A stretch of 64,000 bases of DNA. Origin: a virus. The notes under the pieces were generated by a model. It saw nothing but the letters and a program-made list of their open reading frames with translations. It had not been told where the DNA came from and made no database searches. This document shows positions 1-64,000 of the stretch, one piece after another; the first letter of the stretch is position 1, and each line of letters opens with the position of its first letter. Location of the stretch: positions 32,001-96,000 of IMG/VR virus record IMGVR_UViG_3300045988_169015; one strand, 5' to 3'. The position numbers and the translations under genes are program-made.

Positions 1-65
1 TAGCATACGGTCTGAAATATTCGTCAAAGCTGCCAATCACTACTTCGCCTGATTTCTGTGGTAGT

Positions 66-314
66 TTAATCATCGATATCCACCGTTACCTGTATATCAT
101 CGTAAAAATCCTTAATGATAGTTGACAGTTCCTCATGTTTTTCTGCAGGAACAAGCATCAGCACACGATTAAAAACATCTTTGAGTTTAAAAATTATAAC
201 AATCGTTGCGCAGCCTTCCCCTTGAATTCTGCCTTCTCTTAATCCGATAACGAAAGCGCCGATACATATTGCAACGGTTACTATACCAACAATAACATAA
301 GTCATTTCATTCAT
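66..314 (-). CDS. hypothetical small membrane protein
   Basis: 82-aa ORF with an N-terminal hydrophobic helix (VIVGIVTVAICIGAFVIGL). It overlaps the upstream ORF by 4 nt. Confidence 0.4.
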   Translation of the reverse strand: MNEMTYVIVGIVTVAICIGAFVIGLREGRIQGEGCATIVIIFKLKDVFNRVLMLVPAEKHEELSTIIKDFYDDIQVTVDIDD

Positions 315-508
315 CCTTTCAGATAATCAATATAGTGTTCAAGCTCCATTGGTTTTGGCGATTTCTTTTTTGTTTTCACCAATTTATTACCTTGAACTTC
401 ACATAAAAAATAAACATCTCTAAGGGCAGAAGATGTAATGGCATGAGTTTGCATGCCATTACATATATATACCGCCCAGATAATTTCTCCTTTGGGAGCT
501 ACGAGCAT
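311..508 (-). CDS. hypothetical protein
   Basis: 65-aa ORF in the minus-strand gene string, directly downstream of the promoter at 548-576. Confidence 0.35.
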   Translation of the reverse strand: MLVAPKGEIIWAVYICNGMQTHAITSSALRDVYFLCEVQGNKLVKTKKKSPKPMELEHYIDYLKG

Positions 509-547
509 ATGACATCAATCCTTTCCAATATTGCTTAACTTATTTAT

Positions 548-576
548 ATAATAGCATATTATATCCAATATGTCAA
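548..576 (-). promoter_or_regulatory. sigma70-type promoter with conserved core TTGACATATTGGATATAAT
   Basis: Minus strand reads TTGACA (571-576), a 17-nt spacer, then TATTAT (548-553). The same 19-nt core recurs at 11772-11800 and 63526-63554. Confidence 0.55.
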
Positions 577-594
577 GGGGATTTGGAAATTATT

Positions 595-1131
595 TTAGTC
601 ACAGAAAAGGACTACCTTGTTTTGCTTGAAGCTTTTTTGAATATCAATAACACGTTGATTGCTTGAACCGGCAAATGCTAACGATATATCTCTTTTATCT
701 TTTTCATATTTGCCGTCAACAAGAATATCACAACATCTAACAATATCAAAGGGAGATATGCTGTTCGTATTGGCTCTTTTGTTTTCTCTGTCATTATTTA
801 AAATCTCTTCCCAAGTATAACCTGTATAGAGCCAGATTTTTTTGTTTGGAAATTTTTCTTTAACCGTTTTAACAATTTGATAAACAGTTTCAAGATTTTG
901 TGATTCAAGAGGATGTCCCCCGGAAAGAGTTAATCGAGAGATGTATGGTTTATTGAGAGCGTCGAGGAGTTCCTGCATCGTATCTTCTGTAAATAATTGT
1001 CCTACATTGAAATCCCAAGTTTGAGGATTATGACAGCCGTGGCAGTGACAGTTGCACCCCGATACCCAGAGTACAACTCCTATGCCTGTGCCGTTAGCAG
1101 TATCACACTTACTGATTTTTATGTAATTCAT
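595..1131 (-). CDS. nrdG: anaerobic ribonucleotide reductase activating protein (radical SAM)
   Basis: Has the CxxxCxxC cluster motif (CNCHCHGCHNPQTW). It overlaps nrdD by 4 nt and has typical NrdG size (178 aa). Confidence 0.9.
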   Translation of the reverse strand: MNYIKISKCDTANGTGIGVVLWVSGCNCHCHGCHNPQTWDFNVGQLFTEDTMQELLDALNKPYISRLTLSGGHPLESQNLETVYQIVKTVKEKFPNKKIWLYTGYTWEEILNNDRENKRANTNSISPFDIVRCCDILVDGKYEKDKRDISLAFAGSSNQRVIDIQKSFKQNKVVLFCD

Positions 1132-3284
1132 TCGTCATCACCAAGATGTATAACTCTTTCCTTTATTTCTTGAGTTCTGCCTTGATTCCAAAAATTACTT
1201 CCTATATAACCGCAAGTACGACGTGCTACATTAAGTTTCTTTTCGTCTCTATTACCACAATTAGGGCATTCCCATACAAGTTTGCCTGTTTTCTTATCTT
1301 CAATAATCTGTATCTCGCCATCAAATCCGCACACCTGACAATAATCAGATTTTGTGTTAAGTTCAGCATACATTATATGGTCATAGATAAACTTGATCAC
1401 TTCGAGCACGGCTTCAATATTATTGCCCAAATTAGATGTCTCCACATAAGATATTGCCCCTCCTGTTGAAAGAGACTGAAATTCAGATTCTATAGAAAGC
1501 TTTGTGAAAGCATCAATAGGTTCTGTGACGTGTATATGATAACTATTGGTTATGTAATTCTTATCGGTAACACCATTTATAACACCAAAGCGCTTCTGGA
1601 GGCACTTTGCAAACTTATACGTAGTTGATTCTAAGGGCGTGCCATAAATTGAAAAGCCAAGATTAAGTTCTCTGTCCCATTCCTTGCACTTATCATTCAT
1701 ATGCTTCATTATGTTCTTACCAATATCCTGACCTATTTTTTCGGTAAGTTTATGACCAGTTAAAGCATAAACACATTCCCAAAGACCTGCATAACCAAGA
1801 GAAATGCTTGAATAACCACCTGTAAGGCATTTATCAATTACTTCTCCTTTTTTAAGTCTTGTTAATGCTCCATACTGCCAAAGAATAGGCGCAACATCTG
1901 ATGATGTACCTTTAAGCCTTTCATATCTACAAATTAAAGCTCTATGGCAAAGCTCCAGACGTTCATCAAATATCTTCCAAAATTCTGTCATTATATCATT
2001 TGGGCTATTCTTTTTTGCTGTAAGTGCAACATCAACAAGATTAATTGTTACGACACCTTTATTAAATCTGCCATAGAATTTATAGTTTCCGTTTTCATCT
2101 TTCCACGGTGAAAGGAAGCTTCTGCACCCCATACTTGTAAAGCAATGACCATCTTTAAGCTGCTTCATTACTTTTTCGCTAATGTAATCTGGAACAAGTC
2201 TTTTGGCGGTACACTTTGCAGCAAGTTTAGTAAGATACCAATATGGTGAATTCTCGTGGATATTGTCTTCTTCAAGAACATAAATAAGTTTTGGGAAAGC
2301 AGGTGTTATCCAAACACCAACTTCATTCTTAACTCCCTGATAACGCTGTTTAAGTACCTCTTCAATAATAAGTGCAAGATCGTGTTTTGTTTGCTTATCC
2401 TGTACTTCGTTAAGATACATAAATACGGTTACAAACGGCGACTGACCATTTGTTGTCATAAGTGTGACTATCTGATACTGAATTGTCTGAACACCACGTT
2501 TAATCTCGTCAAGGACACGGTTTTCAATAATTTCATCCGATACTGTTAATCCGTCATTTATGAACTGCTGTCGTATTTTCTTTCTTGAAATATCAACAAA
2601 AGGCGCAAGAGCCGATAAGGAAACGCTCTGTCCACCATACTGATTGCTTGCTACCTGAGCAATAATTTGTGTTGTAATGGTGCAAGCGGTTGCGAAACTG
2701 TGAGGTTTTTCAATCATTGTTTCACTTATAACAGTGCCGTTCTGGAGCATATCCTCCAGATTTACAAGGTCACAGTTGTGCATATGCTGAGCAAAATAAT
2801 CCGCATCATGGAAGTGGATTATGCCCTGCTCGTGAGCTTCGACGATATCGTTGGGAAGAAGCAATCTATCAGTCAGATCCTTGGATACCGTGCCTGCCAT
2901 ATAGTCTCTTTGTGTAGGCAAAAGTGTAGAATTTTTATTTGAATTCTCTTCTTTAATCTCTTCGTTTGTACAATCAATCAATGAGAGTATGGTGTTATCG
3001 GTATTATTCATTTTTCTTGCCAGCATTCTTTTATATCTGTATGTGATATATGCCTTGGCTACATCTTTACAACTATCCATGAGAATATTTTCAACGATAT
3101 CCTGTATCTGTTCGACAGATATTTTTTCGGTGGTAATATTACTGCATACTTTAGAACAATCACTTAAAGCATTATCAACATTGTCATTCGTTGGATTTAC
3201 TTCATTATAAGCTTTAAGGATTGCATTACAAATTTTGTCTTTATTAAATGGGACTTTATCCCCGTTTCTTTTTACAACTATCAT
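1128..3284 (-). CDS. nrdD: anaerobic ribonucleoside-triphosphate reductase (class III)
   Basis: 718 aa. Has an N-terminal ATP-cone-like start (VVKRNGDKVPFNKDKI), a C-terminal Zn ribbon (CQVCG...CPNCG) and the glycyl-radical motif RRTCGYIG. Confidence 0.95.
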   Translation of the reverse strand: MIVVKRNGDKVPFNKDKICNAILKAYNEVNPTNDNVDNALSDCSKVCSNITTEKISVEQIQDIVENILMDSCKDVAKAYITYRYKRMLARKMNNTDNTILSLIDCTNEEIKEENSNKNSTLLPTQRDYMAGTVSKDLTDRLLLPNDIVEAHEQGIIHFHDADYFAQHMHNCDLVNLEDMLQNGTVISETMIEKPHSFATACTITTQIIAQVASNQYGGQSVSLSALAPFVDISRKKIRQQFINDGLTVSDEIIENRVLDEIKRGVQTIQYQIVTLMTTNGQSPFVTVFMYLNEVQDKQTKHDLALIIEEVLKQRYQGVKNEVGVWITPAFPKLIYVLEEDNIHENSPYWYLTKLAAKCTAKRLVPDYISEKVMKQLKDGHCFTSMGCRSFLSPWKDENGNYKFYGRFNKGVVTINLVDVALTAKKNSPNDIMTEFWKIFDERLELCHRALICRYERLKGTSSDVAPILWQYGALTRLKKGEVIDKCLTGGYSSISLGYAGLWECVYALTGHKLTEKIGQDIGKNIMKHMNDKCKEWDRELNLGFSIYGTPLESTTYKFAKCLQKRFGVINGVTDKNYITNSYHIHVTEPIDAFTKLSIESEFQSLSTGGAISYVETSNLGNNIEAVLEVIKFIYDHIMYAELNTKSDYCQVCGFDGEIQIIEDKKTGKLVWECPNCGNRDEKKLNVARRTCGYIGSNFWNQGRTQEIKERVIHLGDDE

Positions 3285-3357
3285 TTAATCACCCTTTCTA
3301 ATACGTTTATAGTCCGAAGTAACAACAACATCTAAGGGGCTCGAATATGTACTCTCA

Positions 3358-3555
3358 TCAATCTCTCCCTACTTTAGGCAATACTTTCATTATACAATCT
3401 TGGCACAACTGTTCTCCATCTAATTCTCTGAGATCTTCTGGAAGCATTTCTTCTTCGCAGCGATCACAATACCAATGAGGAGAGCTATAATAAGGACAGC
3501 CAGAATATAAACATGGCAGTCCGCAGTCCACGCAATCATTTTCATATACTTTCAT
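3358..3555 (-). CDS. Cys-rich small protein (zinc-ribbon-like)
   Basis: 65 aa with several CxxC pairs (CVDCG, CDRC, CQDC). Confidence 0.5.
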   Translation of the reverse strand: MKVYENDCVDCGLPCLYSGCPYYSSPHWYCDRCEEEMLPEDLRELDGEQLCQDCIMKVLPKVGRD

Positions 3556-3561
3556 TAGCTA

Positions 3562-3774
3562 TCACCTCTTATACCTGATTATCTTACCATTTTCCATGGC
3601 TACATCTATATACTGAGGGTATTCGCCATCGTTCTTATATGAATTGAACTTATACGCCTTTATCGTAACAGGAAGATAATGACTGTCTTCGCAAACTTTA
3701 CACTCAGTTTCTGACTTATAAACTGTATTACAGATTTCGCACTGGAACTGGCTTAATATTTTCATTTTTATCAC
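3562..3774 (-). CDS. small zinc-ribbon protein
   Basis: 70 aa with CEICNTVY...CKVCE. Confidence 0.5.
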   Translation of the reverse strand: MIKMKILSQFQCEICNTVYKSETECKVCEDSHYLPVTIKAYKFNSYKNDGEYPQYIDVAMENGKIIRYKR

Positions 3775-3798
3775 CTTTCATTAAATACTGTATTTATG

Positions 3799-4146
3799 TT
3801 ATTTAATTTCTGCTTTTACATTTAAAAGTACACCCATACAGTCATCACCAAAATACTGTTTAATAAAGCTTTTATCAATAGGTGTAGTTGCTTCTACAGA
3901 AAAATTATGATTGTTTTCTGCTATACAAACTTTGTCATTATCGTTGAATTTTTTTAAAATTGCTTTAAGTTCGCCAACCGTTAAAGTTGTAAGATAACGC
4001 ATATATGAATTACAAGAAGGGCATATATCTTTAGTGGAGTATTGTTCTATATGTCCACAGTTGCTACATTCATACCAAGAACGGTTTGTATGTCCTCCAT
4101 CCCAATCACGTTCGCTTTCCCATCGATATTTCCAATATGGTTTCAT
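3799..4146 (-). CDS. hypothetical protein with zinc ribbon
   Basis: 115 aa with CSNCGH...CPSC. Confidence 0.5.
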   Translation of the reverse strand: MKPYWKYRWESERDWDGGHTNRSWYECSNCGHIEQYSTKDICPSCNSYMRYLTTLTVGELKAILKKFNDNDKVCIAENNHNFSVEATTPIDKSFIKQYFGDDCMGVLLNVKAEIK

Positions 4147-4189
4147 ATTAACATACCCTCCTTTTATTAAATTTTTTTGTTTTATTCCT

Positions 4190-4633
4190 TTACTTCACGC
4201 AGACCAATATTTCTACATCAGTATCGACAAAAACTTCTGCAATGATTGCTTTTACTTTAGACCACTCAAGTTTATCTAATCCGCAACCGATTCTTGGCAT
4301 TGCGAGTTTTACATTCTCATCATTCATTGTTCCCTCACAACACAAAAATTCAGCATCTTCAAGAGCCATTCTCATTGTTTCGTAAGTGGGCTTTTGCCAA
4401 TACTTTTCCTTAGTAACAAGATTAAGTTCTGCTCTCCAACCTGTTGTATTAGATACTAAGCAGTCCCCTACTTCTATATTTTGATAATTTCTTTGAAGTT
4501 GTGCTTTTACTCCTCGCTTTGCAAACTCCTTAGCTATTCCTGCACCCATTGCAAGGTCTGTGCTAATACAGTGAACAAGAATATGACCCGTTGGAACTGT
4601 AAATAAGTCTCGCTGTTCTTCTCTGAAAGTCAT
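4190..4633 (-). CDS. macrodomain protein (ADP-ribose binding/hydrolase, TARG1/OARD1-like)
   Basis: 147 aa. Contains HCISTDLAMGAGIAKEF and MPRIGCGLDKL, which resemble the macro-fold signature. Confidence 0.8.
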   Translation of the reverse strand: MTFREEQRDLFTVPTGHILVHCISTDLAMGAGIAKEFAKRGVKAQLQRNYQNIEVGDCLVSNTTGWRAELNLVTKEKYWQKPTYETMRMALEDAEFLCCEGTMNDENVKLAMPRIGCGLDKLEWSKVKAIIAEVFVDTDVEILVCVK

Positions 4634-4816
4634 TTATGTATTACACTCCTTTTCGAGCCACTCTTTGAAGCAAATGGCACAATTATTATTGACATTAGGA
4701 TATTTGCATTCAGATCTTAATATCATACATTCTTCTGAATACGCACTATTTACTTTCATAAGAAATATTGCAAGCTCATCAGAAGTCATATTCTTTATAT
4801 GTTCAAGGTTTGTCAT
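4634..4816 (-). CDS. hypothetical protein
   Basis: ORF trimmed to the ATG at 4816 (MTNLEH...), which is preceded by GAGAGGTG. Confidence 0.45.
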   Translation of the reverse strand: MTNLEHIKNMTSDELAIFLMKVNSAYSEECMILRSECKYPNVNNNCAICFKEWLEKECNT

Positions 4817-4840
4817 TACATCACCTCTCAATAAAAATGT

Positions 4841-5053
4841 TTATTTGCTTGATAGAAATTTTCGATTTGCATCAAAATATCTTGCTCTGAGATGTTCTGT
4901 ATAGCATCTTTGGCAGCCTTCTTCTGATATTGTCTTATCTCCCTTAGTAGTCGTATTGCAATACCACGGACAAGCCGAACCGTAGCAATCACAAAATTCT
5001 GTCTTGGAAATACCGTCAGTAGTTTCCGTTATTGTTCTATATGGACACTTCAT
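4841..5053 (-). CDS. Cys-rich small protein
   Basis: 70 aa with 8 Cys. Confidence 0.45.
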   Translation of the reverse strand: MKCPYRTITETTDGISKTEFCDCYGSACPWYCNTTTKGDKTISEEGCQRCYTEHLRARYFDANRKFLSSK

Positions 5054-5068
5054 AAATTATCCCCCCAT

Positions 5069-5404
5069 TTATATCTTTTCTTTTTCAAGAGCTTTCTCGG
5101 CTTCTTCTCGGGTAAAGAATATAGTTTTACCAATGTCATCATCGACGAAACCGGAAGACACAGGGAACTCATCGAAGCTGCAATAATAAGCATTATAGCC
5201 ATTAGTGATTTTTATAGATGTGACATGTCCCTCATGAGGAATTCCGTCAACGAATTGATCATCTGTCCAAATGGACTGATTTACTTTAGCACGAGGGAAA
5301 ATAACGCCGTTTTCAAGCAGAAAATCTGCTAATCTCTCAGAAAACTGTTCGTCTATATATCCACAGCTCTTAAGTAACTCATTTAATCTTTCACGTTCTG
5401 TCAT
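5069..5404 (-). CDS. hypothetical protein
   Basis: Start moved to the ATG at 5404 (MTERERL...), which lies behind AAGGAG. Confidence 0.5.
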   Translation of the reverse strand: MTERERLNELLKSCGYIDEQFSERLADFLLENGVIFPRAKVNQSIWTDDQFVDGIPHEGHVTSIKITNGYNAYYCSFDEFPVSSGFVDDDIGKTIFFTREEAEKALEKEKI

Positions 5405-5451
5405 CTTTATGCACTCCTTTAATTTCATAATAAAAGCAATTTTTCATCATA

Positions 5452-5817
5452 TTACTCAATTCCATATTCTTTGAAAAACTCTGGTATATCCAACCATTCA
5501 TCTTTCATAAGATTGCCTATCTTTGTAATAGACCCGCCTAAACCATTCGAAACTACTCTTATGTACTTGTTTTTGCAATCTTCCCACTTACTTACACCAA
5601 CTACTTTCATAATTCGAGTAAGTAAATCCATACTATAAGCACAACACTGACGTTTCTTTGTGTTCTTATTATATTCATCTAAAGCGTATCCACCTATGAC
5701 ACAAGTTGTTCCATCGGAAATGTCAACTGAGATACCAAACGTAAGAATGCCGTGGTCTTCGTAATAGATTGATACATTTTTAATTTGTGCATTAAGAATT
5801 TCTGGTATGTTATTCAT
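5452..5817 (-). CDS. hypothetical protein
   Basis: 121-aa ORF in the gene string. Confidence 0.5.
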   Translation of the reverse strand: MNNIPEILNAQIKNVSIYYEDHGILTFGISVDISDGTTCVIGGYALDEYNKNTKKRQCCAYSMDLLTRIMKVVGVSKWEDCKNKYIRVVSNGLGGSITKIGNLMKDEWLDIPEFFKEYGIE

Positions 5818-5819
5818 TT

Positions 5820-6020
5820 TTATTCTCCTTGTCTGTTACTCGACGAATTTTCATCGTATTCATAATAGTTGCATTCCAACACCTCATTGGCGGTATAAAA
5901 GTTCTTCATGACCTCAACGCCCTCAATCGAGGCTTTATGCTGGCATATGAGACCGAAAGTATTATCGTACTCACGATTTATGCAGTTATAACAACCTTGT
6001 TTGCCTTTGTTAACGATCAT
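5820..6020 (-). CDS. hypothetical small protein
   Basis: 66-aa ORF, tightly packed between neighbours. Confidence 0.4.
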   Translation of the reverse strand: MIVNKGKQGCYNCINREYDNTFGLICQHKASIEGVEVMKNFYTANEVLECNYYEYDENSSSNRQGE

Positions 6021-6081
6021 TGTGCTCCTCCTTATTGGTCATATGTGTTGCTCCTTAATTTATCTTTGAAGCGGTTGCTCT

Positions 6082-6627
6082 TTAATTATTTCTCAAATAT
6101 TCCAATACTTCATTTACGATATCATCATAATCTTTGATATCGCCACTGCGAACAGTGTATGGGATATTCCAAGAATTCAATTTTTCCATCAATGGAGCTA
6201 CAAGAGCGTCGCTTTCTTCCTCGGTCTGAAGCCTGCCTTTAGGATTATAGGGCTTTACTCTCTTTAACAGATATGTTTTGTTATTAAATGAAGAGAAGCA
6301 ATTATATACGGTTTTGTCAAACTCTTTACCAAGAATTTTGCTTGAATTGTAAAATGAAGACAATAGCAAAGGAGAGTCAGTTACAATTACATCGACCTTA
6401 TCTTTACAGCGGTTCATTTTATAAAATTGTTTGCCGAATATATAAATCTGATTATCGGGTTGAAATATGGTTGGGTTTTCTTCCCACACCTTGTCTTTGG
6501 CAAATTCTGTAATCAGTTCAGCGTTTATGCCAGCCATCTTGAGTTGACTGAAAATATAAGCTGCTCCAGTGCTTTTGCCTGCGCCGGGAACGCCGAATAG
6601 ATTAACTACTAAGCAATTCGTATCCAT
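6082..6627 (-). CDS. P-loop NTPase / small-molecule kinase-like protein
   Basis: Walker A motif GVPGAGKST near the N-terminus. At 181 aa it has the kinase-like size of NadR/AAA_28 proteins, but the substrate is unknown. Confidence 0.7.
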   Translation of the reverse strand: MDTNCLVVNLFGVPGAGKSTGAAYIFSQLKMAGINAELITEFAKDKVWEENPTIFQPDNQIYIFGKQFYKMNRCKDKVDVIVTDSPLLLSSFYNSSKILGKEFDKTVYNCFSSFNNKTYLLKRVKPYNPKGRLQTEEESDALVAPLMEKLNSWNIPYTVRSGDIKDYDDIVNEVLEYLRNN

Positions 6628-6698
6628 ATATGTCCTCCTTTGTAATGCGAGATTTACTTCTCATATACTTCACCATGAGTGACTTCAGTTTATTAAAT

Positions 6699-7007
6699 TT
6701 ACTGACCGCATATTTCTTTGGTCAACTTGTAGTAAAAGCCGCAGTTATTGCGTACTGCTTTTGCAAGCTCATATTCAAATGCCTTAGAATCCTCGATTCG
6801 GCAACTTATCATTTCCTGCAGAACGCTATGCCCTGTTATTTCTTTATGGTATCCGTCGTAATTGTCAGTGCCTATGTACTCTTTGAAATGACCGTATGGT
6901 GAATGACGCTTCAATGATGGAGCCGCAAGTTGATAATACCTATGGCGCATTTGATATGCGAGAGGGTCTGTGTAAACGAGGTAATAATTACGCTTTCGCC
7001 AGTCCAT
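6699..7007 (-). CDS. hypothetical protein
   Basis: 102-aa ORF. Confidence 0.45.
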   Translation of the reverse strand: MDWRKRNYYLVYTDPLAYQMRHRYYQLAAPSLKRHSPYGHFKEYIGTDNYDGYHKEITGHSVLQEMISCRIEDSKAFEYELAKAVRNNCGFYYKLTKEICGQ

Positions 7008-7026
7008 TTTTAATCATCTCCTTTAC

Positions 7027-7734
7027 TCAGTTCTTATTCTCCCCTGATATTATCTTTACTTTATAACCCAGCTTTTCTTCAACTTCAGCCAATGTCATTT
7101 CCTTGATAGGTTCCTTGATGACCTTGACCACTATAGCCCCCTGTTGATTTTTATTGGTAAGCTTTATATATTTTGGCGTGCCAAGATGTAAGAAGGTTGT
7201 TCCGACAGTATCCATACTGGTTTTGGGCTCTGGAATACTGGTAGACCATTCGGGGTAAGTATCAAAATTAGGAAGCTCGTTCGTTTTTACGGGGCATGAG
7301 GTCTTTGGAATTTCAACCAGCCATTCCTGCCCGTTCTCAGCTTTACATCTATATAGATATCGAGTAAATTTACCTCCAAGATCCTCATAGAGTTCCATAG
7401 CCTCAAGATCAACTTTACTAAGCTTCAAGCTTTCCAGATTGCGAGGATTAAGAAGCTTTTTAATCACTTCGGGTTCAAACATTATGTTTTCTCCTTTCAA
7501 TTTATAATAAATTGTACAAGATGATATGTCAAATCCACGTACAGGACAATCCGTACAATATTCCTTCATTGCTACATTATAGTCGTAAGAGCTGTGTGGG
7601 ATAAAGCCGCTACATTTACCAGTAATAGGGTTAATGCCCGGATCATAATCACCATAAAAGGGACAGGCATGTGGATCATGGATAAAAGATCTTGTTTCCC
7701 ACATTTGTTGCTCAGACTCGTGCATTTTCATCAT
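7027..7734 (-). CDS. hypothetical protein
   Basis: 235-aa ORF with a Cys/His-rich N-terminal third. Confidence 0.5.
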   Translation of the reverse strand: MMKMHESEQQMWETRSFIHDPHACPFYGDYDPGINPITGKCSGFIPHSSYDYNVAMKEYCTDCPVRGFDISSCTIYYKLKGENIMFEPEVIKKLLNPRNLESLKLSKVDLEAMELYEDLGGKFTRYLYRCKAENGQEWLVEIPKTSCPVKTNELPNFDTYPEWSTSIPEPKTSMDTVGTTFLHLGTPKYIKLTNKNQQGAIVVKVIKEPIKEMTLAEVEEKLGYKVKIISGENKN

Positions 7735-7951
7735 ACTCCTCTATCAGCTCAAAACGGTATTTCTGCTTTGCATCAGGGTATTTCTCACGGTCTACCTCTG
7801 ACAAAAACATTTCATGCGGTCGGGCATATATGCCGTCTTTGTGGTTTCCGCTGTTTTCTGTGCCTTTGCACTCATAAACCACAAGCTGTTCGCCTGTTTC
7901 GGTATGTGTAGCAAGAGTGATTATCCTTGCTGTAAAGCCTTTCCTTCGAGA
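7712..7951 (-). CDS. DUF1653-like reading frame without a canonical start; possible -1 frameshift extension of the upstream kinase/phosphatase
   Basis: Stop-to-stop frame of 80 codons reads ...KGFTARIITLATHTETGEQLVVYE...GIYARPHEMF...YRFELI, which matches the DUF1653 pattern. There is no ATG/GTG/TTG upstream of the domain. The frame is -1 relative to the last 9 codons of 7921-9042. Confidence 0.35.
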   Translation of the reverse strand, partial: SRRKGFTARIITLATHTETGEQLVVYECKGTENSGNHKDGIYARPHEMFLSEVDREKYPDAKQKYRFELIEEYDENARV

Positions 7952-9042
7952 TTAAATACTCTGTCATTGACCTGCACAGGAATCGACTTCGTGTTCCTAT
8001 GTCCGTGAATCTGATATGTATTTTCGGGTGTAGTTCTTATAAAGGTGTCAGCGATAGTCTCAAAATCATTATACGAACCAACGCCGTGAATCATCTGATC
8101 AGTTGCAACAAATGTGAGATTGTCGGGGATTGTGCTGAGGCCGGCGTGAGTTACAATGAACTGATTACCGTTATATGTATAATAAGCGCACTGACCAAAT
8201 TTGCGGTAAAGCATTCTGAGGTCTTTTTTGCTGATCTTGGCAGCATCAAGCTGAGGGCGGGTAACAAGTTCAAATTCCTTGGATTTGCCACGGACATCAT
8301 TGGCATAAAGCCACAGCCATCTCTCATGATTTCCCTCAAGCATAAAGACGTTCTTTTTATCTTTGATAGAGATAAGGAAGTTAAGCACCTCGGCGTTCTC
8401 AATTCCCCTATCGATATAATCACCGAGGAATATGTAGAACTCGTCGTCTTTAAGTCCGCCGTTGAAGTCAAAATAATACTGAAGTGCAGAATAGCAACCG
8501 TGAATGTCTCCAATATGGTGGATTTTCTTATATTCAGACAAATCAATGCTCTTGAACCAGATCTTATCCAGTTCGTCAGGCTTTATTACTTTAATACCTG
8601 CAGGAATCTTTTGTGTAGCAAACCTTGAGTACATTTTATCAATGACCTCATCGGGGACTCTTTTGACCCCGGGTCTGCCCGCATTTCTTCTTTTGACCTC
8701 TTCAATAGGAATATCAGTGAAATCAACACAGTAAATCCTATAACGATATGTTTCACACATATCCTTGTATCTGTTCATTTCTGCTGTCTTGGAATTGGTG
8801 GCGTCAATAACGGTAAATTCACCCTTCTGCATACGATATCCAAGCAAATTAAACAAAGTATTCCATACAGCTTTATCGTTGCTCTGGCTAATACCGTAAG
8901 AACCATCGGGCTGCATTATTGGGCTCTGGTGCATAAGTCTGATATCATCAGGCGAAAGCGCATACGGCTTCAATCCGTTCTGCTCGATCCATGTTGATTT
9001 CCCGCAGCCTGCGGAACCCCTTAAAAGCAATAATACTCTCAT
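7921..9042 (-). CDS. bifunctional polynucleotide kinase / metallophosphatase (Pnkp-like)
   Basis: N-terminal P-loop (GSAGCGKST). C-terminal calcineurin-like motifs GDIHGC, GDYIDRG, GNHE and HGH. Confidence 0.8.
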   Translation of the reverse strand: MRVLLLLRGSAGCGKSTWIEQNGLKPYALSPDDIRLMHQSPIMQPDGSYGISQSNDKAVWNTLFNLLGYRMQKGEFTVIDATNSKTAEMNRYKDMCETYRYRIYCVDFTDIPIEEVKRRNAGRPGVKRVPDEVIDKMYSRFATQKIPAGIKVIKPDELDKIWFKSIDLSEYKKIHHIGDIHGCYSALQYYFDFNGGLKDDEFYIFLGDYIDRGIENAEVLNFLISIKDKKNVFMLEGNHERWLWLYANDVRGKSKEFELVTRPQLDAAKISKKDLRMLYRKFGQCAYYTYNGNQFIVTHAGLSTIPDNLTFVATDQMIHGVGSYNDFETIADTFIRTTPENTYQIHGHRNTKSIPVQVNDRVFNLEGKALQQG

Positions 9043-9054
9043 TATAGTTCTCCT

Positions 9055-9429
9055 TTAATCATTTGTAATTTCGTCGTATTTTCCTTCTATTATGTCGTTC
9101 ATTATTTCTGTAAGCTGCCTGAACTCCTTAGCTCCGCCTACACACGCCCCTGAACATAACTTAAGCTCATATGACCACATGTTTTTTTCTGCAAGTCTAA
9201 TCGGAAATCCCTCATAAATGACAGTACCTATTCTATAAATCTCACCGGTCGCCTCATTTATGGCATTGTCGGTGAGTATACGTAAATATTCTGAATTATA
9301 ATATCTTTTATTGGGAACGTCTTTTAGGGAGTAATAGACCTGAGTAAATTTATTTACAAGAAAAATTACTCCCGTATGAATACGATAGACATCCTGATAT
9401 ACACTTGAATAGATTTTATCAGCAGTCAT
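9055..9429 (-). CDS. hypothetical protein
   Basis: 124-aa ORF. Confidence 0.45.
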   Translation of the reverse strand: MTADKIYSSVYQDVYRIHTGVIFLVNKFTQVYYSLKDVPNKRYYNSEYLRILTDNAINEATGEIYRIGTVIYEGFPIRLAEKNMWSYELKLCSGACVGGAKEFRQLTEIMNDIIEGKYDEITND

Positions 9430-9955
9430 CGGGCACTTCGAAAAATTTGCTATAGATTATATCGGCTGCTCTTTCCGGACCATATTCTTCATTGTTGACT
9501 ATCAGATCAGCATGAACATTCTTAAACGCCAGAAGATCGTTTTTGATACGTTCAAAAGCATCGTCAAAGCTATCACCTCTGCTCTGCATGCGCTCTAAAC
9601 AAATATTGGCATTGACTTTTAAATAAACAGTTTTAACGCTCTTATCACCTTTATATATATTATCCAATATTGCTAAACCAGCAGGATCAATTACATATGT
9701 ATCACATTTATCAACCTGTTGCTTTGTTGCACAATAACGATAGCCGTTATAATTTGTGAAAGCTACCATATCTTCGAGCTTAATGGTATCAAATTCTTCA
9801 TTCGAGACAAAGATATGATTAACTTCTTCCAGATTTCTTCTTGGTCTGGTCGTATATGAACGGATAGGCTTTAAGCCATATTTTTCGTTAAGGATCTGTT
9901 CTACAGTTGTCTTGCCTGAACCGGATGGGCCGAGAATACAAACTATATTATTCAT
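9419..9955 (-). CDS. guanylate kinase-like (d)NMP kinase
   Basis: Has GPSGSGKTT and a downstream YTTRPRR motif typical of the guanylate kinase fold. Confidence 0.75.
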   Translation of the reverse strand: MNNIVCILGPSGSGKTTVEQILNEKYGLKPIRSYTTRPRRNLEEVNHIFVSNEEFDTIKLEDMVAFTNYNGYRYCATKQQVDKCDTYVIDPAGLAILDNIYKGDKSVKTVYLKVNANICLERMQSRGDSFDDAFERIKNDLLAFKNVHADLIVNNEEYGPERAADIIYSKFFEVPDDC

Positions 9956-10628
9956 GTTTTACCTCCAAGTCGTCAAAGAGTACAGGAATTTTTTCTTTAA
10001 ACATTTCCAGCATTGGAATTATAATCTGGAGCATCTCAGGATGTGGCTGACCTGTTGTGCCGATCGCACGCAGCTTAAAAAAGTGACGCCATTCACGAAC
10101 ATTCATCGTTACCACAATCTGGGTAGCTATAGAGTTATTTAAAACATCACGAGCCTGCTGAGCCGTCCAGCCATGTGCGATTAAAGAAAGATAAATCTCT
10201 TCGCACTGGTGACAGCTATTCAGCCACATCATTTCTTCGTCTGAAATATCCTTACACTTTTTCCAGCCAAAACTTCCCCAATCGCCAAGAACATTTTCGC
10301 TGACCCATTCGGGACGAATAAAGGTTAACTGATTTCCAAACTTGTCCTTGGAATAATTGCAGTAGCGAGTAGATGACTGAGAAAAAGAAGCTATTCTGTG
10401 GCGGACTATCTCGTGGGTAACTCCCCTATTGGTTTCAATGACAACAGAAATATTAGCGTGCTCCAGTGGGCTCTCATGTCCTATCTTTATTTTATTAGTG
10501 ATAAATGAGTTTCTATTGCCTTTGGGCTCGGACTGGTAACAAATGCGATATGCTTTTTCGATAGTATCAAGCATCTGTTCTGCATTTGGTTCGTAAACGA
10601 AGTTAAAACTGGGGTTAATTATTCGCAT
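9948..10628 (-). CDS. thyX: FAD-dependent thymidylate synthase
   Basis: Carries the ThyX signature RHRxxSxxxxSxR (VRHRIASFSQSSTRY). 226 aa. Confidence 0.9.
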   Translation of the reverse strand: MRIINPSFNFVYEPNAEQMLDTIEKAYRICYQSEPKGNRNSFITNKIKIGHESPLEHANISVVIETNRGVTHEIVRHRIASFSQSSTRYCNYSKDKFGNQLTFIRPEWVSENVLGDWGSFGWKKCKDISDEEMMWLNSCHQCEEIYLSLIAHGWTAQQARDVLNNSIATQIVVTMNVREWRHFFKLRAIGTTGQPHPEMLQIIIPMLEMFKEKIPVLFDDLEVKHE

Positions 10629-10873
10629 ATTTCGTCCCTCACGATCCAGTTATTAAAATCTTTAATATATGTATCAACGTCATCTGACTTAATTTCCACG
10701 GCGATGGGCTCGCTAAGATTAAGAGAATAAAGGCCCATGATGGACTTGGCATCTACTATAAAATTGCCATGAGCAGCTGTTATTTCTGTTCCGAGAGGTA
10801 AGCTGCTTGCTGCTGCAGAAAAATCTATAACATCTCTGGGAGTTGTTAATTTAACTCGAAAATTTTCAATCAT
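10619..10873 (-). CDS. HPr-like domain protein lacking the phospho-histidine
   Basis: 84 aa. DAKSIMGLYSLNL matches the HPr Ser46-region motif, but the His15 region (IHARPA) is replaced by TPRDVI. Confidence 0.5.
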   Translation of the reverse strand: MIENFRVKLTTPRDVIDFSAAASSLPLGTEITAAHGNFIVDAKSIMGLYSLNLSEPIAVEIKSDDVDTYIKDFNNWIVRDEICE

Positions 10874-10874
10874 A

Positions 10875-11066
10875 TTATGATTCTCCTTTCTGATATGTTA
10901 ATCCGCCTGAATATTTAGGCGAATTGTGTTGCGCTAAAATCTCTTCATAAAATTTCAGTTCTTCCGGAGTGGGTTTGCGGATCACTGTTTTTGCCCTTCG
11001 GTTAATTTCTTCATATCTTTTAACCATACGTTCAACTTCATCTGTATATTTTTCTTTGCTTGTCAT
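10875..11066 (-). CDS. hypothetical small protein
   Basis: 63-aa charged ORF. Confidence 0.4.
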   Translation of the reverse strand: MTSKEKYTDEVERMVKRYEEINRRAKTVIRKPTPEELKFYEEILAQHNSPKYSGGLTYQKGES

Positions 11067-11704
11067 ACTGTTAAACCGTCATAAAGCCTTTCTATTGAAA
11101 TAACATTTCCCTCAAAATCGTTAAGTGTTCCCACTGTTCCACTGCGACGCACATAAGAGGGCATTAAATCTGTATCTACGATAAATTCGATAATATTTGC
11201 ACTGATAAAATTGCCGTCGTTATCATATACCGGAGAATACTGATTGTTCGCATCGGTATGGCGATCGTCTTTAATATCTCCAACGGTGACATCAAATTCC
11301 GACCCACTGTCTAAGATCACATGAAACTGTTCTCCGCAATTTTCTGTATAGTAAGTTCCAAGTGCCACCATGTATGTATCTCCAATACGCCTTAGTCCGT
11401 TTTCATCAGTCCATGCGTGCTGCTGGAGGTCGTACTGAGCGGACGATGTATCGGTTATGGTGCGGTAATCCATATATGTTTTGAAAGAAGTGTCCAAGTC
11501 AAGTTTTTCATCATACGAAACTGTTACCAAGGTGGCTTTTTCTGTAGCGTGAGTTGATGAAAAATCTTCAACGGATATTGTAGGGTTTTGCTTATCATAT
11601 CCAATATGCTTTAATGCACTGTTAAAATAGCATCCTAAACAAGCAGTGCAGCATATATTTGTAGCAATAAGAGCATAAATTGCTCTGATTATGTCTCTGT
11701 TCAA
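11063..11704 (-). CDS. membrane-anchored hypothetical protein
   Basis: 213 aa with an N-terminal TM helix (IYALIATNICCTACLGCYF). It is the first gene after the promoter at 11772-11800. Confidence 0.5.
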   Translation of the reverse strand: MNRDIIRAIYALIATNICCTACLGCYFNSALKHIGYDKQNPTISVEDFSSTHATEKATLVTVSYDEKLDLDTSFKTYMDYRTITDTSSAQYDLQQHAWTDENGLRRIGDTYMVALGTYYTENCGEQFHVILDSGSEFDVTVGDIKDDRHTDANNQYSPVYDNDGNFISANIIEFIVDTDLMPSYVRRSGTVGTLNDFEGNVISIERLYDGLTV

Positions 11705-11771
11705 TGTTTTTCATCCTTTCATAGTATTATATCCCCTCTTATCGAGGGGATTTGTTTTTGTTACAGTTACT

Positions 11772-11800
11772 ATTATATATTATTATATCCAATATGTCAA
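11772..11800 (-). promoter_or_regulatory. consensus sigma70-type promoter
   Basis: Minus strand reads TTGACA (11795-11800), a 17-nt spacer, then TATAAT (11772-11777). The upstream element ACATCCACAATCCC is shared with the promoter at 35240-35268. Confidence 0.65.
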
Positions 11801-11818
11801 GGGATTGTGGATGTGGAA

Positions 11819-12556
11819 TCAAATTTCTTTTTCGATAAAGGATTTAAGCGGCTCTCTAAGAGTGCAGTTTTCATGAAGCCATGTAAGGTAATCAATATCA
11901 GACTTTATATCAACGAATTTTTGACCTTTATACTTTCCAAAGGGCATAATGAACTCGTCAGAATTCTCCGCAGCAGGTGCCGAATAAGAGTTAATGTTGG
12001 GCTGTTCAAAAACATACTCAAAATGCTTACGGCTTGCAAGATAATCACACATATGTACAAACTGCTGTGCGGCAGTCACGGGCTTAGGGAGAACGATGTT
12101 GCTACGCTTATCTGTGTTCCAACCACCCATATGTGAAGCGATCATACTTGCTATTTTGTTTTTATCCGCCTGCGAGATAACTTCACTTCTGCTGTTACGA
12201 ACCCATTCAGCTGCGATGACAGGATGGTCAAAAACCGTATAAGTGCTGCCATTATCACCATGCTTTTTTGCATCGTGGAGTATTCCCGCAACACGGATCA
12301 TATCCTTGGTATCGTTGTCAAAATCAAACTGCTCAAGTGCAAGCAGGTCATTTGCAATTCCGACAAGAGCTTTAGTATGGCGAATTAATCCTTGTTCGCC
12401 CTGTGCGAATTTGGGGTGGTATTTGCCTGTACTTGATGCAGGAACCGTAAAGAAATAGTCTGGAGCGTCTTCAAGCATTTCTATACAAAACTGACGAATA
12501 TTGGAGTTTGTAATTGTGTCGAGTTCTGCTCTGAATGTTTCTGATTTTATACTCAT
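11819..12556 (-). CDS. HD-domain phosphohydrolase with DUF3820-like C-terminus
   Basis: H...HD motif (GILHDAKKHG). The C-terminal MPFGKYKGQKFVDI...DYLTWL resembles DUF3820. Confidence 0.75.
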   Translation of the reverse strand: MSIKSETFRAELDTITNSNIRQFCIEMLEDAPDYFFTVPASSTGKYHPKFAQGEQGLIRHTKALVGIANDLLALEQFDFDNDTKDMIRVAGILHDAKKHGDNGSTYTVFDHPVIAAEWVRNSRSEVISQADKNKIASMIASHMGGWNTDKRSNIVLPKPVTAAQQFVHMCDYLASRKHFEYVFEQPNINSYSAPAAENSDEFIMPFGKYKGQKFVDIKSDIDYLTWLHENCTLREPLKSFIEKEI

Positions 12557-12588
12557 TGTATTCTATCCTTTCTAATATGTTAATTACC

Positions 12589-13236
12589 TTATGTATTTAT
12601 CCACCCGATAACAGGTGCGTTGTTATAATTGCCTACTTCCCAGACAAACCAAGCGTAACACTTTGCAGATGACATTCTTTTTTCTGTTCCATCTTTATTG
12701 TAAAGAGTATTACCGTCTTTATCTTTTGCACTGAAATCACCGTTCATTCCACAAAGTAGTCTGTTAGCAGCTACCCACACTCTTACGGGCGGTCTTGTCT
12801 TAAACAGTTTTGTTCTTTTGTCACTTTCAAGAAATTGTATCGGAAGAAATAGTGCAAGTTTTTTACCGCTTTCAAGCAAGTCAAGCGAATGTTCCGTCCA
12901 CTCTAATGCTGTTGAATAGGGTGGATTAGTAACTATATTGTCAGCAAGAGATTTATTGCATTTGAAGAAATCAATATTACCTTCTCCATAACCTCTATCA
13001 ACTAAGTCCGTGCTTACAACATCATAGCCAGCTTTAATCATAGACTCTGACAAATGACCCTCACCACAACAATTTTCCCAGATAGAGCCATTGAATTTTT
13101 CTACTTTCATTAGTTCTTCAACGGCTTTAGGTTCAGTAGCGTAATAATCGTGTTCAGCTCTATCGTGGTCGGTGTGATTACTTGCACCGAGCGTAACGAA
13201 TGTTGTTTTCTTATTGCCTGTCCAATCTTTACTCAT
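12589..13236 (-). CDS. DNA N6-adenine methyltransferase (orphan)
   Basis: Catalytic motif IV IVTNPPY. No restriction partner is adjacent. Confidence 0.8.
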   Translation of the reverse strand: MSKDWTGNKKTTFVTLGASNHTDHDRAEHDYYATEPKAVEELMKVEKFNGSIWENCCGEGHLSESMIKAGYDVVSTDLVDRGYGEGNIDFFKCNKSLADNIVTNPPYSTALEWTEHSLDLLESGKKLALFLPIQFLESDKRTKLFKTRPPVRVWVAANRLLCGMNGDFSAKDKDGNTLYNKDGTEKRMSSAKCYAWFVWEVGNYNNAPVIGWINT

Positions 13237-13257
13237 ATATGACTTCCTTTCAACGTG

Positions 13258-14559
13258 TTAATTCATACTTATTTCTGTTTTGTCGTCTCTAATACGATGT
13301 GTCCAAATGGCAAACCTCAGACCATATCCGCCCTCATCGTTCTTAGTAATTTCAAAATACGATATCGTAGCGATCTTGCCTACTATCAATTCGGGGTGTT
13401 TCCAATATTCCACACGTTCTTTTTCGTTAAAACCACTGCCGCAGCCACAAACATAATGCTTGTCCTGATATATAAATTCAACGACAACTCCACCAAGCTT
13501 ACCTGTGTTTTCACCTATGCCTTCGTAAACATCTATAATTCTGAGATCAGCATCTTGCATTACCTTTACTTTGAGCAAGTTATATGTTCTTTTAAAATCG
13601 TACTTGCCCTCGTTAAGGTTGATCATAATTCCTTCTTTGCTCTTATCACGGGCTTTGTTCAGATATTCAGTTATCATTTCCTTATCAGAACCCTGATACA
13701 AAACGGGCAAGAGACGCACATGGGCAAACTTGTTATCCTCAAATATCTTCTCAAGTAACGCTCTGCGCTTCCAGTATTCTATGTCGCAGGTCTGTTTAAT
13801 GAAATCTTCATACCTAAGTGTATCGAACACCATATATTTGAGACCGGTTTTAATGCCTTTCTTTCTTGCCGTAGTAGTTACTATCTTGTAGTTCTCAGCA
13901 GAAGTAAGTTCTTCGCAGTTTATAGCGACAAGCTCACCATCGAAAAAAGCATTATGTATCTTCTTCTCTTTACAAAATTGCGACAAATCTGTTTCGACTT
14001 CGATAAGCCCCTCGACAGGCTGTCCTTGACGAGAATAAAATTCAACCTTGTCATTATGTATAATTGCCGCTAATCTATATCCGTCAAGTTTTTCGGTAAG
14101 GGTAAATTCACCCGTTACCTTTTCGGGCTTTTCAAAATACTTTTCTGCAAGCTGCAAATCAAATACGGGTACAAAATTTTTCCCATAAACGCTATTTACC
14201 GTTTTCGCATCTATTCCAAGCTTTAGTGATTTAGTAATAAGCTGCTTATAATAATCCCGATATTTCTCGGGCTGGCTTTCAATAAATCCTTGCACGATAG
14301 CAATATCCGTGTCTTTACCGGTATTGTTTTCGGACAAGTACACCATCATATCTCTCCAAGTCTGAATAGGAGAGGTGTTATATGGAACTTGTTTATTGAG
14401 TTTTTTGGTGCTGATACCCGTGATTTCAAACGGATTAAGGAGCCATTTCAGAGTCGTCTGGAACAAAGTGTTATCTTGATTCTCTTTAAGGATCTGAATT
14501 TTTGCGTTGCGCTTAGTAGTTGATTGCAGCTTTTTAAATATGTCAAATACCTTGTCCAT
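13258..14559 (-). CDS. ATP-dependent DNA ligase
   Basis: Adenylation motif I KxDG (TEKLDGYRL). 433 aa. Confidence 0.85.
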   Translation of the reverse strand: MDKVFDIFKKLQSTTKRNAKIQILKENQDNTLFQTTLKWLLNPFEITGISTKKLNKQVPYNTSPIQTWRDMMVYLSENNTGKDTDIAIVQGFIESQPEKYRDYYKQLITKSLKLGIDAKTVNSVYGKNFVPVFDLQLAEKYFEKPEKVTGEFTLTEKLDGYRLAAIIHNDKVEFYSRQGQPVEGLIEVETDLSQFCKEKKIHNAFFDGELVAINCEELTSAENYKIVTTTARKKGIKTGLKYMVFDTLRYEDFIKQTCDIEYWKRRALLEKIFEDNKFAHVRLLPVLYQGSDKEMITEYLNKARDKSKEGIMINLNEGKYDFKRTYNLLKVKVMQDADLRIIDVYEGIGENTGKLGGVVVEFIYQDKHYVCGCGSGFNEKERVEYWKHPELIVGKIATISYFEITKNDEGGYGLRFAIWTHRIRDDKTEISMN

Positions 14560-14598
14560 CTATTTCCTTTCTCAGATGCAGCCAGAGAGCTGCACCTG

Positions 14599-15129
14599 TT
14601 ATCTTAATTGTGATTTCAGATAATACGATAATACGCCATAAATATAAACACCGCTGAACGCTGCGTCGGGCATAAACATCAATTCAAGTCCGTATCTGTG
14701 GTTATATGTATGCAACGTTGCAAGGAATGCTTTTGGCGAAATATCGGTCTTGTAGTTTTTCTGAATGATATCAGCATAGTTTGCATTCTCTATCATCAGA
14801 TATTTCTTGCCCGAGAATGTAGCAAGCTCCTCTTCAAATCTCGCTCTGTTCTGAGTTATATTTCCGCTGATTTCTTCGAGACTCGCTTTGCGTTCCACCA
14901 TAATCTGGCGGTCGAAATACATATCTCGGTCTATATTCAGCTTTTCATTGGCGGGAATATAGAAGCTATAATCACCGTTCTTCAGAGCTTTAACTACATA
15001 ATTGATATGATTTTTATCGAACCAATCAAGAATTGATTTGTTGACTTTTTCACGGGAATCGACTATTATTGTGAGCGACTTCATCAGCTCTTCTTTTTCC
15101 TTATCGGTATATTTATAATGGGAAAGCAT
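14599..15129 (-). CDS. ERCC4/XPF-Mus81-type nuclease
   Basis: VDSRE...GDYSF...VERKASLEE matches the GDxnERKxxx(D/E) nuclease signature. Confidence 0.7.
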   Translation of the reverse strand: MLSHYKYTDKEKEELMKSLTIIVDSREKVNKSILDWFDKNHINYVVKALKNGDYSFYIPANEKLNIDRDMYFDRQIMVERKASLEEISGNITQNRARFEEELATFSGKKYLMIENANYADIIQKNYKTDISPKAFLATLHTYNHRYGLELMFMPDAAFSGVYIYGVLSYYLKSQLR

Positions 15130-15133
15130 TCTA

Positions 15134-18100
15134 TCACCTCACATTCGCCCATTTTTTGAGAATAAGTTCTGTTTCTTCCTTACGATACCATTCACCCTCG
15201 GGAGTTTTACCCCACTTGGGTTCTTCGGAAATATCAATAGCTTTGATGATATCGCACTGTTTAACGGGGTTATCGTTGAAGACCTTACCTTTTATTTTAA
15301 CAGTTAACATTTCGCCGTTATTCAGACGATAAAGCTTGACTACACGATTCGCATACTTATCATTTATATCAAGAATTGCGTAATAGTTATCACTTAACTT
15401 CGGCAAAGTAGTTTGAACATAACCTAAGAATTCAATTTCCGCTTTAATTATCTCGGAGAGAGGAATGCTTTTATCTTCAAGGGTACTACACATCTCGGCA
15501 AGCAATCCATTCATATCGAATACTTTGTAGAGCTTTGCTGTTGCGGTTGCATATTTAAGAACGATCTTCTCGGGAAGTTGTACCTTGTCCTTGGAGAACT
15601 GCTTCTTGCCACCATACTCGCTGAACATTTTGAATATCTCAAGCAGCTTTTCCGATTTGCCAAATTCTCGGAAGAACCCAAGCCTGATAAGTATTTCGGT
15701 TTGTCTTGAATTGCAGGGATTTACCGCAAGGAAGTCTATGAAAGTTGAAAACTCAATATCTCGCATCTCATACATTTTCTGAGCAACTTCGGTGTTGAGA
15801 TATTTGATTGAAGCAATGCCTTTGTAGATTGCTCGATTCTTACTGTCAGGAATATATACATCTTTGGAATGTCTGAATTGGGGATTAAGAATTGAGATGC
15901 CGAGTTGTTTTGCCAATGCCGTACCATTAACAATATCAGCATCGTTATTTGCATTATTCAGATATGCAGAAATAAATTCTACAGGATAATAATAACGAAG
16001 ATAGGCACACATATAACCTATCATTGAATATCCGGTTGAATGGTTGTATCCAAACTGATAATTCGAGCTATCTTCAATAATCTGTAAAAATTCTTTTGCT
16101 TCCTGTTCAGCTACTTCTCTTGGTTTTGGAGACTTATTACAGTAACCTTCAAGAATTTGTGGGAGAGCTGCTTGCAGCCTATCCGCTTGTTTACGACCGA
16201 TTGCACGACGAATATTATCCGCATCACTACCAGATAATCCACATATTTCCTGTAAGAATTTAATGGTATCTTCTTGAAATACGAGGAAACCATTATTATC
16301 TTTAAGAAGCTCGTCTATAATTTCTGAGGGGTTATGATTAACTTCTTTTGCAATAAGTCTGTCACGATAACTTGCTCCCGACGGTCTCAAAGATGCGTTC
16401 ACCAAAGATAAATGGTTTATCATAGTAGGCTTATATTTCTGAAGTAAATCGAAGGCATAATCTCCTTCAAACTGAAATATTCCTACGGGACTTGTGATTA
16501 TATCATCCCATACTTTAGAGTCATTCCAGTTTAATTCGTGAGCACGAGGATATTTTATTTCTGCAAACTTACAGGTGTCTTTGCATATTTCGATGTTCTT
16601 CAAACCAAGAATATCATATTTTACAAGAGATACTTCGTGTACTTCTTCCATATTCACCTGCAAAATACGCTTTCCCTCAGACCAAAATGTACCGTAATTA
16701 TCTGGAAGAGTTACGGGACTTGCAATAATTCCCGCCGGGTGCATTGATTGTGAAATTGCTGTATTGAGCAATCCGTCGAAATAATAAAATACATCCGGAT
16801 ACTTTTGTTTTGTCGTTTCAGGATCGACTTCATATTCCTTTTTTATTTTTTCAACCTCACCAAGCGGGATCTCAAGAGCTCTGCCGATTTCATCGATTGT
16901 ACCTTTATCTGAAATAGTACCAATAGCAAGAATATAGGCTGTCTTATCTTGTCCAAAGCGATCGATAATATAATCATAAACAAGATGTCTTTGGCTCGGA
17001 GATACGTCGATGTCAATATCTCCAATCTCTTTTCTATCCTCGTTACAAAAACGAGAGAAAACTGTATGCCATACTACTGGGTCAACGTCAATAATACCTG
17101 TAATATATGCTACTTCTGAACCACCAACGCTACCTCTGCATGGTCCAATTGGAATACCATTATCCCAGCACCAACATACGAGTTCAGACATAAACAGCAT
17201 AAATCCAACCATACCAACTTTTTCAAATACACGCATTTCTTCATATATCCTATCTCTATATTCAGAACTGTCGGATATTATACGACGCTTTCTTTTATCC
17301 TTATACATTGTATTGATACGTTGTTTCATTACTTCAATATCTTTTTCTCCATAAAGCTTGGGATACTTAAAACTTGTATCCAACTCAAACGTTTCAACGG
17401 AATCAGCCATAACATTGGTGTTTTCGATTGCCTGTAAATACACTTCCTCATCTACAACGCCCTGCTGTCTAAACATTTCGACAAGTTCGTCATATGATTT
17501 ATAAGTCAAGTCAAATTGATCTTCGTTGGAAAAGCCAATCTTTTTCGCTTTCATAAGAATAGAACGGCATTCAGCTTTATAGTTATTGATACTATGAGTA
17601 TCGGTTCCCGCAATAAGAGGCTTTTTATATTTCTTTGACATCTTTACAAGCCAATCGTTATATTCTTTTTGTTCAGAACTGTTAACGTGAGGTTGAATTT
17701 CGTAATAGTCATATGTTCTAAGAAGCCTATCAAGTAATACAGCATTGTCTACCATGTCAATCTTGTTAAGGGGTGATGCGAGGCAAGCACTTATTTTAAT
17801 TACATTATCTGATATATTAAAGAACTCATCAAAGCTTATTCGATGTTTATAATATGTATGGTCTTCTTGTGAAGCAATATCAATAAGCGTGTTTATCTCT
17901 CTGACCCCTGCTTCATTTTTAGCAATCAGAATGGTATGGTAATTATCACGAACTTTATGAGGCTCCGAATTCTCGTCATCTTTTTGTAACAACGCCTTTG
18001 TAAGATACATTTCTACGCCGTGAAGATATTTAATTTCTTTCTCTTCACAATACATTTTCTTTTCAATCCAGTTATAAATATTGCCGTGTTCTGTAAAACA

Positions 18101-18214
18101 AATTGCTTTTTGACCAAGTTCTTTTGCCTTGTCAATATATAATTTATAATTAGTACAACTGTCTAACAGACTCAATTCTGAGTGGAGATGATACACCGTA
18201 TAATTATTTCCCAT
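15134..18214 (-). CDS. dnaE: DNA polymerase III alpha subunit (DnaE-type, PHP domain)
   Basis: About 1026 aa. The N-terminal PHP motif is YHLHSELSLLDS. Start set to the ATG at 18214 (MGNNYTV), because the longer ORF runs into the upstream HNH gene. Confidence 0.9.
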   Translation of the reverse strand: MGNNYTVYHLHSELSLLDSCTNYKLYIDKAKELGQKAICFTEHGNIYNWIEKKMYCEEKEIKYLHGVEMYLTKALLQKDDENSEPHKVRDNYHTILIAKNEAGVREINTLIDIASQEDHTYYKHRISFDEFFNISDNVIKISACLASPLNKIDMVDNAVLLDRLLRTYDYYEIQPHVNSSEQKEYNDWLVKMSKKYKKPLIAGTDTHSINNYKAECRSILMKAKKIGFSNEDQFDLTYKSYDELVEMFRQQGVVDEEVYLQAIENTNVMADSVETFELDTSFKYPKLYGEKDIEVMKQRINTMYKDKRKRRIISDSSEYRDRIYEEMRVFEKVGMVGFMLFMSELVCWCWDNGIPIGPCRGSVGGSEVAYITGIIDVDPVVWHTVFSRFCNEDRKEIGDIDIDVSPSQRHLVYDYIIDRFGQDKTAYILAIGTISDKGTIDEIGRALEIPLGEVEKIKKEYEVDPETTKQKYPDVFYYFDGLLNTAISQSMHPAGIIASPVTLPDNYGTFWSEGKRILQVNMEEVHEVSLVKYDILGLKNIEICKDTCKFAEIKYPRAHELNWNDSKVWDDIITSPVGIFQFEGDYAFDLLQKYKPTMINHLSLVNASLRPSGASYRDRLIAKEVNHNPSEIIDELLKDNNGFLVFQEDTIKFLQEICGLSGSDADNIRRAIGRKQADRLQAALPQILEGYCNKSPKPREVAEQEAKEFLQIIEDSSNYQFGYNHSTGYSMIGYMCAYLRYYYPVEFISAYLNNANNDADIVNGTALAKQLGISILNPQFRHSKDVYIPDSKNRAIYKGIASIKYLNTEVAQKMYEMRDIEFSTFIDFLAVNPCNSRQTEILIRLGFFREFGKSEKLLEIFKMFSEYGGKKQFSKDKVQLPEKIVLKYATATAKLYKVFDMNGLLAEMCSTLEDKSIPLSEIIKAEIEFLGYVQTTLPKLSDNYYAILDINDKYANRVVKLYRLNNGEMLTVKIKGKVFNDNPVKQCDIIKAIDISEEPKWGKTPEGEWYRKEETELILKKWANVR

Positions 18215-19205
18215 ATAATTCCACCCCGTACTTTTTAAAGACTTCCTTTTGAGGTTGCATTCCCGGATAATAACAATTTTCGGCATTTAATCTTGCAGTA
18301 ATCGCATCGTCAATATTCTTATAATGTCCTAATTCAATTCTGCGACCTTGATAATTAATATATGCTCTCCATGTTGACGTAGCTTTGAGCCAGCTTACTC
18401 CAGTAACGCCAGACGTATTATTTCTGCGTAATCCAGAATTAATTGAGTTCTGAGATTTATTTACAATACGTAAATTTTCTTTTCGATTATCAAGCCTATC
18501 CCTATTGATATGATCCGGTATCTTGTTTTTATCATATTCGTTTAACAGAAACCTTTGCATTAACCCTTTTGATGTGTTTTCTGCATATCCCCAAGTGTTT
18601 AATCCCCATTTGTATTGAATAACTTTTTCCAAGTCGTCTATATCAATTTTTGCCTCTGCAACAATATTATGTTTGGAATCTCTCAATATAATAAATGCAA
18701 CATCGTCTTTAATATAATATTGATTTTTATCAAACACCGTAATTTCTTTCACTTCTCCGAGTTTATATAATTGGCTATAATGCTTTAAACAATACATGCC
18801 ATTATATATTCGAGAATATATCACATGATGGTCACTACCACAGATACAACACACTCTTTCTATCTTCTTGCCAGATGGCATTTCGTCAAGAAGATTTCCA
18901 TGATTTCTCATTTGCATATAATGTTTGCTACACAATTCTAACCCATTGTATTCATCTTTGGAATGCCAAATTGTATAATTACAAGAGTTTATATCTCCAC
19001 ATATATCGCATTTACGACTCAGCGGTCTTGGATAATTTGGTTTATCATCTATTATTTTGCCGTATCTATGTAGTTGAGTATAATGTTTGTTGCAAAGTAA
19101 TTTTGTTTTATAAAAATGCGAATCTTCTGATGCTAATTTACCACAAATGCAACACTTTAATTCTTGATTTGTTGATTCCTTCATTGATTTTTCACCACCT
19201 GTCAT
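18204..19205 (-). CDS. free-standing HNH-AP2 homing endonuclease
   Basis: HNH_3-like HINRDRLDNRKENLR plus an AP2-like segment (SGVTGVSW...WRAYINYQGRRIELGHY). Three N-terminal CxxC...C.KHY.Q repeats. Confidence 0.8.
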   Translation of the reverse strand: MTGGEKSMKESTNQELKCCICGKLASEDSHFYKTKLLCNKHYTQLHRYGKIIDDKPNYPRPLSRKCDICGDINSCNYTIWHSKDEYNGLELCSKHYMQMRNHGNLLDEMPSGKKIERVCCICGSDHHVIYSRIYNGMYCLKHYSQLYKLGEVKEITVFDKNQYYIKDDVAFIILRDSKHNIVAEAKIDIDDLEKVIQYKWGLNTWGYAENTSKGLMQRFLLNEYDKNKIPDHINRDRLDNRKENLRIVNKSQNSINSGLRRNNTSGVTGVSWLKATSTWRAYINYQGRRIELGHYKNIDDAITARLNAENCYYPGMQPQKEVFKKYGVELYGK

Positions 19206-19216
19206 CAAATCACTCC

Positions 19217-20308
19217 TTAAAACAAATCGTCATCATCGTTCTGCTTAAGTTCTTCCTTAATGCACTTATAATCAGCAATATACTTGCAAATATGTTTGTA
19301 TCCACATAAAACGCTGCAAAAAAACTCTGACGATTTATCAATTTCAACAGGTTCCCAGTCAACTTCATTATCGCTCTTACTTTCAAATTGCTCAATACGG
19401 TTTTTTATATAATCCAATGTCTCCTGCTTAAGCTCATCAGTTATCTCATACCATCTGACATAAGGCTTAATCGTGTACTTTTTACGAACCTCTTCGGGAA
19501 GCTTGTCCCAAGAATTACGTTTTACAGCATCATCAAGTATCATCTCAATATCAATTTCCGTAAAGCCAAGATTTTCAAGATCCGATTCGAGATACGGTTT
19601 CAGCTCTTTAAGTATTTTGCTTCTATTGAATATCTTCTTAATGCGAGTTTCTGTTTTAGCATTTTTACGAGCCTTACCGTTCCAACTGACTTCGGCATAT
19701 TTGAGCATTATCCAAGCAACATTTTTAACAGTATAGCCTTCCTGTTCTTTGCCCATTGCATAAAGTACAAGCTGTCTGCCATGGTGGATCAAATCCTTTG
19801 CCGTAAACTGTGATGACGTTTTCCAGTCAAAGATACTCAATGTGCCATCATTGTTATACCTAATGAGGTCGATATAGCCTTGAAGATAATGGGTTTGATC
19901 GCCGCAATCGTATATAAACAACTGTTCTGTCTCAAACTTTCCTTTTGGCTTTACGAAGCCTGTACAAAAATCTTTCATATCAGCTATCCAGTTGTCACGA
20001 ATGCTCGTACCACCGTTTCTATCGTTGGGAAAATCAATTCCAAGCATATCCATATCTTCAAGCTCCTTATTAAGAGCAGGAAGTAGAGCTGCTTCAGTGC
20101 TCTCGCCGTTCATAATTGCCTCAAGGCAATCGTGGATTCTCGTACCAAGGATACTATAACAGCTGCTGCTCTGTTTTGCATGCTTGACATATGATAAATA
20201 CGCCTGATATTCACACTGGTCGATTGTATTAAGCTTTGAAATAGAATACACTTTTTTCTTGGCATCGAACAATGCTTTTAATCGAGGGTCTAATTCTCTC
20301 TGCCCCAT
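19217..20308 (-). CDS. PD-(D/E)XK exonuclease (RecB/Cas4-like)
   Basis: GYIDLI...FDWKTS...QLVLY motifs. A C-terminal Cys cluster (CSVLCGYKHIC) plus an N-terminal Cys suggest a Cas4-type Fe-S site. Confidence 0.75.
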   Translation of the reverse strand: MGQRELDPRLKALFDAKKKVYSISKLNTIDQCEYQAYLSYVKHAKQSSSCYSILGTRIHDCLEAIMNGESTEAALLPALNKELEDMDMLGIDFPNDRNGGTSIRDNWIADMKDFCTGFVKPKGKFETEQLFIYDCGDQTHYLQGYIDLIRYNNDGTLSIFDWKTSSQFTAKDLIHHGRQLVLYAMGKEQEGYTVKNVAWIMLKYAEVSWNGKARKNAKTETRIKKIFNRSKILKELKPYLESDLENLGFTEIDIEMILDDAVKRNSWDKLPEEVRKKYTIKPYVRWYEITDELKQETLDYIKNRIEQFESKSDNEVDWEPVEIDKSSEFFCSVLCGYKHICKYIADYKCIKEELKQNDDDDLF

Positions 20309-21331
20309 TTACAACCACTTCACTTTCTTATTTATTGCATAAGCAAATTTATCTTTGCCTAAATCTGTTATTGATTGCTTTTTGTCTTTCTCCAGAATTT
20401 CGTTATCATCATCCCAGATATATCCGACTTTATTCTTTAAAATGGAATTATCACAGACAAGCTTACTGGCTTCATCTCTCACAAATTCTTCATCCAGCCC
20501 CTCATCGAAGGCGACGATCACTTTATCTGTCATCAATGACTTTATATATTTTGATTGCGTTTGACTGATATGACAGCCCGAAGAACCAAGAACACAATTA
20601 CACCCAAATGAGGCCGCTTGCATGGGAGCCTTTTCTGACTCGCATATAATACATAAATTCTTTTCTTGTATCGTTTGATAATTCCGATGAAATCCAAAGA
20701 GCGTCAGACTTCTCGAACACGGAATAATTGGTAGCCATCTATCCTCATGAGCGCAGTTCTTATCGTTAAGTCTTCCCATTATTCCACATAATTCGCCCTT
20801 GAATGTCCAGATTGGAACTGTTATCCGATTCGTCTCAATGTCATAACCGATATTAAACTCCGACTGCACTTCAAAATTGATGCCATCGTTGAAGAAAAGC
20901 ATATTAGGAATATTGACAAAATCATTTAATACCGAGGGAGAGTATGTCTGCACCACACTCTCCGGCTCGGCGACTTCTTTATGGAGACTTTTAAAGAAAC
21001 CTCCAAACGGAAGTTTAATATTGCTGACAGCACTCGTTGCTTGAATACCAATTTTCTTTGCTATGTATCTGAGACATTCGGGAAACGACATTCCCTCTCG
21101 TTCCATTACAAGAGTATAGAGATTACCCCTACTGTTGGTGCTGAAGCAGAAGTATTTCAGCGTGTCCAAATTCATAAGGATAGATGTAGGATTATTGCCC
21201 TCTCCCCTTGCGAAACGGAATTGTTTTTTGACGGTATCAAACTTGATATTCGAGAAGCCTATATCTTCGAGAATTTCGCTGACAGAATCGGGATGACCGG
21301 ATAAAAACTCTGTTATAGTAATTACGTTCAT
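20309..21331 (-). CDS. DNA primase (Toprim-type)
   Basis: 340 aa with a Toprim-like ICESEKAPMQ and a DxD region. It lies immediately downstream (minus-strand sense) of the helicase gene. Confidence 0.65.
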   Translation of the reverse strand: MNVITITEFLSGHPDSVSEILEDIGFSNIKFDTVKKQFRFARGEGNNPTSILMNLDTLKYFCFSTNSRGNLYTLVMEREGMSFPECLRYIAKKIGIQATSAVSNIKLPFGGFFKSLHKEVAEPESVVQTYSPSVLNDFVNIPNMLFFNDGINFEVQSEFNIGYDIETNRITVPIWTFKGELCGIMGRLNDKNCAHEDRWLPIIPCSRSLTLFGFHRNYQTIQEKNLCIICESEKAPMQAASFGCNCVLGSSGCHISQTQSKYIKSLMTDKVIVAFDEGLDEEFVRDEASKLVCDNSILKNKVGYIWDDDNEILEKDKKQSITDLGKDKFAYAINKKVKWL

Positions 21332-21339
21332 AGCTTCTC

Positions 21340-22815
21340 CTATGCGGCGTGATCGTTATATATCGTACAATATCCTAATTCGGTCCATTTATTAAATCTG
21401 CCATTCCATTCATACAAAACAGTCTGTTTATCTTCGTCATTACGGGTTTTATCAAGAAAGGCTACAAGATACTTCTTATCTTTATCAAGCGTTATCATCT
21501 CTTTGACTTTGGTAAGCTTTCCATTAGCATCACGCTTTAATCGATATGCCTTACAATCATGCTTCTCGCCTGTGTACTCATCGTCCCAAAGCTGACGGAG
21601 ATATATCATTTCGGAATATACCTCTTTGACCTGCTTGCCATTGGAAAGGCATCCCGCATCGAGCCAGCGCTTATTCAAGGTGCTTAGTGCAAGCTGAAAC
21701 GTAGTAACAACAGCTATGTTTTCCTTACTTCCAAGCTGAAAAAGCTGACGGGATTGAATGAGAAGCTGCTCCCATGTTGAGCGATCAAAAGTATCTTCAA
21801 CCTTTAGGGTATCATAAATCGCCGCCTGATAGCCAAGCTTGGCAAGCTTACGAATTATCTTTTTGGTTTTTGCCATATCGGTATCAAAAAGCTTGACAAA
21901 CTTAATATTGGGATATTTCTCAGCTGATATCTGACGAGCAAGTTCAAGCATTTCTTTTTGCGAATCTGTAAAATGTCCCATTTTTATTTTCTTTCTTGTC
22001 AGTTCCCAATAGTCAAGATCTTGAGTAAGAATATGTACAAGTAAAAGCTGTTGAAACGAGTGAATTTTCTGTTCGTTGCTGATTATTGCTACTTTGATCC
22101 CCTGCTCAACAAGAGGAAGAACAATACATTCAAATATAAAACTTGATTTTCCGGCGCCTGAATGGCCGCCAATCATTGTCATTTCACCGAGCGGCAGCCC
22201 CATAGTAAGATAATTCAGGATATGACAAACCTTACCATAGTTCAAACCCATTTCCTCGCCTGCATCGCACTTGTCTATATAAGCCTGATCAATAACAAGA
22301 TCTTCAATTACTGAGTCATGTCCCGTATTTAAGCTGATAGAATTTAGCAGATAGTCATAGTAGTCATAGACTTCCTGATTAGTCATCTTCATAAGCTTTT
22401 TGACATTATCAAGCACATTAAAGCCTTTATCGTGGAGCATCATCAGCGTATTCATTTTGGCAATCTGGTCAAAATAAGCATCGGTGTTTTCCACGTCTAC
22501 AAGACTGCGAAGTTCTTCAACTGTCTTATAGCCGCCAAGCTTTTCAAAATGTTTTTTTACTGTTGGCTTATCTTCAAGAAAAGTATAAACCGAAACATTA
22601 TCAAAAGCCTTAAAGCCCTGTTTATAAAGCTGTTTGCCAAGAGAATAATAGAAAATTCCGTCTTCTGTCTTGATCGTTTCGTCATTATTGTCGTTTAAAG
22701 CACCGTAATCACTATATAAGTCTGACTGTTTCCAAAGGCAGAAGATAAAACTTGCCTCGACTGCATTGCGACCATCGGTTAATTCTTTTGGATACTCACT
22801 TAGTTCTTTGCTCAA
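21340..22815 (-). CDS. dnaB: replicative DNA helicase (DnaB-like)
   Basis: 491 aa with Walker A GGHSGAGKSSF in the C-terminal RecA-like domain. Confidence 0.85.
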   Translation of the reverse strand: MSKELSEYPKELTDGRNAVEASFIFCLWKQSDLYSDYGALNDNNDETIKTEDGIFYYSLGKQLYKQGFKAFDNVSVYTFLEDKPTVKKHFEKLGGYKTVEELRSLVDVENTDAYFDQIAKMNTLMMLHDKGFNVLDNVKKLMKMTNQEVYDYYDYLLNSISLNTGHDSVIEDLVIDQAYIDKCDAGEEMGLNYGKVCHILNYLTMGLPLGEMTMIGGHSGAGKSSFIFECIVLPLVEQGIKVAIISNEQKIHSFQQLLLVHILTQDLDYWELTRKKIKMGHFTDSQKEMLELARQISAEKYPNIKFVKLFDTDMAKTKKIIRKLAKLGYQAAIYDTLKVEDTFDRSTWEQLLIQSRQLFQLGSKENIAVVTTFQLALSTLNKRWLDAGCLSNGKQVKEVYSEMIYLRQLWDDEYTGEKHDCKAYRLKRDANGKLTKVKEMITLDKDKKYLVAFLDKTRNDEDKQTVLYEWNGRFNKWTELGYCTIYNDHAA

Positions 22816-23315
22816 ATATCATCACCGTCCAACCATGACGTTATGTCTCTGACATTTGATGATGCAGGAACCGATTCAGGAATGTCTATAATTTCGGTAT
22901 TATGTTTTTGCTGCTCACACTTCTTATTCCATTGATACGACTTGTTTACATCATTGATATTGTTACTAATAATTGCGAATATGTACGATATCTTACCCGA
23001 TTCGTTTTTAAATTCTTTGTTGTTTGTGTAGCGCAGGATATTATCTTGCATCTTTTCAATAGTCTTGAGGATTACGTCGTAACTATAAAAGCTCAGTTCA
23101 TTTAACTTCTTTTGAATATATGATGGGAACTTTTGCCCTGTTTGATACCCAAGAAAATCATATGCTATCTTTGATACAATGGCGTTGCGGGTATCAATCT
23201 CGTGGCGGTATTGATCATATACCGCCTGAGACTGATAATAAAATCTTCCGATTTTTACGAATGTGTCAGTATTCCCTTCAACGCCTGTTATATGACATTT
23301 ACAAGGTCTACCCAT
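22812..23315 (-). CDS. hypothetical protein (position of a helicase loader)
   Basis: 167 aa, overlapping dnaB by 4 nt. Confidence 0.45.
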   Translation of the reverse strand: MGRPCKCHITGVEGNTDTFVKIGRFYYQSQAVYDQYRHEIDTRNAIVSKIAYDFLGYQTGQKFPSYIQKKLNELSFYSYDVILKTIEKMQDNILRYTNNKEFKNESGKISYIFAIISNNINDVNKSYQWNKKCEQQKHNTEIIDIPESVPASSNVRDITSWLDGDDI

Positions 23316-23321
23316 AGGACA

Positions 23322-24440
23322 TTAACCAAGCACTGCAAGCACTGCTTCAAGTGATGCAGTGGGAACTTCGGTGTCCTTGAAGTTCTTAAGACCGACTTCA
23401 ATCATCTTAGACTTGATGGCAGACTGAATTTCCTCTGTTGCATCGGTGAAACGAGACTTGATTTCGGCAATGATTTCTTCGTTGCGGTCAAGGTCGATTT
23501 TGTTAGTCTTAGCCGACTTCGAATATTCGGCGGCAGCTATTGCGGCAGCCTTGTCTCTTTCAGACTGTTCCTTCTTGATTTCAGCCTCGGACTTACCAGA
23601 CTTTGATTTCTCAGCAAGAATAGCATCCTGCATTGCTTTGATAAAAGCATCAACATCGAAAGGTATCTTATCGACAATATCAGCAAAACGAGACTTGCTA
23701 TCGACTGAATAATTATTGTCCCTGAAACTAATCACACGATTTTCTGCCATTACTTTATTTGTAGTAATATCTTTGCCCTTAATATCTTTTCTACCTGTTT
23801 TCTCATTGATTATATCTCTGTCGATATATGCAAAACCAACAAAGTGCATCTTATTTTTTATGGCATTAAAATATCTCTGTTGAGCGTCTGCTGTCAATTT
23901 TGAATATGTTGTCTGTGTAATTGGATCGATTATATCCGACCTTTTAACGTGGAATATAATAATGGGGTGTACATTTACACTTTTAAATCTCCAAATATTA
24001 TTAAGAATTAGTTCGGCAGCTTTATCTTGCCCTTTTCCGAAACCATTCCACGCTCCATTTATTGTTTCAGCTTTTTTATCGGAATTTCTCTTATTCCATA
24101 TTCTTACTGCTTTGTCCTCTGCCATGGGGATGAGCTCATCATATGTATCAATAATTATAACCTGAAGATGTGGGTAATCTGTCTCTTTATTTTCAACAAT
24201 ATCATCGATAACCTCTTCAAATTTATCCCAATTTTCAATTTTTTCAGTTACTACTCCCTCAATAGCATCCGCTCCATCTTCCTTACCGATATCAAAGTGC
24301 ATATATCCCTCATCTCCGACAAGTTTTTCGCACATTTGATAGCACAGTGTTGTCTTTCCGATGCCACCTTCACCAAGAAAAGCGATATTGTAGTGAAGTG
24401 GATTGAGATCCACTGAATTTTTCTTACCATACTTACCCAT
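23322..24440 (-). CDS. AAA/RecA-like ATPase (Sak4-like recombination protein)
   Basis: Walker A LGEGGIGKTTL. Start set to the ATG at 24440, behind AGGAGG. Confidence 0.7.
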   Translation of the reverse strand: MGKYGKKNSVDLNPLHYNIAFLGEGGIGKTTLCYQMCEKLVGDEGYMHFDIGKEDGADAIEGVVTEKIENWDKFEEVIDDIVENKETDYPHLQVIIIDTYDELIPMAEDKAVRIWNKRNSDKKAETINGAWNGFGKGQDKAAELILNNIWRFKSVNVHPIIIFHVKRSDIIDPITQTTYSKLTADAQQRYFNAIKNKMHFVGFAYIDRDIINEKTGRKDIKGKDITTNKVMAENRVISFRDNNYSVDSKSRFADIVDKIPFDVDAFIKAMQDAILAEKSKSGKSEAEIKKEQSERDKAAAIAAAEYSKSAKTNKIDLDRNEEIIAEIKSRFTDATEEIQSAIKSKMIEVGLKNFKDTEVPTASLEAVLAVLG

Positions 24441-24480
24441 TATGTAATTCCTCCTGTTTTGTAACAACTTTTGCCACAAT

Positions 24481-24508
24481 CATAGCGACATTTTATGGTG
24501 TCGCTATG
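24481..24508. repeat. perfect 10-bp inverted repeat, 8-nt loop
   Basis: CATAGCGACA-ttttatgg-TGTCGCTATG, in the 95-nt gap between the SSB-like and ATPase genes. Confidence 0.7.
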
Positions 24509-24534
24509 ATAATTCTCGTGTTTCACTGCCTTAA

Positions 24535-25677
24535 TCAGAACAAGTCAAAAGCCTCGTCGTCCTGTCCGTCAGCTTCGGGAACATCATCATCGACTTTCTT
24601 CGCTGACTTCTTAGGCTCGTCCTCGGTTTCGTCAAGCTTTTCCTCGACGGCATTAGGCACATAAATCTCGTCTTCGAACTCAGACATCTTCATATCAAGT
24701 TCGACCAGTCCATCAGAGAAATCATCGCCCTTGCCGAAGTCTTTCAGTACAGGCTCAAAAACTCTGTACTCGTTTACTTTATCTCCAAGTACACCATTCT
24801 TGGGCTTAAAATCGTCAAGCTCCCTGACACCAAGGTCAACCTGCATTTTCTGAGCGGGAGTAAGCATATCATATGTAAAATCAACAGCTTCAGCGCCCCT
24901 GAGAAGAACCACTTCCCAAGCAAGATGACACATATTCTTATTCTTAATGTCCATATATGACATCTTATAATCAAACAACTGCTTATGCTTTTCGTTTTCC
25001 ATATCATACTTGCTTGCATTGAATACAAGCTGCATGGGAATATACTTACTGCCTTCATCCTTGTTTATGTACTGTTTAATATATCCATCAAGATAGATCT
25101 TCTTTTCATCCTTGAAATCAGTCTTATCAATACTGTCCTTATTATAGTAGAAATCAAACGTCAGTCCGAGTCTGCTCTTTCTATCCTCTTCGACAGCGTA
25201 CAGGTTCTGAAGTCTGAACTTTTCATACCATTTACCCTTCGAATATGTCTTCTGGTAATCGCCCACAGCAAGAATCTTGCCCTTGTATTCAGAAAGCTTC
25301 TCTGCAAGAAATTCAATCATATCAAACTGCGTGAGAAATTCCTGACGGCCATCAAACTCTTCGCCCAGATTAACAATGTACTTTCTGTAATTTGCAACTG
25401 TTGCAACAATATCGGGATCCTTGCGATCGTCCCAATCAATTTCAATATCGTTATTATCAGTGTCTTTTGACTTGATAATGCTTCTGGGGCTATCCGACAC
25501 CTCCATAAATGCCATATTGGTATCGCTTTCCTTGATGCCAAAGTTCAGCGAAGTCAGCTCCATAGAGTTTTTCTTGCCATTTCTCACATACTCAATTGTC
25601 TTTGTTGACAGCAAAGGCTTCTTTGAAGTTTCCTTGGGAATCGATATGTTTCCCACAAAGTTAAATCTATTATTCAT
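24535..25677 (-). CDS. putative ssDNA-binding protein (T7 gp2.5-like acidic tail)
   Basis: About 380 aa. The C-terminus DDDVPEADGQDDEAFDLF is an acidic tail ending in Phe. The gene sits within the replication/recombination block. Confidence 0.5.
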   Translation of the reverse strand: MNNRFNFVGNISIPKETSKKPLLSTKTIEYVRNGKKNSMELTSLNFGIKESDTNMAFMEVSDSPRSIIKSKDTDNNDIEIDWDDRKDPDIVATVANYRKYIVNLGEEFDGRQEFLTQFDMIEFLAEKLSEYKGKILAVGDYQKTYSKGKWYEKFRLQNLYAVEEDRKSRLGLTFDFYYNKDSIDKTDFKDEKKIYLDGYIKQYINKDEGSKYIPMQLVFNASKYDMENEKHKQLFDYKMSYMDIKNKNMCHLAWEVVLLRGAEAVDFTYDMLTPAQKMQVDLGVRELDDFKPKNGVLGDKVNEYRVFEPVLKDFGKGDDFSDGLVELDMKMSEFEDEIYVPNAVEEKLDETEDEPKKSAKKVDDDVPEADGQDDEAFDLF

Positions 25678-25969
25678 TCGCATTGTCCTTTCCGAGCAAA
25701 CAGTTTGCTCTTTTCTGTGTTTCTTCTATCGCCTTCTGAATTTCCTGTGGTGAATTCTTGAGCGTTATATCTACAAAGTTCGATATATCTGCAATCAATG
25801 CTGATCTATCATCACCTGTAAATCCGTTGATTTTATCCTTAATGACCTGACAAAAAGCCTGGCTGCCATAAGAAAAGCCAATATTAAACTGCTTCTGCAG
25901 TTGTGTCTTATAAACTGCCTGAAGTTTTGCGATATTGTTATCAACTGTTTCAATCTGATGTGACTTCAT
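25670..25969 (-). CDS. hypothetical protein
   Basis: Start set to the ATG at 25969 (MKSHQIE), behind GGAGAAG. Confidence 0.4.
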   Translation of the reverse strand: MKSHQIETVDNNIAKLQAVYKTQLQKQFNIGFSYGSQAFCQVIKDKINGFTGDDRSALIADISNFVDITLKNSPQEIQKAIEETQKRANCLLGKDNANE

Positions 25970-26756
25970 TGTTCTTCTCCGCCTTTCCGTCAAGATCGGG
26001 TCTGTATCTGAACTTAGGCATAGGCTTCAGCTTATGCAGATTTGCATAATGCTTTCCGTCTATGATCTTCTTGGTGTCTTCGTCACATTCGCCTGTACGG
26101 ATGTACTTATCGAGTGTCTCATATGTAAATCCGAGATTCTCCTCATCAGTCTTACCGCAGAGACCGTCAGTAGGCACCTTATCGATCAGACAGCTGGGAA
26201 GCCCAAGTTCTCTGCCGATTGCCTTAACTTCCTGAACGGTAAAATCGTGGAGAGGGCTGAAATCACCTGCACCATCACCGAACTTGGTTGCGTAGCCGAC
26301 CCAATCTTCACTGAGATTGCAGGTATTGGCTACTCTGCCGCCCCTAAGAGCAGAAACGCAATAAAGGATTGTCATACGAGTTCTGGCAGGGTAATTCGTA
26401 TTCATACACCTGATCTTATTCTCAGGGCATCCAATGGTGTGTATCTGCACAGTTTCATCAACCACTTTGCAAACATCCTCGATGTTAATTTCATACACGT
26501 TCTTATCGGGAATTCCGCATACAGTGCAAGCCGTGTAAGAATATCTGATATCACCCTGCTTACCTCTGGGGAGCAGCACTGCAATTACTCTCTCGGAACC
26601 AAGAGCCTCTGCGCACAGCTTAAGTACCACAGAACTATCCTTGCCGCCCGAAACACCGACGACGGCAGTTGTATTCTCATCGCCGTTCTTGTCAAAGTAC
26701 CAGCGGATCCAGTCAATAATCTTGGAAGTTATCTTCTTTGCATTAAAATCATTCAT
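25950..26756 (-). CDS. nadE: NAD+ synthetase (PP-loop ATP pyrophosphatase)
   Basis: PP-loop motif SGGxDS (VGVSGGKDSSV). 268 aa. Confidence 0.85.
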   Translation of the reverse strand: MNDFNAKKITSKIIDWIRWYFDKNGDENTTAVVGVSGGKDSSVVLKLCAEALGSERVIAVLLPRGKQGDIRYSYTACTVCGIPDKNVYEINIEDVCKVVDETVQIHTIGCPENKIRCMNTNYPARTRMTILYCVSALRGGRVANTCNLSEDWVGYATKFGDGAGDFSPLHDFTVQEVKAIGRELGLPSCLIDKVPTDGLCGKTDEENLGFTYETLDKYIRTGECDEDTKKIIDGKHYANLHKLKPMPKFRYRPDLDGKAEKNNEVTSD

Positions 26757-26768
26757 CTTAATTTCCTC

Positions 26769-27020
26769 TCATTCGTCCAAAGTTATAGAATTATTAATTT
26801 TTATTACGATTTCGTCATCACTCATATAGGAAGCCGCTCCAGATTGAAGATTAACAACACAAGAATAGTCACTAACATCAATCGTTGGCAAGTTCACATT
26901 GGGAATAATACGTATATCGGTATTGATATAGTAAGAACCATTCTTCATAAATAAATTTCCGACTGGTATATCTCCTAATGTGACTATTTTATAACTGTTT
27001 CTGATTCCAATTTGTGCCAT
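26769..27020 (-). CDS. hypothetical small protein
   Basis: 83-aa ORF inside the NAD module. Confidence 0.4.
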   Translation of the reverse strand: MAQIGIRNSYKIVTLGDIPVGNLFMKNGSYYINTDIRIIPNVNLPTIDVSDYSCVVNLQSGAASYMSDDEIVIKINNSITLDE

Positions 27021-27024
27021 AATA

Positions 27025-27453
27025 TCACTCCTTTTTTACATATCCCATTTCCACCTGCCAGCAGAGAGTTGCCAGGGCATTACAAGCCTCGAAAAGTCCG
27101 GCCTTGTCGTCAAGAAATAAATTATAATATATTTTCAAACCGTCTCCATATCTGCCGATTTCCGGGATATTCTCGTTAATGGTATCGAATGGAAGGTTCT
27201 CATCATGAAGAAACTGAATATTCTTTTCGTTATGGGGATTGGCTGTAAACACGATGAAATAAGGATTTAAAATTGTTTTCGCTTTACGTATCAAATTCTT
27301 CGCATGGTCACAGCATTCGCTTTTATACGGCCTCACTGTATCGTCAAGGTCATATGCAATAATCAAGCGTTCATGCTCGATATAGGCATCCCTGAGACGC
27401 TTATACAGAAAACCACCTACGAAAGCATCGTCTTCTTTTACTGTTGATGTCAT
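27025..27453 (-). CDS. HAD-superfamily phosphatase/nucleotidase-like
   Basis: HAD motif I DxDxT (AYDLDDTV) and motif IV (FLDDK). Confidence 0.6.
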   Translation of the reverse strand: MTSTVKEDDAFVGGFLYKRLRDAYIEHERLIIAYDLDDTVRPYKSECCDHAKNLIRKAKTILNPYFIVFTANPHNEKNIQFLHDENLPFDTINENIPEIGRYGDGLKIYYNLFLDDKAGLFEACNALATLCWQVEMGYVKKE

Positions 27454-28919
27454 CAGAAACCTCCTTCATAAAGCATATTACGAACGTCAGCAAGCGTCTG
27501 AGTATTATAGCATTTACCATCCTCGAACACTGTGCGGAACAAGCCATTGACAGGAACTGTCTCAGCTGTAAAGCCGTCCTGATACTTTATCTCGCCGTGC
27601 TCTTTATAGATAAAGCACATACCCTTCTGGGACTTCTTGAATCTCGTATCTGTCTTGGGATTCTTAAAAATCATTATGGGCTTACCATCTACCTCACCAT
27701 AAGTCGCCTTAATAGCTATTGAATATGTATCACGGGTAAAAGGCTTGAGCATATTGTCCTCTTCAACGCACATCATTGAGAAGCTGCCGACACCGAGGAT
27801 TACATTATTGCAGGCAAAACCGTTGTCAATGAGCCTCTGGTATATCTGCTGACAGCGCTGAACGGTGATACTGTCCCCGTAAATCGCCTTAACGTGAGGG
27901 TCGAGTACCTTATAACCCTTGCTGTTGACTGTTCCGCCGAATTCTTCCCAGAGTGCAAACACAGTTTCGGTCACTATCTCAACAGGGTCTCCGCTGTCCC
28001 CTCTTATCAGCATACAGCCGTTGTGAGCCATAATTTCAGGCTTTAGCTGAGGCAAAATATTATTGACTACATTCCAGTAATCATAAGAATCGCATACTAC
28101 ACTGAAACTGTTATTGGGATAAAGCTCAGTCAGCAGCTTACGGAGAAATGTAATCTCGTCGCCGTCAATAGAGAAGTTGCTGGTCATCACTGAATGTTCG
28201 GTAGACACTGCCCCGTATGCTACGGGCTCCTTGGTGCAATCGCAGTGATAATACTTTTCCAGCCAAGGGATTGCGGGCACTGTCGCTGTATTCAGAAACG
28301 AAGTACACCAACCGGCAGAAGAAGCGATTGCGCTTTCAAGACTATGCTGACCTCTGAACGAGAAGTCACCGAGAGCCTTGGCTCTGGGCACGCCATCTTC
28401 AACGCTGATGTCGTAGAACTTATCAACGATCTGACGATACCAATAACCCACATTTGCAGACACCATTGGATGCCAGAGTGAAGCACTCATAAGACTTTCA
28501 AGGAACTGTCCGACCCATACAAAGTCAGGGTGTGTGCTGCTTATTTCCAGCATAGGAACGTGCATGGGGACACGGGTTCCCTCGGGAAGTGCCGATATCT
28601 TAACGGGCAAATAGCCCAGCTCGTGAAGAGCTCTGATTTTTGCGGTATCATATGTACCCTTGCCGAGAGTGCTGCCGAGAACTCTTTCATACTCGGCGCA
28701 GATCTCATCGACAGGCTTATTGAAAAATTCGTTATTGAAATATTCCACAAGATACTTCTCGATGAACGCCTGAAGTCCGAAGAAGACGAGTTTGTCATCG
28801 TGTACTCTGGACATTCTTGGTGTCATATAGGATACGAGCTTAGTGAGCTTGGGACTAAATTGAGCCTGATGGGTCATCTTATAAAAATCGCCCAGAAGCA
28901 TTGGCATTATTTCATTCAT
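27453..28919 (-). CDS. nicotinamide phosphoribosyltransferase family enzyme (NAMPT/NadV or Namat-type)
   Basis: GDFYKMTH, DFSFRGQHS, STEHSV, CDSYD, IRGDSGDP, YGDSI and KKSQKG align with NAMPT signature blocks. Confidence 0.9.
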   Translation of the reverse strand: MNEIMPMLLGDFYKMTHQAQFSPKLTKLVSYMTPRMSRVHDDKLVFFGLQAFIEKYLVEYFNNEFFNKPVDEICAEYERVLGSTLGKGTYDTAKIRALHELGYLPVKISALPEGTRVPMHVPMLEISSTHPDFVWVGQFLESLMSASLWHPMVSANVGYWYRQIVDKFYDISVEDGVPRAKALGDFSFRGQHSLESAIASSAGWCTSFLNTATVPAIPWLEKYYHCDCTKEPVAYGAVSTEHSVMTSNFSIDGDEITFLRKLLTELYPNNSFSVVCDSYDYWNVVNNILPQLKPEIMAHNGCMLIRGDSGDPVEIVTETVFALWEEFGGTVNSKGYKVLDPHVKAIYGDSITVQRCQQIYQRLIDNGFACNNVILGVGSFSMMCVEEDNMLKPFTRDTYSIAIKATYGEVDGKPIMIFKNPKTDTRFKKSQKGMCFIYKEHGEIKYQDGFTAETVPVNGLFRTVFEDGKCYNTQTLADVRNMLYEGGF

Positions 28920-29740
28920 ATGAAATTACCTCTTATTTCTGTTATTTTGTCGTTTTCAATGGGGATTTCCAGTGTATTGACTGTATAGATATGATCAATC
29001 CAGTCTGTCGTGAGCAGTATTCCTTCATACACAGCCTTTTCAAGATGAGTTACAAACAAATCTACCTTAGCTGCACCTGCCGCTTTAAGAGCCTGAGCTG
29101 CAAGAATAAATGTGCCGCCCTTAACACAAAGGTCATCGATTATCAGAATGTTTTTGTCCTTAATATCGGGGGCATTAACCAGCTCATACTTTTCAATCTT
29201 TCCGGTTGAAAGCTCACGCTTCTTGTTACCGTAAAAGTAATTAGTATATGTAAGGTGCTCGCCAAAAGACTTGCAGGCTCCATTATCAGGATAAAATACG
29301 TAATCGGGGGCACTTCGCCTATGTACTTCTTGAATACCGGCATCGTATATAACTTTGACGTTGTTAATAAGCGCCGGAGTTACATTGGAGTGAGGTGTAA
29401 GTATTGTTACCGAATCAAAATTAAGAGAATTGATGATATCGGCAACATATCTGAGGCTGAACGCCATTGAAGACATCTGCCTATCCATTCTTGAATATGG
29501 CATATATGCAATGGTCAGAGTTATAATTGCTTCATCCCAACCGTAATCAACTCTGTTTTCCTTTGACTGTTCATCAAGACACTTCTTGGCCACAATGAGC
29601 TTAAAGATATCAGCGTCCGATTCATATACAAGCTTGATTTCATTTACTGCATCCTTGACATAATAAGTTCCCATATCAAAAATGGTTTCACCATTAGGAA
29701 AACTTTTATCTCCAAAAGGTGCATTATTTATGTAAATCAT
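28916..29740 (-). CDS. ribose-phosphate pyrophosphokinase family enzyme (Prs or Adps-type)
   Basis: PRPP/PRTase loop IIDDLCVKGGT and N-terminal FPNGE. It overlaps the NAMPT-family gene by 4 nt. Confidence 0.8.
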   Translation of the reverse strand: MIYINNAPFGDKSFPNGETIFDMGTYYVKDAVNEIKLVYESDADIFKLIVAKKCLDEQSKENRVDYGWDEAIITLTIAYMPYSRMDRQMSSMAFSLRYVADIINSLNFDSVTILTPHSNVTPALINNVKVIYDAGIQEVHRRSAPDYVFYPDNGACKSFGEHLTYTNYFYGNKKRELSTGKIEKYELVNAPDIKDKNILIIDDLCVKGGTFILAAQALKAAGAAKVDLFVTHLEKAVYEGILLTTDWIDHIYTVNTLEIPIENDKITEIRGNFI

Positions 29741-29742
29741 AG

Positions 29743-30315
29743 TTATACCTCGCTCTCGTTTATGATATCAATCTGACAGCTCTTCATAACTTCGAGTGCC
29801 GCCTTATGCTTTTCAGGTGTTGATCCGGCACAACAGGAGGCGTCAACAACGATTGGCATATCGGGAAGTGCAGCTCTCACCATGAGGGCATTGGATACAA
29901 CACAGATATCGGTGTCCAGCCCGATAAATTCAATTTCGTCGAACATTTTACCTTCACGAATAAGTAAACTCATAAGCTGGGTACTGCCAAATGTGTTCTT
30001 AAGAACGATGTTCCCTTCTCTGACTTCGGGCTCCAATATTGCATATGTATTGGAGTGATACCATGCGTCAGCGACATCATCATTTATCATCCAGCCGAAA
30101 GAACGAGCGAGACAGTGCTGAACAGGAAGTTTTCTCCCCTCAAGAGTTTCAGCATAATCGTTATAATGAGTATCTTTTGTGAATAAAATTGCCGTGTTTT
30201 TATCAGCAGATTTGATTTTTTCAACTACATTAGGAACGATTGCCTGTGCTGCATCAGAACCGAGAGACCCATCGATAAAGTCATTCTGCATATCAACCAC
30301 TACGAGAAGTTTCAT
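29743..30315 (-). CDS. pncA: nicotinamidase / isochorismatase-family cysteine hydrolase
   Basis: VVVDMQNDF (Asp), LPVQHC (metal/His) and GLDTDICV (catalytic Cys). Confidence 0.8.
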   Translation of the reverse strand: MKLLVVVDMQNDFIDGSLGSDAAQAIVPNVVEKIKSADKNTAILFTKDTHYNDYAETLEGRKLPVQHCLARSFGWMINDDVADAWYHSNTYAILEPEVREGNIVLKNTFGSTQLMSLLIREGKMFDEIEFIGLDTDICVVSNALMVRAALPDMPIVVDASCCAGSTPEKHKAALEVMKSCQIDIINESEV

Positions 30316-30620
30316 TCGGCCGCCTCCTCAGTCTTTTCAATCTTGCGCTTACCCTTACTCTCATAATCCTTACAAGAAGAGGGCTTTAACACGTTGATAA
30401 AATTGCCCTTTGAAGTTGTTTCGGTATATGTAATTGGCATCATGGCAGAACGAACAAAATTGCCTTCCTCAGTCTTCTTCGTACATTTGTAACCTCTGAA
30501 CTGAAAATATCTACAAGTATTGCACTTACCGGAAGCATTCATTTCCTTAAGATTTTCGTCATTCAGCTTTGCGCCATCGGAGCCTTTGGCATAATTCGAA
30601 GCATTATAATTATTTGTCAT
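30312..30620 (-). CDS. hypothetical protein
   Basis: 102-aa ORF. TAACTGCAA lies immediately 5' of its ATG. Confidence 0.45.
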   Translation of the reverse strand: MTNNYNASNYAKGSDGAKLNDENLKEMNASGKCNTCRYFQFRGYKCTKKTEEGNFVRSAMMPITYTETTSKGNFINVLKPSSCKDYESKGKRKIEKTEEAAE

Positions 30621-30849
30621 TTGCAGTTATCCTTTCTAATATGTTTTGGGGTCAATTTTAGCCGCACAGCCAAAAGAATTAAGCAGCTGTACGGCAAATA
30701 CTGTAAAAGATTACCTTGATGGATTTCACAACCATCTCTCCTTATGATTTGATTTGTATATGTAAATCGCCACTATGGGTGAACGATGAACTCTGGGCAC
30801 AGTTGACTTCATCACAATCTCCAACCCAATCAAACAGAATTGAATACTG

Positions 30850-31000
30850 CTTGTGAACTACCGACCGTCTAAAGCCAGTCGGCTTCTTGCTTCATCGTCC
30901 TCGTAACCTACTAACTTCACAAGCGTAAATTCCGATAGTTCCTACCGTACTACATTATTATTTAGGCTGATTTAATCAGCCTTAATCCTTCATACAAAAT
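30850..31000 (-). ncRNA. predicted TnpB omega/right-end RNA
   Basis: Called by position only, from the 3' end of tnpB to the right-end hairpin, as in characterised TnpB loci. No structure was verified. Confidence 0.35.
30861..30882 (-). repeat. IS605-type right-end subterminal hairpin
   Basis: Plus strand CCGACCGTCTAAAGCCAGTCGG (stem CCGAC/GTCGG). Confidence 0.7.
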
Positions 31001-32071
31001 ATTTATAGCAGCGTTTATATCTCTGTCGTGACGTGTATTACAACAAGGACAAGTCCACTCTCTTACAGATAAATCCTTAGTTTCCTTATTAATATACCCA
31101 CATACACTACAAGTCTGACTACTTGGAAAGTAAGTATCAATCTTGATATACTGTCTACCATTCCAGTGAACCTTGTACTGTAACTGCCTTGTAAGTTCAT
31201 ACCAACTACAATCAGAAATACTCTTTGCAAGATTATGATTTTTAACCATATTGCTAATTTTTAAGTCCTCACTCACTATCAGTTGGTTTTCCTGAATTAG
31301 TTTGTGAGAAATTTTATGCAAATTATCAACACGGATATTTGTTATCTTCTCATACAGTCTTGCGACTTTAATACGCTGTTTGTTCCTATTATTGCTACCC
31401 TTTGTCTTTTTAGCAAGTTTTCTTTGCTCCTTTGCAAGTTTCTTTTCATACTTGTAAAGAGTTTTGGAGTTTTCAAACTTTTCACCATCAGATGTGATGA
31501 CTAAATCCTTGATACCTAAATCAATACCAACCATAGCACCAGTAGACTTCATCTGAAAATTCTCACAATTTACAAGAATAGAAATAAAATACTTGCCACT
31601 TGGCGTTTGAGATAAAGTTGCAGATTTAATTATACCAACAAATACTCTATGAACTTTTGCTTTTACCCATTTAAGTTTTGGAAGCTTAATTCTGTTCTTC
31701 TCGAAATCAACCTCTATGTTGTTGTTTGTACTGTTAGTAGAATAAGATTTATGATTATTCTTCTTACTTTTGAATTTAGGATAACCAGAATGTTCTTTGA
31801 AAAATTTCTGATATGCGCTATCCATATTATAAACAGAATTAGTAAGAGCAAATTTGTCTACCTCTTTAAGCCATTCATATTCTTTTTTAAGAACTTGATT
31901 AACATAGTTGTTACAACCTATCTTGTTTATAGATTTCTTTTCTGCTTCATAAAGATTTTTCCTATAAGCAAGCGTCTGATTATAAACAAATCTACAACAA
32001 CCGAATGTTTTCTGAATTTGTATTTCTTGTGTTTTATTTGGATAAAGCCTATATTTGAATGATTTAAACAT
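30962..32071 (-). CDS. tnpB: TnpB (OrfB) RNA-guided nuclease, RuvC plus zinc finger
   Basis: 369 aa. Starts [15 protein letters not shown] and has [10 protein letters not shown] (RuvC-I), CSVCG...[18 protein letters not shown] (Zn finger plus RuvC-III). Confidence 0.9.
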
Positions 32072-32120
32072 TGGTTTGTTACCGCCTTTCTACATCACTG
32101 TTATATCACAGCGAGCTTAA

Positions 32121-32142
32121 CCCATCGTCTAAAGCCAATGGG
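32121..32142 (-). repeat. IS605-type left-end subterminal hairpin
   Basis: Plus strand CCCATCGTCTAAAGCCAATGGG, which has the same loop (CGTCTAAAGCCA) as the right-end hairpin. Confidence 0.7.
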
Positions 32143-32215
32143 ATTGCGGCTGGTTTATTTTATTTCAAGTTTTAACATTGCAATAACCTCCATATCCAAT
32201 ATTTCTACGCTATTT

Positions 32216-32300
32216 TGGTACGAGAGATGGGCTTCGAACCCACACGCATTCCTGCAGCAGTTTTTGAGACTGCTCTGTCTGCCTATTCCAGCACTCTCGC
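32216..32300 (-). tRNA. tRNA-Leu (anticodon CAA), type II, CCA encoded
   Basis: Hand-folded. Acceptor GCGAGAG/CTCTCGT, anticodon stem GCAGT/ACTGC, loop CTCAAAA, long variable arm, T-loop GGGTTCGAAGCCC. Confidence 0.85.
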
Positions 32301-32347
32301 ATATTTCGTTAATAATATAGCAACTGACGTTAGCTATTATTAACATC

Positions 32348-32430
32348 TGGTGCGGGTGACAGGACTTGAACCTGCACGCTTGCGCAATGGATCCTAAGTC
32401 TATCGTGTCTGCCAATTTCACCACACCCGC
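32348..32430 (-). tRNA. tRNA-Leu (anticodon TAG), type II, CCA encoded
   Basis: Acceptor GCGGGTG/CACCCGC, anticodon loop CTTAGGA (one A-C mismatch in the stem), long variable arm, T-loop AGGTTCAAGTCCT. Confidence 0.8.
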
Positions 32431-32434
32431 ATGT

Positions 32435-32511
32435 TGGTCTCCCAGATGGGATTCGAACCCATCCTGTAGGGATTTTAAGTCCCTTGTCTCCTGCCTCTGG
32501 ACTACTGGGAG
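32435..32511 (-). tRNA. tRNA with anticodon TAA (Leu codon UUA) but a short 5-nt variable loop
   Basis: Acceptor CTCCCAG/CTGGGAG, anticodon stem AGGGA/TCCCT, loop CTTAAAA, variable loop ACAGG, T-arm ATGGGTTCGAATCCCAT, then A73 and CCA. Confidence 0.75.
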
Positions 32512-32880
32512 TTATGTGCCCGTCTTTCCGGGCTGCCACGATGTCCAGCTTCGACATCTGCCGATTCGGGTCTTACGGCGTGACAACATTTCTTATGTTG
32601 CGCAACGAGCTGGATCCTTGCCCATCACACCCCTATACAGCGGTATTAAGGAACCCCTGCAAAACCTGTTTTTCACATTTCTGTTTTAACGTTATCTTGT
32701 GAGTTCTGGCTTCTGCACCCGTAGGCGTCTCCAATAAGCCGAGGCTGTATTTAAACTTGCCCGATCTACCCCTCGTCAGGGTCTTGATCTCATCAGGAGA
32801 CTTTGTACGTCCGCATTATAATTGTAACGGGCAACGGAGCACCCGTGCGGTCTCATTTCAATAACACCTATTCATACTAC
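32512..32880 (-). ncRNA. ORF-free stem-rich segment between tRNAs (candidate structured RNA)
   Basis: Successive hairpins GCCCG-tctttc-CGGGC, GATGTC-cagcttc-GACATC and CAACAT-ttctt-ATGTTG. No credible ORF. Strand assumed from the flanking tRNAs. Confidence 0.3.
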
Positions 32881-32952
32881 CAAAAGGATAGGACTCGAAC
32901 CTATGACACCTCGGTTAACAGCCGAGTGCTCTACCAACTGAGCTACCTCTGC
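32881..32952 (-). tRNA. tRNA-Asn(GTT)-like with frayed acceptor stem, no CCA
   Basis: Canonical D-arm (GCTCAGTTGGTAGAGC), anticodon arm CTCGG-CTGTTAA-CCGAG and T-arm ATAGGTTCGAGTCCTAT. Acceptor pairs 1:72 and 2:71 are mismatched. Confidence 0.55.
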
Positions 32953-33679
32953 ACGAATACCACAGTCAGACTTATGCGTACACTCAATACGCTTATCTTC
33001 CAACTGTATAACGCTGAGTGCGTTTACTGTACCGTCCATACATTATTTTGTTTGGTTGTATTACGGTCTTATTATTGATACAAGTTAATCTGTATCTCAA
33101 CCACTCAGACAGTTATATTACCATACCGCAAGCTGATGTGGATTTTTTCAGTTACAAGGGTGACACTAAGATAGTCTCCGCCACGTTTTACCCCTTGTTG
33201 TCATCTGTTATGCAGCACAGATGATCTTGGCCACTGAGTTTTCACCTACAAGCTTTGTCTGCATCTGCTTATAGACACCATTGGTGAGCCGCTCGGGTAC
33301 TTACCCCGAATCTCCTTCTGCAGTTAGGCGGCTTGTCATTAGCCCAACGGCTCATATATGCACCCTTACTGACCCCAAGTAAATTATATTAAGGTGTAGG
33401 GTGCTTGTACTCGGTTTCAGGAATTAGCCATCTCTCTTTAACGACGCTCACCGGCATAATTATCGTATGGTCACTTCACCAAAAAGCAAATCCATACTCA
33501 ACGTTTTGATGATTTTTTCAAGCCCCATCCTCACAAGGCATCAGAATCAAGTCTGTAAACGTTCTTCTGGCTTAATTCCTATCACACTTGTCTTAGACTC
33601 AGAGTTGATGTCTCCTATTGCCTGTTCTCCCATTTAGAAAGGTCGGTAGTGTTCACCATGTAATTTGTAAATAATTTTA
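32953..33679 (-). ncRNA. about 730-nt ORF-free structured segment flanked by tRNAs (candidate large ncRNA, ROOL/GOLLD-like context)
   Basis: No credible ORF on either strand. Many local stems, for example CATCTG-ttatgcagca-CAGATG and GAGCCG...CGGCTC. Identity not verified. Confidence 0.35.
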
Positions 33680-33754
33680 TGGATTCAGGTAACGGGATCG
33701 AACCGTTATTCTTAGAGCCAAAATCTAATGTTCTACCACTTAAACTAACCTGAA
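33680..33754 (-). tRNA. tRNA-Gln (anticodon TTG), CCA encoded
   Basis: Acceptor TTCAGGT/ACCTGAA (U1:A72), anticodon arm TTAGA-TTTTGGC-TCTAA, T-arm AACGGTTCGATCCCGTT. Confidence 0.85.
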
Positions 33755-34208
33755 ATATTTGTGCAGCTTAACGTACCGCACATGAGATTTCTCAACGATA
33801 GGATACTATGTTAATCTATAAATTATCCACCATCAACCAGCCCCGAGGATCACACACAGCCGATGGATTCGCCGCTTTAACCTATATCGGGGATTTCTAT
33901 GAACTCTATGATTTACAATTTACAATTTGAACTTTGAAGTGCAGCAAGTCTGCCATCAAGTACGCACGTTTGCTACTATAAATTCTGAACTTTAATGTTT
34001 AAAACAATTAAGCTTTGAATTTTAAACTTTCAGCTATTATTCGGACTTTAAACTCTGCCCGAAAACATCGTAGATACTCGATATTCTTAATATCTTTAGC
34101 ATTTGGAAGCTTTTACAGTTTCAAATTGTTTTGTTCATCATTTTAGACTGTTGATGTTCAGTTGAAACCAGTTAAGTGTTTTCGGTTGACGATGGATAAT
34201 CAGCTTAA

Positions 34209-34865
34209 TCAGTAGTTAATTTCGATTTCGGTGGTTGCATTTGCCACTGTAATGGCTGCGTCCACCTCAGCTTCGAAAGCGTCGATCTTATTTTTCAAGT
34301 CTTCGATTGCCTTCTTTGTGTCAATACCCTCGATAAGATCAAAAGTATTTTCATCGATGTACTTTGCTCTCGCCGCATTTATGATTTCCACCATTTCATC
34401 GGAAATAGTGTTATTACTGCTGTTTGTTCCATAAAGACCAATGATATATGTCTCGCAGGCTTTTGTCAGCTTCTCTCCGTTGTTATTCTGGAGCAGACTC
34501 TGCGTATTTGTATATTGAGTTGCCATGGTATTGAGCAGAGCCTTCATATAATCAATACCCGTCTGTTTCATATAAATAGCTTCGGCAACAGTCATTTGCT
34601 CTCCACCGATAGATACGATTGTGGAAGCGTTTGCCTTATTCACTGCCTTCTTGATGGCATTATTCCTGTTGATGAGAGCGACTATTTTATCGTAGCTGCC
34701 CTGCATCTCTGCCTTTACGTCAGTGATATTTTTGCCGTTTAGCGTGCGCATTGTATGCTTGCTTACGTTGCAGAATGTCGCACTGCGAATCTCTGCTGTG
34801 ATTCTGTTACCGAGCACCTTCAGCTCGGAAAGTGCCTTTGCGATCGTCATTTTTTCGTTGGTCAT
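34209..34865 (-). CDS. hypothetical coiled-coil protein
   Basis: Start set to the ATG at 34865 (MTNEKM), behind AAGGAGGAG. The longer ORF reads through a regulatory motif. Confidence 0.55.
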   Translation of the reverse strand: MTNEKMTIAKALSELKVLGNRITAEIRSATFCNVSKHTMRTLNGKNITDVKAEMQGSYDKIVALINRNNAIKKAVNKANASTIVSIGGEQMTVAEAIYMKQTGIDYMKALLNTMATQYTNTQSLLQNNNGEKLTKACETYIIGLYGTNSSNNTISDEMVEIINAARAKYIDENTFDLIEGIDTKKAIEDLKNKIDAFEAEVDAAITVANATTEIEINY

Positions 34866-34896
34866 GATGACTCCTCCTTGATTTTTAAATTGTAAA

Positions 34897-34912
34897 ATAT
34901 CCAATATGTTTT
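34897..34912 (-). repeat. 16-nt direct repeat ATATCCAATATGTTTT (copy 1)
   Basis: Identical 16-mer at 35169-35184. The two copies bracket tRNA-Lys. The core ATATCCAATATG equals the promoter core at 548-576 and 11772-11800. Confidence 0.7.
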
Positions 34913-34947
34913 CGCACTAATAAATAATAGTATAAAAAACATATATT

Positions 34948-35023
34948 TGGTGAGCCATTGGGGATTTGAACCCCAGACCAATAGTTTAAAAGACTACTGC
35001 TCTACCGACTGAGCTAATGACTC
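34948..35023 (-). tRNA. tRNA-Lys (anticodon TTT), CCA encoded
   Basis: Acceptor GAGTCAT/ATGGCTC (one G-U pair), D-arm GCTCAGTCGGTAGAGC, anticodon loop CTTTTAA, T-arm TGGGGTTCAAATCCCCA. Confidence 0.85.
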
Positions 35024-35168
35024 ATAATTTTTCATACTTTGATTTTACAATTTATACCTGACAAAAATATAATTATGAACATTTTTGTAACTTACGGTTA
35101 CGGGTTAAATAACATCTCCGATATTCCACCCAGCAGCCCCATCAAGAGTTGATGAAAGAATGTTCATT

Positions 35169-35184
35169 ATATCCAATATGTTTT
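35169..35184 (-). repeat. 16-nt direct repeat ATATCCAATATGTTTT (copy 2)
   Basis: See 34897-34912. The copies are 272 bp apart. Confidence 0.7.
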
Positions 35185-35239
35185 GGACTTCTTGGAATAA
35201 CGGCTCATTTCTGAACCGTTCTCCCTTGACTGTATTTAT

Positions 35240-35268
35240 ATTATATCAGATGAGTTTAAACTTGTCAA
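35240..35268 (-). promoter_or_regulatory. consensus sigma70-type promoter
   Basis: Minus strand reads TTGACA (35263-35268), a 17-nt spacer, then TATAAT (35240-35245). Upstream ACATCCACAATCGC matches the promoter at 11772-11800. Confidence 0.65.
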
Positions 35269-35323
35269 GCGATTGTGGATGTTGCTAAAAATTTTTATGT
35301 ACTGCCTTACATAAGGCAGCGGA

Positions 35324-36262
35324 TCATTTATAGAAAACGTTTTTCCAATTCTGATAATCACGATATGTGCTATAACCAATTTTTTTCTGATTTGAAATAG
35401 CAAACACTCTAAAATAATCCGATATATTGTTTGATGTGATCTCCTTTCCCTTCTTCTCGTCGAGATATGCACGATAAAAATTACCGGATCTCATTATCCA
35501 AGTGGGAACAAGAACTTTACCATAATACTTATTATCAATATCAACCTCCATTCTGTCCCATGCTCTTCTGCGCTGAGCATGGAAATTATCGTTGATCTGA
35601 CCGAGGGAATTCTTTTTATTCTTAGCTCTTATCAGATAAATAGACTGAGCAAATGGCATAACACTATCGTTTATTACGACACTATCCATGTTCTTATACT
35701 CGTTAATTATTTCAGCAAAACGATCTGATACTATAATAGTATCGTCTCCAACTTTTATACGATTGCCCTGCACATCTGATTTTTTCAGATTATAGATTTC
35801 AACATTGCATAATCCATTCCAGTACAAACCATAAAAAGCCTGATACCAAATTATCATGGAGGAATCCTGTTCCATCATAACACTGCTGATACAATCCAAT
35901 AAATCATTTTCGTCTGCAAACATTTCGGTCATGATTTTCCATCTTGGATTTATGTCTTCGCTTATAACTCTTTTAAGTTCATTTATGGTATCGCTTGAAC
36001 AGTATCCCATCTTGGTTGCCCATTCTATATACCTATTTATAATACTCTTGCTGTTAAGCATGGTGTTGGTGTTAATGATTTTATTTCTCTCAAACAAAAG
36101 CTTAAAATCGTTATAATTAAAATCATATAGGTCTTTTTTAAGAAGCTCTTCAGTGTCGGAAAATTTTTCAAACTTATACATATAGGTATTGCAAGACATG
36201 TCCGTATAGCTTCCTTCTTTCATGCTTGCTAAGAATTCGAGCTTTTTTTCCTCATTATACAT
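35324..36262 (-). CDS. hypothetical protein with degenerate tyrosine-recombinase-like features
   Basis: 312 aa. GLCNVEIYNLKKSDV resembles integrase box I but lacks the Arg. HAQRRRAW and a C-terminal GYSTYRDY are weak box II/Tyr analogues. It overlaps the DGQHR gene by 8 nt. Confidence 0.4.
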   Translation of the reverse strand: MYNEEKKLEFLASMKEGSYTDMSCNTYMYKFEKFSDTEELLKKDLYDFNYNDFKLLFERNKIINTNTMLNSKSIINRYIEWATKMGYCSSDTINELKRVISEDINPRWKIMTEMFADENDLLDCISSVMMEQDSSMIIWYQAFYGLYWNGLCNVEIYNLKKSDVQGNRIKVGDDTIIVSDRFAEIINEYKNMDSVVINDSVMPFAQSIYLIRAKNKKNSLGQINDNFHAQRRRAWDRMEVDIDNKYYGKVLVPTWIMRSGNFYRAYLDEKKGKEITSNNISDYFRVFAISNQKKIGYSTYRDYQNWKNVFYK

Positions 36263-37493
36263 TCTTCTCCCCCATTTCTTTATTGATTATTTCTATACTC
36301 TTTTTTGAATTTAAAAAATCCAATTTAGGAAAAACAGCAGCAAGTTCATCTTCCCAGCCTGAACGATTCTGAAGTTTACTACTTAAATAAACATAGATCG
36401 GAAATACAGAATTTTTGGCAGAGATACTCTTTTTATAACCTACAAACGCATCATAATTGATACTTGCAAGCTCATTAAAAAATTTAATAAGCCATTCTGC
36501 AACTTTACTCTGTTCCTTGACCGTTCTTGCAGAATAATACTTATCAATGGCAGCTGCAAAATCCGATTTAAGAATAAAGCCCTGACCGACCTGAATTCCT
36601 TGCTGAGTATCACAGAACTTGTAAATGCCGTCAAGCTCGCCGCTGCCAATAATCTTTTTCAGAACATTGTTTCCCATAGTATATTTGTATTGAGCCACTA
36701 CGCTCTTATTGATGGGGGCACGTTCTTCGTCTTGATTGATGATTCTCTGAGCAGTTGCACGAGAGCCTATTGTCAGAACAATGGGCATAGTCATTATAAT
36801 ATTCGGATTATTCATAAGAGCATACTCGCTGCCTTTATCTCGATGCTGACCATCGATCTCGGCAATATAACCTGATTTCAATATAACTCTATCATCTTTT
36901 ACCTCATAGTCAGATTCGTCCGCCACGATATGCCAACGAAGAGAATTTGGAAAGAACGTTCCGTCGCTCATAGACTTTCCGATTGCTCTGGCACGGTTGT
37001 CATCATATTTGATATGACTTATAAAGTCATTATCAGAAAGCTTGGTAATGACAGTTTCTCTTTGCATTCCTTCTTTCCACTGTATAAGACCGGCAGATTT
37101 TAGATTCGCAATATCCTGTATGGATAACGCTGTCAGATAATTATCATTATCCGTAAGCCTTGCCAGTATTGGGAAGGCTATCGGTAATTTGGAATAGCCT
37201 CTTTTGATATAAGCAGAATTAGCCTCGGTGATTTCCGAGGCAGTAAAAAAATGTGAAACATCAGGAATTTTCAATGCGGCGCTATGTTTCGACACAGCTT
37301 CATACAGCCAACACAGCACAATATCTGATACGTTTTCCAAGTCGGGATTAGACATAAGAGGACCAAGTTCTCCCCATGTCATTTTGCCGGTATCCACAAG
37401 CTCAGCGGAATAAATGTCTTGGCATACGTTAAGCTTTGTCGAAAATAATCTTTTTAATATCGCTATGGCTTCGTTTCTTTTTGACACATTCAT
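36255..37493 (-). CDS. DGQHR-domain (DndB-like, ParB/Srx-fold) protein
   Basis: Literal DGQHR motif (IAEIDGQHRDKGSEY). Start set to the ATG at 37493, behind GGAGTG. Confidence 0.75.
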   Translation of the reverse strand: MNVSKRNEAIAILKRLFSTKLNVCQDIYSAELVDTGKMTWGELGPLMSNPDLENVSDIVLCWLYEAVSKHSAALKIPDVSHFFTASEITEANSAYIKRGYSKLPIAFPILARLTDNDNYLTALSIQDIANLKSAGLIQWKEGMQRETVITKLSDNDFISHIKYDDNRARAIGKSMSDGTFFPNSLRWHIVADESDYEVKDDRVILKSGYIAEIDGQHRDKGSEYALMNNPNIIMTMPIVLTIGSRATAQRIINQDEERAPINKSVVAQYKYTMGNNVLKKIIGSGELDGIYKFCDTQQGIQVGQGFILKSDFAAAIDKYYSARTVKEQSKVAEWLIKFFNELASINYDAFVGYKKSISAKNSVFPIYVYLSSKLQNRSGWEDELAAVFPKLDFLNSKKSIEIINKEMGEKNV

Positions 37494-37545
37494 GTTATCA
37501 CACTCCATATATTATGATAAAGTAGTATATGCTTGTATTTGCTTT

Positions 37546-37574
37546 ATTATAACACATGTTTTCAAATATGTCAA
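37546..37574 (-). promoter_or_regulatory. consensus sigma70-type promoter
   Basis: Minus strand reads TTGACA (37569-37574), a 17-nt spacer, then TATAAT (37546-37551). It overlaps the stop codon of the MazF-like gene. Confidence 0.65.
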
Positions 37575-37987
37575 GAGAAATTCAGGATTTTCTGAAAGCG
37601 CTGTGTCTTATGCACATTGCTCTCGAAAGCTTTTAAGACAAGAGGAGTCGCCATTATCATAGCTGTCGCAATTCTTTCAAGCTGTTTATCGCTCAGATGC
37701 CCAACAATTTCAATTATCTGAAATTTGTTAATGACCCATTGGCTTTCGGCTTCAAAAGTCGTATTTCTTGGCAGCCCTTGAATTTCTCCGGCTTTAAAGT
37801 GTGCATGAGTTGGAAGCGTGCTGTCATCTCTTTTTGTAGTTCCCGGAAGAACCTCTACTGTAGGAGAAACTTTATTTCCAATGTTGTTTGAAACAACGAC
37901 AGCATATCTTTCTCCGCCCTGCTGATGCCCGATGGCATTTGGCAGTGTTATTCTGACTACATCTCCTGTTTTAACGTTCATTGACAA
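37571..37987 (-). CDS. MazF/PemK-family endoribonuclease toxin
   Basis: GDVVRITLPNAIGHQQGGERYAVVVSNN...PTVEVLPGTT...PTHAHF matches the PemK/MazF pattern. Confidence 0.8.
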   Translation of the reverse strand: MSMNVKTGDVVRITLPNAIGHQQGGERYAVVVSNNIGNKVSPTVEVLPGTTKRDDSTLPTHAHFKAGEIQGLPRNTTFEAESQWVINKFQIIEIVGHLSDKQLERIATAMIMATPLVLKAFESNVHKTQRFQKILNFS

Positions 37988-38004
37988 GTTCTCCTTTCAT
38001 AGAA

Positions 38005-38400
38005 TCAAGCGGGCTTTTTCATATTTTTGCTTGGCAACAAAGCCGAAGCAAGATTAACAACATCTATTATTTCAACAGAAGCTTTAACGAAGCCCGGAAA
38101 ATCAAAATTTGTTTTTATAAACTCCTCATACATTTGTTCATTGGGAGCGTATTCATCTATATAATAGTATGTATCTCCAAAGTTTGGTATTCCATTAAGC
38201 AGCGGAACAAATATGCTAAAGTAATACCACTGATCATCATAGTCGAGTTCCTTTTTTAAAGTATCAATTACCAATCTTTCCCGGACTGCAAGCGGAAGCT
38301 GGAACCAGTCCAGCTTCATTTCTGCAAATCCGTTGTGAATATTCGTTGATGTGATAATATTCTTGCTGAATTCAAGATTGAAGTTATCGATTAATCTCAT
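38005..38400 (-). CDS. hypothetical protein (positional antitoxin candidate)
   Basis: Start set to the ATG at 38400, which forms an ATGA overlap with the upstream gene. It lies directly upstream of the MazF-like gene and shows no MazE-like motif. Confidence 0.45.
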   Translation of the reverse strand: MRLIDNFNLEFSKNIITSTNIHNGFAEMKLDWFQLPLAVRERLVIDTLKKELDYDDQWYYFSIFVPLLNGIPNFGDTYYYIDEYAPNEQMYEEFIKTNFDFPGFVKASVEIIDVVNLASALLPSKNMKKPA

Positions 38401-39578
38401 ACTTGCTCGCTGCCTTTCTGATAATTTCTGTTCCATGTGTCAGGTGGAAGTTCTTCTGCCAGCATATCTGCATTTCTTTCCAGGATTTCTTTGCTGTCAG
38501 GGCGAAGGCACTTGGGGTTATTGGTTTTTTCATCCATTCTATATTTGGAACATTCCGCATGGCAAAACTCTTTTGTATCCAACCAGTTTTGCATATATTG
38601 TTCATCGTAATAATAACCAAGACAATTCAGAAGCTTGCACATGAATCTCTTTAAATAAATAGGATCTTCAAGAGCTAATACGACTTCTAATACTTTGCAA
38701 ACGTTTTTAAAGTTTTGATTTATGATTTCTTCTTCCCTTGAGTAAAATAAATGCTTTTGAGGCTGTCCAAGGAGTGTCTCAGTAAATAGGTTTCGAGCAT
38801 TATTGGGACGACGATTTGCAATTCCGTAAGTAATTCTTTCCAGAACATCGCTGTCGTAATATAACCCAACGGCTTTTGCCTCCCTTAATTTTTCTGCTTT
38901 TTCCAATGGCAAAAACTTGTCAAGGTCAGATTGACGATAATTTATATAAAAAATATAGTACTTATCAAACAGTTCCAGATACCCGGGACGGGGAGAAAAG
39001 GGGCCACTTCTATCATAAGGGTCATAGACACATTTGGCCATAAGCCTAAACTCTGAGGTATGACTAAGCTTTTCCATTACAATTTCATCATAATAATACC
39101 CCAGAATATTAAGAATTCTACACGTAAGTCCTTCGATATACATTGATTCATCACTGTTTTTTGCAACATATGCCATGATCCTAAAATCATGATAATCAAA
39201 AAAGCGACGAACAGTATCTATTTTTTCCTTATCGAGTAAAGGAGATGGAAATTGATCTCCATTAAAAAAAACGGTTCCATTAAACCTGTTAATATCTGAA
39301 GAAGAGATATCTTCATCACGACGTGCCGCAAACTCAAGAATCGTCAATGTTATACTTATTTGGAATTTTTCATCATAAATAAGCCCCAGCTCTGTCGCCT
39401 TGTTAATATTTGTAATCTTTTCTTCAATGCTGCCGACTCTGGCATATTCAGCTGCAGCTATTCTGGATTCTTTAGCGGCTTCTAATTTTGCATCTACACA
39501 TGTTTCTTTAACCTTTTCATGCACCACAGCGCCGCCAATACCAAGCCATGTAAAAATAGTACTTACCAATCCAAGCAT
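38397..39578 (-). CDS. membrane-anchored protein with internal duplication
   Basis: 393 aa with an N-terminal TM helix. It has a repeated segment: LNILGYYYDEIVMEKL and LNCLGYYYDEQYMQNWL. Confidence 0.5.
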   Translation of the reverse strand: MLGLVSTIFTWLGIGGAVVHEKVKETCVDAKLEAAKESRIAAAEYARVGSIEEKITNINKATELGLIYDEKFQISITLTILEFAARRDEDISSSDINRFNGTVFFNGDQFPSPLLDKEKIDTVRRFFDYHDFRIMAYVAKNSDESMYIEGLTCRILNILGYYYDEIVMEKLSHTSEFRLMAKCVYDPYDRSGPFSPRPGYLELFDKYYIFYINYRQSDLDKFLPLEKAEKLREAKAVGLYYDSDVLERITYGIANRRPNNARNLFTETLLGQPQKHLFYSREEEIINQNFKNVCKVLEVVLALEDPIYLKRFMCKLLNCLGYYYDEQYMQNWLDTKEFCHAECSKYRMDEKTNNPKCLRPDSKEILERNADMLAEELPPDTWNRNYQKGSEQV

Positions 39579-39580
39579 TA

Positions 39581-39766
39581 TTATTCTCCTTTCTTATTTC
39601 GCAATTCTGCATTGCGCTTTCTTGCTTCTGCAAGTCTCCTCATTAAGTCTTCACGAGCAGCTTGTTCGGCGGCTTTAGCTTCTCTTTCATCGTCGTCTTC
39701 AACCGATTTAACAAGAAAGAAAATTAAAGGATATGCAAAAATGATAATTAGTATAATTATTTCCAT
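39581..39766 (-). CDS. small membrane protein with charged tail
   Basis: 61 aa with a TM helix followed by a DDDEREAKAAEQAARED tail. Confidence 0.4.
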   Translation of the reverse strand: MEIIILIIIFAYPLIFFLVKSVEDDDEREAKAAEQAAREDLMRRLAEARKRNAELRNKKGE

Positions 39767-39778
39767 ATATACACCCTC

Positions 39779-40018
39779 TTACACGTCCATTTCCAAAGCT
39801 TCATTCAGTTCGGAAAAGGCTTCATCAAAAGCATCGGCGGCAGAATTAAGGTGATCGATATATTCCTGCATTGCGTCGCCCTTCTCGCTTTCTTGATTTT
39901 TTTCAGACCATTTATCAAACCTTTCCTGTGCTTTGTCGGCCGCTTCTCTTACGACCGTTGCAAAATCGACTGTATCATTCATCTGGGAAAGTGCCATAAT
40001 TCTATTCATGTTTTCCAT
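39779..40018 (-). CDS. hypothetical acidic helical protein
   Basis: 79-aa ORF downstream of hicA. It has no HicB-like motif. Confidence 0.4.
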   Translation of the reverse strand: MENMNRIMALSQMNDTVDFATVVREAADKAQERFDKWSEKNQESEKGDAMQEYIDHLNSAADAFDEAFSELNEALEMDV

Positions 40019-40034
40019 TTGTAAAATCCTCCAT

Positions 40035-40232
40035 TTAATTTAATATCAAATTATTTTCCTTGACAATTCTCAGAAAAAGCATTTTATTAACTGTCTTTTT
40101 CTGAGACGGAATTGAAACGCTGCAATTACCGTTTGAATAAATACGATGACTGCCGTGAGTTCTAAGATATGTAAACCCATTCCGTGATAATATATCCTGC
40201 ACTTCTCGCACAGAATATTCTTTTATAAACAT
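40035..40232 (-). CDS. hicA: HicA-family mRNA interferase toxin
   Basis: 65 aa. LSRNGFTYLRTHGSHRIY...IPSQKK matches the YcfA/HicA pattern. Confidence 0.75.
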   Translation of the reverse strand: MFIKEYSVREVQDILSRNGFTYLRTHGSHRIYSNGNCSVSIPSQKKTVNKMLFLRIVKENNLILN

Positions 40233-40264
40233 CTTTAGACCTCCTTATATATTTTGCCATACTA

Positions 40265-40273
40265 ATTATAGCA
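40265..40273 (-). promoter_or_regulatory. extended -10 element (TGCTATAAT) upstream of hicA
   Basis: Minus strand reads TGcTATAAT about 30 nt upstream of the hicA RBS. No good -35 element. Confidence 0.35.
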
Positions 40274-40331
40274 CACGATCTGGTCGGAAAATCGGACAGC
40301 AAATGTGTATGACAAGAAATAATTAGTTTAC

Positions 40332-40360
40332 TTGACTTTTATCACGAAATGTGGTATAAT
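40332..40360 (+). promoter_or_regulatory. plus-strand promoter for the repressor operon
   Basis: TTGACT (40332-40337), a 17-nt spacer, then TATAAT (40355-40360) with an extended TGg. It is divergent from hicA. Confidence 0.7.
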
Positions 40361-40515
40361 AATACTAAAGTTGAGAATATTCAACTTATAATATGATTAT
40401 ATACGCTTTTGAACGTAAAGTCAAGTGTTTTTTCAAATTATATTCATCTTTGTTTATTATTGACAAAGATACAATTAAGAAACTATACAACAATTTACGA
40501 GGTAAACATTGAAAT

Positions 40516-41286
40516 ATGGAATACAGTGAAACCATAATACAGAAAATAGTAAACAGCGGAAAGACTAAGGCTTCCGTTGCAGCTGCTATTGGCTGTAACA
40601 AGAGCTTATTCAGCCAGTGGGAAAAGAAACCGACTTCTAAGATAACTCTTGATATTGTAGTTAAAATCGCAAGATACCTTAACGTTACCGTTGACAACCT
40701 ATTGTTTGATAAAATATCATTATCTGAGAACGACAAAGCATTATTAAATGTCTTCCACTCGCTGCCTGATAATGAACAACAGCGTTTTATTGGTCGCTGT
40801 TCTGAAATATCCGACAGGCTCGGAGAATCTCAAAACAAAAGACGAAAAATCTCTATGCGCAAAATGGATATTGCGGTTATCGCTGCAGGCGCAGGTGTTT
40901 CTTTCCCCTTTACGGAAGATGATTCTTTTGAAAAAGAGTCGTTTCCTATTGACGAAATCCCTGTTGGTGCAGATTGTGGAATTCCGATTGACGGAGATAG
41001 CATGGAACCTGAATATCCCAATGGCTGCATTGTTTGGGTAAACCGCAATTGTGGGATCCGATATGGAGATGAAGTTATTGCCATAGTTGATGGTTGTCCC
41101 CTGTTTAAAATCTATCAGGAAGATGGTCTTCATTCTTACAATTCTAAATATTCGGTTATAACTACAGACCATAAGATCGAAATTTTTGGCAAAGTCATCG
41201 GGTATTATATAAAAGAAGAACCTCAGATGCTTGCTGCCCGCAGTTACAATTTATGTAACATCTCCAAATCTACCAACAATTACTAA
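40516..41286 (+). CDS. CI/LexA-like repressor (XRE HTH plus S24 peptidase)
   Basis: N-terminal HTH (KASVAAAIGCNKSLFSQWE). The C-terminal GDSMEP Ser motif and a downstream Lys (FKIY) indicate S24 autoprotease. Confidence 0.85.
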   Translation: MEYSETIIQKIVNSGKTKASVAAAIGCNKSLFSQWEKKPTSKITLDIVVKIARYLNVTVDNLLFDKISLSENDKALLNVFHSLPDNEQQRFIGRCSEISDRLGESQNKRRKISMRKMDIAVIAAGAGVSFPFTEDDSFEKESFPIDEIPVGADCGIPIDGDSMEPEYPNGCIVWVNRNCGIRYGDEVIAIVDGCPLFKIYQEDGLHSYNSKYSVITTDHKIEIFGKVIGYYIKEEPQMLAARSYNLCNISKSTNNY

Positions 41287-41301
41287 CGTCCCTCCTTAAT
41301 A

Positions 41302-41346
41302 ATCACCCGGCAGTTACAAACAATAACTGCTGAGGTGATTTTTTTG
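41302..41346 (+). terminator. stem-loop plus T-run between the repressor and immA-like genes
   Basis: ATCACC-c-GGCAGTTA-caaacaa-TAACTGC-tga-GGTGAT followed by TTTTTTT. The arms carry the GCAGTTA/TAACTGC motif. Confidence 0.5.
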
Positions 41347-41883
41347 TATGAAAAATATAAACGGGCCAGAAATGCAGCGTGGCAATGTTTGATCAACTGC
41401 AATATTAAAGCGCTCCCTGTCAAACTGTCTCAGATTTGCAATCATTACAATTCCGAAGTAATAGAAAATTCTGTTCTGCCGACTGACAGCCCTTATGCTT
41501 TAGCCGCCGAACAAAGAGGAAAAACAGTTATCGAGAACAACAGATATTATATCATTGTAAGAGATACCGAAACATACCAAGCACGACGATACACTATTGC
41601 TCATGAGCTGGGTCATATTATCATCCCCACCGATGACGAGTATGAAGCAGAAAGATTTGCGATTGACATTCTTGCTCCTGCGTGCGTGCTTTGGGGCTGC
41701 GACATTCATTCGGCAAATGAGATATCTGAAATTTGTAATATATCCAAAACGGCAGCCGAAATAAGAGCAAAGAGAATGGCAGTGTTATATCAGCGTAACG
41801 TTTTTCTTAAATCATCTTTAGAACGTCAGGTCTATGGACAATTTGCAGATTTTATTTGGGAATATAAGCATAATCACAATTAA
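41335..41883 (+). CDS. ImmA/IrrE-family zinc metalloprotease
   Basis: HEXXH motif (IAHELGHII). It lies downstream of the CI-like repressor. The start codon is uncertain (GTG at 41335 or TTG at 41344). Confidence 0.8.
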   Translation: MIFLYEKYKRARNAAWQCLINCNIKALPVKLSQICNHYNSEVIENSVLPTDSPYALAAEQRGKTVIENNRYYIIVRDTETYQARRYTIAHELGHIIIPTDDEYEAERFAIDILAPACVLWGCDIHSANEISEICNISKTAAEIRAKRMAVLYQRNVFLKSSLERQVYGQFADFIWEYKHNHN

Positions 41884-42209
41884 TCATATGTACCGTCGGC
41901 GCACATTTCATCAAAGGTTTTGACGTTAAGATAGACGCAGTCCCAAGGAGTGCCAAAGTGAGCCACTCCCCATACATAAAGATTCAGTTCATCGCAATAG
42001 TATACAATTTCATCGGTTGCTCTTGCCAAATAATCGGCAAAGCTCTGATCGATAAGATAATACTGATAGATATCGTAATAATAATCATTTTCTTCATCAT
42101 AATCATTACCGCAATAAAGCTCAAGTTCAAGATTCGTGATATTATTGCAGAGAATAAGATTTTCATTTTTAACAAGTTCAGCATAAGATATCTTTTTCAT
42201 GTACGACAC
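41880..42209 (-). CDS. hypothetical acidic protein
   Basis: 109 aa, rich in D/E/Y. Convergent with the immA-like gene. Confidence 0.45.
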   Translation of the reverse strand: MSYMKKISYAELVKNENLILCNNITNLELELYCGNDYDEENDYYYDIYQYYLIDQSFADYLARATDEIVYYCDELNLYVWGVAHFGTPWDCVYLNVKTFDEMCADGTYD

Positions 42210-42379
42210 TCCTCTTTTGTGTTATCAAGTTTCTGAATTGAAATTATGCAGTCCACCTTGACAGATTGCATGAGTTTAACAACAGCATCGGCAGGAGAAA
42301 TTGCAGTTATGGTTTTCTTGATTCCACATCTGAATGATGGGGCTCCGCTATCAAACACGATTATATATTCGTTCATCAT
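42197..42379 (-). CDS. hypothetical small protein
   Basis: Start set to the ATG at 42379, behind GGAAAGGAAG. Confidence 0.4.
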   Translation of the reverse strand: MMNEYIIVFDSGAPSFRCGIKKTITAISPADAVVKLMQSVKVDCIISIQKLDNTKEECRT

Positions 42380-42396
42380 TACTCTTCCTTTCCATA

Positions 42397-42663
42397 TTAG
42401 CATTCATCACAATTAGGACAATAGTTAAGATAGAACATCAGGCTAAAACAGTCCGGCTCTAATTCCTGACCATCAAAACAGAATTCCTCATGCTGAATCA
42501 GTTCGTCAAGAATAGCCTCGGCATTTGCTGATATAACCGTCTTACTTGTTCTGAACCTTTTTGCAAGATCATCAAAGTAAAATATGTAATTGCCGGATGT
42601 GGTTTTTGCAGTTCCTGTTTTTATCATGTAATTTGCGATTTCCTTTATGAACTTATTATTCAT
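42397..42663 (-). CDS. hypothetical protein
   Basis: 88-aa ORF ending in CPNCDEC. Confidence 0.4.
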   Translation of the reverse strand: MNNKFIKEIANYMIKTGTAKTTSGNYIFYFDDLAKRFRTSKTVISANAEAILDELIQHEEFCFDGQELEPDCFSLMFYLNYCPNCDEC

Positions 42664-42923
42664 ATTGCTGCCTCCATTTCTTTTCTGTACCTCAGCTGAT
42701 CATAAGCCTCGCCTTTTGCAATCAGATTTTCGTATTCCTGCAAATCATAACTCATCGGGCACTCTTTAGTGAATTTCAACCGGGTACCCGAAACGGAGCA
42801 AAAGTATTCTCGATACTCCTTGCCTGTTTTGGATTCCATCATAATGATGGAACGATTCATGCACTCGCTGCACAGTTTCATATCCATAGAAAACATCTCC
42901 TTATTTAAACATATATTTTTCAA
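42660..42923 (-). CDS. hypothetical protein
   Basis: ORF with a CSEC...C...C pattern. The true start is probably an internal ATG behind AAGGAG. Confidence 0.4.
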   Translation of the reverse strand: MKNICLNKEMFSMDMKLCSECMNRSIIMMESKTGKEYREYFCSVSGTRLKFTKECPMSYDLQEYENLIAKGEAYDQLRYRKEMEAAI

Positions 42924-43025
42924 TATGCTTCGTTCACGATTTTACAGTTGTCGGATTGAGAAAGCTCCTCGTTCCGAGCCGTTATCCACAGTCCATGGTG
43001 GGCTGTGCAGAATTTGGCGTGACGA

Positions 43026-43391
43026 TTACTCTTCTTTTATTTCTTCAATTATGATGCCGTACTTTTCAGCAACGGCTCTGTTTATTGTAATCTTCCTACC
43101 TTCGACTTTGAGTATCTGTGCCTGACTGAACCGTCCGACAGTAAAAGTTTTTGTCGTGACGAGCGTTTCATCTTCGTGGATATAATTATCATAGCGAGGA
43201 TCTTCTTTTGTAATATAAAAATTCGTCTGGTTCTTACTGTTATACCCACGATAATCATAACGTTTAAATCCGGTCCAGTAACCCTTTGTGAGATTACATC
43301 CGCAGTATTCACGAAGTTCCTTATACGAGTTGCAGAAGTGGTTATACGATTCGTCGGGAGTTACACATTCGACTTTGTATCTTGTTTTCAT
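43026..43391 (-). CDS. hypothetical protein
   Basis: Start at the ATG at 43391, behind GGAGGAATAAAA. Confidence 0.45.
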   Translation of the reverse strand: MKTRYKVECVTPDESYNHFCNSYKELREYCGCNLTKGYWTGFKRYDYRGYNSKNQTNFYITKEDPRYDNYIHEDETLVTTKTFTVGRFSQAQILKVEGRKITINRAVAEKYGIIIEEIKEE

Positions 43392-43412
43392 TTTTATTCC
43401 TCCGATTATCAT

Positions 43413-43628
43413 TTAGTGTATCTCGTCTTCGTAGAATGGAGTGCCATCCGAATGAAGAATCTGATATACATATAAAGATACAGGTTTATTGATTTCAAAT
43501 AACCGACCATTGATGTTTGCATATATCTTTGTAAATGCTCTTCCTTCTTTTTTTCTTACACATTCGTTGATAAGAGTTTCGGCTTTCTTCGCAGCTTTAC
43601 TAAAATCAAAATCATATACCAGTTTCAT
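43413..43628 (-). CDS. hypothetical small protein
   Basis: Start at the ATG at 43628, behind GGAGGAGTAGAA. Confidence 0.4.
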   Translation of the reverse strand: MKLVYDFDFSKAAKKAETLINECVRKKEGRAFTKIYANINGRLFEINKPVSLYVYQILHSDGTPFYEDEIH

Positions 43629-43645
43629 TTCTACTCCTCCAATCA

Positions 43646-43909
43646 TCAATCGTTCCAGTCAGGCTGGTCACAGTATGTAGTGTTCTCAAAAATCTTTCTC
43701 GCTTTTTGGACGGCTCTTGTTATGGATATTCTCTTTGGAAGTTTGAGCTGAACAGGAGCGAAGCAGCCGTCATAATGGAAGTCGATATTATATATCCACT
43801 GTCCATTTTCGTTTTCGAAATAGTCATAGCTATGAAGAGTTCCGTTCGGCTGATGGCTCCACACATCTGTCAGTTTCTTCATTATCCATTTTGCACCGGG
43901 TTTTATCAT
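43646..43909 (-). CDS. hypothetical protein
   Basis: 87-aa ORF behind GGAGGCAACC. Confidence 0.4.
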   Translation of the reverse strand: MIKPGAKWIMKKLTDVWSHQPNGTLHSYDYFENENGQWIYNIDFHYDGCFAPVQLKLPKRISITRAVQKARKIFENTTYCDQPDWND

Positions 43910-43924
43910 AGGTTGCCTCCTTAC

Positions 43925-44119
43925 TTAATATAGCTCCACATAATGTGTGCCGTCTTCTCTGCGTTCGTAGCCGCCAATCTGTGCAACGATTTCGCACATT
44001 CCGTTATAACAAATCTTGTTGGTTTCATAAGCGGTTCGGTTTGATTTTACTTCTTGCATTATCTGATATCTTAAATTGAGACGTTCAGCAAGTTTCTTTT
44101 CCATCTGTTTCCGTGTCAT
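43925..44119 (-). CDS. hypothetical small protein
   Basis: Start at the ATG at 44119, behind GAGGAG. Confidence 0.4.
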   Translation of the reverse strand: MTRKQMEKKLAERLNLRYQIMQEVKSNRTAYETNKICYNGMCEIVAQIGGYERREDGTHYVELY

Positions 44120-44124
44120 GGTTA

Positions 44125-44397
44125 TCACTCCTCTTCTGCTTTTACAAAATCTTCTCCGTAATAAAGGCTGATATCCAAATCGTAATTATCAGTTACGCCC
44201 CAGCCGTTATGATATCCTTCGTCTCCATCCACAAACCAACACTCAATATCACTCAGGATATCTTCTGTATCGGGGATCATTGTTTCGTCTGCCGTGTCTT
44301 TGCCTGCATCGAGCAGCTCCTTGCGGAACGCCCGACACTCAGCAATGAAGTTATCAACTTTGCGCTTGCCGCTCTCAGTCAGTTTGAAATCGTACAT
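44125..44397 (-). CDS. hypothetical acidic protein
   Basis: 90-aa ORF rich in D/E. Confidence 0.4.
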   Translation of the reverse strand: MYDFKLTESGKRKVDNFIAECRAFRKELLDAGKDTADETMIPDTEDILSDIECWFVDGDEGYHNGWGVTDNYDLDISLYYGEDFVKAEEE

Positions 44398-44409
44398 ATA
44401 TATTTCCTT

Positions 44410-45063
44410 TCAATTAACATCATTATCATTTGCTTCTTTGAGAATAATGACACCGATATACCAGTTATTTCCTCTTAAATAAATATTTCTGCCTTCATCG
44501 TCCGCAGTATTGATATCCTTTTCGGTAATAAGATCAATGCCTAAATCGTATTTTGTAATTAAGCCATTGATATGCTCGGCTACTTCATCTGAGCCGTCAA
44601 AATAATCGCCTTCGTAATCTTCGTCTTCCCCAATACTCCATTCAACATGGTAATAATCAGTGCCGAACCAACCTATATCATCGGTCATATACAGCCCGCC
44701 GTCCTTCTCCTCGGCTATCCAATGTATGGAAATACGATTATCATAATGCCTTGCGATTATCTCACGCCACATTTTGATCATTGGTATCCATGCTGTTTCG
44801 GCAAAGATATCAAAACTCGACTTATCCTGTCTGTCAGTTACATTTCCGATGTCATCGATCCATCCACGGCAGCGGATAATGTTTTCGGGATTATCGATTC
44901 TGTCGCCGAAGCCGAACCCGATGAGCACATTACCAAGCCAAGGCTCACCAAAGCCTGAAGTTTCTGCATTTGACGATGTGTACTGTACTATCTTATTGTG
45001 CAGATCCGTAAGGTCTGCGAAGTTTCCTGTAAATTCTATTTTAGTAGAACACCAATTAGGCAT
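44410..45063 (-). CDS. hypothetical protein, paralogue of 45610-46209 (DUF1281/Api92-like N-terminus)
   Basis: Start at the ATG at 45063 (MPNWCSTKIEFTGN), behind AAAGGAGAA. It shares the N-terminal MxNxCST.I.F.G and ETAW.P motifs with 45610-46209. Confidence 0.55.
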   Translation of the reverse strand: MPNWCSTKIEFTGNFADLTDLHNKIVQYTSSNAETSGFGEPWLGNVLIGFGFGDRIDNPENIIRCRGWIDDIGNVTDRQDKSSFDIFAETAWIPMIKMWREIIARHYDNRISIHWIAEEKDGGLYMTDDIGWFGTDYYHVEWSIGEDEDYEGDYFDGSDEVAEHINGLITKYDLGIDLITEKDINTADDEGRNIYLRGNNWYIGVIILKEANDNDVN

Positions 45064-45077
45064 AATGTTTTCTCCTT

Positions 45078-45242
45078 TCAATCTTCAATATCGTACCCAA
45101 AATGGCAAAATCCAATTAGGTCTGAGATATAATCTCCAATATCTTCTTCGTCAACGTCATCGGGAATTTCAACTTCTGAGGGCAACTCTTCAAAAAGCTT
45201 TTTGTCTCCGTCAGTGTCCCACATAATATTTACTGCTTTCAT
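45078..45242 (-). CDS. small acidic protein (54 aa, below the ORF-track cutoff)
   Basis: ATG at 45242 behind AAGGAG. Reads MKAVNIMWDTDGDKKLFEELPSEVEIPDDVDEEDIGDYISDLIGFCHFGYDIED and fills an otherwise empty gap. Confidence 0.45.
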   Translation of the reverse strand: MKAVNIMWDTDGDKKLFEELPSEVEIPDDVDEEDIGDYISDLIGFCHFGYDIED

Positions 45243-45258
45243 ATCTACATCTCCTTTT

Positions 45259-45492
45259 TCAGTTGCGAAGTTCGTTGATCAGATCCTCATCTCCGTTTTC
45301 CAGAGCGTCGATCGTCTCTAAGTCAAGGCCGAAGCAGAAATCGCTGTCGTCCTCAAAGAACTCGTAGTTTTCGTTAGTATCAATATCGAGCGTCTCTTCT
45401 ATATATTCCAAGACTGCACGTCTCAACTCCTGCGCTCTGTTAAAGCAGTCATAGAATTCTTTTATCATACCATTAAGCTTTGCGTTATCCAT
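45259..45492 (-). CDS. hypothetical acidic protein
   Basis: 77 aa, strongly acidic. Confidence 0.4.
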   Translation of the reverse strand: MDNAKLNGMIKEFYDCFNRAQELRRAVLEYIEETLDIDTNENYEFFEDDSDFCFGLDLETIDALENGDEDLINELRN

Positions 45493-45609
45493 AATAAAAT
45501 CTCCTTTTCAAATTACAATTTACCAAACTTATCGTCGCTGTTTATCTTTACTCTGAGCTTACCGCCGCTTCTGAGAATGTATTTCCAATTACCCATTACA
45601 AACTCCTCT

Positions 45610-46209
45610 TTAATCAAAATCGCAGGTATCAAACAGTTCAAGCTTGTGAACTGACATAAACCAGTCTTCATTGACTTCAACTGCCACTTCCGCTTCCGCA
45701 AGAGACTTGACAGGCTCAAGTCCTGCTTTTTCAAAAACTCTGTTAACCTCTTTGAGCACCTCTTCTTCTGTGGCGCCGTAGAGGTAATCTGCATCGCTGC
45801 CTATATCGTAGTCAATGCAGTATGTCATGTCGCCAAATTCATTCATGTCGTTTGTGCAGTAGATATCGCAGCCGAACTCCTCTGCGCACCAGCTGAATGA
45901 AATGAGCTGCTCGTCATCTTTGGTATAGCATTTTGCAATTATCGCACTCCATATGCCAAGGCGAGGCGTCCATGCGGTTTCAGTATATATTGTTGCGCAA
46001 TCCCTGTCATATTCGATATCTCCTCTTAATGAGACCTTATCAGGATCGATTCCGAATTCATTGGCGATGTTGCGGAAGCTGCGTCTTTCGCAGTAGCTCA
46101 TATCAGGGTGTGCTTCATCTGAAACAGCGTGCTCGATCCTGTTGAAAAAATCTGTAAGTGCATCATCATTTCCAAAAAATCTTATCTGTGTAGAGCAAAT
46201 GTTAGCCAT
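45610..46209 (-). CDS. hypothetical protein, paralogue of 44410-45063
   Basis: Start at the ATG at 46209 (MANICSTQIRFFGND), behind GGAGGTAAC. Confidence 0.55.
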   Translation of the reverse strand: MANICSTQIRFFGNDDALTDFFNRIEHAVSDEAHPDMSYCERRSFRNIANEFGIDPDKVSLRGDIEYDRDCATIYTETAWTPRLGIWSAIIAKCYTKDDEQLISFSWCAEEFGCDIYCTNDMNEFGDMTYCIDYDIGSDADYLYGATEEEVLKEVNRVFEKAGLEPVKSLAEAEVAVEVNEDWFMSVHKLELFDTCDFD

Positions 46210-46268
46210 AATAGTTACCTCCAAATTCCATAAGCAGATAATCATAAAAACTTTTATCAGTGGTTGAA

Positions 46269-46496
46269 TTACCATGTAATGCGTTTGGGTATAAATTCAA
46301 TTTCTGCATTGCTATATGCAGTTATACAGTCTATCGGTGTATCAGGTTCGCCATCGAAATTTTGATATTTTGTGCATATTTTTGGCTCATGATCTTTGCG
46401 AGGATCAACATCAACAAATAACTTTCCGTTTTCGTTTTTATAAACGGGTCTGTTGTAACTGTCGTTTCCAATATAAATTAATGTTATTCTCATCAA
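46269..46496 (-). CDS. hypothetical small protein
   Basis: 75-aa ORF. It is the first gene after the structured array (minus-strand sense). Confidence 0.4.
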   Translation of the reverse strand: MMRITLIYIGNDSYNRPVYKNENGKLFVDVDPRKDHEPKICTKYQNFDGEPDTPIDCITAYSNAEIEFIPKRITW

Positions 46497-46578
46497 AAAA
46501 TCCTCCTATCAAATGTGAATTTTACTATCTTTTTCATTATTTATAACCTCCATTAAACAATTATTTTGTTTTGCAATT

Positions 46579-46698
46579 AGCATAACAAGATGTTTTCTAC
46601 AAAGGTTTAGATGTATTGGAGGAGAGTGTCCGTGACACCCGCTGATAAGCGGGGTGTAACTGGACTGATCGCCTCCTATAGTACAAAGCTATTATGCT
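46579..46698. ncRNA. array unit U0 (degenerate)
   Basis: Outer stem AGCATAA/TTATGCT, degenerate clamp CTACAAAGGTTTAG, long hairpin GGAGG...CACCCGC-tgataa-GCGGGGTG...CCTCC. Confidence 0.5.
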
Positions 46699-46715
46699 GA
46701 TTGCAGTTATCAAAA

Positions 46716-46837
46716 CCGAGCCTGGCGGCAATTTACTAAAACAGTTTAGATATGAGGGATCTGAAACGTCGGGCACTTGTCAGGTATGAATAGTGCCCGT
46801 CGGTGTAAGATCCCGAAATGCAGTTTGCCAAACTCGG
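46716..46837. ncRNA. array unit U1
   Basis: Outer stem CCGAG/CTCGG, clamp CTAAA-acag-TTTAG (46736-46749), long hairpin GGGATCT..GGGCACT/AGTGCCC..AGATCCC. Confidence 0.6.
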
Positions 46838-46845
46838 TTATGCAG

Positions 46846-46983
46846 CCGGAATATCCATGGTATCGCTAAAGGAATTTAGATATGAACCTTCTGAAAGAAG
46901 AGTCATCGACGCTTCAATCAACGAAGTTGATTGAGGGTCATCGACTCATCTTTCGAAGGTGCAGTGCATATTGGATATCACGG
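46846..46983. ncRNA. array unit U2
   Basis: Outer stem CCGgAATATCCA/TGGATATcaCGG, clamp CTAAA-ggaa-TTTAG (46866-46879), long hairpin ACCTTC..CAATCAAC-gaa-GTTGATTG..GAAGGT. Confidence 0.6.
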
Positions 46984-46991
46984 TTACTGAA

Positions 46992-47128
46992 TTTAATTGA
47001 AGTGCTTATTGTATTGCTGAAAGATTTTTAGATACAATGTCGTGGGTGCATCTTGAAGCTCGCACGTTTGCGAGCGGTTTTGTGATGATTCTCAATGACA
47101 TTATTGCATTTAAGGTGCTGCAATTATT
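46992..47128. ncRNA. array unit U3
   Basis: Outer stem TTAATTG/CAATTA, variant clamp CTGAAAGATTTTTAG (47017-47031), long hairpin AATGTC..GCTCGCA-cgtt-TGCGAGC..GACATT. Confidence 0.55.
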
Positions 47129-47140
47129 TATATATATTTC

Positions 47141-47261
47141 CTGACCGCCGAATTTTCGCTAAAAGCATTTAGATAACATGTATCACGGAGATGAGAAACA
47201 TCCAGCAGTGTGCTGGATGGCTCTCATCTGAGGGATTACATGTTTGCATTAGGACGGACAG
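47141..47261. ncRNA. array unit U4
   Basis: Outer stem CTGaCCGcC/GgaCGGaCAG, clamp CTAAA-agca-TTTAG (47159-47172), long hairpin CATGTA..GAGATGAGA..ATCCAGCA-gtg-TGCTGGAT..TCTCATCT..TACATG. Confidence 0.6.
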
Positions 47262-47279
47262 AAATCAGATCAGCAATTT

Positions 47280-47397
47280 CCGGCAGCAGTTGTTCGCTAA
47301 ATTGATTTAGATAATACCATCTTGTCTGAGGAAAGAGTACTGGGAGTGTCCCAGTACATTTCTTCGGACCAGATGCGTATTTGCATTTTGCCGCCGG
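47280..47397. ncRNA. array unit U5
   Basis: Outer stem CCGGCAGC/GCCGCCGG, clamp CTAAA-ttga-TTTAG (47297-47310), long hairpin CATCT..GTACTGGGA-gtg-TCCCAGTAC..AGATG. Confidence 0.6.
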
Positions 47398-47408
47398 GAA
47401 TTAAGAAA

Positions 47409-47530
47409 TCATAACACCGAATTGTCGCTAAAGTAATTTAGATATAAAGAATCACGACAGCGGCGTGAAGCGATGGGTGACGCATCACGAGCGCCGAGGG
47501 AGGGATTATTGATTGCATTTTGTGTTATGA
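47409..47530. ncRNA. array unit U6
   Basis: Perfect outer stem TCATAACAC/GTGTTATGA, clamp CTAAA-gtaa-TTTAG (47428-47441), GC-rich long hairpin (CGGCG..GCGCCG). Confidence 0.6.
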
Positions 47531-47543
47531 ATTAGGAATTATT

Positions 47544-47672
47544 CGGCTTGTGGAAACATATGCTTACTAAAGATATTTAGATAAGAGGCAGCATAAACGA
47601 TCTCGAACTCTGGAGGTCTCCAGGATGAGAAGATCGTGTTGCTGCGGACTTGAATGTTGTTTCCGCAAGTCG
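47544..47672. ncRNA. array unit U7
   Basis: 15-bp outer stem CGGCTTGTGGAAACA/TGTTTCCGCAAGTCG (two G-T pairs), clamp CTAAA-gata-TTTAG (47567-47580), long hairpin GCAGCA..CTCTGGAG-gt-CTCCAG..TGCTGC. Confidence 0.6.
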
Positions 47673-47680
47673 TTTTGCAG

Positions 47681-47983
47681 TTAGTGATTTGCCGCTATAG
47701 CGTCCAGCTCAGATTGGAATTCGGACACAACATATTCGGCGTCGTAATGCCACTGCTCATCGTTGTTTCTGCAGTCCTCATACATGTCTAATATGTCACG
47801 CCAAAGTTCCTGATTTGCAGTTACCTTTTCCTGCGTCTGAGCGCCATACTCTTCTTCGATAGTCATCGCCATATCTTCTGCGTTGTATTCACTCTTGACG
47901 AATTTATAAACATCGAAAGCATCGTAAGAACTAAGCACTGTGCCGTTGACAACGTATTCGCCATTACTGTTTCGTGTTACCAT
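47681..47983 (-). CDS. hypothetical acidic protein embedded in the array
   Basis: 100-aa ORF between U7 and U8. Its TAA stop is part of a TAACTGCAAAA motif. Confidence 0.55.
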   Translation of the reverse strand: MVTRNSNGEYVVNGTVLSSYDAFDVYKFVKSEYNAEDMAMTIEEEYGAQTQEKVTANQELWRDILDMYEDCRNNDEQWHYDAEYVVSEFQSELDAIAANH

Positions 47984-48016
47984 ATGTATTCCTCCGTTAC
48001 AATTATAATAGTATAA

Positions 48017-48143
48017 CTCTCAGCCGCAGCGATTTACTAAAACCATTTAGATTAAGAGTCCGTGATTTACGAGCATCGTACGGGAGTGATAACTGTCGTC
48101 GATGCTTATAAATCCGGATGATATGCACTTTGCTGACTGAGAG
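48017..48143. ncRNA. array unit U8
   Basis: Outer stem CTCAGcCgcAGC/GCTgaCTGAG, clamp CTAAA-acca-TTTAG (48037-48050), long hairpin TCCG..ATTTA..AGCATCG/CGATGCT..TAAAT..CGGA. Followed by TTTGCAGTTA and T7. Confidence 0.6.
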
Positions 48144-48158
48144 TTTGCAGTTATTTTT

Positions 48159-48989
48159 TTATTCCATATTCGCAAAAGGATCGCTGAGGCTGATGTAGTT
48201 TTCCGCCATAGAAACCTTAAGTGCCTTATAGAAATAGTAGTCGGGTGACTGAATCTCGAGTCTGAGTTTTCTGAGGGCATTCTCTCTGGTGTAAACTTCA
48301 TCGAACCAGTGAAGAATAAATCTTCCGTCAAACATGATATAGTTTTTGAGAGTATAATAAGCGCCAGCCTTCTTGAAGCTGCGAATAAACGCATCAGCAA
48401 GCTCGTGGTTCTTGAAGTATCTGCCGCCCTTCATGCCTGTGCCTTCGGGGATATCAAACGCTCTCTTTGCAATTACCAGTTCAATAGCCTCTGCAATTAC
48501 AGCGAAGTCTGAGTATGACCAAGCGGTATTTATAAGGCTCTGAAGACTGGGCTGGAACTCCTTAGCGAAGTTCATAAATATATCGGCGATGCTATTCACA
48601 TCAAAGAAATGCTTGCGCTCTTCAAATGCAACGGGGTCGTTATCTTTGAGGTGAGCCAGCAGCTTAGCTTCCTTACAGGTATAGAGGATACTGTACTTAT
48701 AGGTATAGAAATTTGCGATTACCTGATTGATACTTGTGGTGACACTCTCCTGTCTCATAAGTCTAATGAACTGAGCGGAGATCCAACGTCTTGTTGTTCT
48801 GGGGTTATAGACTTCGCCGCAGATCGTCTTGCCAAAATACTTACCGTGCGCAGGAATTGAGTTATCATTGTCGGCAGGGATTGGAGTATTAGCCATATCG
48901 AGCATTGACTTTGCCACCAGTTTTGCGAACTCATTCATATCGAGGTTGCTGTTGTTAAGGTTAACGTTGTTCGTGTTGTTGTTAGTCAT
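48159..48989 (-). CDS. hypothetical protein (third gene of the RT operon)
   Basis: 276-aa ORF with an Asn-rich N-terminus. No motif recognised. Confidence 0.55.
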   Translation of the reverse strand: MTNNNTNNVNLNNSNLDMNEFAKLVAKSMLDMANTPIPADNDNSIPAHGKYFGKTICGEVYNPRTTRRWISAQFIRLMRQESVTTSINQVIANFYTYKYSILYTCKEAKLLAHLKDNDPVAFEERKHFFDVNSIADIFMNFAKEFQPSLQSLINTAWSYSDFAVIAEAIELVIAKRAFDIPEGTGMKGGRYFKNHELADAFIRSFKKAGAYYTLKNYIMFDGRFILHWFDEVYTRENALRKLRLEIQSPDYYFYKALKVSMAENYISLSDPFANME

Positions 48990-49032
48990 AATAAATTTCT
49001 CCTTTTAATATGTATGGTTTATGGTTTTCGGG

Positions 49033-49476
49033 TTACTGGATATAGCTGCGATAGATTATGAAACTATCGGTCAGTTTACGGAACCAGCCGGGCGTTTCCC
49101 ATTTAAGGGTACCGTTAAGACTTCCGATTATAATAGCGGCACAAAGCTTTGCGTGCATTACATCTCGGTTATCGTTACGGTAAAAGTCGGTCATGCTCAG
49201 CTCATCGGCAGACAGAGGTTTAAACAGGTAAGTCTTGCGGCTGTTCTCACTGCTCGGTGACGAATGAATAAAGTTCTCGTAAAGAGTTACCAGATCGTCA
49301 TAGCCGGACACAGGAGACCCCAACGAGTCGATAACTTCGCCGCCTATCATATCAGCTACAAGCTTGCCGTTTTCCATTACGACACGCTTATCTATTCTGA
49401 TATTCTTTTTGACCAGATCGAACCTGAGCTTATGCCCCGATTCTGATTTTGCAATTAACGCATCATACAGCGTCAT
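49033..49476 (-). CDS. hypothetical protein translationally coupled to the RT
   Basis: Start at the ATG at 49476, behind a GGAGG that lies inside the RT's last codons. It overlaps the RT stop by 14 nt. Confidence 0.55.
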   Translation of the reverse strand: MTLYDALIAKSESGHKLRFDLVKKNIRIDKRVVMENGKLVADMIGGEVIDSLGSPVSGYDDLVTLYENFIHSSPSSENSRKTYLFKPLSADELSMTDFYRNDNRDVMHAKLCAAIIIGSLNGTLKWETPGWFRKLTDSFIIYRSYIQ

Positions 49477-50842
49477 GTATAACACCTCCTTTTATTTTGT
49501 TTATCTCGCTCAGCCAGAGTTCGTGGTCGGTATGATAGACTTTGTACATATGATTAAGGCTGTACCAACCGGCAGCCCTTACCATATCTATTCCGTCTGC
49601 CACAGTCCTTTTCCTGTTGGCTTTAACGTTTATTCCTTTCTGGAACTGGATCGTGTAATTGGGGTTATTATCTGTAGAACCGAGACCCCAAACCTTATTG
49701 CGACCTGTTATCACTGCTCTTAAACAATCTTTACAATACCTGTCTATCATGTCGATATCATGTTTGCAGTTAACGGTTCCGAACAGATACTGACACATGC
49801 CGAACTGGTTGCTGTTCTCTTCATATGCAAGGAACAGATACCTCTGGAGCCGCCTGCATATCCGCTTGGTCTCCGCTTCGGTAGCCGGTCTTTTGTGTTC
49901 TCTGCTCCACTGTATCGTTTCAGATTTTATATGCTGCTCGATACCTCTGAGAGTTTTTGCAGACACAGTTATCAAGTCGCCACGTATCTTAAAGCCCAGA
50001 AACTCGAACCAGTCTTTATCTGCCTGTAACGCTTTGACCTTTTTGGGATTAAGAGTTACACCCTTTGGTTCGAGCATCTGCTTTATAACTTCGAGGGCGT
50101 GGTCAGCTTCCCTGCCGAGGATTATGATATCGTCAGAATAGCGATAATAGATAACATCCATATTACTTATGGTCTCATCTATATCTCTCAAGCACAGGTC
50201 AGCCAGCAGACAGGCGATAGGATTGCCCTGACTTAGTGATTTATATCTGTATTCGGGTTTTCCGTTTATGATTATAGTATCGTCGTGATAATGTTTAATT
50301 ACTATGTTATCGATACAATCCTTATCGGGAGTTATGATATCGAGTGTTCTGTCAAGCGTTTCACGATTTACGGTATCAAAGAACTTGCTCAGGTCAAGCT
50401 TGTATCCTTTGTACCATTTCTTACGGTTCATCTCACTGACAAGAGCCTTTACGGTCTTGCCGGCTGACAGTCCCCTGCGGTAAGAAACGCAGTTAGGATG
50501 TATCAGGTGGTGAAAATCGTCGTAATACATCTTATAGAATGTATTGCACAGAACTCGGTCAAACGTTTCGAGAACTGCAAGCTTGCGGACTTCTTCAAAG
50601 TTTCGCTTCTCTGCTTCGGCGAATGTCAACCAGTTGTCTGTAAGCTTGTCAATGTACATCTCTACAGGGGCTTTGAACTCGATTTTGCAATTAGCGATAA
50701 GGTCGCCTGCAAGAGCCCACGCTGCATCTTGCGAAAACGTGGACAGCACGCACATATCGAGTCCCTTGCGGTCGATGTGCAAAAGCGCTCTTTCATGCAG
50801 CTCTCGGTCGTTCACAAACCGTTCAAGTTTATTCGGTTTCAT
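49463..50842 (-). CDS. reverse transcriptase (group-II-intron-like/retron-like fingers-palm plus thumb)
   Basis: 459 aa with RT blocks SYRRGLSAGK (2), YKLDLSKFFDTV (3/A), LSQGNPIACLLADLCL (4/B), YYRYSDDIIILG (5/C, YxDD), LNPKKVK (6/D) and FEFLGFKI (7/E). Also has a thumb-like AAGWYSLNHMY. Confidence 0.9.
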   Translation of the reverse strand: MKPNKLERFVNDRELHERALLHIDRKGLDMCVLSTFSQDAAWALAGDLIANCKIEFKAPVEMYIDKLTDNWLTFAEAEKRNFEEVRKLAVLETFDRVLCNTFYKMYYDDFHHLIHPNCVSYRRGLSAGKTVKALVSEMNRKKWYKGYKLDLSKFFDTVNRETLDRTLDIITPDKDCIDNIVIKHYHDDTIIINGKPEYRYKSLSQGNPIACLLADLCLRDIDETISNMDVIYYRYSDDIIILGREADHALEVIKQMLEPKGVTLNPKKVKALQADKDWFEFLGFKIRGDLITVSAKTLRGIEQHIKSETIQWSREHKRPATEAETKRICRRLQRYLFLAYEENSNQFGMCQYLFGTVNCKHDIDMIDRYCKDCLRAVITGRNKVWGLGSTDNNPNYTIQFQKGINVKANRKRTVADGIDMVRAAGWYSLNHMYKVYHTDHELWLSEINKIKGGVIHDAV

Positions 50843-50958
50843 TTATCTCTTCTCCTTTCCGATTATTCTTATTACAGTTATCAGTTCATCGTCATACAGA
50901 TAACATTCGCAGTCATCTCCATGACGGCATGATGTTGTCCCCTTGTCATCATATACAG

Positions 50959-51126
50959 TTATTCTTCTTCCACCTCCCAAGTATCTGTTTCTGCATCGTC
51001 AAGATAGAGATTACAGTTATTATAAAATGATTTCTCTGCCGCTTTCACCGCTGCATCTTTATTTTCAGCTTCGATGTGAAGCGTTGTATATCCAGTTACT
51101 AAAAGTGTTACACTGTACTTCTTCAT
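50959..51126 (-). CDS. small protein (55 aa, below the ORF-track cutoff)
   Basis: ATG at 51126 behind GAGGAGG. Reads MKKYSVTLLVTGYTTLHIEAENKDAAVKAAEKSF... Confidence 0.4.
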   Translation of the reverse strand: MKKYSVTLLVTGYTTLHIEAENKDAAVKAAEKSFYNNCNLYLDDAETDTWEVEEE

Positions 51127-51371
51127 TTATAAGCCTCCTCTACTGTATATGTAACGATGTTACCGTCGGTCAGACTTATTGTTTTCAGATTCTCCCTTTC
51201 GTCGCACGTTTCATCTACGTGTATGTGAAGGTTGTCATATTCCAATAAGTCAAGGCAGTATGCCCTCTGCAGTTCTTCAACTGCGGTATCATAATCATCG
51301 CAGAGCTGAACAAGAAGTATGCCGTCATAAGCACTGCGAATAATTACAGCATAACCTATCTGATTCATCAC
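51123..51371 (-). CDS. hypothetical small protein
   Basis: 82-aa ORF. Confidence 0.4.
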   Translation of the reverse strand: MMNQIGYAVIIRSAYDGILLVQLCDDYDTAVEELQRAYCLDLLEYDNLHIHVDETCDERENLKTISLTDGNIVTYTVEEAYK

Positions 51372-51374
51372 CTA

Positions 51375-51548
51375 TCACTTCTCCTTTATAGATATGATTA
51401 CATTTTTCCTAACCTTGAAATTATCGAAAACGAATAACATCTTTGTTTCCTTTTCAAATTTTCCGGTTAGAATAACGTCGCACGTCACCAGCGGTTTCGT
51501 ATGGACTTTTATTCTTTTGGTTATTTCATATGACTGACCTATGTTCAT
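51375..51548 (-). CDS. small protein (57 aa, below the ORF-track cutoff)
   Basis: ATG at 51548 preceded by TAACTGCAAAAGGAGAACGAGA. Fills the gap between listed ORFs. Confidence 0.4.
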   Translation of the reverse strand: MNIGQSYEITKRIKVHTKPLVTCDVILTGKFEKETKMLFVFDNFKVRKNVIISIKEK

Positions 51549-51567
51549 TCTCGTTCTCCTTTTGCAG

Positions 51568-52143
51568 TTACGGTCTTAATGACCACTTGACTGTTTTGAT
51601 AAATGTTTCCTCAAAATAGTTATCGAGGCCGAAGCGATAGTTATTATAGACTTCTTTCATATCGCTCTTACTGAACCCGGTTTCGTCAAGGATATCTTCT
51701 ATACCGTCGCTGCCGTAAAAACCGCCACAGCTGTATAATGGCCCATCGAATTCATACAAGGTGTACCCGTACACCTCGCCGCTCGCATACTGATTGAGTG
51801 CCTCTATTTCGCCCTGCAAAACTGTTTTCGCAGTTGCAATTGTAGAATCGTCAACCTTTCCGTATTCTTTTTCGATCTCATCATAGGTGACATAGATAAG
51901 ACCGCATATTCCGCTGTCCCATCTGTCGCCAAAATCCGAAAGTGAAAATGTTACTCCGCTATGTACGTAAGCATACACAGGATACTGAACTCTTTTGATA
52001 CCGGAAAGTGCAGTTGTCAGCTCCTGAAATGATTTGTAGTTATGCTTGTCTCCGTAAGCTCTTGTATCTCTTCCAAAGAGAATCAGATGTCCGAGACTGT
52101 CCCATTCTCTCGGTGATTCGCAGTCGTAATCTTTATAAATCAC
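51568..52143 (-). CDS. hypothetical protein
   Basis: 191-aa ORF (CESPREWDSLG...YAYVHSG). Family not identified. Confidence 0.5.
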   Translation of the reverse strand: MIYKDYDCESPREWDSLGHLILFGRDTRAYGDKHNYKSFQELTTALSGIKRVQYPVYAYVHSGVTFSLSDFGDRWDSGICGLIYVTYDEIEKEYGKVDDSTIATAKTVLQGEIEALNQYASGEVYGYTLYEFDGPLYSCGGFYGSDGIEDILDETGFSKSDMKEVYNNYRFGLDNYFEETFIKTVKWSLRP

Positions 52144-52211
52144 AAGAGTGTTTTACCTTTTGTACCTACCATAACAATTTCATTATTGCATACCATATTG
52201 AATGCCTCCTA

Positions 52212-52913
52212 TTACCACCAAGGACAAAATACTGTCTTGCCATTTTCCCATTTTTCCAAAAACTCTTCACTTAAACCACCTGTCTTACATAAGGTCTCTA
52301 TTACCCTCTCGTCTCCACAATAAGAACAATTTTCCGGAAGTGCATCCCAACCCGCATCTGTCAATCCCTTACGCTGATAACAAATCTCTTCAAGATTTAC
52401 AACATAAACCACCTCATACTGCTCCACTATGTATTTACCGTTATATTTTCGTCCGCCACTTTCTGTGAAACTATTTTCGAAAATTACCTCTGCTTTGTAT
52501 GTAGCAGTTTCAACATCCTCTTCCTTTAATTCCACATTACATTTTATTGCAAAGCCATCATCTTGCTGTACAACAGTTGAATTGCCTGTTTTCACTTTAT
52601 AGTCTTTCTTAATGGTTATGTATAGCATATTAACTGTTTGATTATCACAATATTTTACACCACCATATTTAGATGTTATAACCATATCGCTTGTAAGACC
52701 CATAACATCTATAAGTATCTGCTTGATCTCTATATACCATTTCTTTATTTCACCTTTTACTAAATACTCTTTATATGGAAATGCAATATATTCCTCTTCG
52801 TTAAATAAGACCAGTCCATCTTCTTCTCGGGTATAAATCTCATCTTCCGTTAAACTAAAACCCTCTGCTATATCAGGTTTACTTACTTCATATAAATACA
52901 TATCAAGTCCCAT
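52212..52913 (-). CDS. hypothetical protein
   Basis: 233-aa ORF. Confidence 0.5.
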   Translation of the reverse strand: MGLDMYLYEVSKPDIAEGFSLTEDEIYTREEDGLVLFNEEEYIAFPYKEYLVKGEIKKWYIEIKQILIDVMGLTSDMVITSKYGGVKYCDNQTVNMLYITIKKDYKVKTGNSTVVQQDDGFAIKCNVELKEEDVETATYKAEVIFENSFTESGGRKYNGKYIVEQYEVVYVVNLEEICYQRKGLTDAGWDALPENCSYCGDERVIETLCKTGGLSEEFLEKWENGKTVFCPWW

Positions 52914-52933
52914 AGGTATTTTCTCCTTTCAAA

Positions 52934-53293
52934 TTATACAATAGCCCATGTCACACCGTGATAAACATCATTAAGGGTACAGATGGGTACGTAAAGTATT
53001 TCTGCATTATCCCAAGATTTAAGTTCATTTTCTTCGATAACTCTAATTTTTAAACGCAAGTCAAAATAATCGGCTACGTCTCCAACATCATCAGCTTTAC
53101 CCCACCATATCGCTTTGCGAAGTTGATAAGCAGCTGAAAGATATTTTACAATTCCATCACGAAACAATGGATAATTGTCATTGATATTAAATTCACCATC
53201 GTTATTTGTTATCTGTTCTATCAGATACTGTCCGAGACCGTTAAGCTCTCTACCAAAATCATTATCGTGCAGAGTTATTTCAAGATACTTCAT
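52934..53293 (-). CDS. hypothetical protein
   Basis: Start set to the ATG at 53293 (MKYLEI), behind AAAAGGAGGACTGCAA. Confidence 0.45.
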   Translation of the reverse strand: MKYLEITLHDNDFGRELNGLGQYLIEQITNNDGEFNINDNYPLFRDGIVKYLSAAYQLRKAIWWGKADDVGDVADYFDLRLKIRVIEENELKSWDNAEILYVPICTLNDVYHGVTWAIV

Positions 53294-53307
53294 TTGCAGT
53301 CCTCCTT

Positions 53308-53709
53308 TTATGCAGTTCTTATCAGTCCGCCGAACATCGGTGTCACTCCAATGCTTCCCATATCGGAACACCATTCGTCGTCGAGGTTTATAACCATTGC
53401 AATAGGGTAGCCTGCTTTGATATCCTTGTTATCCATTTCCCATTCCTCTTCATACTGACTTACAAACAGCATAGAAAAGCAGCGCCCGAAATGTGTCGGG
53501 GTATAAATGGCGTGATATACAAGTGCATTGTGCTCGGCTTCAAATTTTTCGATTATCTTCTGTTCATCTTCATTTGCCCAGTAGAGAGCACCCATCTGCT
53601 TGCTGACGTTTACTCTCCCCTGCTTTAAGTCTGCGATTGTGTTTTTATGAAGCTTCAGTGCTTTCATTCTTTCGATTGCTTCTGTGAGCTGCTGTTCTTT
53701 TGTTACCAT
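53308..53709 (-). CDS. hypothetical protein
   Basis: Start set to the ATG at 53709 (MVTKEQQ), behind AAGGAGGAA. Confidence 0.45.
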   Translation of the reverse strand: MVTKEQQLTEAIERMKALKLHKNTIADLKQGRVNVSKQMGALYWANEDEQKIIEKFEAEHNALVYHAIYTPTHFGRCFSMLFVSQYEEEWEMDNKDIKAGYPIAMVINLDDEWCSDMGSIGVTPMFGGLIRTA

Positions 53710-53780
53710 AATAATTTCCTCCTTACTCGGTTTCAATAAGATTTACAATGAGCATAATAATCGCAATTACAAAACTCAAA

Positions 53781-53990
53781 TTACCACTCCCTTGATAGTA
53801 CATCTCCATGAGGCATTCTTTTCCTCCTCCTGCAGATATCTTCGGCTATCTCCCGCATAAGCTCATAACTGTAATTCTCGGGACAGCTTTTTATATATTT
53901 GACAGACGACTTACAGATAGAACATCTGCCTTTTGTGTTATAAGCACACTCAGTGCAGATGCCGTTATCAAACCCTGTTTTCGTAGGCAT
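53781..53990 (-). CDS. small Cys-rich protein
   Basis: Start set to the ATG at 53990 (MPTKTGFDNGICTEC...CSIC), behind AAAGGAGTG. Confidence 0.4.
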   Translation of the reverse strand: MPTKTGFDNGICTECAYNTKGRCSICKSSVKYIKSCPENYSYELMREIAEDICRRRKRMPHGDVLSREW

Positions 53991-53997
53991 CACTCCT

Positions 53998-55380
53998 TTA
54001 TTTTTTGTAGTAATCAAGTTCATCATTGACGACGAACACGTACTCAGCTTCAGTTTCATCATACCTACAGATGGTATTGTTCTTAGTAAAGGCAACTGCG
54101 TCAATTGGAGTTACGATAATATTGAACTTATCATAATCTTCATCTTCATTGGAACTATAGTCAATAAGCTTGTAGATCTTATTATCTTTACCGATATAGA
54201 AATCGTCAGTACCGTCTGTTTCAATCATTGAACCGTCTGCAAGCATAAGATATTCAGAGTTGTAGAGCAGAGTTGCCTTTATCATATTGTCCCAGAGCGA
54301 CTCATCTTCTTCATAATCAGTTTCATCATCTGGGAAAGAATTGATAACAGTTTTACCGGTCTTGTCCTTGCCGTAGTATCTGCCGTAATCGAAGTCGTCA
54401 TATCCGTCATCGCCGTCCCAGCCGTAGTATCTTTTACTGGCATAACCTCGGTAGCTGTATATAGCTTCAATGTATTCGTACTTTGCAGTTTTACCCTCGG
54501 CTACATCCTTGATAATTGTATTTACTCTTTCGATAACGTTATAAAGCTCATCAAGAACGATATACTCGCTTGTGGTATGAGCATTGTAATATCCGCTGCT
54601 GAAGTTTACAGCTGCAACACCGAGAGCGGGAGCTACATATGAGATGTCAGAGCAGGAACCATATGCAGTCTTAAAGCCGTATGTGTCAATGAACTTCTCA
54701 AATTCGGGATTATCGCAGTCATAGTACACGCTGTCGTTTGAGCCTTTGCGATCCACTTCAATTATGAAGTTGATGTTTATGTCTTCGAGATTGATAATGC
54801 TATTACGGATATCGTCTGCGAAGTAATCAGCTCCCACACAGCCTATCTCTTCGTCTTCGGTAAAGAGAATGTAAGGCTTAATGCCATCTCTGATACTCAT
54901 AAGTGCAGTATAGATACCGCATCTGTCATCGCCGCCGATACCCTGCGGAGACCAGACGCAGCCCTTATCGGACATATAAATGTCTCGAACGGGTTCCTTA
55001 TGAACAGTATCCATATGAGCACACATCATTACGGGAACATTGCCTTTTGCGAATAAGTATCCGTCCGCATAGACAACATCATAACCGAAGCCGACGAGTA
55101 TCGAGTAAAGAAAATCTTTGAGAGCATACTGCTCAAGTCGGATTATCTTTTCAAACAGAGATGAAAGAGGTCTGAAATCTCTTGTGCTGCCGATGATAGA
55201 ATTATATTTTTCGATCATCTTATTTACGTTGTCGAGATCGGGTGTTTTGGGATTGAGGTTTCTTACGTGTTTTTCCGGTTCGTATTTCTTTACCTTGGGT
55301 GATAAAGTATTAAATGCGGAAATATTTGCGGTTGCGGGAGTGGTAGTAGTAGTTGTAGTAGTTGTTGTAGGCATAGCCAT
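53998..55380 (-). CDS. M28/M42-like zinc peptidase-domain protein with N-terminal poly-Thr tract
   Basis: MCAHMDTVH, GIGGDDRCG and FTEDEEIGCVGA resemble co-catalytic metallopeptidase ligand motifs. The N-terminus is MAMPTTTTTTTTTTPA. About 150 extra C-terminal residues. Confidence 0.6.
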   Translation of the reverse strand: MAMPTTTTTTTTTTPATANISAFNTLSPKVKKYEPEKHVRNLNPKTPDLDNVNKMIEKYNSIIGSTRDFRPLSSLFEKIIRLEQYALKDFLYSILVGFGYDVVYADGYLFAKGNVPVMMCAHMDTVHKEPVRDIYMSDKGCVWSPQGIGGDDRCGIYTALMSIRDGIKPYILFTEDEEIGCVGADYFADDIRNSIINLEDININFIIEVDRKGSNDSVYYDCDNPEFEKFIDTYGFKTAYGSCSDISYVAPALGVAAVNFSSGYYNAHTTSEYIVLDELYNVIERVNTIIKDVAEGKTAKYEYIEAIYSYRGYASKRYYGWDGDDGYDDFDYGRYYGKDKTGKTVINSFPDDETDYEEDESLWDNMIKATLLYNSEYLMLADGSMIETDGTDDFYIGKDNKIYKLIDYSSNEDEDYDKFNIIVTPIDAVAFTKNNTICRYDETEAEYVFVVNDELDYYKK

Positions 55381-55402
55381 TTTCCTCCATTAAATTATTT
55401 GA

Positions 55403-56680
55403 TTAGAAGCGGTCATAATCATCATAAGAATCGACATCGGGGGCATCGTCATCACAATTATCATTTGCAATTGACGAATCGCAGTTATCACAATAAAGTG
55501 AACTGCACATTATATCATTAACATCTGATGTTGAGCGGTACTTCTGTGCCCCGCATTCTATACAATATGTACTACCGCCGACTGATATTGTGTTGCTCTG
55601 CTTCGGCAAATCGGGATTATCATATTTAAGTACCGTATAAAACTTCCAGTCGGGGTACATAAACGTATCGGGGTTGCTTTTGATTATTGTGTGATTTGGC
55701 GTCCACGAGCCGGGGACACCTTCGCACTCCGAAAGAATTTTCTGGACACGGTTTCGATATATGAAATACGGATTGCTGTCGCTCTCACAATAGTCTATTG
55801 ACTTGGGGTATATTCTTTCGTGAACTATGTGGGGCGACTTATAGAATATCACTTGTCGGGTTATCTTCGGTATCTTCCACAATTCTCTTGATTCGAAGTT
55901 CTTATCATCAAGAGTGTAGAACAGAAGTGAAACCCTGTCAGTCAGATAGGACATACAACCTGCTTTGTGCTTTCCTTTATACTCAAAGCCATCGAAATTG
56001 CGGCTTGGAGTTAAACACATACAGTTGCTCCATGAGTTGCCATGGCTCATTGTAAGGTAATCCATAGGATTGACTGAGAGAACCGCAGTTCGCTTGAAGG
56101 CTCGGGGTGATATGCAGTCGCTTATCTTTGCGAAGATGCGGTTATACTCCGGGTGTTTTGTAAAACCGAAGTATTCATAGACTTTGTTCAGAATTCGTGT
56201 CGATTTTTGACCGCTCTTGAATTTAAATTCGGGAGCTATCAGATTTATTGTGGACACGATATCGCCATCAACAGTTTCCGAAAAACAATGCTGAGTTACA
56301 AATCGGAGAGCAGTGTCGTTATTGTTATTCATTGAAAAGAACATCCTGAACTCATCGGGGACGTTTCCACCGTGATTATCGAAGATGTGCTTTCTCAGTT
56401 TTGTAATTATGTTATATGAAACATCGCTGTTTTCAAAAATCAGTGCCCGCATCTCATCGCAGAAACTAAAGTAATTGCTGTCAAGTTCTCGCTTCTCGGT
56501 TATTGTAGTAACGATTGCGAGCTCGTCCTCTCGCCACATAGGGTGTTTGCGAAGTAACTCAAGAAGCGGAGTTTTATTTTTGCTCCACTCGTTTATGTTT
56601 TTGGCAACACCAAGCTCGGAGCAGGATATCCCGAGGCTTCTGAGATAATTGACTGCGGTTGTTGTTATGCTGTTTACCAT
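55403..56680 (-). CDS. hypothetical protein, short paralogue of 56680-58752, Cys-rich C-terminus
   Basis: 425 aa. Shares EW...K.PL..LLRKHP.W, FGF.K.P.YNR.FAK and LS.N..D.L.MS.GNSW.SC with the upstream gene. Confidence 0.55.
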   Translation of the reverse strand: MVNSITTTAVNYLRSLGISCSELGVAKNINEWSKNKTPLLELLRKHPMWREDELAIVTTITEKRELDSNYFSFCDEMRALIFENSDVSYNIITKLRKHIFDNHGGNVPDEFRMFFSMNNNNDTALRFVTQHCFSETVDGDIVSTINLIAPEFKFKSGQKSTRILNKVYEYFGFTKHPEYNRIFAKISDCISPRAFKRTAVLSVNPMDYLTMSHGNSWSNCMCLTPSRNFDGFEYKGKHKAGCMSYLTDRVSLLFYTLDDKNFESRELWKIPKITRQVIFYKSPHIVHERIYPKSIDYCESDSNPYFIYRNRVQKILSECEGVPGSWTPNHTIIKSNPDTFMYPDWKFYTVLKYDNPDLPKQSNTISVGGSTYCIECGAQKYRSTSDVNDIMCSSLYCDNCDSSIANDNCDDDAPDVDSYDDYDRF

Positions 56681-58752
56681 TATGCAGTTACCTCCTCAGA
56701 GCTTTCGGGTTCTTCTGTTTCCTCATTTTCCATATGCTTGTCATAGCAAGCTTCGCAAAAACAATCGCTACCAAGCTCAAATATATTTTCACGGTGGAAA
56801 TATTCGTCGCAGTCATCACACTGTATGTAATATTCCTTAAGACAATTATCACAGACTTCGATCTCATCATCGTATCTGTCATAGACAGTTGTAGTTGGTT
56901 CGTCGTAATGCCACTCCCCACACTGATCGCAGCAACAGAAATCACCAATATAAAGACCGTTTTCACAAACGTTGCCATAATTTTCGACGTATGTGTAATT
57001 GCCTGTTTCATATTCCTGATGATATTCACAATAGAAACAGCAGTTATCACAATACCACTCGCCGTCTATGCAGTGCATATCATCACGATCGTTGTAACAA
57101 CCGCATTCATCACAATAAGCTGTTTCCTCATCGGGGTGACACTTGTGACAAAGAAGACCGTTATGAGAATTTTCACTGTCTTCAAATTCATCTTTACATT
57201 TTTCAGCTCCGCAGTTTATGCAATAGCTTGTACCGCCCACGACAATATACTTTGCAGAACGAATAACGTAATCAGAGTCACGGTTTTCAGTATCGCTGCC
57301 CTCTTCAACCTCGTTTTCGGAAACGGAAATTTCCTTTTTCAGATGTACAATGTAGTTAGGGAAATTATTCCAATCATCGTACATAAAAGTATCATCACGG
57401 TTACATACACTTGCTCTGTTGCGGTTCTCCCTGACCCAAAGATTCGGAGTTTCAAGACAGGTTGCAAAGATATCCTCAACAACAGTTCTGTACTGCTTAA
57501 CAAGGGCTTTTCCTTGTTCCGTGTCATCGTTACACTGCGGGTAAAGGCGTTCCTGTACGAGCACAGGATAACTCCAGAAGAAAATCTGGCGATTAATTTT
57601 AGGTTCAAAGCAATAATCTGTGCCGTGATAATCCTTATCGACAGTATAGAATATCATTGATTCGGAATCATTGGCGTAACTAAGTGTTCCGCCCATATAG
57701 CAGCCACCGTAATTATCGGGACCACCTGAGAGGATAGTATGGCAGGAACGCCACGAGTTGCCGTTTGACATCAGCAAAAAGTCGATGATGTTTGCAGAAA
57801 GAACTGTAATACGTTCTACGTCAAACGGATTCATGCTATCCGCAAGCTTTGCAAACTCACGGTTATAGTTTGGGGTTTTATCAAAACCGAATTTACAGAA
57901 CAACTTATTTGCAATTCGGCTTGTCTTTTGACCAACGTGTGCTCTGATATCGGGATAGATTCGATTTACGCAGTCGGCAACTTCTTTGGACATTGTATTC
58001 ATCGGCTCTTGAGAAAAGAGTGCTAAGAATACGGTGGCAAAAAGCCTTTTACTGTCAACATAGGAATCTGATATCCAACTCCAATTGCAAATATGCGATT
58101 TGTTTATCATTGTCTGCCAATCTATCTGAGACATTTCAGAAAAGCAAGTGTAAACATTGTCCCAAGGAGTTGTACCAGATTCAATGTGGTCGTATCCACA
58201 AAATTCTATAAGGTGACTAAATGCGGATTCTGAATCTGCCGATGATGGCATACGGTGCTCGGTCTGATGATAGACGACTGCTTTTGCCTCTTCGTTCCAG
58301 TTAGGGTGTTTACGAAGAAGTCTGAAAAGTGGAGCCTTCATGTTGAGCCACTCTTCGACATTCTTACGGATGCCATCTTTGGTAAACTTATTCGCACGGT
58401 CGATAAGTGCGCCATTGCGAGCAAATCTGTTGAACATATCATACACCTTGTTGGTGTAGTAATCGACAGAGAACTCGTTAAACTCTTTGGGCTCCGGTTC
58501 TGCAGTTTCCATCAGTCGTGCTGTTGCTTCGTGGTCGATCATACCGTCTGACCAATGCCAACGGCGTCCACTGTTGTCGTTTTCATCTTCGACCATATAA
58601 TAAGGGCAGGTGACACTTCCCGAATGCGTTGTGTAAATTGTCATTGTTGTGCCTGCATATTTGTACATTTCAGACACTGTGTATAATACATGCCTTAAAG
58701 TCTCTTCATTTGCAATTACGACCTTCTGACCAACTTCATATCTTGTACTCAT
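56680..58752 (-). CDS. hypothetical large protein with multiple CxxC zinc-ribbon repeats
   Basis: 690 aa. The C-terminal ~200 aa contain at least 10 CxxC pairs. The stop overlaps the ATG of its paralogue. Confidence 0.55.
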   Translation of the reverse strand: MSTRYEVGQKVVIANEETLRHVLYTVSEMYKYAGTTMTIYTTHSGSVTCPYYMVEDENDNSGRRWHWSDGMIDHEATARLMETAEPEPKEFNEFSVDYYTNKVYDMFNRFARNGALIDRANKFTKDGIRKNVEEWLNMKAPLFRLLRKHPNWNEEAKAVVYHQTEHRMPSSADSESAFSHLIEFCGYDHIESGTTPWDNVYTCFSEMSQIDWQTMINKSHICNWSWISDSYVDSKRLFATVFLALFSQEPMNTMSKEVADCVNRIYPDIRAHVGQKTSRIANKLFCKFGFDKTPNYNREFAKLADSMNPFDVERITVLSANIIDFLLMSNGNSWRSCHTILSGGPDNYGGCYMGGTLSYANDSESMIFYTVDKDYHGTDYCFEPKINRQIFFWSYPVLVQERLYPQCNDDTEQGKALVKQYRTVVEDIFATCLETPNLWVRENRNRASVCNRDDTFMYDDWNNFPNYIVHLKKEISVSENEVEEGSDTENRDSDYVIRSAKYIVVGGTSYCINCGAEKCKDEFEDSENSHNGLLCHKCHPDEETAYCDECGCYNDRDDMHCIDGEWYCDNCCFYCEYHQEYETGNYTYVENYGNVCENGLYIGDFCCCDQCGEWHYDEPTTTVYDRYDDEIEVCDNCLKEYYIQCDDCDEYFHRENIFELGSDCFCEACYDKHMENEETEEPESSEEVTA

Positions 58753-58805
58753 GATAATACCTCTTTCTGCCTTTCGGCGTTAAAATTTATTTGATAGTTC
58801 AAGCT

Positions 58806-58839
58806 ATCAGAAAAGCCCACCAGACAGGCTGATGGGCTT
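58806..58839 (-). terminator. rho-independent terminator
   Basis: Minus strand reads AAGCCCATCAG-cctgt-CTGGTGGGCTT followed by TTCTGAT; the last two stem residues plus this tail read TTTTCTGAT. It lies downstream of the 58863-59093 gene. Confidence 0.65.
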
Positions 58840-58862
58840 GAGCTCATAGTTTGAAGTTGTAA

Positions 58863-59093
58863 TTATCCCTCGATGACGACAAACTTGGCATTGTTGTGAC
58901 AAAGCATATAGTATCCGATATTGGGATCGTCGCACCCGTATTCTTTGAGCTGTCCATACTCACCTTCTGTATGAACATCGGTGAGCACGTTGTAAGCTAA
59001 CGCATCACATTCATAACAAGAATTATGAATGCCAACATAAGCATCAAGGTCACAGGTTTCGAGTTTTGCAATAAGTTCTTTTACGGTCATCAT
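58863..59093 (-). CDS. hypothetical small protein
   Basis: 76-aa ORF. Confidence 0.4.
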   Translation of the reverse strand: MMTVKELIAKLETCDLDAYVGIHNSCYECDALAYNVLTDVHTEGEYGQLKEYGCDDPNIGYYMLCHNNAKFVVIEG

Positions 59094-59130
59094 AATAATA
59101 TCTCTCCTTTTAAATATGTGTGTATGATTA

Positions 59131-59628
59131 TCAGAACCACTTGGGGCGGTTTTCGGTGAGCCATTTTATTTCGTCACCGAATTCCTCGATCGCGGCTTCG
59201 GCAAGTTCTTTAGTTACAAAATATACTTGTCCACAATCAATGCCAGTGATATAACCATACGCTTCAACTTTCTGAGTTACATTATTCCAAACAGGAGACC
59301 ATTTGGGTGTATGACAATCCCAATCAGCAGGTTTGGTATTATGCCCCGCTGCCCAACGCCTCATTTGGCGGGTAAGAGTGTCGCTGCGTTTACACCATTC
59401 GGCAAGTCGCCTATTGGTGTAGTAGTTTGCCACCGCATAATGACAATCGGAATTTACATCATCTTCGTCATAACCCAACCCTATGTCGCCCTCGGAGTCG
59501 ATATACAAATAACTATCGGCTCTTTCAAAGCCCGTGACTTTCTTAGGCGCAGTCAGCTCTTCCACCTGTTTATCTGAGATCTGAACCTCGATCTCTTTAC
59601 CGTCAATAATAAGTTTTGCAGTTTTCAT
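59131..59628 (-). CDS. hypothetical protein
   Basis: 165-aa ORF. It starts ATGAAAACTGCAAAA (MKTAK), as does 60643-60906. Confidence 0.45.
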   Translation of the reverse strand: MKTAKLIIDGKEIEVQISDKQVEELTAPKKVTGFERADSYLYIDSEGDIGLGYDEDDVNSDCHYAVANYYTNRRLAEWCKRSDTLTRQMRRWAAGHNTKPADWDCHTPKWSPVWNNVTQKVEAYGYITGIDCGQVYFVTKELAEAAIEEFGDEIKWLTENRPKWF

Positions 59629-59657
59629 ATGTGTTTACCTCCTATTTGATTTTGCAA

Positions 59658-60434
59658 TTACGCATTTACGCCTTCGCCCTGATTGTCGATCGCATCAAGG
59701 GGAACGTAATTATCGTGGGCGAATTTGACCAGTTTAAGAAATGCGTTAAAATCCATTCCGTACTTTTCCATGCCTCTGAGCTTGCCCTTGTTTATGCAAG
59801 TCAGCATCTGAGACTGGATCTCAGGAACGCACTTGCAAATATAAGCAAATTTAAACCGTTCCAGCATGGGAGAGAACAGCTTTTGTAATGCGGCTTCGTT
59901 CATCTGTTCAAACCGATTCTTCATATCATAGTATGCCTTGACGTTTGGGTCTTCGTTGATTGTTTTGTCGATGTGTATGAGCACATCTATTGGACTGACA
60001 TACTCGGTAGCAGGTTCGGGATTTGCGGTTACGGGGACAACGACGGCAGAAGTTTCGGGCTCCGACTTTGCCGATTTGCCGTTAAGATATTCCTTGAAAC
60101 CGTCAAGTGTCTCTCTGGAAAAACGATTAGGAAATTGTCCCCTGCCATGAATGTCGGGGACTATGAGTCCCCTCTTTATGTAATAGTTCAATGTGGGATA
60201 TGAAATTCCCAGATATTTAGCTGCTTCTGAACTGGTCAGCATATCGGAATTTCCGACTACACCTTCGACATAGCGAAGGATATCCTCTTTTGTCCACTTG
60301 CTACGATTCGCATTGCGAAATGCAAGGCGAATTGTAGAATGTGGTGCATCAATAATATGTGCGACCTGAGAAATGGTAAATTCGGTCTGTGCTGTTACCT
60401 CGAGAGCTGCTTTGATTTCTGCGATTGTTTTCAT
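59658..60434 (-). CDS. DNA-binding protein with two HTH (excisionase/MerR-like) modules
   Basis: Start at the ATG at 60434. HTH-like segments FTISQVAHIIDAPHSTIRLAF and LTSSEAAKYLGISYPTLNYYIKRG. Confidence 0.6.
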   Translation of the reverse strand: MKTIAEIKAALEVTAQTEFTISQVAHIIDAPHSTIRLAFRNANRSKWTKEDILRYVEGVVGNSDMLTSSEAAKYLGISYPTLNYYIKRGLIVPDIHGRGQFPNRFSRETLDGFKEYLNGKSAKSEPETSAVVVPVTANPEPATEYVSPIDVLIHIDKTINEDPNVKAYYDMKNRFEQMNEAALQKLFSPMLERFKFAYICKCVPEIQSQMLTCINKGKLRGMEKYGMDFNAFLKLVKFAHDNYVPLDAIDNQGEGVNA

Positions 60435-60473
60435 AATATCATTTCCTTTCAAATATCTAATATGTTTAGGCGA

Positions 60474-60650
60474 TTACGCAAGTTCTCTTGCAAGGTCACG
60501 CTTGCAAAGAACTATCTCTGCCTTAACGGTTGAGATGTTATCTCTTATTAAGGCAGCCTCATATTTGCTGTTTGCAGATATGAGGTCGGAATTAAGGTCG
60601 GCGAGCTGTTTTGTTAGCATCGCCAATTCCTGCTTGTAGTATTCAGCCAA
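60474..60650 (-). CDS. possible small coiled-coil protein (below the ORF-track cutoff)
   Basis: Frame reads AEYYKQELAMLTKQLADLNSDLISANSKYEAALIRDNISTVKAEIVLCKRDLARELA. Start is TTG at 60650 or ATG at 60620. Confidence 0.3.
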   Translation of the reverse strand: MAEYYKQELAMLTKQLADLNSDLISANSKYEAALIRDNISTVKAEIVLCKRDLARELA

Positions 60651-60906
60651 TGTACTTCACCGCCCTTTTTAATATGTGTTCGCAACCGTATTTTACAGTT
60701 GTAAAAATGACTGTCTTGATAATAAACAGCCAGTCATATACACATCTTGCGATTATCCCGCAGAACAGTGCGGGGAAAATTACTATTCCTGTCATATCCT
60801 GCTCCCATGGAGAAATCAGGGAAACAAGAATTATTGTTGCTACGATAATGGCAACGGAGAGTACATGCCACTCGGTGGGAGCGTATTTGTGTTTTGCAGT
60901 TTTCAT
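60643..60906 (-). CDS. small membrane protein
   Basis: 87 aa with two hydrophobic helices. Confidence 0.45.
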   Translation of the reverse strand: MKTAKHKYAPTEWHVLSVAIIVATIILVSLISPWEQDMTGIVIFPALFCGIIARCVYDWLFIIKTVIFTTVKYGCEHILKRAVKYIG

Positions 60907-60959
60907 TCAGAAAACTCCTTTCATATGTATTTTGCAGTTACCTGCTGGGGCGGAGTGAT

Positions 60960-62150
60960 TGGTAGAGCAGCACCCCGCTAAGCTGCTTGTGGTGTTAGGG
61001 CATTGGTATCACGTCCTTTCGTTGATTTCGGGTTTTGTTCAGGCAGTTCCCGAAACTGCTCTTGTGATTACTGACATAACTACCTCCAAAGTCCACCACG
61101 GACTTTTACTTTTTAATTTAAGCCCCTGACTATCGACCAACCCAGTTCAGATTTGCCGTGTGGGATTATCGGTTCGCATTTACCAAGTGCGAATCGTACA
61201 TCCTACGTACAGAGCTGTCGGATGTCAGGTTCGTGCCGCCTATTTCCGGTCGCTGGCACTTGGACCATTAGTAGTGCATTGGAAACACCTACTTTCTAAT
61301 ATTGCTTGGCAATTAGACGATGAGTGTCAGAGGACACTCAAAATTGCGCAGCTTGAACTCGTTCCAGTCTGCAGAATAGGTATGACCTGCGAACTTGATA
61401 AATGCTATGGACGAATCCATAGCGTCTCTGCGAAGGGTTATGTCACTCCGTGAGTGACAGCCCAGTGCAAAGAGGTTAAGTGTGAGATTGGGCATAGTAG
61501 TTTCCTTTCTGCTCGGTTTAATGACATGAGCTGGTCGATAAGTTGTGCTCCGCCGCCCTCGTGCAGACTTTGGAGTGTATTAAGGGTGTGCAAGAATAGC
61601 TCTTCGCATTTTACGGGCAAGGCATTTGCTAAACGTGTGCTCACGTACCAGTGCCCAACTTGCTGCCTGCTCACACATTGCTGTGTGGTAACACCCTTAT
61701 TGTTTGTGCGGATTTCCGCAAAAAAATGAGCGGTTTAATGACGTGCTCAGGTCAAAAGTGATACTATTCGCTAAGGTGGAATTCCATATAAAGAACCAAT
61801 GTGTAAGCATGGTGGGTCATAGCGCATACTACTATATGCCAGCAACAACCAGTTGCTCAAGAAATACATAAGACTAACCACTATAGTCTTACACATACTT
61901 GTGGAGTAATACTTGTCCGTGTTCTCTATACGGGCGTATGAATTTATTTTCAACTTTTTTACCCCTCATGAGCGATAAAATTACCCCCTGTCGGCGCTCA
62001 TCTCCGCAGAGGGTTAGTGGGTTGGAGCCATTTGTTTTAGGTCGTTGACCCCAACAGGACGACCTGTGCCCGGTATTGGGCATGGCGTGGCATAGGATTA
62101 CCTCACTTACTGAGCTTTTGCGCCTGTACTGCCTTAATCTGCTCGGGAGT
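60960..62150. ncRNA. 1.2-kb ORF-free stem-rich segment (candidate large structured RNA)
   Basis: No credible ORF on either strand. Hairpins include GCTATGG-acgaat-CCATAGC, GTCACT-ccgtg-AGTGAC, GGTCGT..ACGACC and ATGAGCG..CGCTCAT. CGGTTTAATGAC occurs twice. Confidence 0.3.
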
Positions 62151-62158
62151 AAGCAGAT

Positions 62159-62764
62159 TCATAATAAACGTAACCATGGTTTCGTTCTGCTCATTCTTAG
62201 CCTTTCAGCCTCGTATGCCTCCTTGTTCTTACGCATCTGCTCTGCAAGATCGTCCATTTCGGACTTGCTTGTCTTACGGGAAGACTTAGGGTCACACCAT
62301 GTTCCGTCGTTGAGAACATGATTAGTAAGGTAGAGAGCATATTTGATAAATGTAGACTTGGTAGTGTAACCGCCAAGGACACTTTTTTCCTTGGTGTCTT
62401 TATCGGTCTTAGTCTGTCTCTTAGGGGCAAAGAGAGCCGTGAGCATAGCTATATTTCCTATGCCGCAACCGAGACCAACCGCTTTAAGATATGAGCGGGC
62501 AAAGTCGTGAGCTTTGTTGACCGATTTATCTCTCTGGTTGTCAGTCCGTGATGTGGCGGCGGTTTCAAGATACTCAAAGACCTTGACAAGGTTGCCGAGA
62601 GCAGACTTGGCGGACTCGTCCTCGATGTCGGACAGCTTGGGGGCGTGTGCAAAGCTGTCAGCAAGAGCTGTTGTTGTCATGACAATATACTTGCCGTCAC
62701 TGGACTTCTTCTTGTAGGTTACGGGCGCATTGATGATAGCGCTGAATGTAGAGTTAATAGTCAT
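62159..62764 (-). CDS. hypothetical protein
   Basis: Start set to the ATG at 62764 (MTINSTF), behind ATGGAGG. Confidence 0.5.
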   Translation of the reverse strand: MTINSTFSAIINAPVTYKKKSSDGKYIVMTTTALADSFAHAPKLSDIEDESAKSALGNLVKVFEYLETAATSRTDNQRDKSVNKAHDFARSYLKAVGLGCGIGNIAMLTALFAPKRQTKTDKDTKEKSVLGGYTTKSTFIKYALYLTNHVLNDGTWCDPKSSRKTSKSEMDDLAEQMRKNKEAYEAERLRMSRTKPWLRLL

Positions 62765-62916
62765 AAAGACCTCCATTTTTAAAGTCACGTGGACTATATA
62801 TTTGAGTGTTTAGCACTCTATAGAGCGCACAAAGTCCGCACGGTTATCCCTATGCAAAGCGGCGGAAATGTTGGCGGTATGCGCTCGAACAATGCTAAAA
62901 TGCCCCATTATTTCAC

Positions 62917-62945
62917 TTGACAAAATGGGACAGTTGTGTTATAAT
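62917..62945 (+). promoter_or_regulatory. consensus plus-strand promoter, antisense to a small minus-strand ORF
   Basis: TTGACA (62917-62922), a 17-nt spacer, then TATAAT (62940-62945) with an extended TGt. Confidence 0.55.
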
Positions 62946-63077
62946 TTAATCGTCATCTATGATGTCGAACAGCTCGTCATCTGAAACGGCGGTATATACA
63001 ACCCCGTTTATAATCCGGGTGTATGAGTAGCCGTCGTCGCAGATTCCGAGCTCCGGGTCGTCTGAAAAGTCTGTCAT
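62946..63077 (-). CDS. small acidic protein (43 aa, below the ORF-track cutoff)
   Basis: ATG at 63077 behind GGAGGGAGGTG. Reads MTDFSDDPELGICDDGYSYTRIINGVVYTAVSDDELFDIIDDD. Confidence 0.4.
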   Translation of the reverse strand: MTDFSDDPELGICDDGYSYTRIINGVVYTAVSDDELFDIIDDD

Positions 63078-63525
63078 AGTTGTCACCTCCCTCCGGAGGG
63101 AATTTCCGCCACGTATTGCCAGTACGGGCGGATTTTTCTATGTATAACTATGTGTCACACCCCAAAGACATAGAGACTTTGGGCATAGTTTTTGTGTACT
63201 TGTTATTTTCACCCTTTATGTATAGACATATGCAACGTTGCCAAACGATTGATAATATTCTACACGCTTATTCAGCTCTCCCGCTTTTAGCCGTGTATAA
63301 GCCCTATCAAAAGCGCCGTGCGCCCATTTTATCGGTGTTTTATAGACTTTACATATGCGTACAGTCAAGCCCCATTGGCAAGCCGTGCGTAAAGTCATTC
63401 AGTACGTATTCAGTTTTCAAGGTACACCCACAAAGTGGGGATTTTTACCCACCGACAAGCGGTGCTTTTTGGATATTCAAGGTGTTTTCTGTCTCTGTCG
63501 TTTCTGTTCCCTTGACTGTAGCTAT

Positions 63526-63554
63526 AATATATCTCATAATATCCAATATGTCAA
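63526..63554 (-). promoter_or_regulatory. sigma70-type promoter with conserved core TTGACATATTGGATAT
   Basis: Minus strand reads TTGACA (63549-63554), a 17-nt spacer, then TATATT (63526-63531). It points leftward into the gene string. Confidence 0.55.
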
Positions 63555-63680
63555 TAGACAACTGCAAAATCCCCGTTTTTGGCTTGCCTACGTTGTCCCA
63601 CTACTCGAAAAAGAGGGACAACGGGGTGTATTTTACAAGAAATTTTCGGTTAAAAATTCACTTTTCCTCGTAGTCACTTT

Positions 63681-63948
63681 TTGTTCATCACCCCTCACAA
63701 ACCGCCCCATCAAACCGCTCCGCACAGCCCCGACTCCACTCAAAAATCCCACCCAATCGCACTCAACCAGCTCCGATCCGCAAATCTCATTTTGTCCCTC
63801 TTTTTACGCCCAACAGCTCACACCTCTTTTCGTTACAATCCACAAACTCTCCCCACATTCCTTGTCACATTCTACAAAAAATTCACACTCAAAAAACTTC
63901 GTCACATTGCACAAAACGCAAAAAATCCCTTGCAATATCCAAAAATGC
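63681..63948 (+). other. G-depleted, C/A-rich non-coding tract
   Basis: About 270 nt of plus strand with very few G residues (runs such as CACCCCTCACAAACCGCCCCATCAAACCGCTCC). No ORF. Confidence 0.6.
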
Positions 63949-63977
63949 TTGACAAATCCAGTAAAAAAGCCTATAAT
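63949..63977 (+). promoter_or_regulatory. consensus plus-strand promoter pointing out of the window
   Basis: TTGACA (63949-63954), a 17-nt spacer, then TATAAT (63972-63977). Confidence 0.6.
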
Positions 63978-64000
63978 TAGAGTATTAAAACACATTAGAA

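What the first reader, a model, noticed from the sequence alone, without database searches (positions are those of the whole stretch)
25950..30315. Expanded NAD module: NAMPT-like and Prs-like pair (NARP1-type) plus NadE, nicotinamidase and HAD phosphatase
Six consecutive genes make up the module: NadE (SGGKDS), an 83-aa unknown ORF, a HAD hydrolase (DLDDTV), a NAMPT-family enzyme, a Prs-family enzyme that overlaps it by 4 nt, and a PncA-like nicotinamidase.

A phage-encoded Prs-homologue plus NAMPT-homologue pair is the published NARP1 route: Adps makes ADPR-pyrophosphate, and Namat joins it to nicotinamide. That route rebuilds NAD+ after NADase-type defences (Thoeris, DSR, SIR2 and SEFIR systems).

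The unusual part is the combination. A nicotinamidase would consume the nicotinamide substrate. NadE acts on NaAD. No NMN/NaMN adenylyltransferase or PncB is visible in this window. So either a hybrid amidated/deamidated salvage route exists, or some of these enzymes have altered substrates.
Basis: partly seen in the sequence, partly recalled or inferred. Interest (0 to 1): 0.65.

Follow-up and report, generated by a model that had tools for sequence, protein, structure and literature searches.

The report
Nicotinic-acid version of phage NAD rebuilding
A gut phage carries an operon related to the known phage pathway that rebuilds NAD+ after bacterial immune systems destroy it, but its key enzyme and partner genes suggest it works through nicotinic acid rather than nicotinamide, a route not yet described.

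Summary
The six genes exist exactly as described, on the minus strand of a phage genome.

The central pair belongs to the phage Adps/Namat (NARP1) lineage, not to housekeeping Prs/NAMPT.

The combination is not accidental. PncA-Adps-Namat-(HAD or Macro)-NadE recurs in about 60 of 80 diverged IMG/VR loci. In 14 sister loci the same PncA and NadE flank DUF5662-PncB-NadD instead. One phage pair (L055/L082) shows a clean swap of the two cassettes.

Every PncA/NadE-linked Namat, 62 of 62, has lost the nicotinamide-binding Asp215 (now Ala or Ser) and has Ala242 changed to Ser. All 87 canonical Namat/Nampt sequences keep Asp and Ala. Phage PncB has Ser at the aligned position.

Best reading (about 0.55):
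- PncA converts nicotinamide to nicotinic acid.
- Adps makes ADPR-PP.
- The altered Namat joins ADPR-PP and nicotinic acid to give NaAD.
- NadE amidates NaAD to NAD+.
- The HAD phosphatase probably feeds in phosphorylated ADPR.

No enzyme activity was tested. I found no description of this route in the searched literature. I class it as a new variant of a known kind.

The parts
29743..30315 (-). PncA-like nicotinamidase (190 aa), first conserved gene of the module
   Evidence: PF00857 E=6e-22. The best solved-structure matches are P. horikoshii and M. tuberculosis PncA. The catalytic triad D8/K106/C138 and the metal ligands D48/H50/H67 are invariant in 83 homologues. In sister loci the same gene heads PncA-PncB-NadD-NadE modules.
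28916..29740 (-). Adps-like Prs homologue (274 aa), predicted ADP-ribose pyrophosphokinase
   Evidence: phrog_619 E=2.6e-64. It scores below every NCBIfam Prs cutoff, for example TIGR01251 75.6 bits against 113. An HMM built from canonical phage Adps gives 225 bits for this protein and 134 bits for E. coli Prs, and an NJ tree places it inside phage Adps. It overlaps the Namat-like gene by 4 nt.
27453..28919 (-). Namat-like transferase with a remodelled pyridine pocket (488 aa). Window residues: A212 = SpbetaL1 D215, S239 = A242, N210 = G213, G184 = H187. Catalytic H242. An insertion of about 9 aa lies between G378-S379-F380 and T395-R396-D397.
   Evidence: Sequence search gives 402.7 bits to the SpbetaL1 Namat structures 9W5W/9W5X, against 187 bits to Xcc Nampt and 157 bits to human NAMPT. 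The top fold match is 9W5X, TM about 0.8. It lies in a clade with 200/200 NJ bootstrap on the Namat side of the tree. The pocket substitutions are shown. The Namat-type GS[F/Y] is retained.
27025..27453 (-). Capless HAD-like phosphatase (142 aa), an accessory gene. Proposed to dephosphorylate a phosphorylated ADPR species.
   Evidence: D35xD37xT39, T70, K107 and D115-D116 are invariant in 37 homologues. The AF2 model has pLDDT 92. The top BFVD hit is a 'HAD-like domain' protein, TM 0.74, E=4e-9, followed by 5'-nucleotidase, acid phosphatase and PNKP phosphatase hits. The PDB fold search was inconclusive. Related loci carry a Macro domain in the same slot. Homologues also occur in 12 canonical NARP1 loci.
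26769..27020 (-). 83-aa ORF of unknown function; lineage-specific and not part of the conserved module
   Evidence: Homologues were found only in the two near-identical contigs L003 and L004. The only family match is a weak one to phrog_7431, E=4e-4.
25950..26756 (-). NH3-dependent NAD+ synthetase NadE (268 aa), last gene of the module
   Evidence: PF02540 E=3e-46, TIGR00552 154.7 bits. All top PDB matches are single-domain NH3-dependent NAD synthetases. The SGGxDS motif is invariant. NadE trees interleave the PncB-NadD-type and Adps-Namat-type modules.
30312..30620 (-). 102-aa Cys-containing ORF overlapping the PncA start by 4 nt; unknown function, possibly co-transcribed
   Evidence: ORF listed. 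It has no Pfam or PHROG hit, only one weak NCBIfam match far below its cutoff (NF003331, 16.9 bits against 560). It is found only in the close relatives L003-L005.
4190..4633 (-). Separate Macro-domain protein (147 aa), 22 kb from the module; a possible additional ADPR-handling enzyme
   Evidence: PF01661 25.1 bits against a cutoff of 22. It shows weak similarity to a module-associated Macro protein.

Best explanation
This is a phage operon derived from NARP1 that rebuilds NAD+ from the debris left by NADase-type defences. It appears to run through the deamidated, nicotinic-acid branch.

Proposed steps:
1. PncA hydrolyses nicotinamide to nicotinic acid and NH3.
2. Adps pyrophosphorylates ADP-ribose, using ATP, to give ADPR-PP.
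3. The Namat-like enzyme joins ADPR-PP to nicotinic acid and gives nicotinic acid adenine dinucleotide (NaAD). Its pyridine pocket has changed from acidic (Asp215) to neutral or basic (Ala/Ser215, Ser242, Asn/Lys/Arg213).
4. The NH3-dependent NadE amidates NaAD to NAD+ and can reuse the NH3 released in step 1.
5. The small HAD phosphatase is an accessory. It probably converts a phosphorylated ADPR species, for example ADPR-1''-phosphate, into ADPR. That would parallel the Macro-domain Adpp of NARP1-AP.

Shown here: the gene identities, the catalytic residues, the lineage membership, the conserved synteny, the cassette swap with PncB-NadD, and the pocket substitutions.

Inferred, not shown: every enzyme activity, the nicotinic-acid specificity, the NaAD product, the HAD substrate, and the anti-defence role.
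For: **Lineage**
- The Namat-like protein scores 402.7 bits to SpbetaL1 Namat (9W5W/9W5X), against 187 bits to Xcc Nampt and 157 bits to human NAMPT.
- Its best fold match is 9W5X.
- It keeps the Namat-specific GS[F/Y]392 where Nampt has GGG.
- The Adps-like protein falls inside phage Adps.

**Synteny**
- Of 80 IMG/VR loci with a PncA homologue of about 50% identity, 62 carry the Adps-Namat type of module. About 55 of these have the order PncA-Adps-Namat-(HAD/Macro)-NadE. The same order occurs in the distant code-15 phage Phass-1.

**Slot equivalence**
- 14 loci have PncA-DUF5662-PncB-NadD-NadE instead.
- NadE and PncA trees interleave the two module types.
- L055 and L082 share 96.7% DNA identity up to position 9137. 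They then differ only in the cassette (DUF5662-PncB-NadD versus Adps-Namat-165aa-NADAR), and homology resumes at NadE. PncA is 99% and NadE 91% identical at protein level.
- PncB+NadD convert nicotinic acid to NaAD.

**Pocket**
- In SpbetaL1 Namat, Asp215 hydrogen-bonds nicotinamide and D215A cuts activity 8-fold (PMC12774641).
- Human NAMPT Asp219 defines substrate specificity, and D219S is listed as switching it (PMC7096376, PMC4919578).
- Residues 215/242 are D/A in 78 of 78 canonical loci and 8 of 8 named phages. They are A or S / S in 61 of 61 linked loci, the window, Phass-1 and 119 of 119 metagenomic homologues.
- A profile alignment puts Ser of phage PncB opposite Asp215.
- Only 8 of 105 conserved columns are class-switched, and 7 of those lie within 4 residues of pocket residues (P=1.4e-4).

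**ADPR context**
- Macro and NADAR genes occupy the HAD slot in sister modules.

**Absence of alternatives**
- The window has no PncB, NadD or NMNAT.
Against: - No biochemistry was done.
- The linked Namat-likes form one clade plus Phass-1. The perfect covariation therefore reflects perhaps one to three evolutionary events, not 62.
- The published Namat SCH motif (GSXfXfXfTRD) is interrupted by a 9-aa or longer insertion. The second adenine-stacking aromatic (Tyr396) is not alignable, and SCL Arg40 is Met in 23 sequences. Use of ADPR-PP rather than PRPP is therefore not secure.
- D219A in human NAMPT is listed as loss of activity, not as a switch.
- One lineage (L179-L181/L185) has the Ala/Ser-type enzyme with no Adps, PncA or NadE within 8 kb.
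- The route costs one more ATP than NARP1, and I can only guess at its selective advantage.
- The AF2 model is unreliable across residues 185-249, exactly the pocket.
- Only 64 kb of a genome of about 146 kb was searched for NadD and PncB.
- The window also has a separate Macro protein. This weakens the argument that HAD replaces Macro.
Confidence: 0.55

Rival explanations
1. This is ordinary NARP1 plus two independent helpers. Adps and Namat rebuild NAD+ from ADPR and nicotinamide as published. PncA and NadE merely boost the first and last steps of the host Preiss-Handler pathway, and the host supplies PncB and NadD. Two parallel routes would then run side by side.
For: - The pair is clearly of the Adps/Namat lineage.
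- The catalytic His, Arg192, Arg306, Phe189, Tyr15 and Asp13 are all conserved.
- Gut Firmicutes commonly have PncB and NadD (general knowledge).
Against: - The nicotinamide-bonding Asp215 is absent in every linked enzyme. D215A lowers SpbetaL1 Namat activity 8-fold.
- PncA would compete for the same nicotinamide.
- None of 80 canonical loci carries PncA or NadE within 6 kb.
- The cassette swap with PncB-NadD is unexplained if the two halves act independently.
Confidence: 0.15
2. The transferase has relaxed specificity. It accepts both nicotinamide (giving NAD+) and nicotinic acid (giving NaAD). NadE cleans up the NaAD fraction, and PncA handles excess nicotinamide.
For: - The human NAMPT D219S mutant is listed as switching or broadening substrate affinity.
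- The Ser and Ala variants both persist.
Against: - Several pocket positions changed together, including Gly213 to Asn/Lys/Arg and Ala242 to Ser. This looks like re-specialisation rather than relaxation.
- A phage-encoded PncA is hard to justify if nicotinamide is still a good substrate.
Confidence: 0.15
3. The route is PRPP-based and deamidated. The Prs-like enzyme makes PRPP. The Namat-like enzyme acts as a nicotinate phosphoribosyltransferase and makes NaMN. Host NadD adenylates NaMN, and phage NadE finishes.
For: - The adenine selectivity clamp is altered. The SCH carries an insertion, Tyr396 is not alignable, and Arg40 is Met in 23 sequences.
- Clamp mutants of SpbetaL1 Namat keep PRPP activity.
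Against: - The Prs-like protein sits inside the phage Adps clade.
- GS[F/Y]392 is kept in 62 of 62 sequences, where Nampt has GGG.
- Phass-1 has a canonical SCH together with the Ala/Ser pocket.
- Macro and NADAR, both ADPR-handling genes, sit in the same modules.
- The cassette it replaces includes NadD.
Confidence: 0.08
4. This is a general auxiliary metabolic module, not a counter-defence. It raises NAD+ supply for phage replication whether or not a host defence is active.
For: - Gut jumbo phages are reported to carry many NAD synthesis genes, interpreted as metabolic boosters (PMC11662467).
- NARP2 raises NAD+ even without a defence system.
Against: - The use of an Adps-type enzyme implies ADP-ribose as feedstock, and ADP-ribose accumulates mainly after NAD+ cleavage.
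- The Macro, NADAR and HAD accessories point to ADPR derivatives made by defence systems.
- This rival concerns the purpose, not the chemistry, so it is compatible with the main mechanism.
Confidence: 0.07

Closest known systems
NARP1 (Adps + Namat; Osterman et al. 2024 bioRxiv 10.1101/2024.02.11.579819; Namat structure in Lan et al. 2026, PMC12774641)
   Same: - An adjacent, overlapping Adps-clade and Namat-clade gene pair in a phage.
- The catalytic core (His245, Arg192, Arg306, Phe189, Tyr15, Asp13) and the GS[F/Y]...TRD frame are conserved.
- The best sequence and fold matches are the Namat crystal structures.
   Different: - The nicotinamide-binding Asp215 is Ala or Ser, Ala242 is Ser, and Gly213 is Asn, Lys or Arg.
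- The SCH motif carries an insertion of 9 aa or more.
- The pair is embedded between a nicotinamidase and an NAD synthetase, which canonical NARP1 loci lack (0 of 80).
- The predicted pyridine substrate is nicotinic acid and the predicted product is NaAD.
NARP1-AP (NARP1 plus the Macro-domain ADPR-1''-phosphate phosphatase Adpp; Osterman et al. 2026 bioRxiv 10.64898/2026.01.28.702374)
   Same: - A phosphatase-type accessory gene sits inside the operon.
- Sister modules carry a Macro domain in the same slot between Namat and NadE.
   Different: - The accessory here is a 142-aa HAD-fold protein, unrelated to Macro domains.
- Its substrate is unknown.
- A Macro protein is encoded elsewhere in the window.
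Preiss-Handler salvage (PncA-PncB-NadD-NadE), including the phage-encoded pncB-nadD-nadE clusters noted in gut jumbo phages (PMC11662467)
   Same: - The same first enzyme (PncA) and last enzyme (NadE).
- Sister phage loci with closely related PncA and NadE carry the full PncB-NadD version.
   Different: - PncB and NadD are replaced by Adps and a Namat-like enzyme.
- The ribosyl-adenylate part would come from ADP-ribose rather than from PRPP plus ATP.
NARP2 (Nampt + Nmnat, phage KVP40) and NARP3 (PnuC + NadR, PMC13464706)
   Same: Phage-encoded NAD+ restoration.
   Different: - The window has no Nmnat, NadR or PnuC.
- The transferase is Namat-type, not Nampt-type.
- The feedstocks differ.

Membership tests
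NARP1 | A Prs homologue of the phage Adps clade encoded next to a Namat homologue | tested here: met
   The two genes overlap by 4 nt. The canonical-Adps HMM gives 225 bits for this protein against 134 bits for E. coli Prs, and the NJ tree places it inside phage Adps.
NARP1 | The transferase groups with Namat rather than Nampt | tested here: met
   402.7 bits to 9W5W/9W5X against 187 and 157 bits to Nampts. It lies on the Namat side of the NJ tree, far from NARP2 Nampt. The top fold hit is 9W5X.
NARP1 | [quoted passage not shown] | tested here: not met
   The window has GSFSMMCVEEDNMLKPFTRD. GS-F and TRD are kept, but 15 residues lie between GS and TRD where the consensus has 6, a net insertion of about 9 residues. 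The position-7 aromatic is not alignable. Phass-1 does meet the motif.
NARP1 | SCL stacking residue (Arg, Lys or Tyr at the Arg40 position) | tested here: met
   Arg38 of the window protein aligns with Arg40. Within the clade, 23 sequences have Met.
NARP1 | Nicotinamide pocket with Asp215 hydrogen-bonding the amide, and Ala242 | tested here: not met
   The window has Ala212 and Ser239 at these positions. All 62 linked sequences have Ala or Ser at 215 and Ser at 242, while all 87 canonical sequences have Asp and Ala.
NARP1 | Conserved phosphoribosyltransferase catalytic core (phospho-His, Arg192, Arg306, Phe189, Tyr15, Asp13) | tested here: met
   All are invariant in the 62 linked sequences.
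NARP1 | Activities: ADPR + ATP gives ADPR-PP; ADPR-PP + nicotinamide gives NAD+; protection against NAD-depleting defences | not testable with these tools
   This needs enzyme assays and phage genetics.
NARP1-AP | Macro-domain Adpp encoded in the NARP1 operon | tested here: not met
   The operon has a HAD-like gene instead. Macro genes occupy this slot in about 24 related loci. A Macro protein lies 22 kb away.
NARP2 | PRPP-preferring Nampt plus an Nmnat in the same phage | tested here: not met
   No Nmnat or NadD hit in the 64-kb window. The transferase has Namat-type GSF rather than Nampt GGG. The rest of the genome was not searched.
Preiss-Handler pathway (complete, phage-encoded) | PncA, PncB, NadD and NadE all present | tested here: not met
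   PncA and NadE are present. PncB and NadD are absent from the window but present in 14 sister loci.
Nicotinamidase (PncA) | Asp-Lys-Cys catalytic triad plus Asp/His/His metal site on an isochorismatase fold | tested here: met
   D8/K106/C138 and D48/H50/H67 are invariant in 83 homologues. The best PDB matches are PncA structures. The NCBIfam PncA model scores only 19 bits, so this is a divergent member.
NH3-dependent NAD+ synthetase (NadE) | Single N-type ATP-pyrophosphatase domain with an SGGxDS P-loop and no glutaminase domain | tested here: met
   PF02540 and TIGR00552 score above cutoff. The protein is 268 aa. The top PDB matches are NH3-dependent NadE. Preference for NaAD over NaMN was not testable.
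HAD phosphatase superfamily | Four motifs (DxDxT/V; Thr/Ser; Lys; DD) on a Rossmannoid fold | tested here: met
   The motifs are invariant in 37 homologues. The confident model matches a viral 'HAD-like domain' protein at TM 0.74. The PDB fold search and Pfam gave no significant hit.

The most novel reading that the evidence does not exclude
A previously undescribed enzyme activity and pathway. A Namat-derived 'nicotinate ADP-ribose transferase' would make NaAD directly from ADPR-PP and nicotinic acid. Framed by a phage nicotinamidase and an NAD synthetase, it would form a deamidated counterpart of NARP1.

This module is interchangeable with PncB-NadD cassettes and is abundant in human-gut phages: at least 339 IMG/VR contigs carry the PncA gene that marks either cassette version. 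A small HAD phosphatase would be a second, non-homologous solution to the Adpp (ADPR-phosphate phosphatase) problem.
Probability: 0.5. Interest if true: 0.85.

Novelty: new variant of a known kind. Interest (0 to 1): 0.78.

Why it matters
- NAD+ depletion is one of the commonest bacterial anti-phage strategies. NARP1, NARP2 and NARP3 are the known phage answers.
- This module would add a fourth route with new chemistry: NaAD made from ADP-ribose.
- It is apparently confined to uncultured gut phages. That would explain why surveys of cultured phage genomes did not report it.
- It gives a natural, testable case of how a few pocket residues (Asp to Ala/Ser, Gly to Asn/Lys/Arg, Ala to Ser) might re-target a NAMPT-fold enzyme from an amide to an acid.
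- It suggests that phages adapt their NAD-rebuilding route to hosts whose salvage runs through nicotinic acid.
- It also flags a HAD phosphatase as a recurrent NARP1 accessory gene.

Tried and rejected
- **Nucleotide search of cultured and deposited phages.** It found almost nothing: 3 records, the best covering 29% of the query.
- **Promoter and terminator scan of 25000-32300.** No more sites than in shuffled sequence.
- **PADLOC scan.** Only weak, generic PRTase and PP-loop hits.
- **HAD protein against Pfam, PDB sequences and a PDB profile.** No meaningful hit. The PDB fold search was not significant. Only the viral structure library identified it.
- **AF2 model of the Namat-like enzyme.** It was meant to show the pocket and the SCH insertion. 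The model is below pLDDT 50 across residues 185-249, so no pocket geometry can be drawn from it.
- **First attempt at a bootstrapped tree.** It timed out and was redone with a faster distance routine.
- **Scan for related loci anchored on the Namat-like protein.** It returned only 13 viral loci and one genome locus because the peptide patterns were too specific. Host assignment therefore rests only on MAG names (Lachnospiraceae, Clostridia).
- **Host-derived housekeeping genes.** Considered and rejected: the context is a phage, and both central enzymes are of phage lineages.
- **NARP3.** Considered and rejected: it is PnuC + NadR.

Full report
**Observation**

The six minus-strand ORFs are present at the stated coordinates.
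- NadE, 25950-26756.
- An 83-aa ORF, 26769-27020.
- A 142-aa ORF with DLDDTV, 27025-27453.
- A 488-aa NAMPT-family ORF, 27453-28919.
- A 274-aa Prs-family ORF, 28916-29740, overlapping the previous gene by 4 nt.
- A 190-aa isochorismatase-family ORF, 29743-30315.

Pfam, PHROG and NCBIfam scans agree with these identities. The 142-aa and 83-aa ORFs have no Pfam family.

The window is a phage. It carries NrdD, a DNA polymerase, a DnaB-like helicase, Sak4, a primase-like zinc ribbon, an ATP-dependent ligase and six tRNAs. IMG/VR contigs of 111 and 146 kb carry the module, with PncA at 98-99% protein identity.

**The central pair**

The NAMPT-family protein is closest to the crystallised SpbetaL1 Namat. 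It scores 402.7 bits to 9W5W/9W5X, against 187 bits for Xanthomonas Nampt and about 157 bits for human NAMPT. The accession numbers are confirmed in PMC12774641.

An AF2 model finds 9W5X as its best fold match, TM about 0.8.

In an NJ tree with six NARP1 phages and two Nampt (NARP2-type) phages, it falls on the Namat side.

The Prs-family protein is below every NCBIfam Prs cutoff. An HMM built from canonical phage Adps gives it 225 bits, against 134 bits for E. coli Prs, and it nests among phage Adps sequences.

**The combination is a conserved module**

The PncA-like protein has only seven matches among 50,697 deposited phage records, all from human gut. IMG/VR holds 339 relatives.

Of the 80 best loci, 62 carry the Adps-Namat type of module. 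About 55 of these have the order PncA-Adps-Namat-(accessory)-NadE, at protein identities of only 30-60% to the window.

Two further cases:
- The distant code-15 gut phage Phass-1 has the same order.
- MT835544 has a rearranged version.

Conversely, none of 80 loci retrieved with SpbetaL1 Namat has PncA or NadE within 6 kb.

**The sister module**

Fourteen of the PncA-anchored loci have, between PncA and NadE, DUF5662, a full-length NAPRTase (PncB) and a NadD-type nucleotidyltransferase. That is a complete Preiss-Handler route.

NadE and PncA trees interleave the two module types.

L055 and L082 give the clearest case:
- They are 96.7% identical in DNA up to position 9137.
- They then differ only in the cassette: DUF5662-PncB-NadD in L055, Adps-Namat-165aa-NADAR in L082.
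- They re-align at NadE.
- PncA is 99% and NadE 91% identical at protein level.

PncB plus NadD turn nicotinic acid into NaAD. The simplest inference is that the Adps plus Namat-like cassette does the same.

**The pyridine pocket**

Published background:
- In SpbetaL1 Namat, nicotinamide sits between Phe189 and Tyr15' and is hydrogen-bonded by Asp215. Ala242 lines the pocket. D215A lowers activity 8-fold.
- In human NAMPT the equivalent Asp219 defines substrate specificity. D219S is listed as switching it, and D219A as loss of activity.

What the alignments show:

| Set | Residues 215 / 242 |
|---|---|
| Canonical IMG/VR loci (78) | Asp / Ala in all |
| Named reference phages (8) | Asp / Ala in all |
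| PncA/NadE-linked loci (61), the window, Phass-1 | Ala or Ser / Ser in all |
| Closest metagenomic homologues (119) | Ala / Ser in all |

A profile-profile alignment places Ser of the phage PncB opposite Asp215.

Of 105 columns conserved at 95% or more in the canonical set, only eight never keep that residue in the linked set: T128, Q185, H187, G213, D215, S239, A242 and V304. Seven of the eight lie within four residues of pocket residues (hypergeometric P=1.4e-4). Gly213 becomes Asn, Lys or Arg.

The pocket thus changes from acidic to neutral or basic. That is what binding a carboxylate would require.

The catalytic His, both Arg residues and the stacking aromatics are unchanged.

**Donor substrate**

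The published Namat SCH motif is not met as written, because an insertion of 9 aa or more follows GSF.

Three points still favour ADPR-PP over PRPP:
- GS[F/Y]392 is kept in 62 of 62 sequences, where Nampt has GGG.
- Phass-1 combines a canonical SCH with the Ala/Ser pocket.
- Sister modules hold Macro and NADAR genes, both ADP-ribose-handling domains, in the slot after Namat.

The point remains open.

**Accessory and flanking genes**

*HAD-like protein.* All four HAD motifs are invariant. The model is confident, and its best structural match is a viral HAD-like protein.

In the slot between Namat and NadE:
- HAD occurs in 16 loci.
- Macro occurs in about 24 loci, three of them with NADAR as well.
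- Two further loci carry an unidentified 165-aa ORF, one of them with NADAR.
- About 15 loci have nothing there.

HAD homologues also sit in 12 canonical NARP1 loci.

By analogy with Adpp of NARP1-AP, I propose that it dephosphorylates a phosphorylated ADPR species. This is an inference. The window also encodes a separate Macro protein.

*PncA.* It has the nicotinamidase triad and metal site, invariant in 83 homologues.

*NadE.* It is a single-domain NH3-dependent NAD synthetase.

*83-aa and 102-aa ORFs.* Both are restricted to close relatives.

**Caveats**

- No enzyme activity was measured.
- The linked enzymes are one clade (200/200 NJ bootstrap) plus Phass-1. The covariation therefore counts few independent events.
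- One lineage has the Ala/Ser-type enzyme with no partners within 8 kb.
- The AF2 model is unreliable over the pocket.
- Only the 64-kb window was searched for NadD and PncB.

**Novelty**

The papers on NARP1, NARP1-AP, RyDEP and the Namat structure do not mention nicotinic acid, NaAD, PncA or NadE.

NARP3 is PnuC + NadR.

A survey of gut jumbo phages lists pncA, pncB, nadD and nadE genes but not this arrangement.

Two further full-text searches found nothing on it.

I class it as a new variant of a known kind.

Noticed in passing
window 30962-32071 (-); also L186 13342-14526: An IS200/IS605-type TnpB/OrfB-like gene (369 aa, phrog_506 E=3.5e-134) lies about 340 nt upstream of the module. A TnpB with OrfB_IS605 and Cas12f-like domains also lies just downstream of the homologous module, after one 143-aa ORF, in a 640-kb NCBI contig.
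   Followed up: no
window 32216-35023 (-): A cluster of six tRNA genes (Leu-CAA, Leu-TAG, Leu-TAA, Asn, Gln, Lys) lies immediately upstream of the TnpB gene and the module. Phass-1 likewise has a large tRNA array just before its module.
   Followed up: no
window 4190-4633 (-): A stand-alone Macro-domain protein (147 aa, PF01661 25 bits), 22 kb from the module. It could be an Adpp-like ADPR-phosphate phosphatase or another ADP-ribose hydrolase.
   Followed up: partly
L109, L121, L129, L134, L136, L142, L143, L145, L148, L151, L152, L157: Homologues of the 142-aa HAD-like phosphatase also sit next to Adps and Namat in canonical (Asp215) NARP1 loci. The gene is therefore a general, undescribed NARP1 accessory, not specific to the PncA/NadE version.
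   Followed up: partly
L067 8497-9063; L008 9275-9823; L006 8578-9099: A DUF5662 protein (about 180 aa) is a constant member of the phage PncA-PncB-NadD-NadE cassettes. Its role in NAD metabolism is unknown.
   Followed up: no
L082 and L055 8497-9141; L010 8531-9163; L008 8552-9226: A 210-224-aa ORF with weak radical-SAM / 4Fe-4S similarity sits between PncA and the following cassette in several loci of both module types.
   Followed up: no
L082 11883-12296; L070 11261-11674: NADAR-domain proteins (PF08719, E about 1e-27) are encoded just before NadE in some Adps-Namat-type modules, sometimes after a Macro-domain gene.
   Followed up: partly
L039 and about 15 similar loci, between Adps and the Namat-like gene: ORFs of about 400 aa and 74 aa, not identified, are inserted between Adps and the Namat-like gene in one sub-lineage. 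This separates the otherwise overlapping pair by about 1.5 kb.
   Followed up: no
L179, L180, L181, L185 (Clostridia MAG contig CAAFCY010000143.1): A lineage of Ala215/Ser242-type Namat-like genes with a very long SCH insertion stands without Adps, PncA or NadE within 8 kb. Its neighbours are a metallophosphoesterase and an HNH endonuclease.
   Followed up: partly
window 7921-9042 (-) and 13258-14559 (-): A kinase + metallophosphatase fusion (AAA_33 + Metallophos, polynucleotide-kinase-like) and an ATP-dependent DNA/RNA ligase. The ligase found in this window is ATP-dependent, not NAD-dependent.
   Followed up: no
window 26000-30000: The module has a higher G+C content (0.428) than its immediate flanks (0.356-0.395). 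This is compatible with acquisition as a cassette.
   Followed up: no

What the first reader, a model, noticed from the sequence alone, without database searches (positions are those of the whole stretch)
46571..48153. Tandem array of nine covarying three-helix modules next to a phage reverse transcriptase
Directly visible: there are nine units (U0 46579-46698, U1 46716-46837, U2 46846-46983, U3 46992-47128, U4 47141-47261, U5 47280-47397, U6 47409-47530, U7 47544-47672, U8 48017-48143). The conserved TTTAG recurs every 130-152 nt from U1 to U7.

Every unit has the same architecture built from different sequence:
- (i) An outer stem closes the unit. Examples are U6 TCATAACAC/GTGTTATGA, U7 CGGCTTGTGGAAACA/TGTTTCCGCAAGTCG and U5 CCGGCAGC/GCCGCCGG.
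- (ii) A conserved junction, GC-(0-5 nt)-CTAAA-N4-TTTAGATA, whose CTAAA/TTTAG arms make a 5-bp clamp with a free 4-nt loop.
- (iii) A 55-75-nt imperfect hairpin that is unrelated in sequence between units. Examples are U5 GTACTGGGA-gtg-TCCCAGTAC, U4 ATCCAGCA-gtg-TGCTGGAT and U2 CAATCAAC-gaa-GTTGATTG.
- (iv) A 3' junction TTGCA(T/G)T in most units.

Stems kept by compensatory changes across paralogous copies are the signature of a structured RNA or ssDNA family. They are not what coding DNA or simple repeats look like.

The layout (terminal inverted repeat, small conserved hairpin, long variable hairpin) is the layout of a retron msr-msd. Here it is multiplied nine-fold, with nine different long hairpins. 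The only RT in the window (49463-50842) lies 1.3 kb away in the same minus-strand gene string. I do not know of a described system that pairs an RT with a tandem array of diversified template-like modules.

The strand is unresolved. G-T pairs favour the plus strand in U7, U5, U2 and U8, and the minus strand in U1, U4, U5 (outer stem) and U0. A T7 run follows U8 on the plus strand.
Basis: partly seen in the sequence, partly recalled or inferred. Interest (0 to 1): 0.92.

Follow-up and report, generated by a model that had tools for sequence, protein, structure and literature searches.

The report
Phage UG27 reverse-transcriptase template RNA array
The nine repeated hairpin modules are real and are the template-RNA array of a phage UG27 reverse-transcriptase system, a kind of system first described in a September 2026 preprint, so this is a good example of a newly known thing rather than a new discovery.

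Summary
Nine units of 118-138 nt lie at 46579-47672 and 48017-48143. Each has an outer stem and a long central hairpin built from different sequence, and both are supported by covariation.

The neighbouring genes are a UG27-class reverse transcriptase (RT, 49463-50842), its small accessory protein (49033-49476) and its large accessory protein (48159-48989). All lie on the minus strand.

This architecture was published on 24 Sep 2026 (bioRxiv 10.64898/2026.09.22.753630). UG27 systems in gut phages carry variable arrays of structurally conserved, sequence-diverse ncRNA units. [quoted passage not shown]

There the units read 5'-stem-AAUGCA-[hairpin]-AUCUAAA-N4-UUUAG-stem-3', a clade variant of the published UUYA ... 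AUC-N7-UANAG motifs.

- The 5-bp "clamp" has no covariation support.
- Unit U3 looks decayed in this window.
- The system is not a retron.

Points beyond the preprint's text:
- Three units (U8, U5, U3) have rewritten, still-paired hairpins in phages whose RT differs at about 5% of four-fold sites.
- A conserved acidic 100-aa ORF sits inside the array.

The function of the cDNAs remains unknown.

The parts
49463..50842 (-). UG27-class reverse transcriptase, 459 aa, active site YSDD (Y235-D238)
   Evidence: PADLOC RT_UG27 E = 5.1e-86 against the next best, UG26, at 9e-47. Pfam RVT_1 E = 3e-21. YSDD is invariant in 39 homologues.
49033..49476 (-). Small accessory protein (sORF, Mestre cluster 346), 147 aa from the conserved ATG; overlaps the end of the RT gene
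   Evidence: PADLOC RTas346 E = 7e-18. Homologues start at MTLYD. No Pfam or PHROG hit. The structure model failed (pLDDT 35).
48159..48989 (-). Large accessory protein (bORF, Mestre cluster 337), 276 aa, predicted all-alpha
   Evidence: PADLOC RTas337 E = 1e-20. 612 representative clusters in the 1.84-billion-protein library. AF2 model pLDDT 75. No PDB fold or sequence relative.
48017..48143 (-). ncRNA unit U8, upstream of the embedded ORF; predicted cDNA equals plus-strand 48050-48127
   Evidence: CM hit 31.6 bits, not in the seed. z = -6.2. Outer stem has a 2-nt bulge. The hairpin apex is rewritten in 3 of the 4 other haplotypes (L001, L002, L220; L215 keeps the window's apex), and it stays paired in all five.
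47681..47983 (-). Conserved acidic 100-aa ORF embedded in the array (pI 4.05); relation to the system unknown
   Evidence: Intact in all haplotypes. 93% aa identity in L001/L002 and 46% in L091, where the RT is 87%. No family hit.
47544..47672 (-). ncRNA unit U7 (5' motif UUCA); predicted cDNA equals plus-strand 47580-47654
   Evidence: CM 42.6 bits; z = -5.6; cDNA prediction.
47409..47530 (-). ncRNA unit U6; predicted cDNA equals plus-strand 47441-47517
   Evidence: CM 56.7 bits; z = -3.6.
47280..47397 (-). ncRNA unit U5; predicted cDNA equals plus-strand 47310-47385
   Evidence: CM 45.5 bits; z = -7.1. Apical stem ACT/AGT becomes TCA/TGA in L001/L002, two compensatory pairs.
47141..47261 (-). 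ncRNA unit U4; predicted cDNA equals plus-strand 47172-47248
   Evidence: CM 50.1 bits; z = -6.7. This unit type is kept in the RT-87% lineage.
46992..47128 (-). ncRNA unit U3, probably decayed in this window; predicted cDNA equals plus-strand 47031-47108
   Evidence: Lowest CM score, 20.7 bits; z = -2.7. The 3' motif has a 1-nt insertion and a T>C change. Fold is -24 kcal/mol against -46 to -55 in four other alleles. 9 of 40 pairs are compensatory among five alleles.
46846..46983 (-). ncRNA unit U2 (longest hairpin); predicted cDNA equals plus-strand 46879-46968
   Evidence: CM 46.7 bits; z = -6.9.
46716..46837 (-). ncRNA unit U1; predicted cDNA equals plus-strand 46749-46822
   Evidence: CM 50.5 bits; z = -6.1.
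46579..46698 (-). ncRNA unit U0 (5' motif UGUA, 3' motif UGUAG); predicted cDNA equals plus-strand 46610-46685
   Evidence: CM 38.1 bits; z = -4.9.

Best explanation
**What it is.** This is a UG27 reverse-transcriptase system of a large gut-type phage. Its genes lie on the minus strand in the order RT, small accessory protein, large accessory protein. They are followed by nine ncRNA units, one before and eight after a small acidic ORF.

**Anatomy of a unit (shown here).** Each unit is one long hairpin interrupted by an asymmetric internal loop. Read 5' to 3' on the minus strand, it has:
- an outer stem;
- the 5' loop strand A-A-N-U-G-Y-A;
- a unit-specific imperfect central hairpin of 66-83 nt;
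- the 3' loop strand AUCUAAA-N4-UUUAG-YRA;
- the return strand of the outer stem.

**How it works (inferred by homology, not shown here).** The inference rests on five experimentally tested UG27 systems. The three proteins form a complex that recognises the conserved loop motifs. Reverse transcription starts at the AUC just 3' of the central hairpin and stops after the U-G/U-Y-A motif on the 5' side. This releases one ssDNA hairpin per unit, predicted here at 74-90 nt, with the plus-strand sequence of the window. The array is therefore a set of about nine different ssDNA hairpin products.

**What the hairpins do.** This is unknown. The phage context, the unit turnover and the rewritten hairpins make a role against the host the best guess, for example as decoys or binders for a host factor or a defence protein. 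That is a guess only.
For: **Proteins.**
- The RT is UG27 (E = 5e-86). RTas346 and RTas337 are the next two genes.
- The YSDD active site is invariant.

**Published description of the system.** The preprint reports an ncRNA array, cDNA of 50-100 nt, a start at AUC of AUC-N7-UANAG, a stop after UUYA, a requirement for all three proteins, a pseudoknot-less class of about 135 nt, and extra units in neighbouring intergenic regions. Mestre et al. 2022 placed UG27 in gut phages together with clusters 337 and 346 and a predicted ncRNA.

**Strand.**
- In 88 distant UG27 loci, ATC-N7-TANAG occurs 361 times on the RT strand and 89 times on the other strand, against about 65 expected by chance per strand. 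The sites form arrays with a period of 160-190 nt.
- In the window and in all close relatives, the variant motif and every full-length CM hit lie on the RT strand.

**Structure.** Covariation supports the outer stem and the hairpin base, as do the own-versus-cross test and the folding z-scores.

**Orthologous units.** Stems are kept through compensatory change. In U3, 9 of 40 pairs are compensatory among 5 alleles.

**Co-occurrence.**
- The tandem form of the motif occurs on only two of 2.9 million viral contigs, and both carry the close RT homologues.
- All 11 further loci of this clade that extend past the accessory genes carry an array.

**Other.**
- Predicted cDNAs are 74-90 nt hairpins.
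- Phage context: NrdD, ligase, DNA polymerase, DnaB and 6 tRNAs.
Against: - No expression or cDNA data exist for this locus.
- None of the nine units matches the published motif exactly. The spacing is N8 rather than N7, the 3' motif is UUUAG rather than UANAG, and the 5' motif is UGCA/UGUA rather than UUYA in 8 of 9 units.
- My covariance model does not detect canonical UG27 units in distant loci. The link to the characterised systems therefore rests on protein homology and shared architecture, not on a shared RNA model.
- I could not obtain the authors' covariance models; no supplements are held.
- Folding alone does not favour the minus strand.
- U3 may be non-functional.
- No target or partner for the cDNAs was found. 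In-window complementarity is at chance level.
Confidence: 0.88

Rival explanations
1. The array is a multi-copy retron. Each unit would be an msr-msd whose outer stem acts as the a1/a2 repeat, and the RT would make branched RNA-linked msDNA primed from a 2'-OH of a conserved G.
For: - The layout resembles a retron: an outer inverted repeat, a conserved segment and a long variable hairpin that is copied into ssDNA.
- Pfam and the source annotations call some relatives 'retron-type RT'.
Against: - The RT scores 5e-86 for UG27 but only about 2e-12 for the retron RT models.
- In the PDB, its nearest relatives are group-II-intron-like RTs, Cas-associated RTs, a 499-aa RNA-dependent DNA polymerase (9ioa) and DRT2. 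Retron Ec86 is at 1e-7.
- Two dedicated accessory proteins are required in UG27 systems.
- There are nine templates per RT.
- The preprint text I read does not mention a branched RNA-DNA product.
Confidence: 0.04
2. The functional molecules are the RNAs themselves, for example protein sponges or decoys acting as an array of structured RNAs. cDNA synthesis would be secondary or regulatory.
For: - Covariation constrains RNA pairing in the outer stem, which is not copied into cDNA.
- The biological role of the cDNAs is unknown.
Against: - The outer stem and loop motifs are what an RT complex would need in order to recognise its template.
- cDNA is abundant and RT-dependent in all five tested systems.
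- Divergence between haplotypes concentrates in three units, and in two of them (U8 and U3) it peaks in the copied hairpin.
Confidence: 0.08
3. The units act at the DNA level or from the plus strand. They could be recombination sites, attC-like or REP/MITE-like palindromic elements, or plus-strand transcripts ending at the T-run after U8. In that case the nearby RT would be a coincidence.
For: - Both strands fold equally well once composition is controlled.
- A T7 run follows U8 on the plus strand.
Against: - The conserved motifs are asymmetric and always on the RT strand across 88 distant loci and all close ones.
- The arrays travel strictly with the three genes.
- Unit arms differ between copies, so these are not copies of one mobile element.
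- The terminator-like and promoter-like scans are at background level.
- Experiments on homologous systems show RT-dependent cDNA.
Confidence: 0.02

Closest known systems
UG27 reverse-transcriptase systems with variable ncRNA arrays (Li et al., bioRxiv 10.64898/2026.09.22.753630, 24 Sep 2026; RT group and clusters 337/346 defined by Mestre et al., NAR 2022, PMC9226505)
   Same: - The same three proteins.
- Phage context.
- A tandem array on the RT strand.
- Units with a shared fold but unrelated sequence.
- A central hairpin bracketed by a short 5' motif ending in YA and a 3' motif starting with AUC.
- Unit length in the range of the pseudoknot-less class (about 135 nt).
- An extra unit in a neighbouring intergenic region.
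- Unit gain and loss between relatives.
   Different: - This clade has its own motif variant: UGCA/UGUA instead of UUYA, and AUC-N8-UUUAG instead of AUC-N7-UANAG. The variant creates a possible 5-bp mini-hairpin, CUAAA/UUUAG.
- Gene order is RT-sORF-bORF-array, with a small acidic ORF inside the array.
- My model of these units does not detect canonical units.
- cDNA production has not been tested for this clade.
Retrons (msr-msd ncRNA plus retron RT)
   Same: An RT copies a hairpin portion of an adjacent structured ncRNA, closed by an outer inverted repeat, into a small ssDNA hairpin.
   Different: - A different RT clade.
- Two obligatory accessory proteins of unknown fold.
- Nine different templates per RT.
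- Phage-borne rather than a host defence island.
- No evidence of a 2'-5' branch or of a toxin effector.
Other class 2 UG RTs with ncRNA templates: DRT2 (UG2) and DRT9 (UG28)
   Same: The same broad RT class. The ncRNA is encoded next to the RT and serves as its template. In PADLOC, Drt9 scores 1e-20 and Drt2 scores 3e-17. Solved DRT2 structures, and a 499-aa RNA-dependent DNA polymerase entry (9ioa), are among the nearest in the PDB.
   Different: According to the preprint, other class 2 UG RTs make long or concatemeric cDNA. From my own knowledge, those systems use a single ncRNA and act in host defence. UG27 makes many short, distinct hairpins from an array and lives in phages.
Diversity-generating retroelements
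   Same: A phage-borne RT with a nearby non-coding template.
   Different: - No template-repeat/variable-repeat pair: the hairpin sequences have no match elsewhere in the window beyond chance.
- A different RT group.

Membership tests
UG27 RT system with ncRNA array | Reverse transcriptase of the UG27 group | tested here: met
   PADLOC RT_UG27 E = 5.1e-86 over residues 79-446. The next best is UG26 at 9e-47.
UG27 RT system with ncRNA array | YSDD catalytic motif (mutation to YSAA abolishes cDNA in the tested systems) | tested here: met
   Y235, D237 and D238 are invariant and S236 is nearly invariant (at least 90%) in an alignment of 39 homologues. The motif is named.
UG27 RT system with ncRNA array | Small accessory protein (cluster 346 / sORF) adjacent to the RT | tested here: met
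   PADLOC RTas346 E = 7e-18, covering 144 of 147 profile positions.
UG27 RT system with ncRNA array | Large accessory protein (cluster 337 / bORF) adjacent to the RT | tested here: met
   PADLOC RTas337 E = 1e-20. The family is broad.
UG27 RT system with ncRNA array | Tandem array of about 135-170-nt units on the RT strand, alike in structure but unlike in sequence | tested here: met
   - Nine units of 118-138 nt, all on the minus strand.
- Pairwise similarity between units is at background level.
- Stems covary.
UG27 RT system with ncRNA array | Central hairpin bracketed by a 5' UUYA motif and a 3' AUC-N7-UANAG motif in an asymmetric internal loop | tested here: inconclusive
   **Arrangement.** The arrangement is the same and AUC is invariant.

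**Consensus.** The published consensus is not matched literally.
- The 5' motif is UGCA in 7 units, UGUA in 1 and UUCA in 1.
- The 3' motif is AUC-N8-UUUAG.

**Intermediate forms.**
- L092 (RT 48% identical) has AUC-N8-UAAAG.
- The cultured Bacteroides phage BS-TP1 has AUC-N8-UA[A/C]AG.

**Limits.** The preprint says that some clades need a second model or escape both models. I could not run those models.
UG27 RT system with ncRNA array | Unit class: pseudoknotted (149/167 nt) or pseudoknot-less (about 135 nt) | tested here: met
   Units are 118-138 nt long. A scan of all column pairs in 34 distinct units finds covariation only in the outer stem and the central hairpin. This fits the pseudoknot-less class.
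UG27 RT system with ncRNA array | RT-dependent ssDNA of 50-100 nt copied from each central hairpin, requiring all three proteins | not testable with these tools
   Only a prediction is possible: cDNAs of 74-90 nt with plus-strand sequence.
UG27 RT system with ncRNA array | Located in a phage or prophage | tested here: met
   - NrdD, DNA ligase, DNA polymerase, DnaB and NAMPT.
- Six tRNAs.
- Relatives lie on IMG/VR contigs of 111-146 kb.
Retron | RT belongs to the retron RT clade | tested here: not met
   The best retron RT models score about 2e-12, against 5e-86 for UG27.
Retron | One msr-msd ncRNA per RT, with a conserved branching G and 2'-5' linked msDNA | not testable with these tools
   There are nine units per RT. 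An outer inverted repeat is present, but priming chemistry cannot be read from sequence.
Diversity-generating retroelement | Template repeat with a near-identical variable repeat in a target gene | tested here: not met
   The longest match of any hairpin elsewhere in the window is 10-12 nt, equal to shuffled controls.
CRISPR-like or other direct-repeat array | Near-identical direct repeats separated by spacers | tested here: not met
   TRF finds no tandem repeat. Only about 23 nt of motif are shared between units. No cas genes appear among the PADLOC hits.

The most novel reading that the evidence does not exclude
**Proposed reading.** The copied hairpins are fast-evolving specificity determinants. 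In this view the array is a modular, rapidly rewritten library of ssDNA hairpin effectors, such as decoys or aptamer-like binders aimed at host factors or defence proteins. The embedded acidic ORF could be a fourth, co-evolving component.

**Observations behind it.**
- The window's RT gene differs from those of L001, L002 and L215 at only 3-5% of four-fold degenerate sites (13% against L220).
- Against L001 and L002, the template hairpins of U8, U3 and U5 differ by 16-33%, and across all five haplotypes they keep their pairing through compensatory changes.
- The other six units are 91-100% identical.
- Only 3 of 9 unit types are shared at 87% RT identity.

**Caveat.** Recombination between arrays could give the same pattern without selection.
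Probability: 0.25. Interest if true: 0.7.

Novelty: new member of a known kind. Interest (0 to 1): 0.35.

Why it matters
The finding matters as confirmation more than as discovery. A tool-less reading of raw sequence recovered a system that was published only days before the databases used here were frozen.

This locus adds some useful detail:
- It shows a clade with variant recognition motifs (UGCA ... AUC-N8-UUUAG). Comparing it with canonical units narrows down which nucleotides the RT complex may really need: AUC, U..AG and YA.
- It gives natural allele series (U3, U8, U5) that work like compensatory-mutation experiments.
- The decayed U3 and the never-covarying "clamp" are ready-made tests of what the enzyme reads.

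The open question, what phage-made ssDNA hairpins do, is not answered here.

Tried and rejected
- **Rfam.** Searches at gathering and permissive thresholds gave only tRNAs and two chance hits.
- **TRF.** Nothing found.
- **Strand from folding energy.** Raw energies favour the plus strand in 8 of 9 units. The z-scores are equal on the two strands, so this is a composition effect, and I dropped it.
- **Single-motif scan of viral contigs.** I replaced it with a two-unit pattern.
- **megablast of the locus against GenBank phages.** No match.
- **MAFFT alignment of whole units.** It does not align the stems. I solved this by masking the hairpin middle and padding the junctions with N to build a scaffold model. 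This is a workaround, so the outer-stem register was chosen by optimisation. The own-versus-cross test controls for that.
- **Pseudoknot or other long-range pairing.** None found.
- **Complementarity of the hairpins to the rest of the window.** At chance level.
- **sORF structure.** pLDDT 35, unusable.
- **bORF.** Fold search and PDB profile search gave no relative.
- **Sigma-70 promoter and intrinsic terminator scans.** At background level.
- **AACTGCAAA motif.** It is strand-biased window-wide and often lies near start codons. It is not a unit feature.
- **Test for faster-than-neutral divergence.** Confounded by mosaic divergence along the locus.
Full report
**1. Observation**

The region contains nine units. 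On the plus strand, CTAAA-N4-TTTAGAT is exact at seven sites. It has one mismatch in U0 and two mismatches in U3. Successive motifs from U7 to U0 are 130-152 nt apart, and U8 sits 470 nt upstream across a small ORF. The units share no sequence beyond the short motifs: pairwise local alignment scores between units are at background level, TRF finds no tandem repeat, and Rfam has no family for them.

MFE folding recovers the same architecture in almost every unit, namely an outer stem, a small CUAAA/UUUAG hairpin and a long imperfect hairpin. All units fold better than dinucleotide shuffles. On the minus strand z = -2.7 to -7.1, and U3 is the weakest.

**2. Are the stems real?**

I anchored 18 non-redundant units from the window and three relatives on the two conserved motifs. 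I masked the hairpin middle and counted pairs.
- The 10-bp outer stem is paired in 92.8% of cells, and all 10 pairs show changes on both sides.
- The 12 basal pairs of the central hairpin are paired in 71.3% of cells, and all 12 show changes on both sides.
- Overall 84.2% of cells pair. Shuffles give 53.7% (0 of 500 reach the observed value), and sliding the partners gives 34-43%.

The outer-stem register had been chosen by optimisation, so I also compared each unit's own arms with the arms of other units under the same optimisation. Own arms give 8.2 of 9 pairs against 6.25 for cross pairs. The central hairpin gives -22.9 kcal/mol for own halves against -10.1 for cross halves.

A covariance model built from this scaffold finds exactly nine full-length hits in the 64-kb window, all on the minus strand. 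They include U8 and U3, which were not in the seed.

One exception is the small "clamp". Its arms never covary. Where they vary (UGUAG in U0, UUCAG, UAUAG, and the indel in U3), the pair is simply lost. A related clade has UAAAG at that place, which cannot pair with CUAAA.

**3. Surroundings**

Essentially all genes in the window are on the minus strand (86% of the window is covered by minus-strand ORFs).
- The 459-aa ORF 49463-50842 matches PADLOC RT_UG27 at 5e-86.
- The next ORF (49033-49476/85) matches RTas346, and the one after it (48159-48989) matches RTas337. These are the two gene clusters that Mestre et al. 2022 found associated with UG27 RTs in predicted gut phages.
- The RT has YSDD.
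- The rest of the window is a phage replication and nucleotide-metabolism module with six tRNAs.
- Close relatives sit on viral contigs of 111-185 kb and on one contig of 402 kb.

**4. What is known**

A full-text search for UG27 returned a bioRxiv preprint of 24 Sep 2026 (10.64898/2026.09.22.753630). It describes this architecture.
- UG27 loci in phages of Bacteroidota and Bacillota carry variable arrays of structurally conserved, sequence-diverse ncRNA units. Lengths peak at 149 and 167 nt, and a class of about 135 nt lacks a pseudoknot.
- Some loci have extra units in neighbouring intergenic regions.
- Five systems expressed in E. coli make RT-dependent ssDNA of 50-100 nt. [quoted passage not shown] It needs both accessory proteins.
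- The role of the cDNA is unknown, and no complementarity to phage or host was seen.

**5. Strand**

Folding cannot decide the strand. Raw energies favour the plus strand, but the z-scores are the same on both strands.

Homology does decide it. In 88 distant UG27 loci oriented with the RT on the plus strand, ATC-N7-TANAG occurs 361 times on the RT strand and 89 times on the other, with about 65 expected by chance. The sites form arrays with a period of 160-190 nt next to the RT.

In the window, the AUC-containing motif lies 3' of the central hairpin only when the minus strand is read:

5'-outer stem-AAUGCA-[hairpin]-AUCUAAA-N4-UUUAG-YRA-outer stem-3'.

This is the published arrangement with clade-specific letters. 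U-G/U-Y-A replaces UUYA, and AUC-N8-U-U-U-A-G replaces AUC-N7-UANAG. Intermediate forms exist. L092 (RT 48% identical) has AUC-N8-UAAAG, and the cultured Bacteroides phage BS-TP1 has eight units with AUC-N8-UA[A/C]AG. No pseudoknot-like covariation is present, and the units are 118-138 nt long. Both points fit the pseudoknot-less class.

**6. Relatives of this clade**

Eleven further loci carry the same gene string and extend past the accessory genes: L001, L002, L091, L095, L096 and L215-L220. Every one of them has an array on the RT strand. (A twelfth locus, L093, has an identical RT but no unit in the 4.4 kb held.) The two-unit version of the motif occurs on only two of 2.9 million viral contigs, the two that carry the close RT homologues. 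My model detects no canonical UG27 units in the distant loci, so the RNA of this clade is a distinct variant.

**7. Evolution of the units**

- Against L001 and L002, six units are 93-100% identical while U8, U5 and U3 are only 75-90% identical. The RT and both accessory genes are 95-99% identical in these comparisons.
- The RT gene differs at about 5% of four-fold degenerate sites.
- The differences peak in the copied hairpin of U8 and U3, which is 67-79% identical.
- Pairing is preserved. In U8 the apical stem reads AGCATCG/CGATGCT, GCAGGTGT/ACACCTGC or ACGATC.TTCTG/CAGA.TGATCGT in different haplotypes, and all fold at -44 to -51 kcal/mol.
- U5 shows ACT/AGT changed to TCA/TGA.
- U3 has five alleles, with 9 of 40 pairs changed on both sides.
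- The window's own U3 is the odd one out. It has a 1-nt insertion and a T>C change in the 3' motif, A-C mismatches in the stem, a fold of -24 against -46 to -55 kcal/mol, and the lowest model score. It may be decaying.
- At 87% RT identity (L091, L216-L219), only 3 of 9 unit types are shared, and two units instead of one precede the small ORF.
- Divergence along the locus is mosaic. Four-fold sites in ORF100 differ by 13-23%. Recombination is therefore a sufficient explanation, and selection is not shown.

**8. Mechanism**

Shown here:
- the three genes;
- the nine units and their strand;
- the two covarying helices;
- the conserved loop motifs.

Inferred from the preprint's experiments on homologous systems:
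- the three proteins act together;
- synthesis starts at AUC and stops after the 5' YA motif;
- each unit yields one ssDNA hairpin.

On that basis the products here would be 74-90 nt long with plus-strand sequence, at the coordinates listed under "parts".

The accessory proteins give no further clue. The large one is predicted all-alpha (pLDDT 75) and has no PDB relative by fold or by profile. The small one could not be modelled. The hairpins have no complementarity elsewhere in the window beyond chance.

**9. Verdict**

The system is not a retron by membership, and it is no longer undescribed. This is a new member, of a variant clade, of a kind that became known in September 2026. Interest is moderate to low. 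The residual value lies in the motif variant, the natural compensatory allele series, the unsupported clamp, and the embedded acidic ORF.

Noticed in passing
window 47681-47983 (-): A conserved, very acidic 100-aa ORF (pI 4.05; 22 D/E against 6 K/R) sits inside the ncRNA array in every haplotype. It evolves fast: 46% aa identity where the RT is 87%. It has no family hit. It could be an unrelated moron or a DNA-mimic-type protein.
   Followed up: partly
window 46992-47128 (-): Unit U3 looks decayed in this window only. The 3' motif has a 1-nt insertion and a T>C change, and the stem has A-C mismatches. It folds at -24 kcal/mol against -46 to -55 in four other alleles.
   Followed up: yes
window 30962-32071 (-): A TnpB / IS605 OrfB protein (OrfB_IS605, Cas12f1-like TNB and HTH domains) lies directly beside the cluster of six tRNA genes (32216-35023). 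I did not look for its omega RNA.
   Followed up: no
window 27453-29740 (-): A nicotinamide phosphoribosyltransferase (NAMPT) gene is followed by an overlapping ORF with a phosphoribosyltransferase domain. From my own knowledge, this is an NAD-salvage pair of the kind phages use against NAD-depleting defences.
   Followed up: no
window 7921-9042 (-): An ORF with AAA_33 kinase and calcineurin-like phosphoesterase domains, which looks like a polynucleotide kinase-phosphatase.
   Followed up: no
window-wide; e.g. 48144-48152, 47674-47682, 51561-51569, 30620-30628: AACTGCAAA occurs 11 times on the minus (coding) strand and once on the plus strand. It is often within 30 nt upstream of a start codon, and it lies directly 5' of U8, U7 and U0. 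It could be a phage promoter or processing signal.
   Followed up: partly
L214 (Bacteroides phage BS-TP1, PQ571274.1, record 79351-81963): This cultured phage has a UG27-like RT (gp79) annotated as 'tail protein'. It is followed by an unannotated 1.35-kb gap holding eight units with ATC-N8-TA[A/C]AG at a period of about 170 nt. It is a possible experimental system.
   Followed up: partly
L096 (OLVO01000003.1, contig of 401,949 bp): The same RT and array, identical to L001, lie on a 402-kb contig. The element is therefore either a prophage in a bacterial contig or part of a very large phage genome.
   Followed up: no
L091, L216-L219 compared with the window: At 87% RT identity, only 3 of 9 unit types are shared. 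Two units rather than one precede the small ORF. Across the two lineages there are 18 distinct unit types.
   Followed up: yes

What the first reader, a model, noticed from the sequence alone, without database searches (positions are those of the whole stretch)
48159..50842. Orphan reverse transcriptase operon lacking intron, DGR or classical retron context
The 459-aa ORF has all seven RT blocks, including YSDD, plus a thumb-like C-terminus (AAGWYSLNHMY).

Why it does not fit the known contexts:
- Neighbouring ORFs abut it closely on both sides (its stop overlaps the next ATG by 14 nt, with the RBS GGAGG inside the RT's last codons). That leaves no room for group II intron RNA domains.
- Block 4 reads LSQGNPIACLLADL. 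This is neither the DGR-type IGxxxSQ nor the retron PQG..TSP consensus.
- I could not see a template/variable repeat pair.

The two co-transcribed ORFs (148 and 276 aa) have no motif I recognise, and they lead directly into the structured array. A phage-borne RT with two dedicated unknown partners is a candidate new RT-based module. Whether it acts as counter-defence, superinfection exclusion or in genome replication is open.
Basis: partly seen in the sequence, partly recalled or inferred. Interest (0 to 1): 0.75.

Follow-up and report, generated by a model that had tools for sequence, protein, structure and literature searches.

The report
Phage UG27 reverse transcriptase with RNA array
The "orphan" reverse transcriptase is a divergent member of the known phage-borne UG27 family; by homology, with its two partner proteins, it should copy the nine RNA hairpins encoded next to it into short single-stranded DNA hairpins whose biological role is still unknown.

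Summary
There is an intact 459-aa reverse transcriptase (RT; YSDD at residue 235) at 49463-50842(-). Its stop overlaps the next ORF by 14 nt, and a 276-aa ORF and a repeat array follow.

The "orphan / new module" reading does not hold. PADLOC profiles assign all three proteins to one described system:
- RT: RT_UG27, 5e-86.
- Small partner: RTas346.
- Large partner: RTas337.

This is the UG27 system of Mestre et al. 2022 (class 2 UG/Abi, common in gut phages).

The adjacent array (46574-48144) is part of the system. It has nine units of about 125-140 nt. Each unit has a basal stem, a U(G/U)YA motif (UGCA in 7 of 9), a long variable hairpin, and AUCUAAA-N4-UUUAG. Folding z-scores reach -8.1, and pairing covaries strongly.

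A September 2026 preprint shows experimentally that UG27 RT plus both partners copy each unit's central hairpin into 50-100-nt ssDNA. Here I predict nine cDNAs of 74-90 nt.

No group II intron, DGR or retron features were found.

The locus is a divergent sub-clade: short units, array after the large partner, and an acidic ORF inside the array. The biological role remains unknown.

The parts
49463..50842 (-). UG27-type reverse transcriptase, 459 aa, YSDD at residues 235-238
   Evidence: PADLOC RT_UG27 5.1e-86, 287 bits; next best RT_UG26, 158 bits. Pfam RVT_1 3e-21. Motif positions.
49033..49476 (-). Small accessory protein (sORF; cluster 346 / RTas346), 147 aa. Its ATG overlaps the RT stop by 14 nt.
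   Evidence: PADLOC RTas346 7e-18 over 143 of 147 profile positions. Junction read. Found next to RT homologues in 27 of 28 viral loci.
48159..48989 (-). Large accessory protein (bORF; cluster 337 / RTas337), 276 aa, predicted all-alpha.
   Evidence: PADLOC RTas337 1e-20. AF2 model: pLDDT 75, pTM 0.69. No PDB fold match, best E = 0.7. No Pfam or PHROG match.
46574..48144 (-). ncRNA template array: nine units, interrupted by one ORF between unit 1 and unit 2.
   Evidence: Nine AUCUAAA-N4-UUUAG motifs, all on the minus strand and all in this span. Covariance model R1 finds exactly these nine units and nothing else in the 64-kb window.
48014..48144 (-). Unit 1; predicted template 48127..48050 (78 nt).
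   Evidence: R1 70.6 bits. Fold z = -6.7. Architecture.
47681..47983 (-). 100-aa acidic ORF (pI 4.05) embedded in the array, with a GGAGG RBS. Whether it belongs to the system is not established.
   Evidence: Conserved at this position in L001 and L002 (93% aa) and as a 104-aa gene in L029. No Pfam, PHROG or PADLOC match. pI.
47544..47670 (-). Unit 2; predicted template 47654..47580 (75 nt; its 5' motif is UUCA).
   Evidence: R1 69.5 bits. z = -6.6.
47405..47533 (-). Unit 3; predicted template 47517..47441 (77 nt).
   Evidence: R1 72.6 bits. z = -3.6.
47274..47401 (-). Unit 4; predicted template 47385..47310 (76 nt).
   Evidence: R1 95.1 bits. z = -6.95.
47136..47264 (-). Unit 5; predicted template 47248..47172 (77 nt).
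   Evidence: R1 103.6 bits. z = -8.1.
46994..47124 (-). Unit 6, possibly decaying: weak basal stem and an altered motif, AUCUAAAAAUCUUUCAG. Predicted template 47108..47031 (78 nt).
   Evidence: R1 only 23.3 bits, E = 0.029. z = -2.5. The orthologous units in L001 and L002 keep the canonical motif and score 40-41 bits.
46843..46984 (-). Unit 7, with a longer hairpin; predicted template 46968..46879 (90 nt).
   Evidence: R1 46.7 bits. z = -7.8.
46713..46838 (-). Unit 8; predicted template 46822..46749 (74 nt).
   Evidence: R1 93.1 bits. z = -6.95.
46574..46701 (-). Unit 9; predicted template 46685..46610 (76 nt; its 5' motif is UGUA).
   Evidence: R1 86.4 bits. z = -4.9.

Best explanation
This is a UG27 retroelement (class 2 UG/Abi reverse transcriptase system) carried by a large tailed phage.

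**Components**
- The RT, the 147-aa sORF and the 276-aa bORF. The first two are translationally coupled.
- An array of nine structured RNA units, presumably transcribed on the same RNA. This is inferred: same strand, no terminator found between them.

**The RNA unit**
- A sequence-variable basal stem brackets the unit.
- Two short conserved single-stranded motifs flank a long, sequence-variable central hairpin: U(G/U)YA on the 5' side (UGCA in 7 of 9 units) and AUCUAAA-N4-UUUAG on the 3' side.

**Predicted reaction**
This is inferred by homology with five UG27 systems tested in the 2026 preprint.
- The RT/sORF/bORF complex starts DNA synthesis at the AUC.
- It copies the central hairpin and stops after the 5' motif.
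- It therefore releases nine different ssDNA hairpins of about 74-90 nt. Their sequences equal the window's plus strand at 48050-48127, 47580-47654, and so on.

**What is shown here**
- Family membership of all three proteins.
- The unit architecture and its covariation.
- Conserved synteny.
- Purifying selection on the RT.

**What is inferred**
- cDNA production and its boundaries in this particular locus.
- The biological role. It is unknown even for the tested systems. My best guess, at low confidence (about 0.3), is that the hairpin DNAs act early in infection as protein-binding decoys or aptamers against host factors (counter-defence), not by base-pairing to a target.

The confidence given for this explanation refers to the identity of the system and the predicted biochemical output, not to the biological role.
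For: **Proteins**
- RT_UG27 287 bits against 158 for the next group; RTas346 and RTas337 hits on the two partners.
- The three genes co-occur in 25 of 28 IMG/VR loci holding an RT homologue.
- RT codon-position identity to L029 is 0.88 / 0.92 / 0.57, which indicates purifying selection.

**RNA units**
- Nine motif copies, minus strand only.
- Constant spacing of 71-75 nt between the 5' motif and AUC; 87 nt in unit 7.
- Fold z-scores from -2.5 to -8.1; seven of nine are at or below -4.9.
- All 12 basal-stem pairs show changes on both sides.
- On 44 units, 75.7% of cells pair, against 44.7% in shuffles and about 38% for slid partners. The covariation score is 0.649 against 0.18, with 0 of 500 shuffles as high.
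- 25 compensatory pairs against the L029 orthologues.

**Comparison with a canonical locus**
- The cultured Bacteroides phage BS-TP1 has RT_UG27 at 755 bits, RTas346 and RTas337, plus 8 units carrying AUC-N8-UANAG in the same 16-nt frame.

**Literature**
- PMC9226505.
- bioRxiv 10.64898/2026.09.22.753630: 50-100-nt ssDNA, abolished by YSAA and by deleting either accessory ORF, with start at AUC and stop after UUYA.

**Context**
- Phage genes in the window: NrdD, DNA ligase, DNA polymerase, DnaB-like helicase, and six tRNAs.
- Near-identical IMG/VR contigs of 111 and 146 kb.
Against: - No experiment or transcript data exist for this locus.
- The conserved motifs differ from the published consensus at one letter each: UGCA mostly, against UUYA; and UUUAG against UANAG.
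- The published covariance models were not available to me, so unit membership rests on architecture and my own models.
- Scores to the UG27 profiles are much lower than for a canonical member (287 / 63 / 73 bits against 755 / 192 / 434). This is a distant branch.
- My model R2 does not detect the BS-TP1 units.
- Unit 6 is weak.
- The covariation alignment was fitted to the model, which inflates the pairing counts.
- Nothing supports the decoy role beyond the lack of complementarity to the rest of the window and the early-gene context.
Confidence: 0.85

Rival explanations
1. A phage-carried defence system (DRT-like). The RT module protects the infected cell or lysogen against competing phages (superinfection exclusion or abortive infection), as most UG/Abi RTs do.
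For: - PADLOC files the three profiles under 'DRT'.
- The RT's next-best matches are defence RTs: UG26, UG17, Drt3a, Drt9.
- Other class 2 UG RTs use ncRNA templates for defence, as cited.
Against: - Mestre et al. found no defence-island enrichment for UG27. They found it mostly in viral genomes and proposed a non-defence role.
- Here it sits among early and replication genes of a >110-kb phage. I did not look for an integrase or defence neighbours.
- No effector-like domain is present in either partner.
Confidence: 0.15
2. The hairpin cDNAs or RNAs serve phage genome replication or packaging, for example as primers, origin-like hairpins or regulators of phage transcripts.
For: The module lies on the same strand and in the same long gene block as the DNA polymerase, helicase and ligase.
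Against: - The hairpin cores match nothing else in the 64-kb window; the best match is 12 nt at E = 0.25.
- The preprint reports no complementarity to phage or host genomes.
- Core sequences drift almost neutrally between related phages: 65% identity against 57% at RT third codon positions.
- Units are gained and lost between close relatives. That is hard to reconcile with an essential replication element.
Confidence: 0.07
3. A non-UG27 retroelement after all: a retron-like, group II intron-like or DGR RT in an unusual context.
For: - The generic RT domain matches solved retron-type, group II and Cas1-fused RTs at 1e-9 to 1e-12.
- A basal stem bracketing a templated hairpin resembles the retron a1/a2 layout.
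Against: - The UG27 profile outscores every retron and CRISPR-RT profile by more than 190 bits.
- No Rfam retron or intron RNA at E <= 1.
- No TR/VR pair.
- The UG27-specific partners are present.
Confidence: 0.02

Closest known systems
UG27 reverse transcriptase systems (Mestre et al. 2022, PMC9226505; Li et al. 2026, bioRxiv 10.64898/2026.09.22.753630). The cultured example found here is Bacteroides phage BS-TP1, gp79 / gp80 / gp82.
   Same: - RT family, with small (cluster 346) and large (cluster 337) partners.
- YSDD active site.
- Phage location.
- Array of sequence-diverse but structurally uniform RNA units.
- Conserved AUC...NAG motif in the same 16-nt frame, and a short 5' motif bracketing the templated hairpin.
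- Unit gain and loss between relatives.
   Different: - Distant branch: RT about 30-33% identical to the two GenBank phage hits (H1, H2 = BS-TP1), 459 aa against 420 aa in BS-TP1, and far lower profile scores.
- Units are 125-140 nt, so they fit the preprint's minor class of about 135 nt without a pseudoknot, not the 149/167-nt classes.
- The template is about 75 nt; in BS-TP1 it is about 100 nt by eye.
- The 5' motif is UGCA (7 of 9), not UUYA. The 3' motif is UUUAG, not UANAG.
- The array lies after bORF instead of between RT and sORF.
- RT and sORF overlap by 14 nt.
- An acidic 100-aa ORF sits inside the array.
Retrons (msr-msd RNA plus RT)
   Same: An RT copies a hairpin-forming stretch of a structured ncRNA, bracketed by a basal stem, into a short ssDNA hairpin.
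   Different: - No msr/msd Rfam match, and weak retron RT profile scores.
- Many units per locus.
- Two accessory proteins are needed for synthesis itself (shown in homologues).
- No toxin or effector partner.
- No evidence for a branched RNA-DNA product was reported.
DRT2 (UG2) and DRT9 (UG28), class 2 UG/Abi defence RTs
   Same: Same RT class; they depend on a neighbouring structured ncRNA.
   Different: According to the preprint, other class 2 UG RTs make long or concatemeric cDNA products. From my own knowledge, DRT2 makes concatemeric cDNA and DRT9 makes poly-dA, both from a single ncRNA and without accessory proteins, and both act in host defence. UG27 makes many discrete short hairpins and is phage-borne.
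Diversity-generating retroelements of phages
   Same: A phage-encoded RT with an accessory protein.
   Different: No TR/VR pair, no Avd-like partner, and no target gene. The RT scores to UG27.

Membership tests
UG27 system | The RT scores best to the UG27 RT profile. | tested here: met
   RT_UG27 5.1e-86, 287.2 bits, covering residues 79-446 (profile positions 65-416 of 420). The runner-up, RT_UG26, scores 157.7 bits.
UG27 system | An adjacent small accessory protein (cluster 346 / RTas346 / sORF). | tested here: met
   RTas346 7.1e-18, profile positions 2-144 of 147. It overlaps the RT stop by 14 nt.
UG27 system | An adjacent large accessory protein (cluster 337 / RTas337 / bORF). | tested here: met
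   RTas337 1.1e-20. It lies 43 nt after sORF.
UG27 system | Catalytic YSDD motif. | tested here: met
   YRYSDDIIILG at residues 233-243. D237 and D238 are invariant in 34 homologues.
UG27 system | An array of ncRNA units with a basal stem and a long central hairpin, diverse in sequence but conserved in structure. | tested here: met
   - Nine units.
- z-scores down to -8.1.
- Covariation 0.649 against 0.18, with 0 of 500 shuffles as high.
- Caveat: the alignment was fitted to my own model.
UG27 system | The published conserved motifs: AUCNNNNNNNUANAG on the 3' side and UUYA on the 5' side of the central hairpin. Also matches to the published covariance models. | tested here: inconclusive
   - The window has AUC-N8-UUUAG, and on the 5' side UGCA in 7 units, UUCA in 1 and UGUA in 1.
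- The canonical BS-TP1 array also reads AUC-N8-UANAG in my hands.
- The frame is therefore the same and one letter differs in each motif.
- Relatives L003 and L030 bridge the two forms, with UAAAG/UUAAG and UUCA.
- The published models were not available.
UG27 system | RT-, sORF- and bORF-dependent synthesis of 50-100-nt ssDNA from each unit. | not testable with these tools
   Predicted products are 74-90 nt, from motif spacing. Shown experimentally only for five other systems.
UG27 system | Phage or prophage location. | tested here: met
   - PHROG hits to NrdD, ligase, DNA polymerase and DnaB-like helicase.
- Six tRNAs.
- 97-98% identical RTs on IMG/VR contigs of 146 and 111 kb.
Group II intron RT | Flanking intron RNA domains (I-VI) and a maturase/X domain. 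| tested here: not met
   No Rfam match at E <= 1 in 46000-51500. Only 116 nt lie upstream, and the downstream neighbour overlaps by 14 nt.
Diversity-generating retroelement | A TR/VR near-repeat pair and an Avd-type accessory gene. | tested here: not met
   No direct repeat of 40 nt or more involves the region. The partners match the UG27 accessory profiles, not Avd.
Retron | A retron-clade RT and an msr-msd ncRNA. | tested here: not met
   No retron RT profile appears among the 25 best PADLOC hits, whose weakest is about 40 bits, against 287 for UG27. No Rfam retron RNA.

The most novel reading that the evidence does not exclude
The window's clade would be a distinct UG27 subtype of large, apparently virulent phages. 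Ribosome-binding sites and promoters suggest a Bacillota host. The subtype is marked by short pseudoknot-less units, a UGCA/UUUAG motif pair, and an acidic ORF embedded in the array. In this reading, the nine different hairpin ssDNAs are a multiplexed set of structure-specific decoys or aptamers, each neutralising a different host DNA-sensing or DNA-cutting defence protein. Turnover of units between relatives would then record an arms race.
Probability: 0.15. Interest if true: 0.8.

Novelty: new member of a known kind. Interest (0 to 1): 0.3.

Why it matters
The finding's central claim, a new RT module, dissolves. The three-gene set was catalogued in 2022, and its RNA array and cDNA products were described in 2026.

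What remains useful:
- It is a clean, fully delimited example from a distant branch of the family, with nine units and predicted cDNA boundaries.
- It shows which features are invariant across the family: the AUC start, the 16-nt frame, the basal stem and the constant template length.
- It shows which features are free to vary: the motif letters, the array position and the pseudoknot.
- It points to a cultured phage, Bacteroides phage BS-TP1, whose RT is mis-annotated as a tail protein. The still-unknown biological role could be tested genetically there.

Tried and rejected
- **DNA search of 46300-51000 against GenBank phages:** no match.
- **MAFFT alignment of 27 loosely cut units:** too poor for a model. 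Re-cutting at the motifs fixed this.
- **RNAalifold on that alignment:** recovered only the basal stem and a small CUAAA/UUUAG hairpin. That small hairpin is not conserved in L003, L030 or BS-TP1, so I treat it as lineage-specific or fortuitous and left it out of the model.
- **Model R2:** reaches L003, L030 and L016 but not the more distant loci or BS-TP1. A plain AUC-N7/8-UANAG pattern search is not specific in most distant loci.
- **sORF structure prediction:** failed, pLDDT 39 with 3 sequences.
- **bORF model:** confident, but no PDB fold or sequence relative.
- **Hairpin cores against the rest of the window:** nothing above chance.
- **Shared k-mers among cores:** nothing clearly beyond shuffles once orthologous pairs are discounted.
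- **Faster-than-neutral divergence of the cores:** not supported. Cores are 65% identical, scaffold 74%, RT third codon positions 57%.
- **Literature search for other work on UG27 or phage RT function:** only the two papers cited.
Full report
**1. What is in the sequence**

All genes in this part of the window are on the minus strand.

- **RT.** The RT ORF is 49463..50842(-), 459 aa. It starts at an ATG preceded by AGGAG. Pfam RVT_1 covers residues 82-286, nearly the whole profile, at E = 3e-21.
- **Second ORF.** The RT stop (49465-49463) overlaps the next ATG (49476) by 14 nt, and AAGGAGG lies in the last RT codons. From that ATG the ORF is 147 aa, not 148.
- **Third ORF.** It is 48159..48989(-), 276 aa, 43 nt further on, with its own AAGGAG.
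- **Upstream.** There is a 116-nt gap to the previous gene.

**2. What it is**

PADLOC profiles identify all three proteins as one catalogued system.

| Protein | Best profile | E-value | Bits |
|---|---|---|---|
| RT | RT_UG27 | 5e-86 | 287 (runner-up RT_UG26, 158) |
| 147-aa ORF | RTas346 | 7e-18 | 63 |
| 276-aa ORF | RTas337 | 1e-20 | 73 |

Mestre et al. [quoted passage not shown]
- Neither cluster has a recognisable domain.
- UG27 is not enriched in defence islands.
- It occurs in about 1,450 dereplicated predicted gut-phage genomes.
- A putative structured ncRNA lies next to it.

A preprint of September 2026 (bioRxiv 10.64898/2026.09.22.753630) goes further.
- It names the partners sORF and bORF.
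- UG27 loci carry variable arrays of structured ncRNA units. Unit lengths cluster at about 149 and 167 nt, with a minor class of about 135 nt lacking a pseudoknot.
- For five systems expressed in E. coli, the central hairpin of every unit is copied into 50-100-nt ssDNA.
- Synthesis starts at the AUC of an AUC...UANAG motif and ends after a UUYA motif.
- Synthesis is lost in a YSAA mutant and when either accessory ORF is deleted.
- The biological role is explicitly left open. No complementarity to phage or host genomes was seen.

**3. The array belongs to the system**

- **Motif copies.** Immediately after bORF the minus strand carries nine copies of AUCUAAA-N4-UUUAG. The AUC positions are 48052, 47582, 47443, 47312, 47174, 47033, 46881, 46751 and 46612. 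With one mismatch allowed, the pattern also hits two sites with an altered start (ATATAAA) at 549 and 52776. All nine ATCTAAA-type copies lie in 46612-48052.
- **Spacing.** A U(G/U)YA motif lies 71-75 nt upstream of each AUC (87 nt in unit 7). It is UGCA in seven units, UUCA in one and UGUA in one.
- **Basal stem.** A stem of about 9-13 bp, of unrelated sequence in each unit, brackets the whole unit.
- **Central hairpin.** The stretch between the two motifs folds as one long imperfect hairpin. Unit folding z-scores are -6.7, -6.6, -3.6, -6.95, -8.1, -2.5, -7.8, -6.95 and -4.9.
- **Model R1.** I built it from 14 units of the window and of L029. It recovers all nine window units and nothing else in the 64 kb. 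It also finds 9-10 units in each close relative and 3-5 in L003 and L030.
- **Covariation.** On the 44 aligned units, 75.7% of cells are paired. This compares with 44.7% after shuffling and about 38% with slid partners. All 38 pairs change on both sides. The covariation score is 0.649 against 0.18, with 0 of 500 shuffles as high. The alignment was fitted to the model, so these numbers lean towards the structure. An independent MAFFT/RNAalifold run already shows compensatory changes at all 12 basal-stem pairs. A sequence-only pairwise alignment to L029 gives 25 compensatory pairs.
- **Unit 6.** It is weak: 23 bits, z = -2.5, an altered motif and a poor basal stem. Its orthologues in L001 and L002 are better preserved.
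- **Predicted templates.** They are 74-90 nt, inside the 50-100-nt range reported.

**4. Relatives and conservation**

- **Close relatives.** RTs 97-98% identical lie on IMG/VR contigs of 146 and 111 kb (L001 and L002). An 87% relative is L029. The next are 48% identical and below.
- **Synteny.** With iterated HMMs, RT, sORF and bORF occur together in 25 of 28 viral loci. One of the other three loci is truncated.
- **Array position.** Usually a gap of 0.4-1.8 kb lies between RT and sORF, where the canonical array sits. In the window's clade RT and sORF overlap and the array follows bORF. A 100-aa acidic ORF (pI 4.05) lies between units 1 and 2. It is conserved in L001, L002 and L029.
- **Unit turnover.** L029 has one extra unit ahead of unit 1. 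It has a single unit where the window has units 6 and 7. This is the unit gain and loss the preprint describes.
- **Selection.** RT codon-position identities to L029 are 0.88 / 0.92 / 0.57, which shows purifying selection. Hairpin cores are 65% identical and the scaffold 74%. So the cores drift nearly neutrally under a structural constraint, without accelerated diversification.
- **A cultured relative.** Bacteroides phage BS-TP1 (PQ571274) carries a canonical UG27: RT 755 bits (annotated 'tail protein'), RTas346 192 bits, RTas337 434 bits. A 1.35-kb unannotated gap holds eight AUC-N8-UANAG motifs spaced 141-180 nt apart.
- **Motif frame.** The 16-nt frame of the BS-TP1 motif is the same as in the window. 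L003 and L030 show intermediate letters, UAAAG/UUAAG and UUCA.

The window is therefore a distant branch with short units, of the 'about 135 nt, no pseudoknot' kind. My model R2 reaches L016 (155-171-nt units) but not BS-TP1.

**5. Exclusions**

- No Rfam family at E <= 1 in 46000-51500. At gathering thresholds the whole window shows only tRNAs.
- No TR/VR-like repeat.
- Retron, CRISPR-associated and other UG profiles score far below UG27.
- PDB sequence matches of the RT are generic RT-domain hits.
- The bORF model is confident (pLDDT 75, all-alpha) but has no PDB fold match, best E = 0.7, and no sequence match.
- The sORF model failed.

**6. Context**

The window belongs to a large tailed phage.
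- It encodes NrdD, ATP-dependent ligase, DNA polymerase, DnaB-like helicase, NAMPT and six tRNAs.
- All genes run in one direction.
- Around the module are many small acidic proteins of unknown function.
- GGAGG ribosome-binding sites and TTGACA/TATAAT-type promoter repeats suggest a Bacillota-type host. This is inference only.

**7. Mechanism and verdict**

Family membership, unit architecture and synteny are shown here. The rest is inferred by homology:
- The RT/sORF/bORF complex starts at each AUC.
- It copies the central hairpin.
- It stops after the U(G/U)YA motif.
- It thereby gives nine distinct ssDNA hairpins.

The role is unknown. Lack of complementarity (preprint), near-neutral drift of the cores and unit turnover favour a structure- or protein-directed function, such as decoys against host factors. 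A base-pairing or replication role looks less likely, but this is speculative.

The claim of an orphan, possibly new module is not. This is a new, divergent member of a known and recently characterised kind.

Noticed in passing
window, minus strand: 14 copies between 45933 and 51570 (e.g. 48145-48153, 47675-47683, 46701-46709, 46571-46579; also inside the RT at 49764 and 50685): The 9-mer TAAYTGYAA occurs 23 times against 4.6 expected. 21 copies are on the coding strand, and 14 are clustered in and around the UG27 module. They fall in different reading frames, and some lie at the stop codons of bORF and orf100 just before units 1, 2 and 9. The motif is also frequent on the sense strand in L001, L002 and L029 (12-15 per 13 kb, including four tandem copies in an intergenic gap of L029), with at most one sense-strand copy in the more distant UG27 loci. 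It is probably a lineage-specific promoter, processing or regulatory signal. Its function is unknown.
   Followed up: partly
window 47681-47983 (-): A 100-aa, very acidic ORF (pI 4.05; 22 D+E against 6 K+R) with a GGAGG RBS sits between array units 1 and 2. It is conserved in L001, L002 and L029. It matches no Pfam, PHROG or PADLOC family. It could be a fourth component or an unrelated early protein.
   Followed up: partly
L031 (Bacteroides phage BS-TP1, PQ571274.1, 79351-83904): This cultured phage carries a canonical UG27 system. The RT (gp79) is annotated as 'tail protein', and the partners (gp80, gp82) as hypothetical. The 1.35-kb gap between gp79 and gp80 is unannotated but holds eight AUC-N8-UANAG units.
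   Followed up: yes
window 46994-47124 (-), compared with L001 9725-9858 and L002 9725-9855: Array unit 6 looks decayed in the window: a 1-nt insertion and a T>C change in the 3' motif, a weak basal stem, and 23 bits. Its orthologues in the 97-98% relatives keep the canonical motif and score about 40 bits.
   Followed up: partly
L029 8217-8344 and 9376-9532, compared with window 46843-47124: Unit gain and loss between close relatives. L029 has an extra unit ahead of the one orthologous to window unit 1, and a single 157-nt unit where the window has units 6 and 7.
   Followed up: partly
window 547-602, 11771-11826, 35222-35294, 63508-63554: A repeated element of about 50 nt. Read on the minus strand it is CCCTTGACA - 17 nt - TATAAT. 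These are four strong sigma-70-type promoter-like sites pointing in the direction of the genes. The UG27 module lies between the copies at 63.5 kb and 35.2 kb.
   Followed up: no
window 32216-35023 (-): A cluster of six tRNA genes: Leu-CAA, Leu-TAG, Leu-TAA, Asn-GTT, Gln-TTG and Lys-TTT.
   Followed up: no
window 44410-45081 (-) and 45610-46275 (-): Two neighbouring ORFs of 223 and 221 aa look like paralogues. They share N(W/I)CST.I.F.G near the N-terminus and ETAW(I/T)P further on. Neither has a Pfam or PHROG match.
   Followed up: no
window 53998-55380 (-): A 460-aa ORF begins with a run of ten threonines (MAMPTTTTTTTTTTPATAN). It matches phage peptidase-like PHROGs (phrog_34186 and phrog_4191).
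   Followed up: no
window 1128-3284 (-) and 27453-28919 (-): Auxiliary metabolic genes: an NrdD-like anaerobic ribonucleotide reductase and a nicotinamide phosphoribosyltransferase.
   Followed up: no
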